Assembly: GCA_963772455.1 (NCBI GenBank) | Contig: CAVYXJ010000021.1 | Location: 9,110 to 73,109, forward strand | Length of the DNA stretch: 64,000 bases | Direction of reading: 5' to 3' | Origin: Candidatus Bathyarchaeota archaeon | GTDB taxonomy: Archaea; Thermoproteota; Bathyarchaeia; Bathyarchaeales; Bathycorpusculaceae | In this document: positions 1 through 64,000 of the stretch, one piece after another | Layout of the letters: each line of letters opens with the position of its first letter | Numbering within the stretch: position 1 is the first letter of the stretch | Notes under the pieces: generated by a model | The model's input: the letters and a program-made list of their open reading frames with translations, nothing else | What the model was told of the DNA's origin: nothing | The model's database searches: none | Translations under genes and position numbers: made by a program

Positions 1-1867
1 TATAGGTGTCTGAGAAATTATAGCTCCATAGGTGTGCTCCAGTTTTGGCGTTGAATGCGTTGATTACGCCGCCCATGCCTGCTGTGTAGAGATTACCGTA
101 TTTGATGACTGCTGCGCCCCACGGATTCATGTAGAGGTCAGTGAAAACGTTTAGCCATGGGTCTGCGGGAGTTGTTGGGCCCCAGATTTGTTCGCCAGTT
201 GAAATCTTAAAGCCATAATGTACTCTAAGTTCTTTTACGCTTACAACGAAAACGTCGTCTGCTGCACTGAAAGGTTCTGATCCTGGAATGTCTACATGTA
301 CATCTGCAACTGGAAGAGTCCATGTTCTGTTCCAAAGTAGTCTTCCTTCCTGTCCTGGTTTAATGCTGACTGCCCAGAAGACTGGTGTTGGTTGTGCTGC
401 GCCGCCTGCCCAGTTTGTGTTGCTTCCAATTATTACATCGTTGCCTACAACGGTTTGTATGTTGCTTGTAAGTGCTCCTGTTCCCACGGTATCAACTGGT
501 AACCCAAGAGGTATCGAAACGTTCCAGTCATAGCCTTTTGCTGCATCAAAGATGTTGCCGTATGGTCTCCAGCGTCCTGCATAATATTCGGCTAAGCTTT
601 TATCATCCACTAATCCGCCGCCTGGTTGTCCTGCAACGCCTGGACGAGATGCATAGAAGTCACGGTATGTCTTGTAGACAACACTTGTGGAGTTCCACAT
701 TGTCATCCAACCGGCTTTGTTTTGCATGGTGTAGATTAGAATTTCGCCGTTAGGTCCAATAGTTCGATAGCCAGATGGCATGCCTTGGATAACGTAGTCA
801 AGACGTCCTGTGAATGGGTCATAAGCTTTCCAGTCAGTTCTCAGAACAGTTTGTGTTGCTTGGTTGTAGACAGTGACTGTTGTCCAAAGTTCTGCAAATG
901 CACCGTACATGTTCATGGTCTTCCAATAGAATATGTTAGCAAAACCTAGTCGTTCGTTGTTGCCTAATGGTTGTTTCCAGAGTTCTTTGCCTGTGTGTAG
1001 ATCTACTGCAACGACTTTGTTTTGAGCTTCAAGGCCAGTGTAGTTCCATGTTGTTCCTGGGTACATCATTGCGGTTTGAACGGGTTGCTCATTGTAGTAG
1101 AGTATACCGTTAAGTACCAGAGCTCCACTGAATTTGCCTTCGTATGCATCGCCGTGTTCATAGCTGATTTGATCCATGTTTATGGCGTTAATATCTACTC
1201 CGCCAACAAGGCCTCCCTCAGCTAGTTGCTTAGCCCAAAGTAAGTGTGCTGTTTCGGGTGCGTCATTATTGTCTGGTGGAAGTCTGTTTTCATATCCAAG
1301 AACACCCAGCCAGTTACCAGCAATAGATTGCCATTCTCTAAATTGTGCATTTATCGGTCTTGACCAGTATTCTGTTGGGAGTGGGACACCTGGATAGTAA
1401 GCTCTAGGCTCTTGAGTTACGACGAGTGCATATGGTTCGCTTTTGCTGGCTTTCATTGTTGTGTTAGCAAGTGTTCCTGCGGCTGTGTATTGGATTTTTT
1501 GCTCTGGGAAGTTAGCTGTGAGGTAGTATATGCCTTCTTGGTCTGGTACAAAGTTTATTCCTGTCATTCCTGTCGTGTCTGTTGTAACTGGTCCAAGAGT
1601 TACATTTTGACCGTCTGGTTTGGTAACTGTAACAGTCATTCCATACCAGCCTGGCTGTGGCCAGGAGGTTGCGTGGGTAAGGCCGACAGTAACTAGTGTT
1701 TGTTGTCCTACACCAACGGGGTTAGGTAATGCTCCAACTAATGGAAAAGTATTCTTAGAGACTCCTGCCTGCGCTTCAGCTGATGGTAGATTAAGTATAG
1801 GTATAGTCATGCTTAAAGAAAGAATTCCAACGAATATAACAGCTAATATTTTTTTGTTTAATTGCAT
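1..1867 (-). CDS. Secreted PQQ-like beta-propeller repeat protein, paralog 1 (3' end runs off window)
   Basis: Missing from ORF track. Manual translation MQLNKKILAVIFVGILSLS...PNPVGVGQ...PLPTEYWSRPI...AVDLHTGKELW shares motifs with the three other paralogs; N-terminal signal peptide. Confidence 0.85.
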   Translation of the reverse strand, partial: MQLNKKILAVIFVGILSLSMTIPILNLPSAEAQAGVSKNTFPLVGALPNPVGVGQQTLVTVGLTHATSWPQPGWYGMTVTVTKPDGQNVTLGPVTTDTTGMTGINFVPDQEGIYYLTANFPEQKIQYTAAGTLANTTMKASKSEPYALVVTQEPRAYYPGVPLPTEYWSRPINAQFREWQSIAGNWLGVLGYENRLPPDNNDAPETAHLLWAKQLAEGGLVGGVDINAINMDQISYEHGDAYEGKFSGALVLNGILYYNEQPVQTAMMYPGTTWNYTGLEAQNKVVAVDLHTGKELWKQPLGNNERLGFANIFYWKTMNMYGAFAELWTTVTVYNQATQTVLRTDWKAYDPFTGRLDYVIQGMPSGYRTIGPNGEILIYTMQNKAGWMTMWNSTSVVYKTYRDFYASRPGVAGQPGGGLVDDKSLAEYYAGRWRPYGNIFDAAKGYDWNVSIPLGLPVDTVGTGALTSNIQTVVGNDVIIGSNTNWAGGAAQPTPVFWAVSIKPGQEGRLLWNRTWTLPVADVHVDIPGSEPFSAADDVFVVSVKELRVHYGFKISTGEQIWGPTTPADPWLNVFTDLYMNPWGAAVIKYGNLYTAGMGGVINAFNAKTGAHLWSYNFSDTY

Positions 1868-1893
1868 TTTTTCCTTTCCTCATTTAATTTTAT

Positions 1894-1969
1894 GGAAGCG
1901 CTTAAGCTTCCGACGTGACTAGTCTCGAGTTTATTCATTAAGTAGTGTCAAAAATAAAAAAATATGACA
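1894..1969. promoter_or_regulatory. Divergent promoter region with inverted repeats (candidate TrmB operators)
   Basis: GGAAGC-N6-GCTTCC (1894-1911), near-palindrome CGTGACTAGTCTCG (1914-1927), TGTCA-N14-TGACA (1946-1969). Confidence 0.35.
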
Positions 1970-2000
1970 AGTATTAAATCTAAAAGATAACTTAATTATA

Positions 2001-2801
2001 ATGGGGCAGGATTTGAGCTTAGAAGAGTACCATTTGGAAACTTTAATCCAATTAGGATTAACACCAAATCAAAGTAGACTTTATTTAAGTTTACTATGCT
2101 TAGGTAAAGCTATTGGAAAGACTCTTTCCAGAGAAACCAATTTTGCTAGACAAGAAGTATATCGAATACTAGAGGAACTGCACGACCGCGGGCTAGTTGA
2201 AAAAATTTTAGCAAGACCAACAGAATACAGGGCAGTGAAAATTCAAGAAGCCATCTCCACACTAGTTTTAGAGAAAACAAAAGAACTTGAACGAACCAAG
2301 GAACGGATTCAAAGTCTAATAGATGAATATTCACCGACAGCTGGCACATTAACACAAAACGAATACAAGTTTTTGTTGATTCCTCCTAAAACATTGGTTC
2401 ACGAGACAAGGGAAAAAATGCTTGAAAAAGCCAAAACAAACGTGCAGTTAATCACAACAAAAAAAAGATTTCTTCAGGGCGTTTCTCATTTCTTTGAAGC
2501 ATACCAAAGTTTGTTGAAGAGAAATGTAGAAACTCAAATAATTGTCAACACCGCTGGAGAAACAAATAATCTCCAAAGTAGCAAACTCCAACTTCTCAAA
2601 AAGTACCCAAATTTTTCGCTAAGGACAATAACCCAATCTAAAGCAAACATCTTAATTTTAGACAAAAGTGAAGCAATAATTACTTTACACCCAAAATTAG
2701 ATTTGGGAGCATCACCTGTTTTATGGACAAACCACCCTGAATTCCTAATGATTTTTCAAGATTATTTTCAGGATCTTTGGAAAAAAACACCAAAGAGATA
2801 G
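2001..2801 (+). CDS. TrmB-family transcriptional regulator
   Basis: N-terminal wHTH (LGLTPNQSRLYLSL...RQEVYRILEELHDRGLVE...P..Y.A) plus C-terminal effector-binding domain. Confidence 0.85.
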   Translation: MGQDLSLEEYHLETLIQLGLTPNQSRLYLSLLCLGKAIGKTLSRETNFARQEVYRILEELHDRGLVEKILARPTEYRAVKIQEAISTLVLEKTKELERTKERIQSLIDEYSPTAGTLTQNEYKFLLIPPKTLVHETREKMLEKAKTNVQLITTKKRFLQGVSHFFEAYQSLLKRNVETQIIVNTAGETNNLQSSKLQLLKKYPNFSLRTITQSKANILILDKSEAIITLHPKLDLGASPVLWTNHPEFLMIFQDYFQDLWKKTPKR

Positions 2802-2975
2802 AACTTTTAAATGAAATAAGCTTGCTGAAGTTCTGGGACAGTTTTAAAGAGAGAAATTATTCAAATTCGCAATATTCTATACATTAATATTAACTTAAAT
2901 CCAAAAAACTTTTTGCTGGATTAATTTAAACAAAAAAAGAAAAAAGGAAAGATTGTTTTTGGTTTGGTTTGGTGC

Positions 2976-5753
2976 TTATTTCTTTCTAAGCATCATGAGC
3001 ACTAGTAAGACTAGTACTATGATGATTAAAACGAATATGCCTGCGATTGCTGGTACGAAGTACATGTCTGCTGCAGATTGAGGTGGTGTTTCTGTTGGTG
3101 CTGCTGTTGGATGTGCTGGATCAACTGCAAAGGCTGTCTCAGAATATGATGGCCAGTAGCCGTTTGAGCCATGGAAAGTTGCGATGACTGTGTATTTGCC
3201 TGCGATGTCTGGTGTCCATTGATAGCTGTACATTCCGCTTGCATCAGTTGTTGCACTGCCAATGTTGCGGTAGTTGCCATTTGCATCAACAACATCTAAG
3301 GTTACTTCAACACCTTTGAAGTTGGTTGGTAATGGTTTTTGTTGGTATACGTAAGCCATCCACTCTGTCATTGCTGAGTCAGCTGCGACTGGTAAGCCGT
3401 TGGGGAATCTTGCTGCTTGTTCTTTTTGATTTGAGCCTGATGAAATGTCTGCTACTGTGCCGGTAATGACTATTGATCCTCCTTGTTGGAAGCCTGTTGC
3501 TGCTGCGCTAACTTTTGTAACTGTTGGGCCTCTGCCGACTGTGTAGATTGAGTTGTCGTAGCTGTTGAACCATGTTGCGTAGCCGTCTGCAACTGCGAAG
3601 CTTTGGGTTGTGAATTCAGTTACGTATGAGGAAAGGGTCCAGATTTCTGCACCGGTGGTTGCATTGATTGCTCGTGTCACTGCTCCTTTGAAGATTGGCA
3701 TTTCAACTGTGTGTTCAGATGTTACTACATAAACAACGTCGTTGCCAATAGCGTTCACGAAGGTTGGGAAATTGCCTGGTACTTGGAAGCCACTGTTAGT
3801 GCTGTTGCCTACGCCGCCGTTGCCGTATGTCCAAAGTCTGTTACCGGTTGCTGTATCATAGCAATAGACTATGCCTGCATAAGCGCTGCTGTAGAGTTTG
3901 CCGTATGCGAATGTGTTTGCTAAGCTGCCTGAAGCTTGGCTGCCGTAGTAATCAAAGTCTGCTTGTGGTTCTGTTGTCCACAGTTTTGCTCCGTGTGTCC
4001 ATGCTGTAACCGACAAATCTTTGGGTTTCTCTAAGATCTTCAACGAAGACTCTGTTAACTGGATCAATGCCTGCAATTAGAACTGTTATGTTGTTTGCTG
4101 GTGGATCATAGTTTTTCGTCCAAAGGACTTGACCATTGTGATTCTGGTTTTAAGCTGATTGCGGTATATGTGTATGGAACGAAGCTTAGTTGACCCATGA
4201 AGGTTGCACCTTGTGATGGAAGTGTCCCATTTTCGACAATCATTATGTCATCGTTGATAACGCCGACGATTACTGGTGTTTGTGTGCTTGGGACTGTATT
4301 ACGCCATGCATTTGGAACGCTGAAGTCAAATTTGTTCTGTGGGTTGGTTGGATCATTGACGCTTCCGTTAACGATGTATGTGTTTGTGTAGAAGGCTGTG
4401 CTTGAAGGTGATGGTGGAACGGTCATAAGTGCCGCAGAGTTTATGGTTGCTGACGCGTTGATAATTGATGGTGAAAGTAAACTGCCGCCTGTGAATGGGT
4501 TGGTTCCGAAGTTCCAGAGTTTAGTTGAGTTCCATCTTGCTAAAACCCAGTTTGCTGGTTGTCCTGCAGCAGCTGTGTTCTGGAAAACGTATCTGAGTTG
4601 CTCACCGCTTGGACCAAGGACTGTTGCCCAACCTGTTGCTGTTGGAACACCGGTGACGTTGAAGAGAGCGTTGCCTGTTTCTGCGTCAAATAATCTGCCG
4701 AAGTTGGCTGTGGATAAGATAGCTGGGAAGACACCGTGTTGGTTAGGGTCTTCATGGTCCCAAATTAGGGCAAATGACATTTGTGGTAAGTCAGATCTTG
4801 ACCAGATTAGTTCACCTGTGCGTAAGTCAACGCATTTTAGTGGTCCAGCATTTGATCCTGTGAATGAGATTGGTTCGTTATAGTATATTTTGCCGTTAAT
4901 CACTATTGGGTTTTGGTATCTTTGGTTGTATGCAGATCCTTCAAAGTATGCGTTTCCCTGTATGTCAAAGTTGTTGCCTCCAACGATGCCGCCTGTTTGC
5001 ATCATTTTTGTCCACATAACGTGGCTAGTGAGTGGTCCGACTGCGTCTCCCGGATAGAACATTGCACCGTTACCGCCAGCGTTAAAGGATGCTGTGAAGC
5101 CTCCGTAACCTGGTTGACCAGTACCTAACCAGTTAGAGGATATTGTCCACCAACCTGGGTTTTCACCGTAGATTGGTCGTGTCCAATATTCTTCTGGTAG
5201 TGGGTAGCTATCTGGGTAGGTGAGGATTGGATCTTCTTGTACGGTCAGGGTTGTGGTTGCCATGCTGGGCAGGTATGTGTCGTTAATCATGGTTGTGACT
5301 GGGCTATGTGGGAAAGCGTTGATTGCTTGTCCTGGGAAATTAAAGGTTAAGGTGTAAGTTCCTACAATGGTTGGTGTGAATGAGTAGGCTTGTGAAGAGG
5401 TTGTGTCTTGGATAGTTTCGAATGTTTGTGTTGTGTTTACACCATTGGGATCTGTGATAGTTAGTTTGTAGTTGTGGAATCTGTAGTTGTTGTTTACTGC
5501 TGCATAATTGATTGTTCCTGTTGGTTCACCGGCAGGGTAGTAGCCGAAAACTCTGTTGAGCCACATGTAAATGAGTGTTGATTGACCTAGACCAATAGGG
5601 TTGGGCAAGGCAGTGATGTAAGCGTTTGTTGTTAACTCCTGTGCCGGTAGTATGTGCACTTGCTTTTGGCATGAATGATGTTGATGTTGCGATTGAGACT
5701 GCTAAAAGTACAGCAATCATAATAGCTAAAGTTTTATTTTTCGAAAATTGCAT
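2976..5753 (-). CDS. Secreted PQQ-like beta-propeller protein, paralog 2 (two frameshifts, probably sequencing errors)
   Basis: ORFs 5526-5753, 4106-5659 and 2976-4076 join into signal peptide + PNPIGLGQ/YPLPEEYWTRPI/WTYGNGG motifs + C-terminal TM anchor. Confidence 0.85.
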
Positions 5754-6002
5754 TTCTTTTATTCTCCTTATTTTTATAACTCATACACAAATGATAGGAG
5801 TATATTTAAGAATTACTGAAAAATCCTCAGTCAAATCACACAAAAACTCTTTTTTTCACCATTAAAAGCAACAAAATGAACCCAAAAGAGGCCTTACTTG
5901 GCTTTCAATTTTCCAGAAAACACTTTTTCTGCGATTGTCAATGAATAAGAGGTTTGCTAAAACTGACAACTCTCAGAAAAAAAGCTACTTCTTCTATACT
6001 AT

Positions 6003-6518
6003 CTATGGAATTTCAATTACCGCTTGGTCTAAAACAGAAGTACCAATTCTTAATGTTACATTAAGAGCATATCCACGTATCTTATAGGAATCATCCATGT
6101 TATCTAGAGCAGCAACATGCAATACTTTTGCTTCCCCTGGCTGTAAAGGACTTAAGAACCATGGTTGCCCCATCTCAACGTATCCTTGGTCAGAGGGAGA
6201 AGTATTATTAAAGAATCTAATTGTTTTAGTCATATTGTAAGGGCTTTCACTGACAAAAGTCAAAGTCAAGTTATCTACTCTTTGTGTTTCATTGTTTGTA
6301 ATTTCAATAATAAAACCAGCATGCCAACTTAGGCCTTCTGCAGGAAAGAAATTAGTAAAGTGAAAATTAGTAATATGGACGTTAGTAATAGGTTTCATTG
6401 TAGGTGTAGGAGTCTGGATATTACTTGTTTGAGGATTGTTAATGAGTGATGATAAGATTAAAACAAAGATTAAGACAACTGCAATTGAAATAAATACGGA
6501 TAGTCTAATCTTATTCAT
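6003..6518 (-). CDS. Hypothetical membrane-anchored protein (Ig-like)
   Basis: N-terminal TM, PT linker, beta-rich domain with N-x-S/T sequons. Confidence 0.6.
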   Translation of the reverse strand: MNKIRLSVFISIAVVLIFVLILSSLINNPQTSNIQTPTPTMKPITNVHITNFHFTNFFPAEGLSWHAGFIIEITNNETQRVDNLTLTFVSESPYNMTKTIRFFNNTSPSDQGYVEMGQPWFLSPLQPGEAKVLHVAALDNMDDSYKIRGYALNVTLRIGTSVLDQAVIEIP

Positions 6519-6588
6519 AATCTCAGCTTACCACTAAAGAATATGAGCCTTTTTGTCCACATTCCTATACTAAACCCTGATTTCCTTG

Positions 6589-7833
6589 TCAAACTTCCTT
6601 CACTAAGTTGTGTTTATGTTTTTCATAGTAGACTAACAAACTAGCAGCCACAATCACAACTACAATAACTATGGCAGCAACAGATTCAACTGGAAAAAAA
6701 TCCATGTCATGGTTATTGGGGTTATTTGTTGTTGTTGGAATCACTGCTGGGTTTTCAGGAACACCAGGAGCATTGGAGTTAGGAGTAACAAGGAATGGCA
6801 TATACTTCACTTCACCTAAAATAGAATCGTTCTTTCTGTCAAAAATTGACTGATTTATCAATTGCAGATCGGTTGTTCCCCACCAATTATTTCGTGCATC
6901 TAAATCCCTCAGATGCATATGTTCAATGTTGTATTGACTGTTATTTTGCAGATTATTCCCTGTAACTTGGAAAGGAAGATTAGAGGGGCCACATTGAATA
7001 CCAACTGAATTCTGAGCAATAGTGTTATTTCTGATATCAGCCATGCCCCAGAAATGTATTCCAACATTATTATTGAAAATTAAATTTCTTATGATGCGCA
7101 TATCATCAGCCTTTGCTCCTAGATCTGCTCTTATTCCAACTGAGCAATTACTAATTTGATTGTCTTCAATTGAGAACGAACTTATGCGTAGAAAACCATT
7201 TATTCCAATTGAATTATTTCCAAATATTTTATTTCCAACAATGTCTGCATGAATTCCCTGCACATAAATTGCGGAAAAACCGCTTTTTGAAGCTATTTCA
7301 TTTTTTGTTATCGTTACAGGTCCACCTTTTGCATCAGCATGAACCCCGTCGGAAATCTTGTTATTAGAAATTATCGGTGAGCCACCCTTGACAACTATTC
7401 GTGCATCGATAGAGTTATTCGCAATTAAGGGTGAACCAGAACTAATCGTAAATCCATCTATATCATTTAAGACAGCGTTTTCAATAATTGAATCAAACCC
7501 ATTTTGTTCACTTGAAAGGTAAATTGAGCCAGTGTTAAAGAAAATTTTTTCGTTGTCGCTTCCCTGAGCAACCAAGGATCCATTTACCAGAAGTGAATTC
7601 CCATTCAAATTAACAACAACACCAGGCTCTATAGTTAATTTTACACTTGTTTCAACTAGAGTTTGCTCAATCAAATTATATGGACTATTAGTCTTAGACC
7701 ATATGGTATCAGACGATATTGTGCTTTCAACATTCGTTGAAGCTTTAGCTAAGCTGAATTCATAATTGACAAAAAATAAACTACCAACTAAAACAATGAG
7801 TGCTATGATTGCTGGCAATATTGTTTGCTTCAA
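6589..7833 (-). CDS. Right-handed parallel beta-helix (NosD/CASH-like) surface protein
   Basis: Signal peptide, WSKTNSPY, repeated I.NN.I..N..GI, NNWWGTT motif, C-terminal TM. Confidence 0.8.
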   Translation of the reverse strand: MKQTILPAIIALIVLVGSLFFVNYEFSLAKASTNVESTISSDTIWSKTNSPYNLIEQTLVETSVKLTIEPGVVVNLNGNSLLVNGSLVAQGSDNEKIFFNTGSIYLSSEQNGFDSIIENAVLNDIDGFTISSGSPLIANNSIDARIVVKGGSPIISNNKISDGVHADAKGGPVTITKNEIASKSGFSAIYVQGIHADIVGNKIFGNNSIGINGFLRISSFSIEDNQISNCSVGIRADLGAKADDMRIIRNLIFNNNVGIHFWGMADIRNNTIAQNSVGIQCGPSNLPFQVTGNNLQNNSQYNIEHMHLRDLDARNNWWGTTDLQLINQSIFDRKNDSILGEVKYMPFLVTPNSNAPGVPENPAVIPTTTNNPNNHDMDFFPVESVAAIVIVVVIVAASLLVYYEKHKHNLVKEV

Positions 7834-8252
7834 TTTTATTTCATTAAGCTTTTGTTTGTGTAAGAAATAAAAGGGTATTCGTCAAGTTTTCTTTACTAAT
7901 TCCAGAAAGGGCTTAGTCAAACTTTGTTGACTAATTTTATGGTGTCAAATTTTTCCTGAATAAATTGCTCTTCTATCAATTGTTTTTTTAGTCCTTGAGA
8001 TTGGTATAATTATTAGTTAAAGTTTAAAAAATATTTTTTTTTCGTTTCTCGTACTTTTTTGGGTAGAAGAATTCGCTTAATCAAATAACGAAGAAACTTT
8101 AGAGTGGGGGAAAATAATATATTTGTTAGAAGAAGAAGAGAAAAAAATTTGCATTCTTCTACTCTACTAAAAATTTAATGCCTCTCTTGCTGCTGGGAAT
8201 ATTGAGGTTTTATAAAGTTAGCATTTGTCATAGTCGGTTAAATTTTTTTTTA

Positions 8253-8849
8253 TCATTTCCTCTTTTTCATTAGTACTGCAATAGAGAGTATTGATAGGAA
8301 TATAGGTAGAATTGGCAGCCAAAATAACTCGGGTATTGTGGGGGATGGATTGGTTGTAGGTAGGGGTGATGCAGTTGGAGTTGTTGTGGCTGAAGGTGTT
8401 GGAGTATTTGGTGGAGAGATAGTGAATTCAGCTTGCCAAGTGCCTGCCAGATATAACATTGAATAGTTAGTATAATAGTGACTGCCAAAATTCACAAATA
8501 CATACCATTTGCCACTGTAAGTAGGTACATCAAAGGTTATTGTTGCCTTGCCATTTGTGTCCGTTGAAATATTAGTGTATACCCAAGGACCATTTGGACT
8601 TGATGCTCCAACGCCATTTGGAGACTTTAAATACACAATTAATTGAGTGTAGCCTTCGCCAGTTGGTGTAGCAGGGGACATCTGGATTGTTGCCGTTACT
8701 GGTTGTCCTTCAACAATATTATCTACAGATATGGTACAATATGTGGCAACTCGCTCACCTTGCGCTTTAGCAGGTTCAACCATTATCAAAGTTAGGATTA
8801 TTAACATTACAACTAAGAGAAATGTGAGATATTTACCCATTCTATCCAT
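8253..8849 (-). CDS. Hypothetical secreted protein with PT linker and PE(F/L)-type C-terminal anchor
   Basis: Signal peptide; TPTPSATTTPT; IPELFWLPIL...KKRK. Confidence 0.65.
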   Translation of the reverse strand: MDRMGKYLTFLLVVMLIILTLIMVEPAKAQGERVATYCTISVDNIVEGQPVTATIQMSPATPTGEGYTQLIVYLKSPNGVGASSPNGPWVYTNISTDTNGKATITFDVPTYSGKWYVFVNFGSHYYTNYSMLYLAGTWQAEFTISPPNTPTPSATTTPTASPLPTTNPSPTIPELFWLPILPIFLSILSIAVLMKKRK

Positions 8850-8956
8850 ATTGGATTAATCAATCTGTTATGTTATAACATTTTACTTGTGAGAAGCTTA
8901 CGCCATCTTTATAATTGCAAAAAAAGAAAGAAGGATTGGCAGATTTGCTTAATCTT

Positions 8957-9316
8957 CTAAATCCAGGGAGCTAATAAGCCAATTCCGATAATGGCCAATA
9001 TAATAGCAAGTAGTATTATCACAACTGCGAATATCACTACAGCAACGACAGCGATTATGAATGCTTTTATCCATCCGCAATCAAAGAAATGTTTAATCAG
9101 TGCCAGCCAAACTATTAATAATATTATAAATGCAATTAAGCTGCCGATAAATGCGCCAACAATTGTGTTTATGACTATTCCAAGAAAGGCTATCCAAAGT
9201 GCATCAGTGAATTTTGCTTTATCTTTTCCCGCAATAAGTCTTCCAGAAATCCAAAGTGCTGGAGAAAGCAGTATTGTTCCTATGGCGATCTGGATTAATG
9301 TCCCAATTATGTCCAT
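8957..9316 (-). CDS. Small multi-pass membrane protein
   Basis: About four hydrophobic helices; GGAGG SD upstream. Confidence 0.7.
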   Translation of the reverse strand: MDIIGTLIQIAIGTILLSPALWISGRLIAGKDKAKFTDALWIAFLGIVINTIVGAFIGSLIAFIILLIVWLALIKHFFDCGWIKAFIIAVVAVVIFAVVIILLAIILAIIGIGLLAPWI

Positions 9317-9579
9317 AATTCAACCTCCACATAAATTTGATTTAGCGCTGCTTTATAAACTTAGATATAACTGCAGATTTTAAGGGTACAATTATTCTAA
9401 CAAAATTAAATTCATGTTTTAAAAATTAGAGAGTTATTATTTATGAAGATGCATGAGGGTATAATCATTAACCATGAAAACCAGGAATTATTGTTAATAC
9501 TTCAACGGTGAATTCAACAGTTTTATAGGAAGAGACTTCAATTATACCTAAAATTAACTAAGTAATTGAAGTGAAATAA

Positions 9580-10113
9580 TTGATTATCCGAGAAACAACC
9601 CTCGCGGACCTTCAAGACATTATCTATGTTGAACAAGAAGCCTTCCGCCGAGACTCTGAACCTCAGTTAACCAAAGAAATGCTATCTGACCAGTCCGCAC
9701 AACCAATCGTGTCGCTACTAGCATATATCGAAAATCAGCCAGTGGGACATATCCTCTTTACACATGGATACTTGATCAACAACCCAAAAGTTGAAGTTTC
9801 GTTTCTGGCGCCTCTGGCTGTAGTACCCAAATTTCAAAGACAAGGAATTGGGGGTAAACTAATCAAAAAAGGACTAGAAATTCTATCAAAATCAGGAATA
9901 GACTTGGTATTCGTTGTTGGGCATCCGCATTATTATCCACGACACGGTTTTATGCCAGCATTAAGATTCGGTTTTGAACCAACCTATCCAATTCCACAAG
10001 AAGTTGCTAACGCATGGATGGTGCAAGCTCTTCGCCCAAGCATAATTGGCTCGGTATTTGGCAAAGTGATTTGTTGTGACACGTTGAATAAACCTGATGT
10101 CTGGAGAGAATAG
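9580..10113 (+). CDS. GNAT N-acetyltransferase (YhbS-like)
   Basis: LAPLAVVPKFQRQGIG, VVGHPHYYPRHGF. Confidence 0.9.
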   Translation: MIIRETTLADLQDIIYVEQEAFRRDSEPQLTKEMLSDQSAQPIVSLLAYIENQPVGHILFTHGYLINNPKVEVSFLAPLAVVPKFQRQGIGGKLIKKGLEILSKSGIDLVFVVGHPHYYPRHGFMPALRFGFEPTYPIPQEVANAWMVQALRPSIIGSVFGKVICCDTLNKPDVWRE

Positions 10114-10209
10114 AGCAAAAGAACTCCAATTAATTTCAAATTGTAATATCTAAATGTAATCACAAAGTTTCTTATTTATAGAATTACCCAGTTAGCACTT
10201 AGTGATTTT

Positions 10210-10395
10210 ATGCCTGAACCAAGTTTTGAATGGTATTGTGATAAATCTAAAAAATTTAGATTTAGACTAAAAGCCCCCAATGGAGAAATAATTGCTGTTA
10301 GCGAAGCCTACAATTCCAAAGAAGCAGCTGTAAATGGAATTGAATCAATCAAGAAGAACGCACCAATAGCAAAAATAGTTGAAACCAAAGAATAA
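10210..10395 (+). CDS. YegP/DUF1508 family protein
   Basis: FRFRLKAPNGEIIAVSEAY.SK..A.NGIESIKKNAP. Confidence 0.9.
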   Translation: MPEPSFEWYCDKSKKFRFRLKAPNGEIIAVSEAYNSKEAAVNGIESIKKNAPIAKIVETKE

Positions 10396-10449
10396 AAGAA
10401 CAAAAAAACTTCCTTTTTTCTTTTAGGAAATAGTATGTGGATTAAAAAA

Positions 10450-10833
10450 TCATACGATAAGTTTCATTTTTGCTGATGGATGTGGAGCTACTTGCATTTG
10501 GACATTATTGTAGGCTACCATATTCTTGCAGATTAGGTTAAGTGAATTTTCGGTAAAGCTTAGTACATCTTTTCCTTCATTGGTTAGGTTGTATACTTTT
10601 CTTGGCCTTTCTGAATCCATGTTCCATACGCTTTTTACGTAGCCTTTTTTCTCTAAAAGTCCCAATAGGGGGTAGACTGTACTTGGTCCAAAGTATACTC
10701 CAAATCCTTTGCGGATTTTAGTTATGAGCTGGTATCCGTGCATTGATTCTTGTTCTAGATATTGGAGAATAATCATATCTAAGAGGCCTTTGGTTAGTTT
10801 TGTTTGGGCTTCTTTTTGGTTGTTAGTGTTCAT
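10450..10833 (-). CDS. PadR-family transcriptional regulator
   Basis: HGYQLI...GPSTVYPLL..LEKKG...RPRKVY.LT.EG; ATG at 10833 has GGAG SD. Confidence 0.9.
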   Translation of the reverse strand: MNTNNQKEAQTKLTKGLLDMIILQYLEQESMHGYQLITKIRKGFGVYFGPSTVYPLLGLLEKKGYVKSVWNMDSERPRKVYNLTNEGKDVLSFTENSLNLICKNMVAYNNVQMQVAPHPSAKMKLIV

Positions 10834-10872
10834 TTTTGTTTTTGCTCCTGTTGTTGTGTTGTTCAAATATGC

Positions 10873-10895
10873 AATGTGTCGTTTTAAGACACATT
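10873..10895. promoter_or_regulatory. Perfect inverted repeat, candidate PadR operator
   Basis: AATGTGTC-N7-GACACATT just upstream of padR. Confidence 0.5.
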
Positions 10896-11110
10896 TCTTA
10901 TGTCTTCATAGTGTCTAAAGTGCCACTTAAACCCTCGCACATAACCAAAGCATACAAAAAAACCCCATACAACATAACTGTCCAACACAAGAACATATCA
11001 ATACATAAAATATATCATAAAAATCAATATTTCAACTACTCCCATCACCCAAAAGGAACTGTACAACAGATAAACAAAAAATGAGCTTATGAAAGAAAAT
11101 GAAAAAACAA

Positions 11111-12032
11111 CTATGGACTAGAAGCGATATTAGTAAAAATTATGGAAGAATCCTTGGGATTGTTCTGGTAATCAAAAAGTCCAAAATTGTTTTCTTTTTC
11201 TTCGCTTGCATTTGTTTCATCTTTAAGTTCATACCAAAAAACAGGATAATTCAAACTAGCTAACATCTGGAAATTAGCAGAAAGATAAGATGATTGATCT
11301 TGATTTGAATAATTAGGGCTAGGTGCAGATGGCCGCCCAATTTCAGTTATCCATACACCTTTTCCCATGATCTCGTTAGTTTTTCTTATAATTTCATTGT
11401 TTATGGTTATATCATCGTATAAGTGAGCGCCTTGGAAGTCAAAGAATCTTTGAGGCGAAGTGGCATTGAAATCGGTTAGCCATTTTGTCCAGTTGATAAC
11501 TTTCGGGTCGAGACTCGGAGATAGACCCGCCGCAACTACAGATGCATTAGAAACAGCCTTTATGGTTTGATAGGCAGGATTTCAACATATTAGTGTAATT
11601 TTGTGAAGAACCGTTCATGTATCCAAACTGGAATTGACCTGCGTTAGGTTCATTCCAGATTTCCCAAGCATCAACCTTCTTCGCAGCATCTGTAGCCATA
11701 ATACTTTGAACAACTTCAGTCCATTGAGGAAGAGTGAAGTTCAAGTTAGGTGGAACAGTGTTATTCATAGTGTTATGGTCAAGTATTGCTAGGATTTTTA
11801 TCCCATTTGCCTTCATAACGTTTACAAAGTTGTCCATTTGATTGGGGATCCAGTCGATTCTAACCCATTTAGAATTCAACTGATTTAGTTGGGTTGCTGT
11901 GAAATTATCAAATTGATAAAGATGAAGACAAACACCATACTCAGTTACTCCAGATGATGGTGAGGGCTGAGTTAACAAATATGCAACACCGGCACTTGAA
12001 GCCAAAATGAAAAGCAAGATTACTCCAATCAA
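11111..12032 (-). CDS. Membrane-anchored clan GH-A glycoside hydrolase (GH5/GH39-like), one frameshift near 11580
   Basis: WEIWNEPN acid/base and VWITEIG nucleophile motifs; the middle part reads through in the second ORF's frame. Confidence 0.75.
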
Positions 12033-12160
12033 TTGTTTTCTTATACTCTCTCAACCAGTAAGAGATGATTATAAAACGAAGAAGAAAATAAGTTTTAACT
12101 ATTTTTTAGACTCTAAATATTCACTTTAGCTCAATAATATTAGTGAAAATAAAAGTATCT

Positions 12161-12238
12161 TGGTGGGGCCGCCCGGATTTGAACCGGGGTCTATAGCGCC
12201 CGAGGCTACAAGCCTGGACCAAACTAGCCGACGGCCCC
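12161..12238 (-). tRNA. tRNA-Pro(CGG)
   Basis: GGGGCCG acceptor stem, anticodon loop CTCGGGC, GGTTCAAATCC T-arm, encoded CCA. Confidence 0.92.
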
Positions 12239-12480
12239 TTCACATTTCCTTTGTAGCCGGTTTTGGTGGGTTCTTAAGTTAATGTCGACTTGGCTTTAAA
12301 CTTTAGCGGTTAGCCCATGCAGTAGAATGGGTTACAAAGCGACAAACGATATGCTTTTGGAAAACTATTTTGTTGCTTTAAATAAAGAAAGATTTCATCT
12401 GTTAGAGGTCAATGTTATTTTGACTTTAAACAAGGATGCTATAAATTAGCAGGAGCAATGGTTTGGCTCTGAAGCTGTTT

Positions 12481-13071
12481 TTAGAGTTTCTTGACGATAA
12501 CCCGTCCATGAAATAACCGTGCAGCTACACACAACACCACTGCTGCGATTGCAAGCCAAAAAGGCAAAAGAAAACTTGCTAAAACCGACGCGCTAATACC
12601 AGCGCCCATCGTTAAACTTGTCGGTAAACTAAAGTTGGCTGTCCCTAATATGGGAATATTTAATCCGAATACTCCGGCAAGTGTTACCACTGCAATTAAT
12701 CCAAAGAAGAAAAACAGTAAAACATACAGGGGTTTTTTGTACGAAAAACCAAGCAAGTGTTTAGAATAAGGTTTTGTTGGAATCAGCGAATAGAGAAGCA
12801 TTATTGATCCGCTGGCAACAAGCGTTAATATGGAAATAAGGTTTAAGGCAAAAATTAGCGGCATAGTAAACTGGGTTCCAAAAACCCCAAAGTTAGTATT
12901 GACTGGAGAAGCATTCACAACAATTAGGTCTTCACCGATTTTTAGTTGCCACCATGGCATAAAGAATGAAATGGCAACCACCATCAATGTGGTGACTCCA
13001 GCTGCAATCCCAAACCAGTTAATAACGCGGCTCATTAATTCACCTTGGCAACTGAATTGAACCAGCATCAA
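12481..13071 (-). CDS. Hypothetical 4-TM membrane protein
   Basis: Hydrophobic helices; start probably ~13035. Confidence 0.7.
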   Translation of the reverse strand: MMLVQFSCQGELMSRVINWFGIAAGVTTLMVVAISFFMPWWQLKIGEDLIVVNASPVNTNFGVFGTQFTMPLIFALNLISILTLVASGSIMLLYSLIPTKPYSKHLLGFSYKKPLYVLLFFFFGLIAVVTLAGVFGLNIPILGTANFSLPTSLTMGAGISASVLASFLLPFWLAIAAVVLCVAARLFHGRVIVKKL

Positions 13072-13588
13072 AACTATCTAAATGAAAACTGACCCCTGCA
13101 ACCACTGCATCTATGTTTTCGAAGACAATGTTGACTTTGCCGTTATCTTGATATTGAGTTTGAATTTGCTTGATTAATTCTGGGCTAAGGTTCCCAATTA
13201 CGTCTACAATGCCGTTTTCGCCTGGAGCAATACTAATGGGTTTAGCAAGTTCAACGTTACCCAATTCAATGTTTTGGTCTTTAGATTTAATATCGGCTTT
13301 GAATTGGTCAACTGAAATTTCATTATTAAGTGGATTAGTAAAACTCAACGAAACATTAAGCGCCCCTGTATCAGGATCATATTGAGGTTCGCCCGCAATA
13401 GCTGGAGCCACAAAATCGGAAACTGTCACGTTACCAATTTGACCGTTTTCCAAATTAGATACTTCTGGCGGAAATACTAAACCAGACAAATTATCCCTAT
13501 AAAGAAGCGCCACACCAGCAAGAGGACCAACAACAATCACTATTGAAAGTATGGTTAACACAATTTTTATTTTTTCCATACCAACCAT
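13040..13588 (-). CDS. Membrane-anchored LEA_2/WHy-like protein
   Basis: N-terminal TM; FTNPL...LG....PISIAPGE pattern. Confidence 0.55.
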   Translation of the reverse strand: MVGMEKIKIVLTILSIVIVVGPLAGVALLYRDNLSGLVFPPEVSNLENGQIGNVTVSDFVAPAIAGEPQYDPDTGALNVSLSFTNPLNNEISVDQFKADIKSKDQNIELGNVELAKPISIAPGENGIVDVIGNLSPELIKQIQTQYQDNGKVNIVFENIDAVVAGVSFHLDSFDAGSIQLPR

Positions 13589-13633
13589 GCTATATATGGT
13601 TTAATTACCATTTAATCTTTGCTAAAAACACCT

Positions 13634-14353
13634 TCAACTTTCTTTGCATTCCTTGTAAGGAGTACTTATAACATCCTTGACTCGGTTAGTTATTACTGGA
13701 CCTAACCCATGGACAGCTTTCTCCCAATCATCCACATTGATAAGTGCGTTTAATGGAGTTTGGTATGAATCTAAAATTGCAGTTGCTTTTTCTCGCCCAA
13801 TACTTGGCAAACTGGCGATAAAGTACACTTGAGAATCTGAAAGGGTATCGCATTTTTTAAAAGCATGTACAACGGCACTTCTTTTCTCAATAATTTGCTC
13901 TTGTCTAGCAGCGGTGTAGAGAAAATCAATAGTTTCTTTATATGAAGAGGTGCTGACTATGGCTATGCCGTTTTTGGCAAGATTAAACATGGCACCCCAA
14001 ACCGAAGCGGGTGAAATGTTACTGTACTTATAGATAATAGGCATGTAGCCTTCGAGAACTATGAGTGATTTTGGATAAACTTCTTTTAACCTGAAGAGTT
14101 GCTCAAAAAGAAAGCGTCTTGTTAGAGTATATACGAAGTCGTTGACAGTTTTTCGTTCAACTGCACATTGGTCAGAAAGTATATAGTCTCCTTTCTCAAG
14201 CATCTCTGTTTTTACTTTGACACCTTTCTCAACTAAACCTTTAACAATTTTTTGTGCACTACTTGCTTCGCGACTATCCACAATTATGGTGGGTTCTTCA
14301 CCAGGTTTCTTTTTCTCATTAATGAAGGGAACCAACGATTCAGTACCAGACAT
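13634..14353 (-). CDS. xpf: Short XPF/ERCC4-family structure-specific endonuclease
   Basis: IIVDSRE, GDYILS...ERKT..DF, C-terminal HhH (LPSIG...GLG). Confidence 0.88.
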   Translation of the reverse strand: MSGTESLVPFINEKKKPGEEPTIIVDSREASSAQKIVKGLVEKGVKVKTEMLEKGDYILSDQCAVERKTVNDFVYTLTRRFLFEQLFRLKEVYPKSLIVLEGYMPIIYKYSNISPASVWGAMFNLAKNGIAIVSTSSYKETIDFLYTAARQEQIIEKRSAVVHAFKKCDTLSDSQVYFIASLPSIGREKATAILDSYQTPLNALINVDDWEKAVHGLGPVITNRVKDVISTPYKECKES

Positions 14354-14498
14354 ACAGTCAACTCTGCATACGTAACCAGAACTTGATATTTATTTTACTT
14401 CCGCTATCAGAGCGAAGAACTAAAAAATTTTAAAATAAAAAGCCAAAATTACTTATAGAAAAACTGTTAAGAAAAAGAATTTTCTTCTGCAAAAATAG

Positions 14499-14648
14499 TT
14501 ACTCGTATCTTGTTAGAAACATGGGTTCTTTTGCTTCTTTGCGCCTAACTTCATGGGGCACATCTTTCAGACACACCTGTGCTAACCTTGCTTGACCCTT
14601 ACCTTGATTTCTTTTGGGGTACACACGGTCTCCATTTATGCCATCCAC
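14499..14648 (-). CDS. Unannotated 49-aa basic microprotein
   Basis: GGTGA SD 6 nt before GTG; MDGINGDRVYPKRNQGKGQARLAQVCLKDVPHEVRRKEAKEPMFLTRYE. Confidence 0.4.
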   Translation of the reverse strand: MDGINGDRVYPKRNQGKGQARLAQVCLKDVPHEVRRKEAKEPMFLTRYE

Positions 14649-14854
14649 ACAATTTCACCTTATGGTAATTTACTCTCAATTATAACATATATGATGTTGT
14701 GATTGCCACAGCACAACAACAATTTAACAAAATATTTGCGAAATTTCAATAAAGAAAAGTAATTAAAATAAATTCAAGTCATTTTATACTGGAGCTTTGA
14801 AAAATTCTTTTAAAATATTTTGGTTTTAAAAATAAACAAAAGAAATTAAGGGGT

Positions 14855-16165
14855 TTATGGTCCCTTTTTGGTTATTTCTTTAATTGCGCCTGCTGCGACG
14901 GTGGTGCCCATGTCTCTGATTGCGAATCTTCCCAACTCTGGGAAGTCAATGAAGGCTTCGACTGCGATTGGGTGTAGTGGTTCCATTCGTACCCATGCTG
15001 CGTCTCCTGTTTTGAGGTAGCTTGGGTGCTCTTCTGATACTTGTCCTGTGCGTGGGTCGATTTTCTTTATGAGTTCTGTGAATTTGACTGCGATTTGTCC
15101 TGTGTGGTAGTGGAGTACTGGTGTGTATCCTGCTGCGATTGCTGTTGGGTGGTAGATAACGATGATTTGTCCGATGAATTCTTTGGCTACGGTTGGTGGG
15201 TTGTCAGCAGGACCTGCAACGTCTCCGCGGTGTACGTCAGTTTTTGAGATACCTCTAACGTTCATTCCGATGTTATCGCCTGGTTCAGCCATTGGGATTT
15301 GTGTGTGGTGCATTTCGATTGATTTAATTTCAGCAGTCTTATTTGATGGCATGAAGATTAGGGTTTGACCTGGTTTGAGTATGCCTGTTTCGACTCTGCC
15401 AACTGGAACTGTACCGATACCTGTGATGCTGTAAACATCTTGAATAGGAATACGTAGTGGCTTGTTTGTTGGTTTTGCTGGAATCTCAAGGAGATCGAAT
15501 GCTTCCATTAAAGTTGGACCAGTATACCAGGGCATCTTGTCGCTTTTCTTGATTAAGTTGTCGCCTGTCCATCCAGAAACTGGGACAAAGTTAACTTTGT
15601 CAATCTTGTAGCCGACCATTTTGATCATTCTTGTGATTTCGTTCTTCATTTCATCGTATCTTTCTTTGCTCCAGTTAACGGAGGCATCGTCCATCTTGTT
15701 GATGGCAACGATAAGTTGGCGTATACCTAAAGTGTATGCTAAGAATGCGTGTTCACGAGTTTGACCGCCTGCTCCAATTCCTGCTTCGAACTCGCCTTTT
15801 TTAGCTGAGCTGAAAAGAACTGCTGCATCGGCTTGGCTTGCTCCAGTGATCATGTTTTTGATGAAGTCTCTGTGACCTGGTGCGTCAATAACGGTCATGT
15901 TGTATTTCTTGGTTGGGAATTGCAGGAATCGAAGGTCAATTGTGACACCTCGTTCTCTTTCTTCCTTCAAGTTGTCTAAAACCCAAGCGAAGTGGAATGT
16001 CGCTTTGCCCATTGCTTCGGCTTCTGCTTTGTAAGCATCAATTGTTCGTTGGTCGATAACACCAGCAAGGTACAATAAGTGACCTGTGGTTGTTGATTTT
16101 CCATTGTCAACGTGACCCATGATGATGATGTTTAAGTGTGGTTTATCGCTTTTGCTCATTTTCAT
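14855..16165 (-). CDS. tuf: Translation elongation factor EF-1alpha
   Basis: GHVDNGKST, ERERGVTI, DAPGHRDF, NKMD, LGRFAIRDMG. Confidence 0.99.
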   Translation of the reverse strand: MKMSKSDKPHLNIIIMGHVDNGKSTTTGHLLYLAGVIDQRTIDAYKAEAEAMGKATFHFAWVLDNLKEERERGVTIDLRFLQFPTKKYNMTVIDAPGHRDFIKNMITGASQADAAVLFSSAKKGEFEAGIGAGGQTREHAFLAYTLGIRQLIVAINKMDDASVNWSKERYDEMKNEITRMIKMVGYKIDKVNFVPVSGWTGDNLIKKSDKMPWYTGPTLMEAFDLLEIPAKPTNKPLRIPIQDVYSITGIGTVPVGRVETGILKPGQTLIFMPSNKTAEIKSIEMHHTQIPMAEPGDNIGMNVRGISKTDVHRGDVAGPADNPPTVAKEFIGQIIVIYHPTAIAAGYTPVLHYHTGQIAVKFTELIKKIDPRTGQVSEEHPSYLKTGDAAWVRMEPLHPIAVEAFIDFPELGRFAIRDMGTTVAAGAIKEITKKGP

Positions 16166-16362
16166 TCCTTCTATTAATCTTACCTAATTTTGTGAATTTG
16201 TTAACACATCAGTCCTCCGATTATTTTAAGTTTATGATGTTCCTCCCACTTGCAGTATGACATAAAAACCCAGAAATATCAGAAAAAATTAAACACAAAT
16301 GATCAAGACATAAATTTTTGCGCACAAAATAACTTATAACCAATAACAGTTTATGAACACTC

Positions 16363-17022
16363 ATGAGTTTCAACACCCCTGTGATTGAAGGAATATCGGT
16401 AGTAACAACAACTTGGAATGAAGTGGCAAACATTGAGGAATTAATTCGCAGAGTCCGATTAACACTTCAAGATATTCCACACGAAATTATAGTTGTTGAC
16501 GACAGTTCTTCTGATGGAACTCTCAAAGTTGCTGAACGTTTTGCTGATGTTGCAGTTGGAAAAATTCGAGAGGGACAAACCAAAGGTTTACTTTACGGCG
16601 CTAAACTTGCCAAATTTCCAGTGATTGTAACTATAGATTCTGATTTAGAAAACAGTCCTGAACTAATACCCAAACTTGTAGAAAAAATTTCCGAATTTGA
16701 TTTGGTGGTTGCATCTCGAACTGTTGTTCCCAGATTTTCTGAGAGGTGGGCTGCTAAAACGTTGGGTAAGATCTGCGGTGTTTCGGATTTCTATTCGAAT
16801 TTTAGAATTTACAAAAAACAAAGCCTCGCAAAAGGTTTAGTTGGCGGAGAAACTTTTGGTGGAGAATTATTGGTTGTAGCCAAGAAGGAGGGGTTTAGGA
16901 TTGGCGAAATAACCTATGAGGCTCCTCCAAGACGCAGCAAACCCCGAATTGGCGGTTCAATTAGAGCCAACTTGAGGATAATGCTGGCTTCGTTGAAGTG
17001 CTTTTTTATTTATCTGTTTTAA
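16363..17022 (+). CDS. Glycosyltransferase family 2 (DPM1-like)
   Basis: IIVVDDSSSDGT, TIDSD, ASR. Confidence 0.85.
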   Translation: MSFNTPVIEGISVVTTTWNEVANIEELIRRVRLTLQDIPHEIIVVDDSSSDGTLKVAERFADVAVGKIREGQTKGLLYGAKLAKFPVIVTIDSDLENSPELIPKLVEKISEFDLVVASRTVVPRFSERWAAKTLGKICGVSDFYSNFRIYKKQSLAKGLVGGETFGGELLVVAKKEGFRIGEITYEAPPRRSKPRIGGSIRANLRIMLASLKCFFIYLF

Positions 17023-17099
17023 TTATTTCTAAAATTATTCAAGAAAAAATTATAGCATCAAAGAATTTAATAAAATAGGCAAAATTCTATGATTAAAAA

Positions 17100-17486
17100 C
17101 TACTTTCGCTCGATAAGCTCAATGAGGGTTCCATCTGGGTCTTCTACAAAAGCAATCGTTGTTTTTTCGTTAAACTTGAATGGCTCATCTGTGATAACTA
17201 TGTTTTCTTTGCGCATGGCTTCAAGAGTCATGTTTATATCAGTAACTTCAAAGCCCAAATGATCAAACAAACGTTCTTCATAGTCGGGTTGAGCGAACTT
17301 GTTTTGATTACGGAAAAAAGTTAATTCTAATTTGCATCCTTTTGCCTCTTCGTCCTGTAGAAACGCGATTTCAGCATTGGTTTGCTTTATTTCTTTGCGA
17401 CTTAGAAGTTTTAATCCGAAGAACTTGGAATAAAAATCAATAGATTTCTCCATATTGCTTGTGCGAATACTAGTGTGAACAAACAT
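17100..17486 (-). CDS. VOC/glyoxalase family protein (lactoylglutathione lyase-like)
   Basis: HTSIR...LELT...HLGFEV...FVEDPDGTLIELI. Confidence 0.88.
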   Translation of the reverse strand: MFVHTSIRTSNMEKSIDFYSKFFGLKLLSRKEIKQTNAEIAFLQDEEAKGCKLELTFFRNQNKFAQPDYEERLFDHLGFEVTDINMTLEAMRKENIVITDEPFKFNEKTTIAFVEDPDGTLIELIERK

Positions 17487-17530
17487 TTTTTTTCACCGGT
17501 CATTAATTAGATTTTTTCAGAGCCTTTAAG

Positions 17531-17962
17531 CTATGGGTTTTTTGCATGCTGGTCCAAGGTTTTATTGACAAGCTCATCAGCTCTTTCAATTTGCGGGTTA
17601 CTTCTTGGAACGTTAACAAAACTAATTTTTTTGAAGCAAACCTTCAATTGCTGCACTTTACGCCAAAGCAGCCATAACTCGTTATTCTTTACGGCGTATT
17701 GACCATTAAGTTGTTTTGCTACAAGTTCACTATCTAAATGACAAATAACCTCAGGCATTTTTTGGTCTGAAGCAAACTTAAGTGCCATCAACAAAGCTTT
17801 GTATTCCGCTTGGTTATTAGTGTGAACTCCAATGAAGAGTGAATCAGCTTTTACTGTTTCACCTTTGTCATTTAAGGCAATGAAAGCTATTGCTGCTGGT
17901 CCTGGGTTACCTCTCGCTCCACCATCAGAATAAATCATCAATCGCTGAATCATAGTTTTCAC
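17531..17962 (-). CDS. rnhA: Ribonuclease HI
   Basis: DGGARGNPGPA, TNNQAEY, DSELV, AD.L.N. Confidence 0.93.
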   Translation of the reverse strand: MKTMIQRLMIYSDGGARGNPGPAAIAFIALNDKGETVKADSLFIGVHTNNQAEYKALLMALKFASDQKMPEVICHLDSELVAKQLNGQYAVKNNELWLLWRKVQQLKVCFKKISFVNVPRSNPQIERADELVNKTLDQHAKNP

Positions 17963-18031
17963 GTATCAGTTTAGCTTTAATTGATTATCCAAACCGTCAA
18001 TATAGTTAAATAAAAAAAGCTGTTTGCAGCT

Positions 18032-19312
18032 TTATTTTTTTATAAGCGCCATTAATTGTGGCATAAGTTCACATCCACGCTCTATTATGCCAAGGCTGCC
18101 TTTTGCACATTCTTTTTCGCAGAATTTGATCGCTTTGCCGTTGCCGACAATTTTGTCGCCAGAAATTAGAATTGGAACAGGCGTGTCACTGTGTACTTTT
18201 AGGGCGCAAGGCGTGGCGTGGTCAGTTGTTATGCAGATCAGGTTGTCTTCAAGAGAAATCTGTTTTAGGAGTGGACCAAAGAAGTATTTGTCGATGGCTG
18301 AGATAATTTGAGTTTTTAATGTGCAGTTGCCATCGTGTCCAGGTTCGTCGGGTCCTTTTAAATGAATATAGAAGCAGTCATGTTTTGGCAAAGCTTCAAG
18401 AAGCGCTTTAACTCTTACTTCACAGTCTTTCTGAAGGTTACCTGACGGTGGTGGAAGCAATGATGATTCCATACCAGCCAATTGTGCAATACCACGTTCT
18501 GCATGCATATCCGCCAAACAAGCGAAATTTACGTGATAACGCTCATTAATGTTGAAGAATTTCGGAAGCAAATGCCCTGCATCTCTGGTTAGAACAACGT
18601 TTGCTTTCAGTTTGCCTTCTGCAGCACGCTTGACGTTTATAGGGTGATTTTCCCAGAGATTGTGCGATTTTTCGATGAATTCATTTACAAGTGTAGCGGA
18701 AACTTTGGCTGCTTCCGTTTTGTCAGTGGGTTCGCAGGTTTGCAGAATCATTTCAACTTCAGCTTTAGCTACACCAAGTCCATTAACGATTGTGTATGCT
18801 GGGTCGCTGTTAGTTATGTTACTTGAAAATGGCTTTGCTTTGCTTTTTATCAGGAGTACTGCTCTGTGCCCTAAAGTGTTACGAAACTCAAAGGTTGCAG
18901 GGTAAGATTCGAGCTTAACTTCTTTGTTAACTGCTTTGCTAAGTTCAGTAGCTTCCTTAGTGCTTAAGGTACGTCCCACTCGGCGATCAAGAATATTTTT
19001 TCCTTGCCCTAAAGTAGCAAAGTTGCATCGCAGAGCTAAATCCCCATCCTTCATATTCAAGCCAATGCCAGCTGCTTCAATAACACCTCTGCCCGTGCTG
19101 TACTTGAAAGGATCATAACCTAAAAGCGAAATAACAGCAACATCACTCTCTGGAGCTACTCCCTTCTGAACTGTGTACATTAAACCTGTCTTCCCCGTTT
19201 TCGAAAGAGAATCCATATTGGGGGTTTCGGCCTCTTCGAGAGGAGTCTTGTTGCCTAAAGATTTTATTGGTAAATCGCCCATACCGTCGATAGCAACATA
19301 GATTAGTTTCAA
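18032..19312 (-). CDS. apgM: 2,3-bisphosphoglycerate-independent phosphoglycerate mutase (archaeal type)
   Basis: DGMGD, TPLEEA.TPNMD, PESD, GPDEPGHDG, TDHATP, H.DTPVP. Confidence 0.9.
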   Translation of the reverse strand: MKLIYVAIDGMGDLPIKSLGNKTPLEEAETPNMDSLSKTGKTGLMYTVQKGVAPESDVAVISLLGYDPFKYSTGRGVIEAAGIGLNMKDGDLALRCNFATLGQGKNILDRRVGRTLSTKEATELSKAVNKEVKLESYPATFEFRNTLGHRAVLLIKSKAKPFSSNITNSDPAYTIVNGLGVAKAEVEMILQTCEPTDKTEAAKVSATLVNEFIEKSHNLWENHPINVKRAAEGKLKANVVLTRDAGHLLPKFFNINERYHVNFACLADMHAERGIAQLAGMESSLLPPPSGNLQKDCEVRVKALLEALPKHDCFYIHLKGPDEPGHDGNCTLKTQIISAIDKYFFGPLLKQISLEDNLICITTDHATPCALKVHSDTPVPILISGDKIVGNGKAIKFCEKECAKGSLGIIERGCELMPQLMALIKK

Positions 19313-19374
19313 ATAATTTGCCTCGTAAAGGTTAAGCTAACTTGTTTAGTTTATTATTTTATGTCTTAAAATAC

Positions 19375-20334
19375 CTATCTTTTGATGGAAAGAACTTTTC
19401 TGATTTCGTCCTGGGTTTCTTGGGGACTTGCCGTTGTATTCACGAGATAGACGTCTGTTTGCTCGAAGAGTCTTTGGAAGAATTTTGATCTTAATTCGAT
19501 TTTTCTATTATCCTTCACTAGTTGATGTGGGTTACAAAAGTTGTGCGCCAACAAATATTCAACTGCATCATCCGTTTCTAATTTAGTGACAATATTTTTG
19601 TCTGAGGGGTCGCGTTTTAACATGATTATTTTGTGGATTGTAGCCATTGGAATCACCCCGCCGTTGCCCACTATCCAACGCACATTCACTATTGCCCTGC
19701 CCCTTTGATCAAACAAGGCTTTATCAACTAAACGCTCGTACTCATTCCATATCTTGCCAATGTCTGCTTGGATGTAAGTGTTTTTTTCAGAACCAAACGC
19801 TAAAGGTTCACGGCTACTAAGTCGAACAAAATACCAGTCATCGCTAATTAACCGTGCAGTTGGATTACGAAGCAACCCCCACGAATGAGTTGTTTTGCCG
19901 GTTCCGGATGGAGCAATAATTGAAACTCCTAATCGATCAACTTCAATCATTGCACCGTGAACTGAGTAAATCCTATGCTCATCTTCCAGAATATCGCCTG
20001 CAACTGCAAGGGCAATGCTCTTTACCCAACCGTAATAATCGACATTAATCAAGAAAGCAGTCTTAGTGTATGGATCATATTTGATGCTGAAAGGTTGACC
20101 CGGCTTTGATAAAACAATAACTCGTCCATGTGAACGATTGTTTTCGTTTGCAGAAAAAAAGTTGTCTTCCCACTTATTTTTTGTAGTTTCAGAATCAGTC
20201 AAGATCTTCATGCAGCAACCATAAATTTCTGCTTTACTTGTGTAAAGTAGTTGAGATTCGTAGGTTTCAAAGAGTTTGTCTTTTTCTTCAGGAGTAATTA
20301 GTTCAACTGCATAACTCATTGATAAGTTCACCAA
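19375..20334 (-). CDS. HPr-kinase/PEPCK-like P-loop protein
   Basis: VHGA...APSGTGKTT...ISDDW. Confidence 0.7.
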   Translation of the reverse strand: MVNLSMSYAVELITPEEKDKLFETYESQLLYTSKAEIYGCCMKILTDSETTKNKWEDNFFSANENNRSHGRVIVLSKPGQPFSIKYDPYTKTAFLINVDYYGWVKSIALAVAGDILEDEHRIYSVHGAMIEVDRLGVSIIAPSGTGKTTHSWGLLRNPTARLISDDWYFVRLSSREPLAFGSEKNTYIQADIGKIWNEYERLVDKALFDQRGRAIVNVRWIVGNGGVIPMATIHKIIMLKRDPSDKNIVTKLETDDAVEYLLAHNFCNPHQLVKDNRKIELRSKFFQRLFEQTDVYLVNTTASPQETQDEIRKVLSIKR

Positions 20335-20402
20335 AAAAATTTCTTATGCAGGTTAGTCTCAGACAAACCGATAAGGATTTCGCGAAGTTACTAGCTGTTT
20401 TG

Positions 20403-21230
20403 TTAATTTTTTGTTTGTGCTACTGCATTTTGAAGCGTTCTTTTTCGTTTGTAAGTTAATGCTAATGCAGAGACTATTATCAATAAAACAATCGCCCCAG
20501 CACTGTAAATCAATGTGCCATAATTTATGTCGACGTTGTTTGATATTTGCGGTTTAGATATGGGTTGATTCGAAATAGTAACGTTTGTTGGAGATGATAC
20601 TTGACCACTTGAGTTGTCCTTTGGTGTAGACGTTGGCTGAGGAGATATTACCTTAGGGGTTGAACTGGGTTGGGCAGATGCCAAATCATTGATTTTGCCA
20701 ATACCGACACTTACACCAAGAGGGTAATCAGCTCCCGAGCTACTCATGGTCATCGTTGTAATCAGGGAAATCCAAGCGGCGCCGTTGTATCCTGCTAGAA
20801 TTAAGCGAAGACCCTCAGGTAGAGGTCGACCATTTTGCTGGTAGGCTATTATGGTTTGCGGATGCATTGCCAATTCGATGGGTATGGATACTTTGTAGCC
20901 GTCTGAAGCGATGAATTGAATTGAAGAAACTTCGGGGGTTGCTTGTACTTTGAAGAGCAGATCGCTTAGAAGTATTCCGGTCCAATTACCGGAGGTTGAT
21001 AGGCTGCCATCGCAGTAAAGTTCAGCATAGACTGTTGTTGTGGGTATTGCTTGAAGATCTTCTTGTGAGAGGTTTATACTAGTACCAGTGAGGTTGATGA
21101 TTTCTAAGTTGGAGATGGATTCTGCCATTGCTGAATTTGTTATCGCCGCCAATAATAGTCCTAATATTATTGCTATAGCGCATGTTGTGCTGCGTTTTAT
21201 TTTCACTTGTATTTTGTCTCCTTTCCCCAT
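20403..21230 (-). CDS. Surface-anchored molybdopterin-oxidoreductase (sulfite oxidase/MsrP-fold) domain protein
   Basis: LYCDG, WTGI.LSDLL, ASDGY, AY..NG.PL, LRL; signal peptide, S/P/T linker, C-terminal TM. Confidence 0.7.
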   Translation of the reverse strand: MGKGDKIQVKIKRSTTCAIAIILGLLLAAITNSAMAESISNLEIINLTGTSINLSQEDLQAIPTTTVYAELYCDGSLSTSGNWTGILLSDLLFKVQATPEVSSIQFIASDGYKVSIPIELAMHPQTIIAYQQNGRPLPEGLRLILAGYNGAAWISLITTMTMSSSGADYPLGVSVGIGKINDLASAQPSSTPKVISPQPTSTPKDNSSGQVSSPTNVTISNQPISKPQISNNVDINYGTLIYSAGAIVLLIIVSALALTYKRKRTLQNAVAQTKN

Positions 21231-21459
21231 TCCTTATGACATGCGTCATACTTTTAAACTCTTCCAAACAACATCAAAAAATTCAACGTTTTGCATACAA
21301 GAAGAAAACTCAAACCTAGCAAACAAAATAGAACCTAAGAAAATCAAATTCACCAAATTACCTTCAAAAAATGGGGTAAAGCCCAAGGCAAACACTCAAA
21401 ATGAAAAGACCACCTTAACCATAAAAGTTAAAGTTAAAAAAAATAAAGCCACATTTCAA

Positions 21460-21726
21460 CTATTTGTTTGCATCAAGCTTACCAAACCAACGCAGACGCC
21501 AATTCAAAATTTCCATCATTTGACGCTCCAATTCCTCATACCTCATCTCATATTCTTCAGCTTGCCATTTGTGGGGTAGTTCATATTCAAATTCAAGTGA
21601 TGGAAAATCGTTATTTGCTTCGTGCAAAATGTCTCGAATATAATCAGGCGGAACAATTTTGTTGGGTAAATAGGGATCGACAATTGTTTCCTCTAATTTT
21701 CCTTTGGTCATTCTTGTTTTCTCCAA
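21460..21726 (-). CDS. Hypothetical protein
   Basis: 88-aa ORF with natural-looking composition. Confidence 0.5.
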   Translation of the reverse strand: MEKTRMTKGKLEETIVDPYLPNKIVPPDYIRDILHEANNDFPSLEFEYELPHKWQAEEYEMRYEELERQMMEILNWRLRWFGKLDANK

Positions 21727-22116
21727 TCTAATTCTTTATCGCTATTTAATATTAATCGGCAATTATAACCAAGTAAGGGGTAATTACAGAGATTATTAAA
21801 CGCAAGTTGTTGCAGTCAAACAGTCACAAAGCTTGAGAATATTTCAAAAGCTAATTATTATAAGACCTCAAGAACGAATTTGGGATATCAAGGTCTTCCA
21901 AAATTAGATCCAAGCTTGCCATGTTTCACAAGTGGTTCAAGCTACTTAGCGGTTATTTGATTCAAAAAAATCAAGCTTTTTGATTAAAAATTTTTATTTT
22001 GACTCAAAAATGAATCTTAAAATACATAAATAACATGTGATTGTGCTAAGCCTATCACAATTTCTTATATTAATTGAAGACCATATAGATAGCGTCTAAA
22101 AAAGAGATAGTCTAAA

Positions 22117-22389
22117 ATGGCACGAAACCAAAAAATTAACTTCGCTTCGAACCAAGACATTAAAAGCAAATCCACCAAACATCAAAAAGGAATGCCCACA
22201 ATCAGATGCGTGTGTGGCTTAAGAATTTTGATTATCCCTGATTTGCAAGCCATGAACCGCGCAATAAAAAAACATCTTGCCGAACACAAACATGCGGATA
22301 ATGGTTTAACGTTGGACTCGTTAGAGGAGTCTTTGACTGAACAGATTCTGATAGCTGCAAGCAAAATGAGTCTGCAAAATTTAAGTTAG
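22117..22389 (+). CDS. Small CxC...H-x3-H zinc-finger-like protein
   Basis: MPTIRCVCGLRILIIPDLQAMNRAIKKHLAEH; paralog at 42910-43179. Confidence 0.65.
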   Translation: MARNQKINFASNQDIKSKSTKHQKGMPTIRCVCGLRILIIPDLQAMNRAIKKHLAEHKHADNGLTLDSLEESLTEQILIAASKMSLQNLS

Positions 22390-22695
22390 TCATGTATAAT
22401 TTGTAAAGTCTTCTATAATTAAGTCGATAGTGGAAAGAAGTCTGTCAGGTTTACCTCATCACCATAACTATTAAAAATTGATGTAATGAAAATGAAATCA
22501 GGAATATATTGAGCAGAAAAAGAATAACTGTTTCTCTTCAGTTAACCCCCAAAAAAGAAACATCGTTATATTAACTTTATAGATGGTAACTCACGCAATT
22601 AGATTTCGAAATATTCTTTTGTTCTTTCAAAAACAGCTGTCAACTATCATGCTTTGAAATTCAGAGAATTTAAATATTAAAAATATTGTTTTCAT

Positions 22696-23025
22696 GTGAT
22701 TGAACAAAGCAATGGCGATATTATGACTTTGGTTAAAGTTGCCAAAACATTTGACGTCCCTGTAGGAAAGATGAAACACGTAGAAGCTGATGGACTAGAA
22801 TTCCTTGTTGCTAATGTTGAAGGCAAGTTCTATGCTGTTGGTGATAGATGCCCTCATCTTCACGCTAAAGTATCAGAAGGCACGTTGATTAAAACAACTG
22901 TTATATGTCCAAGGCATCTTTCAAGCTTTGATGTAACAACGGGCAGAGTAATCTCTGGGACACATAGCAACTTACCAAGTTACGACATTAAAGTGGAAGG
23001 CGAAGACTTACTAATAAAAATTTGA
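22696..23025 (+). CDS. Rieske [2Fe-2S] ferredoxin
   Basis: CPH...CPRH.SSFD..TG; start likely ATG 22723. Confidence 0.9.
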   Translation: MIEQSNGDIMTLVKVAKTFDVPVGKMKHVEADGLEFLVANVEGKFYAVGDRCPHLHAKVSEGTLIKTTVICPRHLSSFDVTTGRVISGTHSNLPSYDIKVEGEDLLIKI

Positions 23026-23143
23026 GCAGTGCTATACCGTTAACTAAACTTTATTCTAAGAAACACCAGCCTTTCAGCATTTCACTTTTAACTATCTCTC
23101 CATCATGGGTGACAGTCGTTTCAAACCTTAACTTTTAAAGTCA

Positions 23144-23360
23144 ATGGAGCTATTATTCGCAGAGTTTCTAGGTTACCGAGCATTAGAAAACACTCTCCTC
23201 TATATACAGCTAGAAAAGAATCTCTTCAAGAATTTGCTAAACGACCGATTCATAATCAAAGTTGCACAACACAGAAGTCTGCAAACTACTTGAGGTGGGT
23301 TTTGATTACATAACTGGAGAGTACAACGATGGCGGATAAATCTTCCGAAAGCGAAAATAA
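23144..23360 (+). pseudogene. Decayed tyrosine recombinase/integrase C-terminal remnant
   Basis: FLGYRALENTLLYIQL (LGH..NT..Y box), then after a frameshift KLLEVGFDYITGEYNDGG*IFRKRK*; lies 86 nt 5' of tRNA-His. Confidence 0.65.
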
Positions 23361-23446
23361 GGTGTTTGTCATGACTCTATCGAAGCCAAGCATTTGGCCG
23401 AGAAAAAAGTAAAAACGGCCGAAATCACAGAAACCAACATCAAAGC

Positions 23447-23523
23447 GGCCGGGGTGGTGTAGCTTGGTAGCATAGAGGCCTGTGGAGCCTTTCGCCCGAG
23501 TTCAAATCTCGGCCCCGGCCCCA
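23447..23523 (+). tRNA. tRNA-His(GTG) with encoded G-1 and CCA
   Basis: G-GCCGGGG acceptor, loop CTGTGGA, GTTCAAATC, CCCCGGC-C-CCA. Confidence 0.95.
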
Positions 23524-23661
23524 CCAAATTTGATCAGTATTGTTTACTTAAATTAAGTTGTCTAGAGCTTATGAAAAACTCAGGAATTTAGAAATAAAAT
23601 AAATAATTTGAATTTTATTGATAGTAGTTACGAAAAAAATTGCTGCTGAGAAAACAAGAAT

Positions 23662-25125
23662 TTAGCTGTTTAGTGTTGCTATAAAACCTTTCAGCACTTC
23701 TTTTATTGATCGAAGGAGTGTATGTTCAATCTTCTTTTCTCCAAGTTTTTCTAAACGTTCCACTCTAAAGGAAATTGGTGGATGCGAATCTAAGCTTACC
23801 CATTCTTGGAGGCGGTAACTCGATGTTCGTTCGAAGAGGAGTCTGTGAAAACCGATTTTTTCCAGCGCCCTTGCCATGACTTTGGGTTGCCCCATCATTA
23901 CAGCTGACGTTAGATCTGCACGGGCTTCAAAGAATTTCGCTATAAAGAAAATAAGTGTCATGACTCCGAAGAAATAAATCAAGAAAAAGAAAGGAGAGAA
24001 AATAAACGAGAACAATGGAAGCAGAATGTAGAATCTAAAGAGAAACTCTGAACTTAATAATCCAAATAAGATTAAGGGATCTCTTCCTTTGAGATGACCA
24101 AATTCGTGCCCCAAAACGCTTATGACTTCTGGTTCTTCCAATTGAACAAGCAACCCAGTAGTTATCAGAACAATCCCTCGACTTGGGCTAGGACCAGAAG
24201 CTGCAGCGTTTGGAACCATCGTGTTTGAAATCACAATTTTTGGCATCTTATACCCAAAGCGGTCAGCAACTTTCTTCACGAGTTCGAAGACATTGATTTT
24301 TTTAGTAGATAAAGAACCGAGTCTACAGGATACATTGTATTTAGCGAAGATTTTTTCTGATTCTTGGCAGCTAATTGTGCCTTTTTTAGAAATTATTTCA
24401 TCATAGACTTCATTTTTTAAAGTTACCAGTTGCTCTGGCGGAATTTGTTTGTAGTCGTCAATTGTGCCCAAAGCGCCAATTGGAGGCTGATATTCCAAGA
24501 AAGTTATGAAAGGGTTGTCTTTGGTAATTGTCCAGTCTCCTGACCTAGCAATTATTTTATTTGAGAAGAAGACGAATGTGAATTGTGAAGCTATGAGAAT
24601 TATTGGGACTGTCCAGAAGTAAGCTGGAAAAAAAGTTAACACAACAAGGAATAGCCCCAATCCTAGCGCGATAAATACGAAGCTTAACAGAACCTGGGTT
24701 TCTAAGAAAATGCGGTTGAAGCTTTTTTCGTGGAGCTTCACTTTTTCAGGCACGATTTTTTGACCTTCTCGCCAGGCAAAGTACCATGTAATTTTGCGAG
24801 CTTTTTCCTCAAATAATTTTGTAGCAATTAAGATGTCTTGTCTTGCTTCATTGATGGTTGCATCTGAAACATCCATTTCTAATGGTGTTATGATTGCATT
24901 TACTTTTTCTGTACCCGTTACTTCAACTTTGATAATTTGTCTTCCTTTTTGGTCGAGTACATCGTATGAAATTTTGTTGCTCTTCTGTATTGTTTCCCTT
25001 GATAGGTTGGTAAACCGCTGTTTTTGTGGAGCAAGGTATTGTGTATAGATGAAGTCAAAAAGTCTTTCAAAATAGATAGGTGGGACTTCGGTGTCTAATT
25101 CATAAGAAAAGGGAGCGGATACCAT
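23662..25125 (-). CDS. M48/HtpX-family zinc metalloprotease with N-terminal extension
   Basis: PNAAASG, TTGLL, GHEFGH, EARAD, SHPP. Confidence 0.88.
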
Positions 25126-25387
25126 TGCGACTCAAAACCTGTTGTTACATATTCATTTTGTTTTTCTCAGTTATAACTTTATTGTAAATTGTCTTTTTGA
25201 GATTTAGCAAACGGGATAGCGTTTATTAATCCGCAAAACATTGATAGAAATAACCAAAGCCAAAGGGTTCAAAGAGTGAATTGTTGATTCTAAACCAGCT
25301 ATCAGTTTGGTTTGGATTCGCCAAAAAAATTGTTTTGGTTTGCGATGACCTCACCAGAAATTATGAATTAAGAAGGGAAAATTAGAA

Positions 25388-25780
25388 GTGGCTGAAAACA
25401 AAAAAACAATACTTGTTGTGGATGACGATAAATCCATACTTCGAACCTTCACACGTATTCTACAAAAAAGCGGCTATGAAATCGAAACAGCTGAAACAGG
25501 TAAAGAAGCCATAGCAAAAGCTGAAAACCGCTACTACGACTTAGCACTTGTTGACATCAGGCTTCCAGATATGGATGGCACAGATTTACTTGCAAAACTC
25601 AAAAAACAATTACAAAATACTGTGAAAATCATGATTACTGGTTTTCCATCCTTAGAAACAGGTGTTAAGGCGCTTGATGAAGGCGCCGATGCTTACTTGG
25701 TTAAGCCCGTTAAACCTCAGGAACTGCTGATTCTCTTAGAAGAGAAACTTAAGAACCACCAACAATCTAATAAAAATTAA
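25388..25780 (+). CDS. Single-domain response regulator (receiver)
   Basis: VVDDD, VDIRLPDMDG, ITG, YLVKP. Confidence 0.93.
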   Translation: MAENKKTILVVDDDKSILRTFTRILQKSGYEIETAETGKEAIAKAENRYYDLALVDIRLPDMDGTDLLAKLKKQLQNTVKIMITGFPSLETGVKALDEGADAYLVKPVKPQELLILLEEKLKNHQQSNKN

Positions 25781-25872
25781 TTACCGAGCTAATTCTCCGT
25801 TTTATTAAGAAAATAGACCCCATTAGAAACTTGAAGATAACAGCGTGTATTTATCAGTCTTAGGCAACAACT

Positions 25873-26628
25873 TCAAATACCCATGAGCTTCAGGATTCCC
25901 GACCAAGCATTAAACCTCGAGTTTATCCCGAGCCTCTTCTCAATAAAGAAAGGTCTATCAACAACTTTAAGCATGGACAAATCATTGGGTCCGTCTCCTA
26001 CCCCAAACGTATTAATTTTTCCAAACATTTGGATGTAGAGATTTTTTAGAAGGCTGACAGCTTTTCCTTTATCAGTGTTGCCAGTAAGATGCAAGTATCT
26101 GCCTCCTTCTGTGCATTTCAACCCCTCATGTTTTATGGCTTTTAAAACCTGGGATTTGTCTCCACTCAATATGCGGAAGGGTTCATCATGTTCACGTTTC
26201 TGAGATAGCAGAGCCAAATGCATAGGTAAACCAGTGTCATAAGCTAATTCTTCAAGCGTCATATCACCGAAACCCACAATCTTAGCAGCAGTCTTCTCCT
26301 TAATTTTGGCAAGTTTTTTTCTTAACATCCCGTAAGATGAGCCTAACCGAATGACATTATAATTTGAGGTTTGCGAACAACCATAGTCAAACGGAAAATA
26401 AAGTTTGGGAATGAAAATGACAGCTCCGTTTTCTGCTATAAACGGCTCGTTAAGTCCAATGGCTTGGCGGTAGAATTCTATTTCGTCTCTGGTTTTACTG
26501 CTGCAAAAAACAATAGATCCTCCCAAAGCCGAAAGTTGATTTACTATTGGTTTTGTTTCTGAATAATCGTATTTGTCATTGAGGAATGTGCCGTCCATGT
26601 CAGCGAAAACAACGTTTTTAGTTTTCAA
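25873..26628 (-). CDS. Mannosyl/glucosyl-3-phosphoglycerate phosphatase (HAD IIB)
   Basis: DMDGT, SSKT..E, ENG, GGRY.HL, DKG.A, GDGPND. Confidence 0.85.
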   Translation of the reverse strand: MKTKNVVFADMDGTFLNDKYDYSETKPIVNQLSALGGSIVFCSSKTRDEIEFYRQAIGLNEPFIAENGAVIFIPKLYFPFDYGCSQTSNYNVIRLGSSYGMLRKKLAKIKEKTAAKIVGFGDMTLEELAYDTGLPMHLALLSQKREHDEPFRILSGDKSQVLKAIKHEGLKCTEGGRYLHLTGNTDKGKAVSLLKNLYIQMFGKINTFGVGDGPNDLSMLKVVDRPFFIEKRLGINSRFNAWSGILKLMGI

Positions 26629-27806
26629 TTGCAGCCTCCCTTAAACGTTCTCTTATGTCGGGCATGGCTGCTTTAGTTCTCAACCAATCAGGCATCTGCG
26701 CTTTTGATGGATCCTCCAGATATCTTTTTCCTGCTGAAACAATTGCTTCAGATAAGGAATCTACGCTGCATTCTTCTTGGTGGCGATCGTAGTCAAGGTT
26801 ATTGCATGTTGCGTCAGCGTTATATTGTCGGATTTTATCTTGCGCCATTTTTCGAAACATTACTTGGAGGCTTTGTAGAAAAGGCACTGACACTTCTATG
26901 CCGTCGGTCTCAGTTAATGTGCGAAGCAAGGTCACAAGACTGTCCTCAGCAGTTTTAACCAACCCGTTTCCAACTACTTCTTTGTGTTTATGATCATAGA
27001 ATCCCAAGTCAACTTCGCAGAGACGTTCAAAGGACGCATTTCTGTAAAGCTCTGCAAGCAACCCCATTTCAAAACCCCAATCACACGGAATCCTAAGCCT
27101 CATAGCTAAATCACTGTAAATTGCAATTTCACCTGACAAAGGATAACTAAACGACTGCAAATAACTTACAAATCTTGACTTATGTTGAAGCTTTTCTTGC
27201 AAAGCTTCCAATATAGGGTTCATAAATAATCTGGTTATTCGCCCATACATTGTTCGTTTTTCAAAGTTGATTCTAGCGTAGTAACCTTTGGAGAAGAAGA
27301 AATCAAGTTTTGGCTCAATTACCGGGTAAAGCATTTTGGTTGGCAACATACGAGTATAATTGAGTATGTCAGCATCATGAACAACGAAAGCGTGAAGCTC
27401 CAAAGAAGCAATACCCATGGCAATCCAGACATCTCTGCCCTTTCCACTTAAACATGTCACATCGAGCCCCTTGCCTTTTAAGTCTTCAAAGACCGACATT
27501 ACAACTGGTTTGTTACACCAAATAATATCGTGAGGGATTTTGAAAGCACTAAAAACCTTAACCGCTTCATCATAACCCTCCTGGCTTTTTACAGAAAGAG
27601 CAATAAACACTTTCTTGAGGTAATCACAATGATTTAGTTCATTAACTATCCCAGCTAGTACCTTGGTTTTTTAAGTCTGATTCTATTATCGGAATAATTA
27701 CTCCCGAAGGGTACTCCTGAGCTAAGATTCTGAGTCGAGCACTCATACTGTCAAAGTTCATGCTAAAATCGTGAATTTTAGCAAAACTTCTTTGATCAAA
27801 ATCCAT
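26618..27806 (-). CDS. Glucosyl-3-phosphoglycerate synthase-like glycosyltransferase (frameshift near 27660)
   Basis: Manual N-terminus MDFDQRSFAKIHDF; GKGRDVW, HDADI, KGYYAR, YGRITRL, YPLSGE, DWG.E, YDHKH; overlaps the phosphatase gene. Confidence 0.8.
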
Positions 27807-27991
27807 AGCCAATAACCCTGTGGTTTCAAGGTAATTATCAAATCGAATAAAAGATTTTTTGACAACTAAAATTCACTAAAAAGCGAAGTTCGCCTCTCAT
27901 CATGTAGCTTGAGAACAAGTTAACAAAAAAAGCGATTCCATTATGTTAATCCAAATTTCAATAGTTAACCTCACATTTCAAAGCTGATGCG

Positions 27992-28126
27992 GTGACGTTT
28001 TCTAGAAAAAATAAGCCTAGAAAAAGAAAAAGAGTCAGAAGGCAAGTTACCGTCCCAATCGGTATTGGAACTGAAGAAAAGAAAGCTCTAGATCAAACAG
28101 GTCACGACGCAACATCCGGATGGTAA
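27992..28126 (+). CDS. Unannotated 44-aa Lys/Arg-rich microprotein
   Basis: GTG start; MTFSRKNKPRKRKRVRRQVTVPIGIGTEEKKALDQTGHDATSGW. Confidence 0.4.
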   Translation: MTFSRKNKPRKRKRVRRQVTVPIGIGTEEKKALDQTGHDATSGW

Positions 28127-28262
28127 AAAACTGTTAGAATGCATTTCTTCCCTCTTTTTACATTTAACTATTTAATGAAGGCTCCAAGAACTGTGTCTAA
28201 AAATTAATAATTCAATTTTTCATATAAGAAAAAGCAATTCTTTAATTGCATAAATTCTGTAA

Positions 28263-28538
28263 ATGACAAGAGGTAAAAACTTGGACGAAGCCATCATCGA
28301 AATCGGGCACATTAGCCATTTCTTTTCAAAAATCAACGTTGCCATAATTGAATTAACGCTACCCTTGTCAATAGGGGATCACATTCTTGTAAAAGGTCCC
28401 TTAACAGATTTTCAACAAGAAGTCAAGTCAATGCAAATTGATCGAAAAGATATGGATAGGGCTGAGGGCGGGCAAAGTGTGGGTCTAAAACTTGCTCAGT
28501 TAGCAAGAGAAAGAGATGTTGTATACAAGAAACTTTAG
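28263..28538 (+). CDS. Stand-alone EF-Tu domain II-like / U32 C-terminal-like beta-barrel protein
   Basis: IG.ISHFFSKI.VA...GD.I..KG..TDF.Q.V.SMQI...A..GQ.VG. Confidence 0.8.
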   Translation: MTRGKNLDEAIIEIGHISHFFSKINVAIIELTLPLSIGDHILVKGPLTDFQQEVKSMQIDRKDMDRAEGGQSVGLKLAQLARERDVVYKKL

Positions 28539-28596
28539 AGTTAATTTTAATTCATTTTAGTTGTTAAAGATCATCGTTGAGAACAAGCTTATTCTT

Positions 28597-28902
28597 TTAA
28601 ATTGTATACGAGTAGATTGATTTTTCTATCGATACGCAAGACCCATGCGTCTTCATAAAATCAAGAACTTCTGCATACTCGATAAGATATTGTTTGCCTT
28701 TTTCAGTAAGTTTAAGAGAGTTCTCTTCAATCAGTTCAAGCTCCGAAAGTTCTGTTACGTAATTTTTCAACCGGTCAAAAGGCACCCCCATTCGCACTTG
28801 AACCTGCGTCAATATTATTTTTTCAGTTTTAGATTGGTCATTAAGTATCATTAAAAGATCGCCATAAATTTTCATTTTATCCCTACGGGAAATTTTTTTC
28901 AT
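28597..28902 (-). CDS. Winged-helix regulator (HTH_45/DUF4364-like), coupled to the 7TM gene
   Basis: RRD..KIY.D.L...LTEKG; ATGA overlap with upstream stop; C-terminus probably frameshifted (true end KRMGLAYR). Confidence 0.8.
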   Translation of the reverse strand: MKKISRRDKMKIYGDLLMILNDQSKTEKIILTQVQVRMGVPFDRLKNYVTELSELELIEENSLKLTEKGKQYLIEYAEVLDFMKTHGSCVSIEKSIYSYTI

Positions 28903-29573
28903 TTAGACGACCTTTTTTTTGATTTGTTAAAGGTTTTATATGAAACTAAAAGAAAAATAGTCAAAGCCGCCAAACGGAGAATCAAAGCTCCATTAAACGC
29001 AAATATGCTTCCATCAATAGCCCAAATTAACAACGAATATTGACTAATTCCAAGCAAAATAAAACCGAATGGAATCCAAAGTGTCATGGGGTCTGGAATT
29101 TCTATATGGCTTCTAAGGGTATGAATTGAAATATAGATGAGACAAATTATATTAAAACTCCGAACGTACACTTGAGTAGCCTGATAACTATCCACAGCAA
29201 ATTGGGGAATAATAATTCCAGTTACAATTGCAGCTGCAAGACCAACAATTAACAAACTTAGTGTTATGTCCCATTTTGTTTGAGAATTTTCCAAACGTTT
29301 TCTTGAAAAGTAGTAAGTTACTACTAAGAAGCAATACGCAAAAGTGCGGGCAAAAAGTTGAAGGTATGCAAGCTGTCTAAAGGAAAAAATTATATCTGAA
29401 AATGCTATAGCCCCAAGAATGTATGATACTCCAAGAAAACCAAATCCAAGAGGAAGTCCAAGATATCGCCTTTCACCGGTTAGTCTATAGGGCTTTATCA
29501 TAAAACGTAAAAGAATAAAGCACAGAATTGCTGAAACTACTTCTACCAATATCCGAATAGTTGGATCATACAT
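28899..29573 (-). CDS. 7-TM membrane protein (putative receptor), paralog 1
   Basis: About seven hydrophobic helices; MIKPY..T.E.RYLGLPLGFGFLG, LLGISQYSL. Confidence 0.75.
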   Translation of the reverse strand: MYDPTIRILVEVVSAILCFILLRFMIKPYRLTGERRYLGLPLGFGFLGVSYILGAIAFSDIIFSFRQLAYLQLFARTFAYCFLVVTYYFSRKRLENSQTKWDITLSLLIVGLAAAIVTGIIIPQFAVDSYQATQVYVRSFNIICLIYISIHTLRSHIEIPDPMTLWIPFGFILLGISQYSLLIWAIDGSIFAFNGALILRLAALTIFLLVSYKTFNKSKKRSSK

Positions 29574-29896
29574 GCTGATATTCTATTGAGCTTCGTTTTC
29601 TATTATGTCTTTTCCAAAATTACCTTAGAATAATCCAATGTTATTTAGACAATATAACGCTGAAACAAAGCTATTGCAAGCGACTTTTATTATAATCCTC
29701 AACTTTTAAAACACCTCCCCTTTCAGATAATTATTTTTTAATTGATTTTTTTCAAGTGTGATTGTCAGAAAAATAATTATTGAAAAATCCTGTTCTAGCG
29801 AAGTTTGACATTTACTGCTTATAACATTTACTCTCTTATGGTGAGGGTGTCTTATTATTCAATTTGTTATTATCTTTATTCATAAAATAAAAGGAA

Positions 29897-32479
29897 ATGA
29901 AAAAAATGGATTTAACTACAATGAAAACTAAGAGAAAATTATTGTCAACGATAGCGATATTTATAATGCTGACTATGTCTGTTCCATTAACATTTCTGGC
30001 AACAACTAGTGCACACACCCCCGCATGGAACATACCTTCTTTTGCTTATCTCGCTGCACAACCAAGTCCTGTAGGAGTTGGACAGAGCGTACAGGTTTAC
30101 ATGTGGGTCGACGCACCCTTTCCATCAGCAGCTGAAGGCAATGATTATCGAAGGCACGACTACAAGCTTACGATCACAATGCCCGATGGAAGCACCGACG
30201 TAAAAACGTGGCCAATCATCTATGACACAACTGGAGTTCAATACTATGCATTTACACCAGACCAAGTAGGCACGTACACTTTACTATTTGAATATCCTAG
30301 CCAAGTATTCACTTGGAATGCAACAGCAGTACAAGCGTGGTATGGGGATACTTTCATGGCGGACAGCGCAACAACAACTGTCACAGTCCAACAAGAACCA
30401 TTGTCTGCGCCTGTACTAAGCTATCCATTACCTACTGAATACTGGACGAGACCCATAGAAGGACAGAACACTGACTGGTACAGCGTTTCCTCGAACTGGC
30501 TCAATTCACCATTCAACTGGGTCGGAGACAGCGGTACACAGGGCGCAGTGTCATCATGCGATACCCAAGGCGGCTACGGAAGACTTCAACCAGACGGCAT
30601 CGCACCAAACAGCCCACACATACTGTGGACTCGACCTATTCAGGACGGTGGAGTTGTTGGCGGCGATATCTATGAACTCTCAGGCGAAACATACTACATG
30701 GGCGGTTCCTATAACGTTAGATTCAGAGACGCCATAGTTATGTATGGACGGCTTTACTATGAAGAAGGCTGGGGCAATTCCGGCAGTGGCGGCGACTTCA
30801 TTTGTGTTGATGTACGAACTGGACAAGAGCTATGGAGACTTAATGCTACAGTCATCTCACAAATTGGAAAACCAGTTACAGGCTATGTCTACTGTTATGA
30901 CATGATGAACCAACACGGCGTTATACCTAACGGTTTGCTGTTCACACAAAACTTTGCAAGAGCAGTTGATCCTATGACAGGAAGAGTCTTAGCTCTCAAC
31001 ATAACTAACGTTCCCACCGGCATAGCAGCCCCTGGATTACAAGGCGAAGTCCTGAGATACGTATACACCTCTTCAAGCAAAACTTTAGGTCAATGGAACT
31101 CATCTAAAGTATTTGTAACCGAAGTCTCAGGAACCATAAATGCAAGCACAACAGCACGATATGACTGGATCAAGACATTGTCAATCGGACCAGGCACATG
31201 GACACTCAACAGACACCTCATACCCGGCAATCTACTGCTTATGACGCAAGGAAGCTTCGGTGGCCCCAGAGACCCACAACCAGGAATGAACGTAACAGCA
31301 GTTAGCATAAAGCCAGAAACAGCAGGCCAAATCTTGTGGACCAAATATTTGCCTGTTGCGCCAGACAACGTAACCAGAAAAATCATAGGAATCGACGAAG
31401 AAGCCGGCGTATTCATCACTCAAGATAAAGAAACCTTAACTCTCTGCGGTTTCAGCCTCACCAATGGCAATCAAGTGTGGACAGTTACACCTGACGATGC
31501 AAAATGGGACACAATGCGAAGCACCTCAATAGTCGCCTATGGCAATCTCTATGTATCAGGCTTTGACGGCATACTACACTGCTATGACATGGCAAATGGC
31601 GATCTACTTTGGACCTATGGCAACGGCGGACCAGGTAACACAACCTATTCTGGTCTTGAAACAGCTTGGGGTCATTACCCAATCTTCGTTGACAACGTTG
31701 CTGATGGAAAACTCTACTTAGGCACAACAGAACATTCACCTGACTCACCATTCTACAAAGGCACACAGTTCCGCTGCATCAACGCTACAACCGGTGAAGA
31801 AATCTGGACCATGATGGGCTGGGGTACAGGTATGTACGTAGGTCAAAGCGACATAATTGCTGAAGGATGCTTCATCTACCTCAACTGCTACGACATGCAA
31901 ATATATTCTGTTGGCAAGGGTCCAAGTTCAATGACAGTTGAAGCACCTAAAGCCGCAATTGAATTAGGCAAATCACTGGTTATCAGCGGCACAGTTACTG
32001 ACATCTCAGCAGGCACAAATCAAAAAGAGCAAGCTGCAAGATTTCCACAAGGAGTTCCAGCAGTTTCAGATGCAAGCCAAAGTGCATGGATGGAATACAT
32101 CTACATGCAAAAACCACGACCAACAGACACAACCGGCGTACCAGTTACATTGAGTGTTGTTGACGCTAATGGCAACTACAGAGACATCGGAACAACCACA
32201 AGCGACGCAGACGGATTCTTTGCATTCAACTGGAAACCAGACATAGAAGGACAATACACCGTCTATGCATCATTCGGAGGTAGTGAATCTTATTGGCCTT
32301 CACATGCAGTAACAGCATTCGCAGTTGACCCAGCCGCAGCAACCCCAACACCATCTGCAACACCTCAAAGCGACATTGCAACAAATGCAAACCTAATGAC
32401 CGCCATGGCCGCCGGAGTAATCGCAATAATTATTGCAATAGCAATAGTCGGATTGCTCATACTTCGAAAACGACCATAA
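29897..32479 (+). CDS. Secreted PQQ-like beta-propeller protein, paralog 3 (intact, 860 aa)
   Basis: Signal peptide + AHTP, PSPVGVGQ, YPLPTEYWTRPI, repeated D..TG..LW, C-terminal TM + RKRP. Confidence 0.9.
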   Translation: MKKMDLTTMKTKRKLLSTIAIFIMLTMSVPLTFLATTSAHTPAWNIPSFAYLAAQPSPVGVGQSVQVYMWVDAPFPSAAEGNDYRRHDYKLTITMPDGSTDVKTWPIIYDTTGVQYYAFTPDQVGTYTLLFEYPSQVFTWNATAVQAWYGDTFMADSATTTVTVQQEPLSAPVLSYPLPTEYWTRPIEGQNTDWYSVSSNWLNSPFNWVGDSGTQGAVSSCDTQGGYGRLQPDGIAPNSPHILWTRPIQDGGVVGGDIYELSGETYYMGGSYNVRFRDAIVMYGRLYYEEGWGNSGSGGDFICVDVRTGQELWRLNATVISQIGKPVTGYVYCYDMMNQHGVIPNGLLFTQNFARAVDPMTGRVLALNITNVPTGIAAPGLQGEVLRYVYTSSSKTLGQWNSSKVFVTEVSGTINASTTARYDWIKTLSIGPGTWTLNRHLIPGNLLLMTQGSFGGPRDPQPGMNVTAVSIKPETAGQILWTKYLPVAPDNVTRKIIGIDEEAGVFITQDKETLTLCGFSLTNGNQVWTVTPDDAKWDTMRSTSIVAYGNLYVSGFDGILHCYDMANGDLLWTYGNGGPGNTTYSGLETAWGHYPIFVDNVADGKLYLGTTEHSPDSPFYKGTQFRCINATTGEEIWTMMGWGTGMYVGQSDIIAEGCFIYLNCYDMQIYSVGKGPSSMTVEAPKAAIELGKSLVISGTVTDISAGTNQKEQAARFPQGVPAVSDASQSAWMEYIYMQKPRPTDTTGVPVTLSVVDANGNYRDIGTTTSDADGFFAFNWKPDIEGQYTVYASFGGSESYWPSHAVTAFAVDPAAATPTPSATPQSDIATNANLMTAMAAGVIAIIIAIAIVGLLILRKRP

Positions 32480-32497
32480 AACGCTAAAACCAAAAAT

Positions 32498-32514
32498 CAT
32501 CTTTCCCCTTTTTT
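32498..32514 (+). terminator. Oligo-pyrimidine terminator
   Basis: ATCTTTCCCCTTTTTT, identical to that after paralog 4. Confidence 0.6.
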
Positions 32515-32569
32515 AGTCCATAGAAAAATAATTGGAATAAAGAAAGAGAGGCATGGAGTTGATTAGATT

Positions 32570-32878
32570 ATGGAAAAACTCGTGATAAAGCCATCTTTAG
32601 AAAAGTCAAACAAAACAGAGGTTATAAAGGCAGTATTGCAAGAAGCAATTCCGACTCTAGAGACCCCTTGTTTAAAAAAATTTAAGCCCAGAGCAATCAT
32701 TTTAAAAGCTAACGATAAAGATTTTTCTAAAATCAAAGACTTAATTAAAACGCAGTTTCCCCAAGTTGAAATAGTCTACGTTACTACCGGTCCAGTTGAG
32801 AGTTTTCTCCGAGTCACCAAATCAATACCTTTTGAAATGCAGAACTCCTGTGAACAGACAAATTACACTATTGAGTAG
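32570..32878 (+). CDS. Hypothetical protein
   Basis: 102-aa ORF with GGAG upstream. Confidence 0.55.
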   Translation: MEKLVIKPSLEKSNKTEVIKAVLQEAIPTLETPCLKKFKPRAIILKANDKDFSKIKDLIKTQFPQVEIVYVTTGPVESFLRVTKSIPFEMQNSCEQTNYTIE

Positions 32879-33029
32879 GTGAAGGTTAATTTGTAGAATT
32901 GACGGCCGCGAAGAGGCAAACAATCTAAAAAAATAATTTTTTGTCTTGAAAAAATTAAAGATTGCAGAGAAGAAATGGGTTGTGTGGGATTAGGTTATAA
33001 TATCCTGACAAAGAAGTCACAAGGTGTAT

Positions 33030-33168
33030 GCATTTGCTTTTTCTCTTAAATTTGGTATCAGCACTTAATCTAATCCTTATAGACTATCTTTTCACTCCTC
33101 GTTCATTGTAGGTAAAAAAAATTAGCTATAGATTTATTCTGTCTCTACGTGTGATTTCTTTTATTCAA
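33030..33168 (-). pseudogene. Relic of the winged-helix gene downstream of 7TM paralog 2
   Basis: TTGA overlap with 7TM stop; KEITRRDR/IY...EKIV aligns to KKISRRDK/KIY...EKII of 28597-28902; multiple stops and indels. Confidence 0.6.
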
Positions 33169-33857
33169 TCTATTTTTTGGGTTATCAGAGTATTCTTTTT
33201 GTAAAAGGACCTATAGGCGATGATTAGAAATATAGCCAGGCCAGCCCAACGAATTACTAAGGCTCCCCACCATGCCGACATGCTATTGTCGCTTGCATAA
33301 ATGATCAGCGAGTATTGACTTATCCCAAGAAGTAGGTAACCAAAGGGACTCCATAATGTATCTGAATCTGGCGTTTCTAAATGACTCCTAAACGTGTGCG
33401 CAAAGAGATAAACAATGCAAATAAGATTGAAGACTCTGGTAATGCCGCTTATAAGTTGATAACTAGGTAATCCAACACTAGGAATACTGATGAGAATAGC
33501 CGAAGTTGTCAAGACGATGATTAATAAAATTAGAGTATAATTCCAGAGATGTCTACTATTTTCTTTGTTTTTCCTTGAAAAATAATATGTCATGCACAGA
33601 AAGATAAATGCGAAAGATCTTACAACGGCTTGAAGATATATTGTTCCATTGCCAAAAGCATATGGTTGGAAATATATGAAAGCTGATAAAGCGTAGGTTG
33701 CTCCAAGAAATCCAAAACCGAGAGGCAGTCCAAGGTATCTATTTTCTTTAGTAATCTGGTATGGTTTGATCATGAATCTTAGAAGAATTAGGCAAATGAT
33801 AGCTGATGTAGTTTCATAGACAACTCGGAAGGTTTGATAAGCGTAGGGGTCAACGAT
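33165..33857 (-). CDS. 7-TM membrane protein (putative receptor), paralog 2
   Basis: Clear paralog of 28899-29573; frame stays open 28 codons upstream of ATG 33773 (VDPYAYQTFRVVYETTSAIICLILLRF) behind a GGTGA SD. Confidence 0.75.
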   Translation of the reverse strand: MVDPYAYQTFRVVYETTSAIICLILLRFMIKPYQITKENRYLGLPLGFGFLGATYALSAFIYFQPYAFGNGTIYLQAVVRSFAFIFLCMTYYFSRKNKENSRHLWNYTLILLIIVLTTSAILISIPSVGLPSYQLISGITRVFNLICIVYLFAHTFRSHLETPDSDTLWSPFGYLLLGISQYSLIIYASDNSMSAWWGALVIRWAGLAIFLIIAYRSFYKKNTLITQKID

Positions 33858-33925
33858 GATAATTCACCATCAAGTTTTTGTGCCTTTTTTTACACTCTGT
33901 AATATTTGTCCTTAATATTTTACGC

Positions 33926-33940
33926 TCACGATACGTGAGT
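33926..33940. promoter_or_regulatory. Inverted repeat in the 7TM/beta-propeller divergent promoter
   Basis: CTCACG-ATA-CGTGAG. Confidence 0.4.
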
Positions 33941-33998
33941 TCGTCTTATTAGTCCATTCCCAAGAGTAAGCTGTATAAAATTTAGAGGAAAAGAAAAA

Positions 33999-36636
33999 AT
34001 GAAACTTAATACAAACAAAAAAACTATGACTTTTGTAATCACTTCCATTCTACTACTAACTATCACTGCACAGATGCTACTATTACCCCCTACTAATGCT
34101 CATACACCTAAATGGACTATCCCATCTTTTAGCTATGTAAGCGTAGCTCCATCTCCAGTCGGTGTCGGCCAGACAGTGCAAATTTACATGTGGGTCGATA
34201 CACCTCTGCCTGGCGCCGTAATAACGAATGACATTAGACGACATGGCTACACATTAACAATAACCAAACCAGACGGAAACACTGTTACCCAAAACTGGGA
34301 TTTAATCGATGACACAACGGGTGTTCAATTCTTCTCGTATACTCCAGATCAAATCGGAACCTACGCAATACTGTTCAACTACACTGGTCAAACCTATACT
34401 TGGAGCGGCGACTATCAAAATGACTGCTTTCGGACCAGCAAGTGCAACAACAACCTTAACAGTGCAACAAGATCCATTACCAATACCTATTGATACCTAT
34501 CCATTGCCAACAGAGTATTGGGCACGTCCAATAGAAGGACAAAATACAGTTTGGTACACTATTGCATCGAACTGGTTAAATGCCCCTTACATTCGTACAG
34601 GTGCAACTTCCACTGGTGGCGCAGGCTGGGGTAGATACCAACCTAACGGCATTGGACCTGAAAGCTCTCACGTCATGTGGACAAAATCAATCCAATACGG
34701 CGGAGTTGTTGGAGGCAATAACACAGCTGTCTCAGGCGAAACCTACTACATGGGTGGCTCATACCAAGTTAGATTCAGCAACGCCATCGTTATGCAAGGA
34801 ACACTATTCTATCAAGAGCCATACGGCAACTCTGGCGGCGGAGGAGATATCGTTGCAGTCGACTTAACAACTGGACAAGAACTTTGGCGCGTAAATTCAA
34901 CAAGAACAGGCACATCCATAGTTCCAACACTAGGCTACCTTTATTCCTTCGAATCAGGCAACCAACACGGAGTCTTACCAAACGGTTTACTCATTGCACC
35001 AGTCACTGTAACTGGTCAAGGAACAGTTTGGCGAACATATGACCCAAGAACAGGCGTATTGACCTCAATGAACATCACAAACGTTCCATCAGGCTCAGCA
35101 GCAGGAAACCTGTCTCCATCATCAGGATCGTCAGCTTCAATCGGTGGTCCATTAGGCGAATACCTCATCTACACATTGACTAACCTTGGAACAACAACCA
35201 ACATCAAATATTACCTATCTCAGTGGAACTCTTCTAAGGTAATCGGTAACAACTTCAGTAACGGTGTGGGAACATGGTACTCAGGAAATGCAAATGCAAG
35301 TGCAACATCGGCATACGACTGGAACGTGTCAATTCCCTCGCTTAAAGGACAATGGAGCGTCTTCAGAGATGTTTTGTATAACGATAGGTTGCTGTTGCTT
35401 CAGGGCAGCTTCGGAACAGGTCCAAGAGACAATGGTGAAGGAGTTAACGTTACTGCAATCAGCCTTAACCCAGCAACAAGAGGACAGGTACTATGGGCCA
35501 AATACTATGCACCAGCACCCAACAACGTAACTAGAGCATTAGTAGCAGTCGATGGAATAGCTGGAACATTTGTCACTGAAGACAAAGAGACTTTAGAAAT
35601 TAATGGTTATAGCTTAGCTGACGGCAACCACTTATGGACAACCGGACCAGTTGTAACTGAATGGGATACTCTAAGAAGAGATACACTAAGTGCATACGGC
35701 AGGCTATACGCTTCGGGCTATGACGGAATACTCTATTGCTATGATGACAAAACTGGCGAATTGCTATGGACATACGGTAACGGCGGAGTAGGCAACAGCA
35801 CCTATGAAGGTCTCGGAACAGCATACGGTCACATGCCAATTTTCGTTGACGTAATTGCTGACGGCAAAGTATACCTTGGAACAACAGAGCACTCACCTAA
35901 CTCACCATTCTACAAGGACGTACAATATCGCTGCGTAAACGCCACAGATGGAACAGAAATCTGGACACTGACAGGTTGGGGCACAGGCATGTACGTCGGC
36001 GCTAACGACATTGTTGCAGACGGATACTTTGTCTACCTCAACTGCTATGACATGCAAATATACTCTGTTGGCAAAGGACCAAGCCAAATGACAGTATACA
36101 GCTCCTGACGTATCAGTTGCATTAGGTTCATCAATCTCAATCAAAGGCACTATCACAGACATTTCTGCAGGTACACAACAACAACAACAAGCTGCAAGAT
36201 TCCCCAATGGAGTTGCTGCAGTCTCTGACGCAAGCCAAAAACTATGGATGGAATACGTCTACATGCAAAAGCCACGACCAACCGACGCAACAGGTGTACC
36301 AGTTACATTAAGCGTTGTCGATGCTAACGGTAACTACAGAGAAATCGGAACAACCACAAGTGACGCAGATGGATTCTTCAGTTTGAACTGGAAACCAGAC
36401 ATCGAAGGACAATACACAGTCTATGCATCATTCGGCAGGCTCTGCATCATACTGGCCATCACATGCAGTCACATCTTTTGCAGTTGATCCAGCAGCATCC
36501 AACAGCAGCACCAACAGCAGCACCACCACAATCAACAGCTGACATGTACTTTGTACCAGCAATCGCAGGTTTATTCGTCTTAATCATCATAGTACTAGTC
36601 TTGCTAGTGCTCATGATGCTTAGAAAACGGGCATAA
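33999..36636 (+). CDS. Secreted PQQ-like beta-propeller protein, paralog 4 (frameshifted, probably sequencing errors)
   Basis: ORFs 33999-34493, 34309-36108 and 36248-36487 plus tail DMYFVPAIAGLFVLIIIVLVLLVLMMLRKRA*. Confidence 0.85.
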
Positions 36637-36656
36637 ACATACAAACAAACACAACT

Positions 36657-36672
36657 ATCTTTCCCCTTTTTT
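36657..36672 (+). terminator. Oligo-pyrimidine terminator
   Basis: ATCTTTCCCCTTTTTT. Confidence 0.6.
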
Positions 36673-36684
36673 AGTCTTTAAAAA

Positions 36685-36812
36685 TGAATTGAGAAAAAAT
36701 GGGGCTGAGTAGGCTCTGATTAAAGTTTACGACAGTAGCCATAGTGTCGTTGAGCGTTTGCATTCGCTCCTTTCCCTAATGATCCAGAGCCTCAGCAAAC
36801 CCTTTCAATTCA
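36685..36812. ncRNA. Candidate structured RNA with bulge-helix-bulge and multi-branch core
   Basis: Nested complementary segments read by eye (see finding); strand uncertain. Confidence 0.5.
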
Positions 36813-36853
36813 GAAAACCCTAAACTACAATCAAAAAAAGAAACAAATCTTTT

Positions 36854-36878
36854 ATTCTTGGAATGTTTGTCCAAGAAT
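36854..36878. promoter_or_regulatory. Perfect 9-bp inverted repeat upstream of the Rieske gene
   Basis: ATTCTTGGA-N7-TCCAAGAAT. Confidence 0.45.
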
Positions 36879-36926
36879 CTATTTATTCTAAATTTTTCCT
36901 AATATGCAGATATAACGGGAGTTTCA

Positions 36927-37261
36927 ATGGAAGACAGAGTATGTACACGTTGCCGATACCAAAGATGTAGAGGCAGGCAAAATGAAAAAGGTCACCTTAG
37001 AAGACAAAGCAAGTCCTAATTGTCAACTTTGAGGGGACATATTATGCTGTTGACAGTTATTGTACTCATTATGGCGGCGACCTTTCAGAAGGCAATTTAG
37101 AAGGCAAAATTATCACTTGTCCAGTTCATAAAGCAAGATTTGACATCACAACTGGAAAAGTAGTTTCACCCCCTACTGAAGCACTCGATCGCCCAGATAT
37201 AGAAAACCTGCAAACATTCACCTTGAAAATTTTAAACCAAGAAATTCTAATTAAAAAATGA
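36927..37261 (+). CDS. Rieske [2Fe-2S] ferredoxin (two single-base insertions)
   Basis: Missing from ORF track; YAVDSYCTHYGGDLSEG...ITCPVHKARFDITTG. Confidence 0.8.
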
Positions 37262-37399
37262 ATTGTTTTCTTGATTCCTGTAAAAAGTAGATAGGAAAAA
37301 AGATTTGGTAAAAGTCTTGTGAATAACTATTTAATTTTGAAAGAAAAGAATACGGTCGTAACAACAAATGTTTTAAGTTACAAATCATAGAAGTAATGT

Positions 37400-38305
37400 A
37401 TGAACGGCTTTTCATTGGTTTTACTTGGCGTTGTTTTATTTGTAGTTGGTTATGCTTTATGGAAAATTCAAGGAAAATTAAAAGAAGTAACCTTAGCTGT
37501 CGATTCTGGCTTTAAAACAATTGAAGATGGAATCACCCAAAACCTACTAGGGGCAAATGGAGCGCTCACAAAAGCAACAATCGCAGTCGACCAAAATTAC
37601 GCCACCATCAACAATGGAATCAACAACAATATTTTTGGACCAACCGGGTTGTTGAGCAAGAGTCGATATATCATGAATTACGCCAATTCTATTTGTATAA
37701 ATGTAGGCAATGACATCTACGCTGGAAAACTAATACTACAAAATGACATTCGAAAAACAACAGGTGACATCGAAATTATACTTGATGACACTGGCAAACC
37801 CTTAATTGATGTTGGAAAATGGCTATACAAAGTAGGCGATGACATCGACATCGATATTGCAGGAGCTCATCCATTTGCAGGTTTGGCAAAACCATTCCAT
37901 GACACCGGAAACACAACTAAGAACATAGGTGGTTTGTGCTTATCAGCTGAAAATAAACTCAAGTCAGCAGATTTAAAAATAATGCAAGCTGAAACCTCGC
38001 TAGAGGATATTTCATTAAAAGTTAAAGCTTTAGGACCAGAAATTATTCATGTTAGAGACTACATTGATTCTTCTTTCACTAACGGAATCAACGCTTCGCT
38101 AAATAATCTAAAACAAGTGACAGATAACGTCAAGATTCTTTTCTCTACTTTGGAAAATGGTGCTCAAACTTCAGTTAATAATTTAAAAACTGCAAATAGC
38201 TATCTGGATTCGTTATTAAACAACATCTTTCAAAAACAATTGATAGTTGGTTTGTTTTCTGCTGGGATTATTCTTATCTTGACTGGTGTAGCAATTGGTC
38301 TTTAA
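37400..38305 (+). CDS. Hypothetical protein, TM - long helical hairpin - TM
   Basis: Terminal TM helices enclosing amphipathic Asn/Gly/Ile-rich helices. Confidence 0.6.
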   Translation: MNGFSLVLLGVVLFVVGYALWKIQGKLKEVTLAVDSGFKTIEDGITQNLLGANGALTKATIAVDQNYATINNGINNNIFGPTGLLSKSRYIMNYANSICINVGNDIYAGKLILQNDIRKTTGDIEIILDDTGKPLIDVGKWLYKVGDDIDIDIAGAHPFAGLAKPFHDTGNTTKNIGGLCLSAENKLKSADLKIMQAETSLEDISLKVKALGPEIIHVRDYIDSSFTNGINASLNNLKQVTDNVKILFSTLENGAQTSVNNLKTANSYLDSLLNNIFQKQLIVGLFSAGIILILTGVAIGL

Positions 38306-38560
38306 TATTCAAAAGTGCTGCCTAAGACCTTGGAACTTATAGACTGAAAGTGGATTCCAAAATTACTCAGGAAATTAAGTAAAAAGACAGCAGATCTAAT
38401 GAAATTATTTTGAGGTTCATATTCTAAATTTTTTTCTTATATCTAAAATATTGATATCTGTGTTCCAAGGCATTAAATCCAAAATCTTTTCAATGCTCAT
38501 CAGAACTTACTTTAAACACTTCTAATTAGTTTTGGACAATAAAAAAAGGGAAAAAGGGTT

Positions 38561-39133
38561 TTAGGTCATTACTGGCGGTGGTGGTGGCGGCACTTGATAT
38601 TGTGTAGAAGTTGAGTTTGTTGGAATTTGGAAGAATGCTACGAGTATAAGTATCCAAGCTATGAAGATCAAGAATAAACCAACAATGAATATTGTCAGAA
38701 TCGCGCCGATAAGCAACAGTAAACCCCCCGTCCTGAATAGCCCAACTCCTGATTTGGTTGCAAGAGAATTAAATGCTCTTCGAATATAGATAGCTTCGAG
38801 CAAATAGAAAACAAATGCAATGCCAAGAAATAGGATAAGCCCTCCTATGAGTCCTATTATGCCTGCTGCATCGCCTACCCCCAAAGCTGTAGTAGTAAAT
38901 ATTCCGCCGAAAAACAACGATACAAGAGCCAATCCAGAACCGATTATGCCAATGATCCCAAAGATTACTGCATAGAGTGTGTTCTTCCATATGCTTTCGT
39001 CATTGTACGCCTGTGACAAGTTCTTCATGCCTATGAGAACCATTATTATGCCAACGATGCTCAGAAATGGAACTGGTATTACTAAAAATATTGAACCAAT
39101 GCCAGCTAAATTTTTTCCTGATTCTAAAGTCAT
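38561..39133 (-). CDS. DUF996-family membrane protein
   Basis: LAGIGSI...LSIVG...LF.TGG..L.IGA.L.I; poly-Pro tail; ATG 39133 has GAGG SD. Confidence 0.85.
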   Translation of the reverse strand: MTLESGKNLAGIGSIFLVIPVPFLSIVGIIMVLIGMKNLSQAYNDESIWKNTLYAVIFGIIGIIGSGLALVSLFFGGIFTTTALGVGDAAGIIGLIGGLILFLGIAFVFYLLEAIYIRRAFNSLATKSGVGLFRTGGLLLLIGAILTIFIVGLFLIFIAWILILVAFFQIPTNSTSTQYQVPPPPPPVMT

Positions 39134-39400
39134 TCCATAACCTCTGGGTTTTATTTTATTTTGAATTGCATAAAAGCTTTGCCACCGTGTAACATTGATA
39201 GCAAAAGAATGAAGCAATCTAAAGAACATGTTAGAGCACAAGCAAGTCAAGTAGAAGCGAACTAATTTATGAGATCTCCCTCAGCTAAGTGAGTCACTCC
39301 GACTTACACTCTTAGCCAACGTTCTGATTTATTTTAGATAATTATAAATACGAACAAACAAGTTATTGAAAGCAAGCTTACATTCTGAGAGCACTTACGC

Positions 39401-40420
39401 ATGACCCTGTCAAAAAAACCAATATTCATGGTAATAGCAGTGTTCATATTGGTTATAGCGGTCATTTCAAGTTCAGTTATTTACCTCGACTTTCAATCAC
39501 CTTTCTCCAAAAAAGCAGACTCCATAATTATTGGAAATGCCCAGTCATTTGAATGTGACACCCTTGTCTATATCGCTCAACAACAGAACTACTTTGTACA
39601 AAATGGTCTAAACGTAACAATTATGAATTATACTTCAGGTATGGCTGCAGTCAATGATGTATTGAATGGAAAATTGGACATTGCTGCTACAGCCGAGTTT
39701 CCGTTAGTTGTTAACGCATTAAAGGGCGAAAATATTAGCGCTTTGGCAGGAATAGGCAAATTCCAGCTTCAAGACTTAATAGCCAGAAAAGACCGAGGAA
39801 TAGAAACAATCTCTGACCTAGTGGGAAAAACGATAGGTGTGCCCCTTGGAACAATTTCTCAATTCTACTTGGGCAGATTCCTTGAACTCAACGGTTTAAG
39901 CCTTCAAGACGTTACAGTTGTTAATGTGACTCCATCCGGAGCTAAGGATGCAATTATCAACGGAACAGTTGATGCTGTCATTATTTGGCAACCTTACGCT
40001 TATACAATAGAAGATCAGTTAGGCAGCAATGCAATAGTCTGGTCTCCACAAAGTAATCAAGCACTCTACATAGTTGAAGTCGCTAACAACAACTGGATTA
40101 AAGAAAACCCCGCCATCGTATCTCGTTTTGTTAAATCTTTGGCTCAAGCTGAGACTTACTACTTTAACAATCCATCTGAGACTGAAGACATGATACAACA
40201 AGGATTGAACTATACCGATGGGTACATGTCAGCAGTTTGGCCAAACCAGCAGATTTCACTTTCACTTGACCAAAGTCTAATAATATCAATGGATGATGAA
40301 GCAAGATGGATGATAAACAACAAACTTACAGATGCAACAGTCATCCCCAACTTTTTAAATAACTTCTACTTAGACGGTCTAATTGGCATTAAACCTGACT
40401 CAGTAACAATTATTTATTAA
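39401..40420 (+). CDS. NMT1/SsuA/THI5-type substrate-binding protein 1
   Basis: YF..NGLNV, DL.GKTIG, G.VDA...WQPY. Confidence 0.88.
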   Translation: MTLSKKPIFMVIAVFILVIAVISSSVIYLDFQSPFSKKADSIIIGNAQSFECDTLVYIAQQQNYFVQNGLNVTIMNYTSGMAAVNDVLNGKLDIAATAEFPLVVNALKGENISALAGIGKFQLQDLIARKDRGIETISDLVGKTIGVPLGTISQFYLGRFLELNGLSLQDVTVVNVTPSGAKDAIINGTVDAVIIWQPYAYTIEDQLGSNAIVWSPQSNQALYIVEVANNNWIKENPAIVSRFVKSLAQAETYYFNNPSETEDMIQQGLNYTDGYMSAVWPNQQISLSLDQSLIISMDDEARWMINNKLTDATVIPNFLNNFYLDGLIGIKPDSVTIIY

Positions 40421-40431
40421 AGGCGAAAAAA

Positions 40432-41448
40432 ATGGTTCTAAAAAAGAATAAAAAAGCCATTGCAGCTGCATTATTGATTATTTTTACCATTTCATCGATT
40501 TCAGTTGTTTTTCTAATTTTTAACCATCAAAATAATCAGTTAAGAGAAACCAATTCAATAACTGTGGCTATTCCGCAGCTTGAACAAAATGCATTACTGT
40601 ACATTGCATCTAATCAAGGATTCTTTGAAAATAACGGCCTAAATGTAACGATAAAAAACTTTGACTCCGGAGTAACTTCACTCAATGCATTGTTAACTGG
40701 AGAAGCAGACATAGCAGAATGTGCCGAATTTCCATTCGTTAATGCCGTCTGCAAAAACAATTCGATTTCTGTAATAACTGTTAACGACAAATTTGAGAAT
40801 GATTATTTAGTTGGCTTAAAAAGTCATGGAATCGAAACCGTTTCTGACTTAAAAGGTAAAACAATAGGTGTAACTAAAGGTACCATAGCTGAATTTTATC
40901 TTGGTCGTTTTCTATATCTGAACGGTATGAGTTTGGATGACGTGAACGTCGTCAACGTTGTTCCAAAAGAATATGTTAAGGCAGTTGCTGATGGAACAGT
41001 TGATGCTCTTGTAGCATGGCAACCGTATATTGATCAGATACAAACTGAAGTTGATGAAATTGTTACTTGGCAAGTTCAAAGTGGCCAGGATGTATATGGA
41101 GTTCTAGTCTGCAACAACTCTTGGATAACACAACACTCAGATATAGTTGAGCATTTTCTTAAAGCCCTTAAAGAAGCAGAAGCTTACGCATTTAACCAAA
41201 TAGACAATGCAAAAGTTATTGTGGAAAACGATTTGAATTATAGCCATTCATATGTATCAAATATTTGGTCTAAGCATAATTACAAACTATCGCTTGATCA
41301 ATCACTTGTCACTGCCATGAAAGATGAGGCGCAGTGGATGATTAACAATAAACTCATTAATCAGATGCTGGTTCCTAATTTTTCAGATTACATTTACATC
41401 GATGGACTTGAAATAGTAAAACCCGACTCAATAACCGTTATCAAGTAG
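40432..41448 (+). CDS. NMT1/SsuA/THI5-type substrate-binding protein 2
   Basis: Tandem paralog of the previous gene (AEFP, FYLGRFL.LNG, SLDQSL, EA.WMINNKL). Confidence 0.88.
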   Translation: MVLKKNKKAIAAALLIIFTISSISVVFLIFNHQNNQLRETNSITVAIPQLEQNALLYIASNQGFFENNGLNVTIKNFDSGVTSLNALLTGEADIAECAEFPFVNAVCKNNSISVITVNDKFENDYLVGLKSHGIETVSDLKGKTIGVTKGTIAEFYLGRFLYLNGMSLDDVNVVNVVPKEYVKAVADGTVDALVAWQPYIDQIQTEVDEIVTWQVQSGQDVYGVLVCNNSWITQHSDIVEHFLKALKEAEAYAFNQIDNAKVIVENDLNYSHSYVSNIWSKHNYKLSLDQSLVTAMKDEAQWMINNKLINQMLVPNFSDYIYIDGLEIVKPDSITVIK

Positions 41449-41456
41449 GGAATTAA

Positions 41457-42881
41457 ATGAGAATTAGATCACAATTCACAATTACTCTGATAATCTTTAG
41501 CTTCATAGTAATTATTATTGGGGCATCGATGGTATTTACTTCTCAACAAGTAACTAAAACTAGAATGCAGGAAAATCTTGCAACTAGAATAGTACATGCT
41601 TCTAGCGATTTGACTTACCTCTCAAATGATTATGTTTTCTATAAAGGCAGCCAGCAACTTTACCAATGGCAAGCAAGGTATGAATCTTTTTCTAATGACG
41701 TAGAGAGTCTGAGCGTTGATAAACCTGAGCAACAGGCACTTGTACAAAGTGTGGAAACAAACCAGCGTCAAATGAAGATAGTTTTTGATAGCATTGTATC
41801 CAGCGTTGGAACTTCTCAAAATCAGGATGCAAACCAAACTTTATCGAAGCTTCAAGTTTCTTGGAGCCGAATGTCAATTCAAAGCCTAATATTGATAGAT
41901 GATGCTTCAAAATTGGCAGAGTTGCTTGGTGCTCAAGTAGATCAGCTAAATATTGTAAATATAGTGCTTATTTTCTTGATGATAGGAACATTCAGCGTAT
42001 TTCTTGCAGTTATTTATTTTCAAACCTTCAGGCGCACGCTCAAATCAATAAATGAACTGCGAGCCGGAACCGATATTATTGGTTTAGGAAATTTAGATTT
42101 TAAGCTCAAAGATAATAAAAATGATGAAATCAGTGAATTATCCCATGCTTTTAACCAGATGACTACTAACCTTAAGACTGCAAACGGTAAGTTGAAGGAT
42201 TCAGAAAGATTAGCTGCGATTGGTGCCACTGCAGGAATGGTTGGACATGACATCCGCAACCCACTGCAAGCAATAACTAGCGATGTTTATTTAATGAAAA
42301 CAGAATTAGCCGATCTTCCCGAAAGCGAAGAAAAGAAGAATTCAGTTGAAAGCCTTGAAGAAATTGAAAAGAACATTGATTACATCAACAAGATTGTTGC
42401 GGACTTGCAGGATTTCGCTCGGCCACTGAAACCTAACGTAGAAGAAGCTAACTTTAAAACTATATTAGATGAGTTGTTTGAAAGAAGCATATTACCTGAG
42501 AATATTGATGTTACTGTTAAAATTCAACCCGAAACAATGAAGTTGGTTGCTGATTGCAATTATCTAACCCGTATCATGTATAATTTAGTTACTAATGCAG
42601 TTCAAGCAATGCCAAGTGGTGGCAAACTAACTATTCAGGCATACAATGAAGCGAATTATTCCTTTATAACGGTCAATGATACGGGTGTTGGAATTCCTGA
42701 CAGTGTGAAAGAAAAATTATTTACCCCAATGTTCACCACTAAATCAAAAGGGCAAGGCTTCGGATTAGCAGTAATTAAGAGAATGACTGAGGCATTAGGC
42801 GGCACAGTTTCTTTTGAAAGTAAAGAGGGGAAAGGAACAACTTTCATTGTTCGATTGCCTTCCTGCTCAAAGAGTCAATAG
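41457..42881 (+). CDS. Membrane sensor histidine kinase (2 TM, HAMP, HisKA, HATPase)
   Basis: DEISELSHAFNQM, GHDIRNPL, NAVQAM, DTGVGI, GQGFGL. Confidence 0.95.
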   Translation: MRIRSQFTITLIIFSFIVIIIGASMVFTSQQVTKTRMQENLATRIVHASSDLTYLSNDYVFYKGSQQLYQWQARYESFSNDVESLSVDKPEQQALVQSVETNQRQMKIVFDSIVSSVGTSQNQDANQTLSKLQVSWSRMSIQSLILIDDASKLAELLGAQVDQLNIVNIVLIFLMIGTFSVFLAVIYFQTFRRTLKSINELRAGTDIIGLGNLDFKLKDNKNDEISELSHAFNQMTTNLKTANGKLKDSERLAAIGATAGMVGHDIRNPLQAITSDVYLMKTELADLPESEEKKNSVESLEEIEKNIDYINKIVADLQDFARPLKPNVEEANFKTILDELFERSILPENIDVTVKIQPETMKLVADCNYLTRIMYNLVTNAVQAMPSGGKLTIQAYNEANYSFITVNDTGVGIPDSVKEKLFTPMFTTKSKGQGFGLAVIKRMTEALGGTVSFESKEGKGTTFIVRLPSCSKSQ

Positions 42882-42909
42882 CAATCGGAAAAGTGGCCTA
42901 AGACATGAA

Positions 42910-43179
42910 TCAAATTTTATTTATTGCATCTATGACGACTTCTAAGACTTGGTGAGTCAGGTTTTCTTCAGTTAATATTTGTCCACCTAACTTTTTATGT
43001 TCAATTATATGATTTTTTATAGCTTTTTTCATTGCGGATAAATCTGGAAGAACTAAAATTTTAACTCCACATGAACAACAAAAAACAGGCATTTTTCCAT
43101 GAACTTCTTCATTGCGACATTTTGAATTATTAATGCTTTCGTTTGTTGATTTCAATCGATAATAATCGCCCCATACCAT
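42910..43179 (-). CDS. Small CxC...H-x3-H zinc-finger-like protein
   Basis: CSCGVKILVLPDLSAMKKAIKNHIIEH; paralog of 22117-22389. Confidence 0.65.
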   Translation of the reverse strand: MVWGDYYRLKSTNESINNSKCRNEEVHGKMPVFCCSCGVKILVLPDLSAMKKAIKNHIIEHKKLGGQILTEENLTHQVLEVVIDAINKI

Positions 43180-43462
43180 CTAGATTCGTCTATCGCAAGA
43201 TAATGTTTTTTACAACGTTGACTTCGCACATTTTGTAAGCACTACTTCGCAAGGTTGCAAACCAAAGTTAACAAAATTCGTTATTTTCACTTCTTAACAA
43301 GCTTTTTGAACTAATTTGATCTATTAAGAAGCGGTTATTGGTTGTGACCGGTTTATCCCTTTCTCCTTTCCGGAAAAACTCACAAACCTTAACCCCATCA
43401 AAGACACAAAACTCTTAGATCAGTCGTTCGCTCATGTCAGAATAAACACTCAAGCCAAAATC

Positions 43463-43732
43463 CTAAGGCTTCATTTTGATGGTTGCGTTTGAAGGCTTAA
43501 CTTTAAAAAATGTTAGAATCCCAATTCCGCGTTCAGTTATTGAGTAACTTAGATTTGCACCTGTTGTTTCCTCGGATATTATTTTGTTTTTTGATAGAAA
43601 ATCAATTGCGTTCTTTAAAACAACTGGGGGAAGATTTCTTAAAAAAGAATTTATTTGAATGTTCGTCTGAGGGCCATATTCTAGGAGGAACTTGATAATG
43701 TCTATGTAGTCCGTTAGCAAGCTATTTTCCAT
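43463..43732 (-). CDS. Winged-helix protein (HTH_45-like)
   Basis: YIDII..L...L....DFL....I...YSITERG..IL.FF. Confidence 0.7.
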   Translation of the reverse strand: MENSLLTDYIDIIKFLLEYGPQTNIQINSFLRNLPPVVLKNAIDFLSKNKIISEETTGANLSYSITERGIGILTFFKVKPSNATIKMKP

Positions 43733-44405
43733 ATGAATGACTCTAACACCATAAATTACTTGTTGAAAAATATATATCTTACCAAAGATTTAAAAAAAAA
43801 GTTAGACGAAAATATTTGTTATATGTGCAATTTTTATGATGACTTTTCGAGTCAATTGTAATTTTTATGTTTTTCTGAATCCTTATCTTTTTTGAACTTG
43901 ACATCAATCGTATCCTTTCAACTAAAGAATTAACTAAGATCTAAGTAATAGTCTCAAAATTAGACTGTCAAGCTATAAAAAAGAAGTTAACTTTAAATTA
44001 CCAACCATCTGGGTTGATTCGTGTAAGTATTTGAGCCAAGGTGACATAATCAAAATCTGAACTATCTAACATTTCACTAAAGATATCTTCAACCAAATTC
44101 ATCCCTCATCAAACAATTCCTTTTTTGTTCGTGTATCCTCAGAAGATAATGCCTTCTCAAGACTTAAGAAGCATATTCCAAAAATCGAAATATATCAAAA
44201 ATCCTAATTTCTTTTGCTAACGAAATTTGGCGTTCACTCTTTTTGTTTCGGATGTTGATTTACTATTTCCAATATTCGATTTTGAAGTTCATCAACATCA
44301 TTTATTCCACCAATTCTATAGAGAAGGAACGATATATTTCGAACTAAACTATTCTTGAAAGCATGAAGCTTATATTTGCAGATTACAAAAGTAATGTGAT
44401 TAGAC

Positions 44406-44783
44406 ATGTGTCCCTTTCAAATAGAAAAGTGCCAAGTAGTTTGGTCAAAAGATTCTGCCTCAGAAAAAGATAGGCAATCAATAATCAAAGAATTAAAAGA
44501 GATGTCTTTTGAAATCCAAGAAGCGATTAATTTCACTAAAGAATTGAGTGAAGTCAAAATGAATGAGGTCAAGTTTTGGCTTAGTACAGAGGGTGAAACG
44601 GGCTATACTTTAGCGATTTATTATGATGTTCATGCCAGAGCATGGGGTATGATGCTTGAGGAAAATGAAACAAAAAATATTTCCCCTAAAGTCGTGGGCG
44701 AAATTGCCTGCACAGATCCCATGACTTTAAGCTTTATTGAGCCTAAAAATATTCTTAAAACTGAAAATCTTTCCCAACTTTAG
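44406..44783 (+). CDS. Hypothetical protein
   Basis: 125-aa acidic ORF. Confidence 0.55.
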   Translation: MCPFQIEKCQVVWSKDSASEKDRQSIIKELKEMSFEIQEAINFTKELSEVKMNEVKFWLSTEGETGYTLAIYYDVHARAWGMMLEENETKNISPKVVGEIACTDPMTLSFIEPKNILKTENLSQL

Positions 44784-44788
44784 ATAAA

Positions 44789-44950
44789 TTATTTTATTGA
44801 ATCTCGTTGAGAGGCTGTCTTGGAATTTTCTGGTTTTCTACAGGGACAATACATGCTATGGTTGGATTGTTTATGCTTCAATTTTCCCTCTTCCAAGAAT
44901 AGCAAATGTCCACAGTTCTTGCATCTTGGTTGACTGTCAACTTTTCCCAT
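44789..44950 (-). CDS. Unannotated 53-aa Cys/His microprotein
   Basis: MGKVDSQPRCKNCGHLLFLEEGKLKHKQSNHSMYCPCRKPENSKTASQRDSIK. Confidence 0.55.
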   Translation of the reverse strand: MGKVDSQPRCKNCGHLLFLEEGKLKHKQSNHSMYCPCRKPENSKTASQRDSIK

Positions 44951-45027
44951 ACAACAATTTTAGGAACCCAGTGGTCTTTATTCTTTTGTACGAGCGCGCG
45001 TGATTGTGGCTTAATTTACATTGGTTC

Positions 45028-45258
45028 TTAGGCTTTCTTTATTTGCCCATGGCTTTTTTCCATATGTGAATCAAGGTCAGCTTTTGTGTTGAAGGATTTT
45101 CCGCAAACAGGACAAATAAAAGTCACTATCTCCTCCTTCTCGATCGGTTCATGATTAGGTAAAGGGTTTTTTACGTCGGGGGAGGGTGGGATAAGCTCAT
45201 TTGTTTCTGGAGGTATTTCCGATGGTTGTTTAACGTATGGTAAGTCTGATTCAGTCAT
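45028..45258 (-). CDS. C2H2 zinc-finger protein with Pro-rich N-terminus
   Basis: FICPVCGKSFNTKADLDSHMEKSH. Confidence 0.8.
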   Translation of the reverse strand: MTESDLPYVKQPSEIPPETNELIPPSPDVKNPLPNHEPIEKEEIVTFICPVCGKSFNTKADLDSHMEKSHGQIKKA

Positions 45259-45690
45259 ATTAAATCACTAAATAGTCTTAAAATATTGTTTATGGAAATT
45301 TTATTGTAAACGCAGGAACCTTTTTTTGATTCGCCTATCTCGTTCACTTCTTTCAAGGCTCACAAATAGACTCATCACAAATGAATTTAGATTCCATTTA
45401 ACTTTTTTAAAAAAACTCATAAAAATTCTAAACCTTCTTTTAATATCTATAGGAGGTTAATTGTATATAAGAAAATGTGGTTGTTGGAATGTTGCAACAA
45501 TGTTGAAGGGATTCCTAATGCCCTCTGCACTCTCAAAGGACAATGTCTTTGGAACATAGTTGTCCTTTTCTCTCTGAGTATTTTTCTAAATTCCCGTGCT
45601 TTCTCCATCGCTGACAAATGTACTCTATTGAGAAAGTCGTGTATGGCAAAGTTTTTAATACTCCATAACATTTACACACTTAAACACATA

Positions 45691-45702
45691 TGCTTATAAG
45701 CA
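45691..45702. promoter_or_regulatory. Perfect palindrome upstream of the TATA box of the RHH-tfb unit
   Basis: TGCTTATAAGCA; TTTATATAAA at ~45719-45728. Confidence 0.4.
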
Positions 45703-45772
45703 CGTATGCACCTATATGTTTATATAAATAAACAATCTCAAGCGAGCAAAAATAGTAAAAAAGTGACTAAAA

Positions 45773-45916
45773 ATGGGCCGAATTAACGTTGACATCTCAG
45801 ATGAATTAGAAAAACAGCTAAGATTAAAAACTGTGGAGAAATTCGGCGGCAAAAAAGGCGACTTATCCAAAGCAGTTCAAGAAGCAGTAAGAACATGGAT
45901 CAACATAAAACAGTAA
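45773..45916 (+). CDS. Ribbon-helix-helix (CopG/Arc-like) microprotein
   Basis: MGRINVDISDELEKQLR...GDLSKAVQEAVRTWI (beta strand, helix, helix). Confidence 0.75.
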   Translation: MGRINVDISDELEKQLRLKTVEKFGGKKGDLSKAVQEAVRTWINIKQ

Positions 45917-46147
45917 AGTCGGCCTCCGCAAAATACTATTAACTATTTTATAAGAAGCCTATGTAAAAGGCGAGGGCAAGCCAGTTAGCCTGGAACATCT
46001 TCGTATGAGGGTTATGGGCAATCTAGCTGGAAAGTTCCCTTTGCAAAATAGTTCAAAACAAAGCAACAACTCTATTGTTAGCTATCTCAGATAGAAAATT
46101 CAAGAATGTTCTCACAAATTAAAATTAATTGAAAGGAGCCAAAAAAA

Positions 46148-47122
46148 ATGAGTACAACCCAAATGAGCATAACTAAAAAAGTCCCAATAATTAACTCACA
46201 CTTAGTTGATAAGTGCCCAGAATGTTCAAGCAATAATCTAGTTCACGACAACGACACAGGCGAAACCATCTGCGGTGACTGCGGCTTAGTTGTCTACGAA
46301 CAAATGATGGATAAAGGTCCAGAGTGGCGCGCTTTTACTTCAGAAGAAAAAGCATCAAGAAGCCGCGTTGGCATGCCTCTATCATATTCGATTCATGATA
46401 AAGGATTATCTACAGTCATAAGCCAAGTTGACAGAGATGCATTTGGAAGAAAATTGCCAATGTCCACTAAATTGCAGATGTGGCGTCTTAGGAAATGGCA
46501 AATACGCAGTCGAGTACACTCATCCGTTGATCGAAACCTAGCACAAGCAATGGCAGAACTTGAACGTTTATCCAGTATGGTTTCTATCTCACCGTCAATA
46601 AAAGAAAAAGCTGCCGTCGCTTACAGAAAAGCACTTGAAAAAGGCTTAGTCCGGGGAAGATCAATCAACGCCATCACCGCAGCGGCACTTTATGCTGCCT
46701 GCCGAAAAAGCGGGTCACCCAGAACCCTTAGCGAAATTGCTAAAGCAAGTCTTGTCAATAAGAAAGACGTTGCAAGGTGTTATAGGCTAATGTTACAAGA
46801 GCTTGATTTTCACATGCCAATTTCTGATCCCCTAACATACGTTTCAAAAATTGCAGAAAAAACTGGAATCTCGGGCAAAACACAAGGCGCAGCAATAGCG
46901 ATACTCAGGGAGGCTAGAGAAAAACGATTTTCAGCAGGAAAAGACCCAATGGGCTTAGCTGCAGCCGCACTATATATCGCATGCTTGCAGAACGCCGAAA
47001 AAAACACACAAAAAGACATCTCCGAAGCAGCCGGAGTTACCGAAGTTACAGTTAGAAACAGGTACAAGACTCTAATAAAGCAGCTTCACATAGAAACACC
47101 CGACCGAAAAACTTGTTTCTAG
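46148..47122 (+). CDS. tfb: Transcription initiation factor IIB
   Basis: CPEC...C.DCG zinc ribbon, GPEWRAF, GRS, GKDP.G.AAAA.Y, VTEVTVRNRYK. Confidence 0.97.
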   Translation: MSTTQMSITKKVPIINSHLVDKCPECSSNNLVHDNDTGETICGDCGLVVYEQMMDKGPEWRAFTSEEKASRSRVGMPLSYSIHDKGLSTVISQVDRDAFGRKLPMSTKLQMWRLRKWQIRSRVHSSVDRNLAQAMAELERLSSMVSISPSIKEKAAVAYRKALEKGLVRGRSINAITAAALYAACRKSGSPRTLSEIAKASLVNKKDVARCYRLMLQELDFHMPISDPLTYVSKIAEKTGISGKTQGAAIAILREAREKRFSAGKDPMGLAAAALYIACLQNAEKNTQKDISEAAGVTEVTVRNRYKTLIKQLHIETPDRKTCF

Positions 47123-47166
47123 TTTCTTTGCTATTTAGTATTATTAATAATGGATAATTCCTAAAC

Positions 47167-48297
47167 CTATGGAATAATTTCGCAGCCATTGTATTTCAAG
47201 TAGTCGAAGTCTTCAAGCTTGATTTGGTTATTCTTTATTAGTTTTTGAATTCTTGGAACTTCATTTTTAACCGTTTCGATAAGTTGCTCAATTGTAAAAC
47301 AGACTTTCCCATAGGCTTCATCATTCCACCTCTTAGTTATGTTGGTGTACAGGCATCTGCCGCCGCAAATTCCAAGAATGGAACATTGTGAACATGGTTT
47401 TTCGTTTACAAACATCTGCTTTAATTTAGTTGGGTCAGCATCTTTGATATGACCTAAATAATATTCTTTCATACCCCACATTGTTGGACAAGGAATAATG
47501 TAACCATCAGTTTGAATAGCATAGTTAATCCAACCGCCTCCACAGCGCATAAGGCAATTTTTATCTTCACGCAAAAGCGATTCTGCAATGCCCAACAATG
47601 GATAAAGCTTCAAGACCACTCCTTTCTGCTGCATCTGATCTACCCAAAACCGCGCTAGTTCACGCACACCCGGAATGTAGTTTGTTTTTGTCCATTCTTC
47701 AAAATTACGTCTCTGGTAATCATTTCCCCAAAAGCCAGCGTTGAGTTGCCAATGTATCGAAGAAAAAGAAAACTCATCATTATCAAGCAACCATCGAACT
47801 TGCTTGTAGATGTCTGTTTGCTCCATTATTGTCATCCTAGCGATTAGTTCACCAGCAAAACCATTTTTCCTAATTAATTTCAAGTTTTCAACAACTTTAC
47901 TGAAAGTGCCCTTGCCACGATAATAATCCGTTAACTCTTCTTGCCCATCAATAGAAACAAGAATCGTGTGGAAACGGTTAACGTATTTTGGCTCTAACTT
48001 ATCGAGGAGTAAGCCGTTTGTTTGTATCATATAGTGTTTCGGCTCAACTTTATCCATAATTTGCCTGAGTTTATCTATCCCAAGCAATGGTTCACCGCCA
48101 TAGAAGGTTAAAACGCATTCAGGATCTTTTCGGCAAAAGTCTTTGAGCAAATCCAAATCATAATTAAGTTTACGAGGTAAATCGTAGTCAACTTCTATGT
48201 CGTCGCCGAAGTCTTCATCGAAATCGTCAAGGCTTTCTCCAAAGCAGTATTTACATTGCAGGTTACAGTCACTTGTGAGTATGACATGGAAGAACAT
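47167..48297 (-). CDS. Radical SAM/SPASM protein (AF0577/TIGR04084-like)
   Basis: CNLQCKYC, FYGGEP, QTNG, CGGG...PCP, C..C.....CGGRC. Confidence 0.85.
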   Translation of the reverse strand: MFFHVILTSDCNLQCKYCFGESLDDFDEDFGDDIEVDYDLPRKLNYDLDLLKDFCRKDPECVLTFYGGEPLLGIDKLRQIMDKVEPKHYMIQTNGLLLDKLEPKYVNRFHTILVSIDGQEELTDYYRGKGTFSKVVENLKLIRKNGFAGELIARMTIMEQTDIYKQVRWLLDNDEFSFSSIHWQLNAGFWGNDYQRRNFEEWTKTNYIPGVRELARFWVDQMQQKGVVLKLYPLLGIAESLLREDKNCLMRCGGGWINYAIQTDGYIIPCPTMWGMKEYYLGHIKDADPTKLKQMFVNEKPCSQCSILGICGGRCLYTNITKRWNDEAYGKVCFTIEQLIETVKNEVPRIQKLIKNNQIKLEDFDYLKYNGCEIIP

Positions 48298-48484
48298 GGT
48301 TTAGTAGTGGCTGAGTCCAAACTAATAGTATTTTTCCTTGACATTCTGTCTTCCCGATAATGAGACTTTTAAAAATGCAATTTGATCGTAAATATGTCAT
48401 TTAAAAAAAATATTTTATGATATATTCCTATTCTTGCAATTTTATTTATAAGAGTAATTGCGGAGTCTTTTTTAGCAAAAATGT

Positions 48485-48748
48485 TTGGATTATTTGGTGC
48501 GCGCTTTGGCAGGTCTATCTAAGAATCAAAAGAGGATTTTAGAAATGTTAGAGATAAAGCCGGATATGACCACAAAGGAAATCGCTGAGATGATTTTTGG
48601 AAAGATCGTTGAATATAAATCAAAAGAATATGCTTCAGTGCACCGAAGTCTAATTTCATTGGAAAAACAAGGCTCGATAACAAGAGTGCAGGTTCAGCTT
48701 CATTGGCAGAAAACAAATAAAAATGAAAATATTCAGGTAAGACATTAA
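48485..48748 (+). CDS. Small winged-helix regulator
   Basis: LS..QKRIL...TTKEIAE...SVHRSL.SLEKQG. Confidence 0.7.
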   Translation: MDYLVRALAGLSKNQKRILEMLEIKPDMTTKEIAEMIFGKIVEYKSKEYASVHRSLISLEKQGSITRVQVQLHWQKTNKNENIQVRH

Positions 48749-48787
48749 TGTCGAAAACAAGATACTTGGCTTAACAATGTTCCTTTT

Positions 48788-50134
48788 TTAATAGTATTTT
48801 TCAGCCAGTTTTCTTGCTTCAATCTCTTCCGGAGTCTCTCGCCGCCTCAACTTCCTCTTCAACTTTGTCATCATTATTATTCGCTGGTATCTCTTTTTCC
48901 TTCTGGACTTTCTTTAGGGCTTTGTTAACGTAGTTAAAAAGTTCTCTACTCTTCATAAGTTTATCAGAAAGAGATTCAGGGGCATAAAGCAAAGGCAAGG
49001 TAGCTATGAACAGAAAGAAACTTGCTAAAGAAAAAGAAGTCTGTATTGGGATTGATTTAGCAATAGGTGTGATTGAAACTTGAATTAAACCTGAAAGTAG
49101 AAATGGCAGCCCACCCAAAAAATAATACTTTGCACGGTTGCCCACATTAGAGAGATCTCCCCAAACCACAAAAATGAAATTTACATATAGAAAACCCCAA
49201 GCTAAACCATCAAAGATTGTAAAAAGAACTATTCCAATAATCTTTACCGCGGGATCAGATAAGAAACTTAGAAATGCATATCCAACTCCCAACAAAACAA
49301 ACCCAATAATACCAGTGACTTTTCTACCTTTGAAGTCACAAAGAAATCCTGCCCCAATTGCCGAGAAACAATTTATTATGAAAGTGATCAAAACATAGTT
49401 GCTGTAAATATCTGGACCCATGTGATATTCAACTATGGGAGTTTGAATAAAATTTATCAATGTAAACATGAACCATGGCAAAAAATAAAGAATAAAAGTT
49501 CGATCTTTTAAGATTTTAAGAAGCGGTGTATCCTTTTCTTGATTATTACTCTTGTTTTCTATTAGAAAAATTATGCCGACGAGCCCCAGAATTCTCCATA
49601 TGGAAAAGAATAGAAATTTATTTTCTATAGTCCTAGTCCATCTAAAGGAAATAAAATTACAGCAGTCATTATTTGAATAATGACAAATAATATAGCTCCA
49701 GTTCTACCCATTTTTTCGTTTTTTGTTTGATTTGCAAACATAGAAAGACACATTGGAATTCCTAAACCGACTGATCCTCCCAAAAATAAAGAGAGTAGAC
49801 CGAGGGGAATCAACGGTGCTTGAAATCCTAAAAAGTAGAAACAGAGACTTGAGGCTGTTCCGAAGAGTATCCATAAAGAAACAAAGTCTTCTTTGTCTCA
49901 TTTTCTGAGCCAGTAAAGTTGCTCCAATTAATGCTGAGAATAACATACCTGTAAAAAATGATCCTGAAACAGACAGAATTCTTTCAAGCTGTATATGTTC
50001 TTGGTCAAGGACTGAGAGACTTAAGACTGTAACCATGGTTAAAGCTGAACCATGATATGCTATTTGCAACTATGAATAGTGGCAGAATCGCTTTCAGTCT
50101 TGCTTTCAGCATCTTGTTTCTGAATATACTGCAT
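48788..50134 (-). CDS. MFS-like membrane protein (several frameshifts)
   Basis: Fragments 49704-50069, 49625-49813, 48819-49481; GFLCDFKGRK motif A; reconstructed end EARKLAEKYY*. Confidence 0.7.
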
Positions 50135-50337
50135 TTCACGTATATATACTAACTTTATGAATTTATAGTATAATTTTTTGATTCATAAAGGCATATTTTT
50201 TGAAGATATTGTGTATAACTGTTCTACACAAAGCTTAAATTGAGTTGTTCTACAAATATACATTTAGGTGTGGAGAATGAAGAAGGCAACGAAAAAGGAA
50301 TTGAGGAAACCAGTAACATTCAATTGGTAAGTTATCC

Positions 50338-51331
50338 TCAGAGATCCTCCAACATTGAGGCGATAACAAGCTTTAGAGAGCGTCTTTCTTTTTTCGCTCT
50401 TAAGTTTATAGAGAGCTTGTATCGCTTCTTTTTCTACATTTTTTAAATAGTTCAATAGTACCGGCAGAGTTTCTGTTTCTTGAATAATTTGAAGAAGTTC
50501 ACGGGAATCATTTACATCAATTTTGTCTTTGGACAATAGTCTGCGGATCTTTAGTGAATATTTCTTGTTCTGGAGAGCATAGAGCAGTTGAAGGGGCAAA
50601 GATCCGTTCTTTATCCTATCTGACAACTCATCTGGCTCAAAAAGATCAGCAAACTCGGCTCTTATAGCCAATAAAATACCTAAATTCCGCCCATAAACTC
50701 CAATAGCTTCTACTTCTTCCTCAGATCCGCCGCTATAGATTGCACCAATTTTCATTCGCCCTTCAATCTCTGCAGCTTTCTTAGTCAAAATTTGAAGATA
50801 TGTTTTCGGTTTCACATTCCACCGAACTTTTTTTAGCTGTGCCTCAGAGATATGGGCATTGACAATTTCGACTAGAAAACTATTCATTATTTTCATGATT
50901 AGTTCTTGACGATCGTTTGATAATTTTGAAATGCATTGATGAAGATAGTAGAAGCTTCTAGTCATATACTCATCCCCAACGAGTAAAGTAACTTCTAAAC
51001 CTAATTTGCCATAGGGGGTTTTAACCTTCCTTTTTGAAAGTGATCCATCAATTAAGTCGTCATGAATATCCATAGTTACATCAATAAATAATAGCGCAAC
51101 CTGTAAAGGCACAATATCTTCCAACTTGCCACCAACTGCTTCACCTGCAATTGCAAGCACTCCCGGTCTGGTTGAGTCCTTCCATCTAGAAAGGTATTGT
51201 TCGATTGTTTTATCGATGTTTCGTTTTCCGAAATTATTTTCATTAGCAAGTTGCTTAAAGACAGTCAGAGCCTTTTCGCTTTTTTGGTTGAGAAGTAATA
51301 AAGCTTTTTCAGCTTTGCTCTCTTGAGTCAT
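50338..51331 (-). CDS. Polyprenyl-synthetase-fold protein with degenerate second Asp-rich motif
   Basis: TRP..L..A.EAVGG, HDDLID, LLVGD; SARM position reads IRAEFADL; C-terminal frameshift (true end LVIASMLEDL*). Confidence 0.75.
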
Positions 51332-51520
51332 GCCGGTCTTATTGTTGGTAAATTGATATAATATTTTCGCACCAAGAATGGTTGGAGAAATAAAAAATTA
51401 TTTTTTTACTGAGATTTTGAATTTTTTTTACAAATCTTAGAACTATTTAATCCGCCAACTATCGGAATTATTTGTTGAATACAAAACTCTTAATAGCTAA
51501 ATCTTTAATCAGAAGGTTTC

Positions 51521-54404
51521 ATGAGCCAAACCAAGCATTTCGAGCAGAAATGGCAAGCCAAATGGGAAGACACCCATGTTTTCGATGCTGACCCTGATCC
51601 GAAAAGACATAAGGTAATGGTGACTTTTCCGTTTCCATATATGAATGGTCCATTGCATGTTGGGCACACTTTCACGGCTTCGCGTGTTGATGCTTATGCT
51701 CGGTTTAAGCGTATGCAGGGTTTCAATGTGCTTTGGCCCTGGGCCTGGCATTGGACAGGACAGCCGTTGCTTGGTGCAAGTCAACGGGTAGCAAGAGGCG
51801 ATGAAGCATACATCAAAGTCTTAAGAGAAGTCGATGGCGTACCTGAAACAGAACTCAAAAAATTCGTCGACCCCCTCTATATGGCTCAATATTACACCAA
51901 TGAAGGACGCTTAGCAGCAAAAAGTATCGGGTTTTCTGTTGATTGGCGACGCGAATTCACAACAGTAATGCCTACTTTCCAAAAATTTATTGAATGGCAA
52001 TACAAGAACCTTCACGAAAAAGGTTACGTTACCCGAGGCACACATCCAGTGGTTTGGTGCCCAAAAGACAAAAGCCCAACAGGTGACCACGACCGCCAAA
52101 ACGGCGAAGGCATCACCCCAGAAGAATATACATTAATAAAATACAAACTCGAAGACGGAACGATTCTGCCTGCCGCAACTTTTCGCCCTGAAACCATCTA
52201 TGGCATAACAAATATTTGGATTAACCCCAATGCAAACTATGTTGAAGCCACTGTAAATGGCGAAAACTGGATAATAAGTCAGGAAGCAGCTGAAAAACTT
52301 AAAGAACAAGAAAGAAAAATTGAGATAAAACGCATTTTCCAAGGCAAAGAACTCATTGGTAAAATCTTTGAGAATCCAGTTACCAAACTCAAGTTTCCAA
52401 TTTTACCCGGATGGTTTGTTGATCCAAAAACCGCTACCGGCGTGGTTTATAGTGTTCCAGCCCATGCACCTTTCGATTGGTTGGCTCTGAGGGATTTGCA
52501 ACAAAAACCAGAAGTTCTCGCTGAGTTTGGCGTAAACCCTCAAGTTGTTAAAGAAATTAAACCTGTTTCGATCATTAAAGTTGAAGGATTTGGCGATTTT
52601 CCAGCTGTTGAAATTGTAGATAAAATGGGCATAAAGGATCAGAACGATCCCAAGGGAGAGCAAGCTACCAAAGAATTGTATAAAAAAGAATTCCATGGAG
52701 GCGTCTTAAAAGAAAGCTGTGGTCCATACGCTGGCAAAAGTGTGCGAGAAGTCAAAGATATTTTGATAAAAGACTTCAAAGAAATGGGAGTTGCTGATTC
52801 CATGTATGATTTATCTGAGCCAGTTGTATGTCGATGCATGACCCCGTGCATTGTAAAAATTCTTTCAGACCAATGGTTCCTAAACTACTCGGATGCAGAA
52901 TGGAAAACCAAAGCTAAAGAAGTAATTGCTCAAATGAATGTTTATCCTGATTCAGCCAAACCTTGGTTTAACACGGTTATCGATTGGCTTCGTGAATGGG
53001 CATGCGCAAGAACCACAGGTTTTGGAACTCCACTGCCTTGGGGTAAAGGCTGGATTATCGAAACCCTAAGCGACTCAACGGTTTACATGACCTTCTACAC
53101 TATAAATAAACATATACAACAAAATGGCATCAAGGCTGAATCGTTGATCCCTGAAGTTTTTGACTACATCTTCTACGGAAAAGGAAACCTCGCAGACCTA
53201 TCAAAAACCGTTGGAATCCAAACTCATTTGCTTGAGGAGATGCGATCTGAATTCCTTTATTGGTACCCCTTCGATTTACGAAATTCAGCTAAAGAATTGG
53301 TCCCAAACCATCTCTCATTCTGTATATTCCATCATGCAGCCTTATTCCCGCCTGAACACTGGCCAAAAGGAATCGGCGTTAATGGTATGCTGATGGTTGA
53401 AGGGCAAGGAATGCACAAGAGCAAAGGCAACTTCATAACTATGAAAGGCGCCGTCGAAAAATACGGTGCAGACGCAACCCGGTGTGGCTTACTTTTGGGT
53501 GCTGAAGGTATGGATGATCCAGATTGGCGAGCTGAAAACATAAGCGATTTGAAAACAAAGTTTGAAAGCTTAATCGGGTTTGCAAGTTCAATAATTTCAT
53601 GTTCTAAAAAAGAAGAAGACACAATGTTAGAGCGTTGGCTAATGAGTAAGCTCCAAAGCCGCATAAAAGAAGTAACTGAAAGCTTAGAGGAACTTAAAAC
53701 TCGAACTGCACTGCAAGTTGCGTTGTTTGAGACGTGGAATGATTTGCGCTGGTACATTCAACGAAAAGGAAATACCGAGGCCAAAGCATTAGGTGAGGCT
53801 TTAAAGATTTGGTTAAAGATGCTTGCTCCTTTTGCACCTTTCCTATGTGAGGAACTCTGGAGCCAAACAGACGAAAAATATTTCATAAGCGTTGCAGAAT
53901 GGCCAAAGTTTGACTCCACAAAAATAGATGTAGCAGCCGAAGAGCAAGAAACCCTGATTACAGACATAATGACTGACACAACAAATATTCTGAAAGCCAC
54001 AAAAATAGTTCCCAAACGCATATGCTTCTACACAACAGCATCCTGGAAATGGAAAGTTTATCTAAAAATCCTTGATAAAACGATTTCTGGCGAAGCCAAA
54101 ATCGGAGAGTTAATGAAGGAATTCGCCGCTGACATAGATTTAAAACTCCACATGAAAGAAATTGCAGGTCTGGTTCCTAGAATAATTAAGACCTTAACCA
54201 AGGTCTCAGGTGAACGGAAAGCGAATATGCAACAGATCAAAGATCGTTGATGAACAAACGATTTTGACATCTGCCGTTGGCTTTTTAGGAACACGTTTTA
54301 ACGCTGAAGTTATGGTCTACAGGGAAGATGACACTGAACGTTTTGACCCCAAAAACCGTGCATCAATGGCAATGCCCTATCAACCTGCAATCTACATCGA
54401 GTAA
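51521..54404 (+). CDS. leuS: Leucine--tRNA ligase (frameshift near 54240)
   Basis: FPYMNGPLHVGH, ATFRPET, SVPAHAP.D, LSDST.Y, MHKSKGN; C-terminal PAIYIE in next frame. Confidence 0.96.
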
Positions 54405-54442
54405 AATTAAATTTTATAAAGGGCACCAATCCAATTGATTGC

Positions 54443-55009
54443 ATGGAACATTTCGTAGCATTCATAAGAGGCATTAACGTTGGAGGACGCATCGTTCTTA
54501 AAGAAACACTTAAAGAAGCCTTCACGTCACTGGGTTTCCAAGACGTTTCAACATTCAAGCAAAGCGGCAATGTGATTTTTAAAACTGAAATCGTCAGCTC
54601 CAAAGAGATTGAAGATAAAATCACAAATAAGCTTTGCAAGATGTTGGGCTATGAAGTTTCTGTGTTCGTCCGCTCTTTTTCACAACTTAAAAGCATAGTC
54701 GAACAGGATGCATTCAAAGGCAATGAAAAGGAAGGCACAAGTTTTCTTGTAACTTTTTTCGCAGCCCTTCCAGCTAATTTTCCTTTGCAGTTGCCTCTGA
54801 CAATTCCAAAGTCTACCGCCCAAGTAATTTCAACGAAGGGCACTGAGGTTTTCAGTGTAACACATGGTGGCGGCGAAGGTGCGTTGCCAAATCCTTTTTT
54901 GGAGTCAAAACTAAAGGTAAAAGCGACCACTCGAAACATTAACACAATTAGAGAAATAGTTGAAAAATTTGATTCTGCAAAAAATAGTTCAAACCAAGTA
55001 ATGAAATAA
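54443..55009 (+). CDS. DUF1697 family protein
   Basis: RGINVGG, QSGNV.F, T.RN.NT. Confidence 0.9.
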   Translation: MEHFVAFIRGINVGGRIVLKETLKEAFTSLGFQDVSTFKQSGNVIFKTEIVSSKEIEDKITNKLCKMLGYEVSVFVRSFSQLKSIVEQDAFKGNEKEGTSFLVTFFAALPANFPLQLPLTIPKSTAQVISTKGTEVFSVTHGGGEGALPNPFLESKLKVKATTRNINTIREIVEKFDSAKNSSNQVMK

Positions 55010-55112
55010 AGAAAGATAAGGTTACTTCAGATTTGCTTGGGAAATAAGTTAAAGCTAAATATATTCTCTGAAGCTAATATTTTAGGAACAGACTCAAAAT
55101 AGAGTTAGAAAA

Positions 55113-55412
55113 ATGAAAACCAATGAAGACATAAAAGCAAAATTGGAAGCTCTCAAACCACTATTAAAAGAGAGATACCAAGTTGAAACTTTAGGTTTTT
55201 TTGGTTCCTATGCTCGCGGAGAACAAAAGAAAAAAAGTGACATAGATGTCCTTGTGGAATTTTCTGAGACAAACTCGATTGATCTTATTGATTTCATCGA
55301 ACTTGAAGAATTCATCAGTAAAAAACTCGGTATCAAAGTTGATCTAGTTACAAAAAGCGCGTTGAAACCGATGATTAAAGAGCAGATATTAAAAGAGACG
55401 ATTTATGCTTGA
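55113..55412 (+). CDS. Minimal nucleotidyltransferase (MNT antitoxin-type)
   Basis: FGSYARGE....SDIDVLV...KVDLV. Confidence 0.9.
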   Translation: MKTNEDIKAKLEALKPLLKERYQVETLGFFGSYARGEQKKKSDIDVLVEFSETNSIDLIDFIELEEFISKKLGIKVDLVTKSALKPMIKEQILKETIYA

Positions 55413-55460
55413 AAGATAAGAATATTTTAGACAAATAATAATTCTATCACGATGTGCTAA

Positions 55461-56456
55461 ATGTTGCCGAGTCTAATTGATCCTTTGAAAGTTAAATCGT
55501 ACACTCTTCGGAACCGTATTGTTTTGCCGCCTATGCAGACGGGAAGGGCAAGTTTTGGAGGTGAAGTAACCAATAGGTTAATCAACTTTTATGTTCGACG
55601 ATCAACTAATTGCGGTTTACCAATAGTTGAACATTCATTTGTTTCGCCAACAGGCAAGATAGGACCCAAGCAATTAGCTATCAATAGCGACTCAGCAATT
55701 GTTGGATTCGACAAGGCTTGCAAACGCACTGCATGCCGTGGGGGCTCTTGCAGTTGTTCAGATTTCTCATGCAGGTGGAGTAACAAACAAAAGAGTCATT
55801 GGAATACAACCCGCAGGTCCCTCTCCAAGGGAAAAAAGCCGAATGTTAGAAACAAGTGAAATCTTGGCTATTGTTGACGATTTCGGTTTGGCAGCTGAGC
55901 GGGCGGTTAAAGCGGGGTTTGATGGAGTTGAACTTCATGGCGCTCATGGTTACTTACTAAATCAATTTTTCTCGCCATTATTTAACAAGCGCGAAGATGA
56001 GTTTGGTGGTTCTCTGGAAAAACGGATGCGGCTTCCTTTGTTGATCGTTGAAAAGGTACGCAGAATCCTTGGCGATAGGCTTTTACTCTACAGGTTGGGT
56101 TCAGATGATTTAGCGCCAAATGGAACGCATATTGAAGATTCAATCGCTTTTGCCAAGAAACTTGAAGGGTCGGGAGTGGATGTACTTGATGTGTCAGGTG
56201 GGATGTGTGGAAGCAGCCAAGACAACTTCGGCAAATTAAGGGGTACTTTATTCCGCAGGCAAGCGAGATTAAGAAAGCTGTAAAAGTTCCAGTTATCGGC
56301 GTAGGTGGAATCACCGAAGCAGAATTCGCAGACAAGCTGGTAAATGAAGGAAAAGTTGATTTGGTAGCGGTGGGCAGAGCATTTTGGACAGATTCGCAAT
56401 GGGCAGAAAAAGCATTAGAAACTCTAAAAACTGCCAAATTCACCGATAATTCTTAA
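55461..56456 (+). CDS. NADH:flavin oxidoreductase (old yellow enzyme family), two frameshifts
   Basis: LRNRIV.PPM, QISHAG, AGFDGVELHGAHGYLL.QF, VIGVGGI, DLVAVGR. Confidence 0.88.
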
Positions 56457-56580
56457 TCAATAACAAAACCCTTATGCTTAAGAACACAATATTATTTTCG
56501 AAAGAGGATGATAAGCTTTTAGCCCTAAAAAAAGAGCCCCAAGAAATGCAAAAAGCCGAGGAAGAGGCATTGCGTACCCC

Positions 56581-56757
56581 ATGGAAATTGGAGAAGAATT
56601 TGAAGTAGACATAATAGACATGAGTCCAAACGGGGAGGGCGTCGCCAAAATCAAAGGTTTTCCGGTCTTCATTAAAAATGCAAAAGCTAACGAACATGTA
56701 AAAATTAGGATAACAAACCTAATTAGCGGTTGCGCAGACGCAGAAGTTGTTCCTTAA
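56581..56757 (+). CDS. Single-TRAM-domain protein
   Basis: Missing from ORF track; GEEFEVDIIDMSPNGEGVAKIKGFPVFI. Confidence 0.8.
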   Translation: MEIGEEFEVDIIDMSPNGEGVAKIKGFPVFIKNAKANEHVKIRITNLISGCADAEVVP

Positions 56758-56859
56758 CAGAACTCAACTTTTTCTTTTTTGTTCTTAACTTAATTCTTTG
56801 ATTGGATTTAACCTCATTTTATTAAATTTTTATGCCAAAGAGAGAGGCCGCCGCAACTT

Positions 56860-57960
56860 TTAGATTTGAGTCATTCCTGATTCCTGTTTTCCAAAAAGGG
56901 CATCCGAAGAAAGCCCGCCACTTACCAGCTGTTTGAGCCCAGTGAACTGAAGTAGGGGGTATCCGACTAGAACTTGGCACCAGAATGTTAGAATTCTCGA
57001 CATGGTTGTGGCTGCTCCAGCAATCACCAATGGCACATTCAAAGCAGAATAGAGATTAATCATTGTGATTTCAACTGCTCCGACAGGGAACCCCGAAGTT
57101 AAGGTTTCAACTGTAGATGAAACGAAATAGACTACTGCCAATGAGGGTAATGTTATGTCTTTGAAATTTAGCGCATAAAATACCATCATGTAAATAAATA
57201 GAATGAAAAGATAGCTTATCACAGCGAAAATTGTGGGTTTTATTAGAAGTTTAGGATTCTTTTTGTAAGTTCTGAATGCTTCAGTAAATGAAAATATTGT
57301 AGTTTGAATTTTCTCTTTTCTCTGTTCCAGTTTAGTTGGGTTTTTCGTAATTATCTTCAAAAGTCGCGTAATAAAATTAACCATTTTCATGTCGGCGCCA
57401 TCCTTAACGGCAATGTAAAAAAACAAGCCTAAGGCGCCAACAGTTCCAAATGAAATTAGTAAAAGGGTTCCAAGCAAGTAAAACGGCAACTGCCCTCCCG
57501 ATGCTAAAAGGATTGATCCAACTAACAAGCCAGCAGTATAAACAACTGTGCTAATTATTCGCGAAGTGACAACGGGTGCAGCAGACAATCCAACATTGCT
57601 TTTTGTGTCTTTTTGAATCAAGTATATTCGTGTTACTTCGCCGCAAACAGTCTCACATGGAATCACCATTTCTACAAAGTTACCAATCCAGTTGTAGAGG
57701 ACCATTTTTGTAAGTTTTATTTTCACTTTTAGTCCTTCAAGAAGATAATAACATATTACTGAATCAAAAAAAACCATCAGGACAAGCGAGATGATCGCCA
57801 GAGAGAAATAAATCGAGTATTGCTCGAGGTTTAGAGAGGTCATTAGAGTAACTAATGAATCAAACTTTACAAAAAAAGCCAAGTATGCAATGAAAGCTAC
57901 TAAGCCTATTATCATGAAAAATGAGTTTTTGTGTTTGCTGATAATTCCTGGCAACTTCAA
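56860..57960 (-). CDS. UPF0104/LPG-synthase TM (flippase-like) protein
   Basis: GNFVE..IP....GE..R, GFPVGAVE, RILTFW. Confidence 0.82.
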   Translation of the reverse strand: MKLPGIISKHKNSFFMIIGLVAFIAYLAFFVKFDSLVTLMTSLNLEQYSIYFSLAIISLVLMVFFDSVICYYLLEGLKVKIKLTKMVLYNWIGNFVEMVIPCETVCGEVTRIYLIQKDTKSNVGLSAAPVVTSRIISTVVYTAGLLVGSILLASGGQLPFYLLGTLLLISFGTVGALGLFFYIAVKDGADMKMVNFITRLLKIITKNPTKLEQRKEKIQTTIFSFTEAFRTYKKNPKLLIKPTIFAVISYLFILFIYMMVFYALNFKDITLPSLAVVYFVSSTVETLTSGFPVGAVEITMINLYSALNVPLVIAGAATTMSRILTFWCQVLVGYPLLQFTGLKQLVSGGLSSDALFGKQESGMTQI

Positions 57961-58142
57961 TGGATTTCAATCCTTGTTTTTGTCTTGACTAAAATTCTAG
58001 AAGGCTCTTTGCTATTCTTTGGACCTTCTTGACTTGATAATAAAATTAGCAAATATCTATTATTTGTATGTTACGAATCCATGGCGCTATTTTTACCAAA
58101 TATGGGTTGAGATGATTAAGGATACTGCTGGAATTTAGCTTG

Positions 58143-58721
58143 CTAAGCTTTTATTGTTTTTTTAGGTCGTATCACAGTGTTTTTAATGATTGTGGGTTTT
58201 TCTTCTTTTTTTGTGGGTGACTCAATTCGGACTGGAAATACTGAATAACTTAGGCAAAGTTTGAATGGCGTTTGGAGCATGTTCCAAATCTTGTTTAAAT
58301 CATCAATTGAAAGTGTATCTAATGTGATTTTGAGTTCTTCGCCGCTTCCAACTAAACTACCTTGTAAGTCGGATTCTCTTAGAATAGGTGTTTCTGCAAG
58401 TAGTTGCATTATTTTTCCAAGAATAATTTGATCAGTTTCAGCTTTTTGAGTTAGGGGTGTTATTAAGTAATTTAATTTTAGGTGTAGGAGTGTGGGTGGA
58501 TTTTGTGTTTGAGGTTGGTTGCGCATACTGGATAATTCAGTTACGTTATACAAAAAGACAGAGATTTGGGTTGATTCAGCTTGGACCTCTTTGGGTGATT
58601 GATGGCTGATTTGTCGTTGATTTCGGATTATGGCAGTTATTTGTGGGTCATCTTTAATGCCATTCCATATGTGGGTGGCAAGTGTTTTGCTAACACTGTT
58701 TAGATTGTTGTAGCTGCTCAT
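58143..58721 (-). CDS. DUF4255 (Pvc16/Afp16-like) tail terminator/cap protein
   Basis: ISVFLYNV.E...RN...L.L.YLITP...ILG.IMQ.L...PIL...L.KIW..L. Confidence 0.85.
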   Translation of the reverse strand: MSSYNNLNSVSKTLATHIWNGIKDDPQITAIIRNQRQISHQSPKEVQAESTQISVFLYNVTELSSMRNQPQTQNPPTLLHLKLNYLITPLTQKAETDQIILGKIMQLLAETPILRESDLQGSLVGSGEELKITLDTLSIDDLNKIWNMLQTPFKLCLSYSVFPVRIESPTKKEEKPTIIKNTVIRPKKTIKA

Positions 58722-58740
58722 TTTTTATTCCTGCAGTAAA

Positions 58741-59193
58741 TTATTTTGATCGTTGCATCGATTCAAAGACTATTTCTAAAGTCTCAATTGCTATTTCGTT
58801 TCCTTTTGCGTTCAAGTCTGGTCCTTTATATTTGCTTGGCCAAGCATTTGTAAAATCCCATCTTGCAGCATCGTTGCCTTCTTCATCAATAAGAATTACA
58901 GACATGTTTCTTCGAACCGTACTGAGTTTTCCTTGCTCAACCATTTTACGCCAATTGTAAAGCTCCATAGAAGCAGTGAGACCCCATTTCAAAACAAGAT
59001 TCCCACAGGTTACTAGCCCCGATTGTTTTCGAACGTTAAGCAATGGTTCTATTCCCTCTCGTACTTCAATAACTTGGCTGGTTGAATCTGGAAGGGTAAC
59101 TTCACTAAAGTTAGCTTGAGTAACCCCACTTATTTCAACTCTAAATCGGTAATTTCCAAACGGATCTTTTCTTTGTGTTGATTTCGCTGACAT
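58741..59193 (-). CDS. T4 gp19-like tail tube protein (eCIS Afp1/5-type)
   Basis: DPF..YRF.VEI.G, REG, RK..G, L.LK.G, L..W, AWP.KY.GP.LNA..NE.AIE.LE. Confidence 0.92.
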   Translation of the reverse strand: MSAKSTQRKDPFGNYRFRVEISGVTQANFSEVTLPDSTSQVIEVREGIEPLLNVRKQSGLVTCGNLVLKWGLTASMELYNWRKMVEQGKLSTVRRNMSVILIDEEGNDAARWDFTNAWPSKYKGPDLNAKGNEIAIETLEIVFESMQRSK

Positions 59194-59329
59194 AAGTTAA
59201 CCTCTTTTAATTTTTTGTTAGGTTTTTTTGCCTACAGTTTTAGGTAGAGCAAACTTGCAATGTGATAACTATCAAACTTGTAACTATTAAATCTTAATAA
59301 ACCTTGTACTTTTAACAGGTTTTATTCTT

Positions 59330-59718
59330 TTAATGTTCGTGTTCGTGGTGATGGGCGTGTTCGCATCCACCCACAAGTTCTTTGAGTTTGCCTTCTTTGA
59401 AGGATTCAACATTACCCTTCACAGTATCTTCAGTGGCTTTTAAAACTGTAATTCCGGCATTTTGGAAAGTGCTCAATGCGCCTGGCCCCATTGCATAAGC
59501 TATTACAATATTTGGTTTCAGTGCAAGAAGCTTTCATGTGAGTGCCCTGGGGGGCCGCCCATGTGTTCGCTTTTATTGGGTTCAATTTTGACTTTTAGGG
59601 TTTTTTGGTTTTCGTCAAATTCCACTAAAGCAAAGTAAGGTGCTCTTCCAAAGTGCTGTGCTACTTTAGCTTCTAATCCGTATTCGTCTTCAACTGGCAT
59701 CATTATTCTTTTAGCCAT
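59330..59718 (-). CDS. NifB/NifX-family metal-cluster-binding protein with His-rich tail (one frameshift)
   Basis: HFGRAPYF, GMG-like AMGPGA, end GCEHAHHHEHEH*. Confidence 0.85.
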
Positions 59719-59804
59719 TTTCCGTAAACTCTTTTTTTTCTTGATTAGATCTTAATGAATTGAAAAATGAAAGAATAGAAAAAAAGTCTATTCTATTTAG
59801 TCCC

Positions 59805-60242
59805 TTATTTGAAGTTCAGTTCAAAGCTTATTGGAACAGCTTCGCCCCAGGATTGCCGAATTGGACATATCTTCTGAGCCATTGCATAGACCGTGGTGGC
59901 TTTCTTGCGTTCCCGTTCATTATCATTTTCCAAGCCAACGTTCATGTTGAAGTGTACGTTTGTGAAAATCAGTTTCTCCATACCTTCCACTTTCATTTGG
60001 ACGTTTGCAATGGTTTCCAAATTTTTAAGTCCCAACTGACTATTCTTAGCAATTAACATAAACAGCGTATTGATGCATGAGGCAAGAGCCGCGGCGAATA
60101 TGTCTTCTGGTACGCAGTAGCCTTCTTTACCTCCAAACGATGGCGGTGGACTTACAGTCACGAGTTTTTGGCCTTTTATGGAAAGTTCGCATTCTGTTGC
60201 GCCTTTCCAAGTGGCAGTTCCTTCAAAATTCATATCTGGCAT
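59805..60242 (-). CDS. OsmC-family protein
   Basis: PPSFGG...PED.F.AALASC...CPI. Confidence 0.88.
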   Translation of the reverse strand: MPDMNFEGTATWKGATECELSIKGQKLVTVSPPPSFGGKEGYCVPEDIFAAALASCINTLFMLIAKNSQLGLKNLETIANVQMKVEGMEKLIFTNVHFNMNVGLENDNERERKKATTVYAMAQKICPIRQSWGEAVPISFELNFK

Positions 60243-60336
60243 AAAATCACTGGGTAATTATCGATTAGGTGGAAATTTAATGTTTTGGGACTTTATCGAA
60301 GAATAGGTTAAGACTTTCTTTAGTGCTATGCAGCTC

Positions 60337-60804
60337 TTAGGTTTTAGGATTTATTTCATAGACCATGTCACAGTCGCCTACTTGACCTGGTTTGCGGATT
60401 TCTTTCAAACGGACATTTCTGATTTTTAGGTTCTCTGCCAGTGCTCCTACTGGGAATAAGGAAATAGCACAAGCCGGCATGATTCCGAATTTTTCTTTAA
60501 CGAGTTTACCGTGGCAAATGTAGCACCCTCGGAATTTTAAAATGAATTCTTGCGGCTGCTTTTCCAAAGTTACGCTTTTGGCAATCTTTAGGTCGTTTTG
60601 AAGGTAGGTTGCAATCTTCTCCATTAACGCGTCTGGCGTTTGGGCTGGAGGCATTGATTTGCCCCATGCTTTTCCCAATGACATGCTAGCTTTAGCAAAA
60701 ACCTTTTGATTTTCCTCTCCTAAGGCTCCTTGAATTGAACACATAATTTCAAGAACAGGCTTTTGTGGAATCATTTTATCTTCAGTCATTCTTTTTCCTC
60801 TCAA
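60337..60804 (-). CDS. V4R/methanogen-output-domain-like protein
   Basis: LG..WG, CYIC, PAC, terminal C. Confidence 0.5.
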   Translation of the reverse strand: MRGKRMTEDKMIPQKPVLEIMCSIQGALGEENQKVFAKASMSLGKAWGKSMPPAQTPDALMEKIATYLQNDLKIAKSVTLEKQPQEFILKFRGCYICHGKLVKEKFGIMPACAISLFPVGALAENLKIRNVRLKEIRKPGQVGDCDMVYEINPKT

Positions 60805-60991
60805 AACTTATTTCTGTATTCAACAAGATTTCGAATGCTTAAGGCTTTTGTTCTTTCAAATTCATGGTGGAAGAAACTGTCTCAAGAATAACCGTATGGA
60901 AACAACTTCCTTTTTTGTTATTTTGGCGCCTTCTCTCCTTAAGTTAGAAGATAGCAATCTTTAATTTCGAGTTTTAATTAACCCTAATTTC

Positions 60992-61734
60992 GTGCGAGAA
61001 AATCACTTTCTTGTTCTAATATCTTTGGCCATTTTGTTACTCTTAGCTAACTTTTTAGATACGTCCAGTACTGCACAAATGATGACTCCCCCTCCTACTT
61101 CTACTCCCACGACAAATAACTCGAGCATTTCATTTGTTTTGATAGGGGTTGCAATCATTGTATCTGTAGCCTTTGTTGTCATTTACTTTTTCTATTCAAG
61201 AAACAAAAATAAAAAAATGGACAGATTTTCTGAATCCAAATCGACAATCAGAGCAAGTCAACCAACAGCTGATTCAAAAATAGATATTATCAAAAAAGTT
61301 TCAAGACCTTTCGATGTCTTTCTATGCTACAAAAAGAGTCAGGAAAAGACTACGCGGATCATTTGAAAGTAGGTTTAGAAGAGCTTGGATTACACTCATT
61401 CGAAGACTGTAAAGACATCCCTCGAACTGTTGATAATGAAGATGGCTGGGCATGTGATCGCGATAAAGCGTTGGAGGAAAGCAAGTATTTTGTCCTTGTC
61501 ATAACTCCTGGCTTTAATTTGTCATCTGAAATTGTTAAAGAAATAGGCATGGCAAGAAAACAAGGTAACAAGACATTTGTTTTCTTTAGACATCGGAGCA
61601 TGGGTAGAAATATAGTTGTTAATTTGGGAGATGAAGTTTTGGATATTGGAAAGCTTGAACAAGTGTCTTTTGAGACCAAAGAGGAGCTGTTACGGCTTGC
61701 GCATGATATCCTTTTAAAATCTAAGACTCCGTAG
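60992..61734 (+). CDS. Membrane-anchored TIR-domain protein (frameshift in A-run ~61331-61335)
   Basis: Signal peptide, PT linker, TM, then FDVFLCY / DYADHL..GL...F.D...ALEES..FVLVITP.F..S....KEI..A. Confidence 0.75.
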
Positions 61735-61944
61735 GTTCTTAACATATAATTTGATTGAAGAGTTGCTATGGAGCTTTGGTGTTTTTCTTGTATGGCTTAA
61801 AACCTGCTTCTTTTCCATGGTTTTCAGAATTGTTGTAGGAAAGACCTATAAGCCTGTTATAACCATCTATTAGAATATTAGAATATGTATGGTCGTTAAG
61901 GTTGAAACTAAAACAAAACCAAACTAACTTAACCCTTCACGAGC

Positions 61945-61973
61945 GTTTCAAAAACTGTTTCACGACTGTTTCA
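61945..61973 (+). promoter_or_regulatory. Tandem direct repeats at about one helical turn spacing
   Basis: GTTTCA at 61945, 61957 and 61968; ACTGTTTCA repeated exactly at 11 bp. Confidence 0.45.
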
Positions 61974-62033
61974 GCCAACTATCATATCATTCGAATACCA
62001 TAATATTTATCAGATAAAATCGGAGGTAAAAAA

Positions 62034-62882
62034 ATGAAAAACTATAAAATATTAACCATAACGGGCATAGTGCTCGTTGCAGCTTTGCTGCTTGTTTCAA
62101 CGGTAGCCGCAATGGGGCCATTTGGTTCCAACTTTTTAGGCGGCTTTGGCGGCATGATGGGAGGTAGCAACGGTGGAGGAATGATGGGAGGCTACGGATA
62201 CGGCTACAACGGTTCTCCGTATACAAACCAACCCAGTACAACCACACCCCAAACCCAATACTACCAACCAGTCTACCCCTCTATGTTCGGTGGAATGATG
62301 GGTAGAATGGGTAGCGGTCACGGCTTTGGCGGAATGATGAGCGGTTACGGATACTCAGCCCCATACGCTTACACTGGAACACCACTTACAATAACCCAAG
62401 CAAAAACAATAGCCCAAAACTATGTAACTTCAATCAGCAACCCAGACCTAACAGTTAAGCAAATAGAAGAATACACAAACAACTTCTACGTCCAAGTCAA
62501 CGAAGTAAGCACAGGAAAAGGAGCATTCGAGCTACTAATTAACAAATACACTGGCAGCATCTATCCTGAGATGGGTCCCAACATGATGTGGAACACAAAG
62601 TACGGAATGATGCGCGGAGGAATCTTGGGCGGAATATATGGAACACCAAGCACAACTATGACAGTAACTCCAGCTCAGGCAACAACTGACGCACAAACAT
62701 ACCTAAACAGCTACATATCTGGCGCAACAACAGGCGACGTCAACACGTTCTATGGATACTACACAATCGAAGTTCTAAGCGGAACAACAACCTATGGCAT
62801 GTTAAGCGTCAACGGCTATAGCGGCCAAGTCTGGTTCCACACCTGGCATGGAACATTCATCGCTGAATTGCCAGTGAGCTAA
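62034..62882 (+). CDS. Secreted GGMMG-rich protein with PepSY-like domains
   Basis: Signal peptide; repeated GGMMG; GAFELL...PEMGPNMMWNTKYG...GMLSVN.YSG.VW.H.WHG. Confidence 0.75.
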   Translation: MKNYKILTITGIVLVAALLLVSTVAAMGPFGSNFLGGFGGMMGGSNGGGMMGGYGYGYNGSPYTNQPSTTTPQTQYYQPVYPSMFGGMMGRMGSGHGFGGMMSGYGYSAPYAYTGTPLTITQAKTIAQNYVTSISNPDLTVKQIEEYTNNFYVQVNEVSTGKGAFELLINKYTGSIYPEMGPNMMWNTKYGMMRGGILGGIYGTPSTTMTVTPAQATTDAQTYLNSYISGATTGDVNTFYGYYTIEVLSGTTTYGMLSVNGYSGQVWFHTWHGTFIAELPVS

Positions 62883-62945
62883 AACCGGTGAAACCAAACA
62901 AACTTTCTCTTTCTTTTTTGTTTATTTTAAATTTAAAAGGTTGGT

Positions 62946-63317
62946 ATGACTTTGGAATATTCGAATGTGGTTCAAAATAATAAGCCAGAAAAGTTTGACT
63001 TAACAATTTACGAAATGCAAGCTGAAATATCAAAAACTATGGCGCACCCTATCAGGTTAGCTATTCTACATTGCCTAAAAACCGGCGAAAAAACAGTAAA
63101 CGACCTAGTCGAAACAATCGGAGCCAGCCAATCGAACATATCTCAGCACCTTGCTCAAATGAGGCAGAGGCAGATTGTCAAAACCAGAAAAGTGGGTTCA
63201 ACTGTTTACTACCAGGTCTATAGCACAAAAATTAGCCAAGCCTGCGACATGGTTCGCGAAGTCCTTATTGAACAATTAAGCAGAAGACAAGAAGTAGCAA
63301 AAAATTATTCAACATAA
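62946..63317 (+). CDS. ArsR/SmtB-family regulator
   Basis: AHP.RL.IL, V.DL...SQS.ISQHL, R.G..VYY. Confidence 0.9.
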   Translation: MTLEYSNVVQNNKPEKFDLTIYEMQAEISKTMAHPIRLAILHCLKTGEKTVNDLVETIGASQSNISQHLAQMRQRQIVKTRKVGSTVYYQVYSTKISQACDMVREVLIEQLSRRQEVAKNYST

Positions 63318-63330
63318 GGTGAACTTGAAG

Positions 63331-63495
63331 GTGTTTCCATTTGGTTTTGGATGCGGCTGCGGATCAGGCAGCGAAAGAAGAGAAGCTCCTCGAGAAGAAG
63401 CTAAAGTTGTGATGGTTCCCTGTAAGTACTGTGGAGCCCTCTTTCAGCAAACAGCAACCTTTTGTCCGAATTGTGGAGCAAAGAGGACTGCTTAA
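63331..63495 (+). CDS. Zinc-ribbon microprotein with N-terminal CGC
   Basis: MFPFGFGCGCGSGS...CKYCG...FCPNCGA; GGTGA SD. Confidence 0.7.
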   Translation: MFPFGFGCGCGSGSERREAPREEAKVVMVPCKYCGALFQQTATFCPNCGAKRTA

Positions 63496-63531
63496 CAACT
63501 AAAATATTAACATGGAATAGGAGAATTATCT

Positions 63532-64000
63532 TTGATTAAATTAAAACTCTTTACAGCTCTTCTAACAACGGTATTGTTAGCAACTTTCATACTTCCAGTT
63601 TTGTCCGTAACATATAATCCTGGTGTAATAAACGGGCAATATGTAAAATACGGTAATTTTGTCGGAGTCGGTCCAGGCGCTGAAGCCTTTAAGGATTATG
63701 CCTTTCTAAAGCTGCAGGTTACAGATGTTTCGGGAAAAGCAGTCATTTTGCTTTCAACTAGCCAATACAAAAACGGAACAGGTATTGCAGGCAATGGCAC
63801 TACTTCAGTTTGGAACATTGAAACAGGAACTGAAGACGGCGTTCCAAGTACACAAGGACCGATTATAGCTGCAAACCTAAACCAAGGAGACGCAATTCCA
63901 CCGCCTAACACGTATAGTGTCAATAGAACTGAGAGCCGAACCTACCTTGGCATCAGCCGAACAGTAAATATTCTTGAAGTTTCGCTCTTAACGCCCGATT
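63532..64000 (+). CDS. Secreted hypothetical protein (partial)
   Basis: TTG start after GGAG; signal peptide, YNPGV..GQYVKY; open to window end. Confidence 0.65.
   Translation, partial: MIKLKLFTALLTTVLLATFILPVLSVTYNPGVINGQYVKYGNFVGVGPGAEAFKDYAFLKLQVTDVSGKAVILLSTSQYKNGTGIAGNGTTSVWNIETGTEDGVPSTQGPIIAANLNQGDAIPPPNTYSVNRTESRTYLGISRTVNILEVSLLTPD

Follow-up and report, generated by a model that had tools for sequence, protein, structure and literature searches.

A candidate kinase-free sensor and regulator pair next to secreted propeller genes in Bathyarchaeia

In a member of the Bathyarchaeia, a gene for a seven-helix membrane protein (7TM) and a gene for a small winged-helix protein (wHTH) appear to form a kinase-free sensor and regulator pair. 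The pair would control genes for secreted PQQ-like beta-propellers by way of the palindrome CTCAC-N5-GTGAG, and would be specific to Bathyarchaeia. This reading is given a probability of roughly 0.55. A kinase-free signalling system had been proposed in the original prediction. Its pairing of genes, its link to propellers and the lack of a kinase or other enzyme domain all hold up, and a palindrome shared by the promoters adds to them; the duplicated module that it also included does not.

The window is the whole stretch of DNA that was analysed, 64,000 nucleotides of assembly GCA_963772455.1. It contains these features:

28597 to 28902, minus strand: wHTH1, 101 aa as called, a small winged-helix protein, HTH_45, Sso10a-like
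28899 to 29573, minus strand: 7TM1, 224 aa, seven membrane helices and no soluble domain; its stop and the start of wHTH1 overlap (ATGA)
29831 to 29845, no strand assigned: palindrome with one mismatch (CTCTC-TTATG-GTGAG on the plus strand), PWM score 17.0, which ranks fourth in the 2.45-Mb genome
29897 to 32479, plus strand: propeller 1, 860 aa, a secreted, membrane-anchored PQQ-like beta-propeller protein
33165 to 33860, minus strand: 7TM2, an orphan paralog of 7TM1 with no wHTH behind it
33925 to 33939, no strand assigned: exact palindrome, PWM score 27.5, best in the genome
33999 to 36636, plus strand: propeller 2, a paralog of propeller 1 with 52-80% identity per aligned segment

A wHTH gene behind a 7TM gene, with a propeller gene pointing the other way, had been thought to occur here twice. 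Module 1 does have all three genes, with a spacer of 323 nt between 7TM1 and propeller 1. Module 2 has no wHTH, so the description as a duplicated three-gene module is wrong for the second copy. Behind the 7TM2 stop, on the strand of 7TM2, there is no ORF of at least 25 aa, and tblastn with the wHTH at E ≤ 10 gives no match between 32880 and 33170. The overlap of stop and start is similarly real as ATGA in module 1 (4 nt), but the TTGA of module 2 opens a frame of only 7 codons.

The motifs quoted earlier for both 7TM paralogs are real, and an alignment shows them to be conserved. The two proteins are 53% identical. Each module has its own orthologs elsewhere; the modules are old paralogs and not the result of a recent tandem duplication.

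The gene pair itself is found well outside this window. A neighbourhood check found the wHTH directly behind 7TM in 75 of 76 loci with enough flanking sequence; in the 76th, the wHTH sits behind a frameshifted 7TM. Of 74 loci, 60 have a divergent propeller no more than 700 nt upstream. The other 14 have no adjacent propeller by this criterion, and in several of these another secreted protein takes its place. Among ten distant 7TM pairs the wHTH is kept in nine, and two loci (L097 and L098) hold even more distant pairs. In two genome families (f1 and f5), all 15 genomes with a 7TM have a wHTH match at E ≤ 3e-22, while genomes without a 7TM have none better than 5.8e-10. The distribution is patchy: the pair is present in 22 of 301 Bathyarchaeia genomes and, in the genus of this archaeon, in 6 of 14. 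Where they occur, 7TM and wHTH are an almost obligate, translationally coupled pair.

The smaller partner is a member of Pfam family HTH_45 (PF14947), with 32.1 bits against a gathering cut-off of 25.5. The NCBIfam model Sso10a_fam also matches wHTH1 (E 5e-7), with 29.6 bits, which is below its cut-off of 60. Orthologs are about 92 aa long. The last ~17 residues of wHTH1 deviate from the FMKRMGLxY end that is conserved in all relatives, and this is explained by one extra base near 28645. In an AlphaFold2 (AF2) model of the ortholog from the closest relative, L006, the pLDDT is 90, and there are three helices, a wing and a long C-terminal helix. The N- and C-terminal strands, conserved in this clade, are predicted to pair; as assembled, wHTH1 would lose the C-terminal one. 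The best Foldseek matches of the model are Sso10a 1r7j (TMq 0.74, rmsd 2.0), 4hw0 and 3ov8, and a wHTH profile matches 1r7j at E 0.009 and 2qvo at E 0.056. As modelled, the fold is thus closest to dimeric Sso10a.

Sso10a, Sso10a-2 and AF1382 are likewise small winged-helix proteins of archaea that have an HTH_45 domain and a long helix at the C-terminus. Sso10a has been described as a chromatin protein. The clade studied here differs in being coded behind a 7TM gene, in having strands that are predicted to pair, and in its association with a specific palindrome. In other Bathyarchaeia (L093-L095) a MEDS sensor domain is fused to a wHTH of the same clade, which matches the profile at E ~1e-13 to 1e-15; this points to a wHTH that serves as sensor output. 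These HTH_45-MEDS one-component regulators carry a cytoplasmic sensor in the same chain, whereas the presumed sensor of the 7TM-wHTH pair is a protein of its own in the membrane.

As for the larger partner, the original prediction held that it has no cytoplasmic enzyme domain, and both the domain scan and the AF2 model agree: 7TM1 consists entirely of seven membrane helices (pLDDT 92.5, pTM 0.89). The N-terminus would be outside and the C-terminus inside. There are 898 homologs at E ≤ 1e-3, and after clustering at 50%, 142 of the 143 representatives are shorter than 300 aa. One relative of 976 aa has PKD and other extracellular domains fused in front, with no output domain behind. No kinase-length relatives turned up in a profile search of 1.8 billion proteins. 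Genomes have 1-5 7TM genes. Positions that are at least 90% identical number 29 of 112 in the cytoplasmic half and 11 of 111 in the outer half, where the halves follow the presumed topology.

Many polar residues in or near the membrane are invariant, among them E34, R36, R76, R138, R154, H156, Q178 and D187. Such residues would also fit a transporter or an enzyme. Two homologs carry the source name 'heme A synthase'. A protein atlas search returned only unnamed clusters, with HisKA_7TM at 0.81 as a lead only. DUF7521, a Pfam lead from distant members, has no match to the 7TMs of the window, and tblastn of a distant 7TM against plasmids gave no match.

Among the most similar known systems is MASE3 (PF17159; NF047874), a sensor domain of histidine kinases. 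It too is a multi-helix membrane module of similar length. NF047874 aligns over 7TM residues 8-217 with E 5e-7, below the curated cut-off. Of 24 family members, 9 are matched by the Pfam model at E ≤ 1, the best of them at 7e-6; a precomputed PF17159 match exists in 5 of the 120 homologs listed, and a distant member reaches 23.8 bits. The gathering cut-off is 31 bits; 7TM2 has 21.4, 7TM1 has no match at E ≤ 0.1, and every score obtained falls short of the curated cut-offs, so 7TM is not assigned to MASE3. Aligning the 7TM family with the genome's true MASE3 protein in hhalign gave a probability of 2.9%, with a single sequence as template. MASE3 is the N-terminal module of longer signalling proteins, and 7TM has no kinase or other output domain. 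No HisKA/HATPase or receiver domain was found in 7TM, wHTH or the flanking ORFs scanned, so these genes do not qualify as a two-component system.

Whether the two proteins could touch was approached by complex prediction, with the intact pair from L006, since the wHTH1 of the window has a shifted end. Of 80 solved complexes, 58 pass the mark used, as do 2 of 110 mismatched pairs. The pair scored a median of 0.45 (three runs: 0.44, 0.45, 0.56) against 0.00 for the best of 3 controls, which amounts to weak support and is not counted either way. Among scores at the mark that are 0.60 or less there are only 7 of the 80 solved complexes and both mismatches. Between runs at least 63% of contacts agree, and the partner has a pLDDT of at least 69.

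The chief competing explanation, unlikely but the strongest of its kind, is that wHTH binds the palindrome as a self-sufficient regulator, and that 7TM is not a sensor but operon cargo that works with the propeller. It might be a membrane partner, or take part in export or maturation, product uptake or cofactor handling. The invariant charged and polar residues, the 'heme A synthase' names and the lack of a soluble signalling domain would all suit this. So would the hypothesis that PQQ-domain proteins are extracellular redox agents, which would need membrane partners (PMC11697101). Yet with 1-5 7TM genes for ~25 or more propellers per genome, 7TM is no stoichiometric partner. The pairing with wHTH is also tighter than that with the propeller (75/76 versus 60/74), and persists where no propeller is near. 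The face presumed to be cytoplasmic is conserved more than the outer one, the fusion to extracellular PKD domains is receptor-like, and the single conserved His speaks against a haem-binding bundle. A sensor remains the preferred role for 7TM.

The propellers themselves need some care. Propeller 1 has, as hydrophobic segments in its translation, an N-terminal signal-like segment and a C-terminal TM anchor, and weak CarboxypepD_reg/Ig-like matches at 743-809 suggest a C-terminal Ig-like domain. Against PQQ_2 (PF13360, cut-off 27.6), propeller 1 scores 37.3 bits and a fragment of propeller 2 46.8 bits. The genome holds about 25 propeller paralogs. Metatranscriptome contigs with few differences span propeller 1. 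The reading frame of propeller 2 changes four times. Compared with an intact ortholog of 877 aa, the gene has 1-base insertions at about 34426, 36098, 36434 and 36499, which cause these changes.

These insertions may be assembly errors. Illumina-based contigs do not have the extra base at the insertion places, give or take 5 nt, although at the third (~36434) it is absent in only a minority of one run; the contigs come from related populations that are not shown to be the source strain, so they cannot settle whether the insertions are real. Their cover has gaps in the spacers and, in run X1, over 7TM and wHTH. Habitat shares were 0.22 or less, and no habitat is therefore named. The one true MASE3-PAS-kinase gene of the genome is likewise cut, into three ORFs, and another propeller in the window also matches in several frames, which makes assembly indel errors likely.

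This matters for a further alternative, somewhat weaker than the previous one, in which module 2, perhaps together with wHTH1, is what is left of a decaying module, with 7TM2 and propeller 2 as pseudogenes, so that only module 1 counts. The missing second wHTH, the four frameshifts and the shifted end of wHTH1 would fit, as would the start of 7TM2. Its frame is open from 33860 and encodes helix 1, but the first ATG is at 33773, and helix 1 has no ATG, GTG or TTG start. Two related genomes (L004 and L005) are in the same state, and they also share the layout of 7TM2 without wHTH, so this part of module 2 is real. However, among three orthologs, dN/dS is 0.15-0.19 for 7TM2, which indicates purifying selection, and 0.11-0.16 for 7TM1. 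In the helix-1 region of 7TM2, synonymous changes outnumber non-synonymous ones (alignment read by eye), and its promoter has the best palindrome of the genome. The contigs without the inserted bases and the likely assembly errors also count against decay.

The palindrome is what ties the pair to the propellers. There are 95 exact sites in 78 loci (858 kb), where shuffles lead one to expect about 0.4. Most sites are between propeller and 7TM (43), before a propeller only (30) or before 7TM only (12), with 8 before other ORFs and 2 elsewhere; the cores of matched propeller, 7TM and wHTH genes contain none of the 95. Of 73 loci, 45 have the exact palindrome in the 300 nt upstream of 7TM, and 59 have it there with at most one mismatch. 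Between it and the TATA-like box of the propeller gene are 3-6 nt, and most loci show the same arrangement at the 7TM-wHTH operon; the spacing to TATA-like CTAATAAG is fixed. The pattern CTCACNTATNGTGAG has 10 sites in 4 of 61 genomes (one per genus), all with the pair, against 1 match for the reversed control. Ten loci of divergent pair subfamilies do not have the palindrome. One such subfamily (L087-L090) has a GTTCATC box beside the TATA boxes in 3 of 4 propeller promoters, though this is four loci only.

In the window, the site at 29831-29845 is 5 nt upstream of TATA-like CTTATTATT (29851-29859), and the ATG of propeller 1 comes 52 nt after the site. The closest relative has an exact palindrome at the equivalent place. 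The site at 33925-33939 is followed by TATA-like CTTATTAG (33945-33952) and the propeller 2 ATG at 33999; towards 7TM2, on the other strand, is TATA-like AAAATATTAA (~33911-33920). A genome-wide regulon is not what the palindrome marks here, with only 2 exact sites and about 4 PWM matches above noise. At a score of at least 12 there are 10 real matches and 8 in a shuffled genome, and the matches on contigs C7 and C13 fall inside ORFs. With ~25 propeller paralogs and ~4 motif-like sites, most paralogs are not under this control.

It is improbable that the palindrome acts as an RNA hairpin or that a different factor recognises it, for instance as a general promoter element of the gene family: its 5+5 inverted repeat could fold and its binder is proposed from co-location, but the non-palindromic spacer YTATC is conserved as much as the arms, TATA boxes on both sides place it upstream of transcription starts, among the genomes scanned it occurs only in those with this wHTH clade and adjoining the wHTH, and the lack of flank covariation (pairs observed/expected, of 90: 43/46.6, 34/33.6, 29/23.3) together with one-arm mismatches that mostly go uncompensated is the behaviour of a protein site.

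The sensor and regulator pair might then work as follows. 7TM would be a stand-alone seven-helix membrane input, with variable outer loops and highly conserved cytoplasmic loops, that binds or releases the wHTH regulator at the membrane. A wHTH dimer most likely binds the palindrome, to judge from where the two are found, and would so control the surface propeller gene as well as its own 7TM-wHTH operon. As the palindrome abuts the BRE position, this could be activation or repression. In the window, wHTH1 alone would serve two sensors, 7TM1 and the orphan 7TM2, and two propeller promoters. A more daring version, offered tentatively, is that the receptor directly and reversibly captures the dimeric Sso10a-like factor at its conserved cytoplasmic face, while the outer loops read the state or load of the propellers, or their substrate. 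One palindromic operator would then tune an extracellular enzyme set active on lignin or humic matter.

Control of transcription factors from the membrane without a phosphorelay is not new. Examples are BlaR1-BlaI/MecR1-MecI, Mlc-PtsG, anti-sigma/ECF sigma pairs and the membrane-bound ArnR/ArnR1 of archaea; ArnR has its helices and HTH in one chain. What they have in common with the proposed pair is a membrane protein that governs how active a small DNA-binding protein is. 7TM by comparison is a seven-helix bundle with no protease, transporter or anti-sigma domain, and has no sequence relation to these systems.

Another system for comparison is a pair on Haloferax volcanii pHV3, consisting of an HTH_20 regulator and a DUF7521 membrane protein of 103 aa (bioRxiv 10.1101/2025.11.10.687552). 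At NC_013964 223140-223824, a small wHTH gene directly adjoins the gene of a small membrane protein, as here; from position and domain, these are guessed to be HVO_B0192/0193 of that preprint. DUF7521 matches distant 7TM members weakly, in their first helices (20-26 bits, cut-off 27). The Haloferax pair differs in HTH family, in gene order and in its membrane protein, which has ~100 aa and is not a 7TM.

The literature that could be searched, with subscription journals and supplements outside its scope, contains no description of the 7TM-wHTH pair, in line with the original claim. Work on Bathy-6 has reported expanded extracellular PQQ-domain (pfam13360) proteins (PMC11697101). With the propellers here they share the Pfam domain, the signal peptides, the Ig-like domains and copy numbers in the tens per genome. 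Such expanded secreted families are proposed there to act on lignin or humic matter, and the main text of that paper does not contain 'regulat', 'promoter', 'helix-turn-helix' or 'transcriptional regulator'.

For some propeller genes, the locus supplies a concrete candidate regulatory circuit: a regulator family, a putative operator of 15 bp and a membrane protein as candidate sensor. Most of the abundant Bathyarchaeia have not been cultured, and to our knowledge almost nothing is known of their gene regulation. All three parts of the circuit lend themselves to in vitro tests that need no culture. Direct control of the regulator by 7TM, if it exists, would be a compact signalling design of which the literature searched has no archaeal description. 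Should the capture reading be true, an archaeal pathway from receptor to promoter would consist of only two proteins.

The genes for a seven-helix membrane protein (7TM) and a small winged-helix protein (wHTH) form an almost obligate pair, which is often linked to genes for secreted PQQ-like beta-propellers. A specific palindrome, CTCAC-N5-GTGAG, abuts the core promoters of both the propeller genes and the pair, and among the genomes scanned it is restricted to those that bear the pair. The window (G000:C21:9110-73109) comes from a 2.45-Mb genome of 24 contigs that is 92% complete. Nearly all of its relatives carry the label Bathyarchaeota or Bathyarchaeia. The features concerned are as follows:

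28597-28902, minus strand: wHTH1, a winged-helix protein of 101 aa (HTH_45 32.1 bits, cut-off 25.5)
28899-29573, minus strand: 7TM1, a membrane protein of 224 aa, its stop overlapping the wHTH start (ATGA)
Between 7TM1 and propeller 1: spacer of 323 nt
29831-29845: palindrome with one mismatch, 5 nt from CTTATTATT, a box that starts 46 nt before the propeller 1 ATG
29897-32479, plus strand, divergent: propeller 1, 860 aa (PQQ_2 37.3 bits, cut-off 27.6)
33165-33773, from the first ATG: 7TM2, 53% identical to 7TM1
33925-33939: exact palindrome, 5 nt from CTTATTAG, a box that starts 54 nt before the propeller 2 ATG
33999-36636: propeller 2, with four frame changes at apparent single-base insertions near 34426, 36098, 36434 and 36499

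The first three genes have the layout that was originally predicted, wHTH <- 7TM <-> propeller, including the ATGA overlap. In translation, propeller 1 has a signal-like N-terminus and a C-terminal membrane anchor, and it also contains a weakly matching Ig-like/CarboxypepD_reg region. Against Pfam at E<=0.1, 7TM1 matches no family, save for a sub-threshold TMEM175 match (E 0.0087). There is one extra base near 28645 in wHTH1, and the conserved end ...FMKRMGLxY is replaced by an unrelated 17-residue tail.

The original prediction had this layout twice in tandem, but the second module is an incomplete copy that has no wHTH. The proposed TTGA-overlapping second wHTH does not exist: the TTG frame behind 7TM2 ends after 7 codons. 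No ORF of at least 25 aa follows 7TM2, and tblastn for the wHTH (E<=10) came up empty across 32880-33170. The frame of 7TM2 helix 1 is open up to 33860, yet it contains no ATG, GTG or TTG. Because the wHTH-less layout and the absent start codon are common to L004 and L005, two loci from related genomes, both are taken to be genuine. 7TM2 appears to be a working orphan, since its dN/dS (0.15-0.19, versus 0.11-0.16 for 7TM1) indicates purifying selection, and since synonymous changes outnumber non-synonymous ones in the helix-1 region, as counted by eye in the alignment.

This helix-1 coding region is kept in three genomes (window 33773-33860, L004 1685-1772, L005 4880-4967). Just 5' of it, in another frame, is a conserved ATGGTGAATT, which is one base out of register compared to intact relatives (L034). 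One possible explanation is that 7TM2 starts at a non-canonical codon; another is a programmed frameshift.

The insertions in propeller 2 were judged against the intact 877-aa ortholog in L005 (85.6% DNA identity). In Illumina-based contigs from related populations a base is absent at all four places or no more than 5 nt away; at the third, this holds for a minority of one run only. From the sequences, the reality of the single-base insertions is doubtful, and they would be either assembly error or decay. Elsewhere in the genome, at G000:C10:372799-376467 (L091), the gene for the sole bona fide MASE3-PAS-histidine kinase is broken up into three successive ORFs, which encode 266, 200 and 296 aa. 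Such a break, added to the insertions in propeller 2 and wHTH1, points to frequent single-base indel errors in the assembly. The start of the window (20-5760, minus strand) holds two further propeller paralogs, of which the one at ~2979-5760 matches in several frames, and is therefore broken or mis-assembled. The genome has roughly 25 propeller paralogs, spread over 10 contigs.

The 7TM family is large but narrow. Within the length band, 898 proteins reach E<=1e-3, and when 1.8 billion representatives were searched in full with HMMER, 142 of the 143 matches were shorter than 300 aa. Neighbourhoods were compared in 78 loci from species-representative genomes. With a flank of at least 300 nt, a wHTH lies directly 3' of the 7TM in 75 of 76 loci, a count that, like all pairing counts here, is descriptive because related genomes are not independent. 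Even in the single exception, L074, there is a wHTH, behind a frameshifted 7TM. Distant 7TM homologs (profile E 1e-14 to 1e-37) retain the wHTH in 9 of 10 cases; in four of these a co-directional propeller gene lies downstream. Pairs that are more distant still are found in L097 and L098.

The predicted propeller link is looser. A divergent propeller homolog lies at most 700 nt from the 7TM in 60 of the 74 loci with a flank of at least 1500 nt. Among the 14 exceptions, the propeller is there but differently arranged in L005, L007, L015, L034 and L061, its place is taken by another secreted or membrane-anchored protein in L036, L037 and L038, and housekeeping genes are the neighbours in L054, L072 and L078.

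The 7TM is present in 22 of 301 sampled Bathyarchaeia genomes, and in 6 of 14 within the same genus. In families f1 and f5, all 15 genomes with a 7TM have a wHTH match at E<=3e-22, which adjoins the 7TM wherever coordinates were compared, and the genomes without a 7TM have no wHTH match better than 5.8e-10.

Four loci from same-genus genomes (L087-L090) hold a divergent 7TM-wHTH subfamily, in which the propeller is downstream and co-directional and the CTCAC palindrome is absent. In three of these four propeller promoters a GTTCATC box adjoins the TATA box, and this may be a different operator. Within the window, the neighbouring genes encode a membrane-anchored protein of 301 aa whose FapA-like match is weak (37400-38305) and a DUF996 membrane protein (38561-39250, 95.6 bits). 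These neighbours are not conserved together with the module.

The palindrome came to light in an alignment of spacers from close relatives. Exact sites number 95 in the 78 loci (858 kb), where the chance level is about 0.4, scaled from 0-3 sites in shuffles of the 2.45-Mb genome. All 95 are in 5' regions: 43 between divergent propeller and 7TM genes, 30 at a propeller only, 12 at a 7TM only, 8 at other ORFs no shorter than 120 aa, and 2 elsewhere. The cores of matched propeller, 7TM and wHTH genes contain none of the sites. Of 73 loci, 45 have an exact palindrome no more than 300 nt upstream of the 7TM, 14 have a copy with a single mismatch there and 4 a copy with two; the remaining 10 have none. 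The palindrome is found in 0 of 10 loci of the divergent pair subfamilies.

The spacer of the palindrome is also conserved (YTATC), and its distance to a TATA-like CTAATAAG is constant. A further TATA-like box, AAAATATTA, is present in many loci, where it lies 3 nt off the other side and faces the 7TM. In the window, AAAATATTAA is on the other side of the 33925-33939 palindrome, oriented towards 7TM2. By PWM, this site ranks first in the genome, and the one at 29831-29845 fourth. Such a palindrome might act as a hairpin. Base pairing in the flanks is however no commoner than base frequencies predict, and one-arm mismatches are mostly without compensation, which argues for a protein-binding site instead.

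With each genus of the family represented by one genome, a scan for CTCACNTATNGTGAG gave 10 sites in 4 of 61 genomes, versus 1 match for a reversed-pattern control. In three of these (G000, the genome of the window, and G038 and G253) the pair is present and the sites are beside it. The fourth, G314, has five sites with spacings identical to the pair-carrying locus L036; it would be the genome of L036, and hence have the pair. L036 itself has five palindrome-TATA promoters within 6 kb (5935-11583) and no propeller. Genes for diverse small proteins, secreted or membrane-bound, follow these promoters, as do two 7TM genes; going by these sequences, the regulon in this clade has targets other than propellers.

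The 7TM is confidently predicted to have seven helices (pLDDT 92.5, pTM 0.89). Loops 1 to 3 and the C-tail hold clusters of lysine and arginine, and by the positive-inside rule the protein would be N-out, C-in. The putative cytoplasmic half is better conserved than the outer half (mean 0.70 versus 0.56), with 29 of 112 versus 11 of 111 positions at least 90% identical (Mann-Whitney p 1e-6). Conserved motifs on this putative cytoplasmic side are KPY..T.E.RYLGLPLGF, YYFS.K and RSH...PD. The top Foldseek matches are all GPCRs (TMq 0.41-0.65), none at E<=1e-3, and are taken as a generic seven-helix bundle. The 7TM is not classed as MASE3: a similarity to it recurs but nowhere reaches a cut-off, and an hhalign comparison with the MASE3 protein of this genome (a single-sequence template) gives 2.9%. 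In one relative of 976 aa the 7TM is preceded, in the same chain, by PKD and other extracellular domains, as in receptors.

In the wHTH model (pLDDT 90), three helices and a wing are joined by a long C-terminal helix, with short strands at the termini. Its best structural matches are Sso10a (1r7j, TMq 0.74), Sso10a-2 and AF1382. Other Bathyarchaeia have this wHTH clade in one chain with a MEDS sensor domain (39.6 and 32.1 bits; cut-off 29.8), which shows that the clade serves as sensor output. These HTH_45-MEDS fusions (L093 1880-2851, L094 1362-2234, L095 1820-2749) are its one-component version.

The original observation is borne out in part, and its reading as a kinase-free signalling system has partial support: the gene pairing and propeller link stand, a shared palindrome is added, and the second copy has no wHTH. 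A dimeric wHTH would bind the palindrome, whose arms are 10 bp apart centre to centre, or one helical turn. The 7TM would provide the input, its conserved cytoplasmic face holding the wHTH or letting it go. The edge of the palindrome is 3-6 nt from the TATA box, at the BRE. For archaeal regulators a site there is compatible with TFB recruitment or exclusion, and both would fit. In the window, two sensors and two propeller promoters would share the one wHTH.

Transcription factors under membrane control are not new, as in BlaR1-BlaI, Mlc-PtsG, anti-sigma factors and ArnR. In the literature searched, no description was found of a seven-helix protein with a separate Sso10a-like regulator and the candidate CTCAC operator. 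A loosely similar pair is on Haloferax volcanii pHV3, where an HTH_20 regulator is followed by a 103-aa DUF7521 membrane protein. DUF7521 was ruled out as the family of the window 7TMs; it is a different one.

Bathy-6 is described as having expanded extracellular PQQ-domain proteins (PMC11697101), which the propeller family of the window matches. The main text of that paper makes no mention of their regulation. Sediment metatranscriptome contigs cover the propellers (29870-32335, 33980-36700) and differ little from them, in one example by 4 in 364 nt, as would fit propeller expression in situ; DNA carry-over in the libraries is possible. The locus offers a precise, testable candidate operator and regulator family for ecologically interesting genes.
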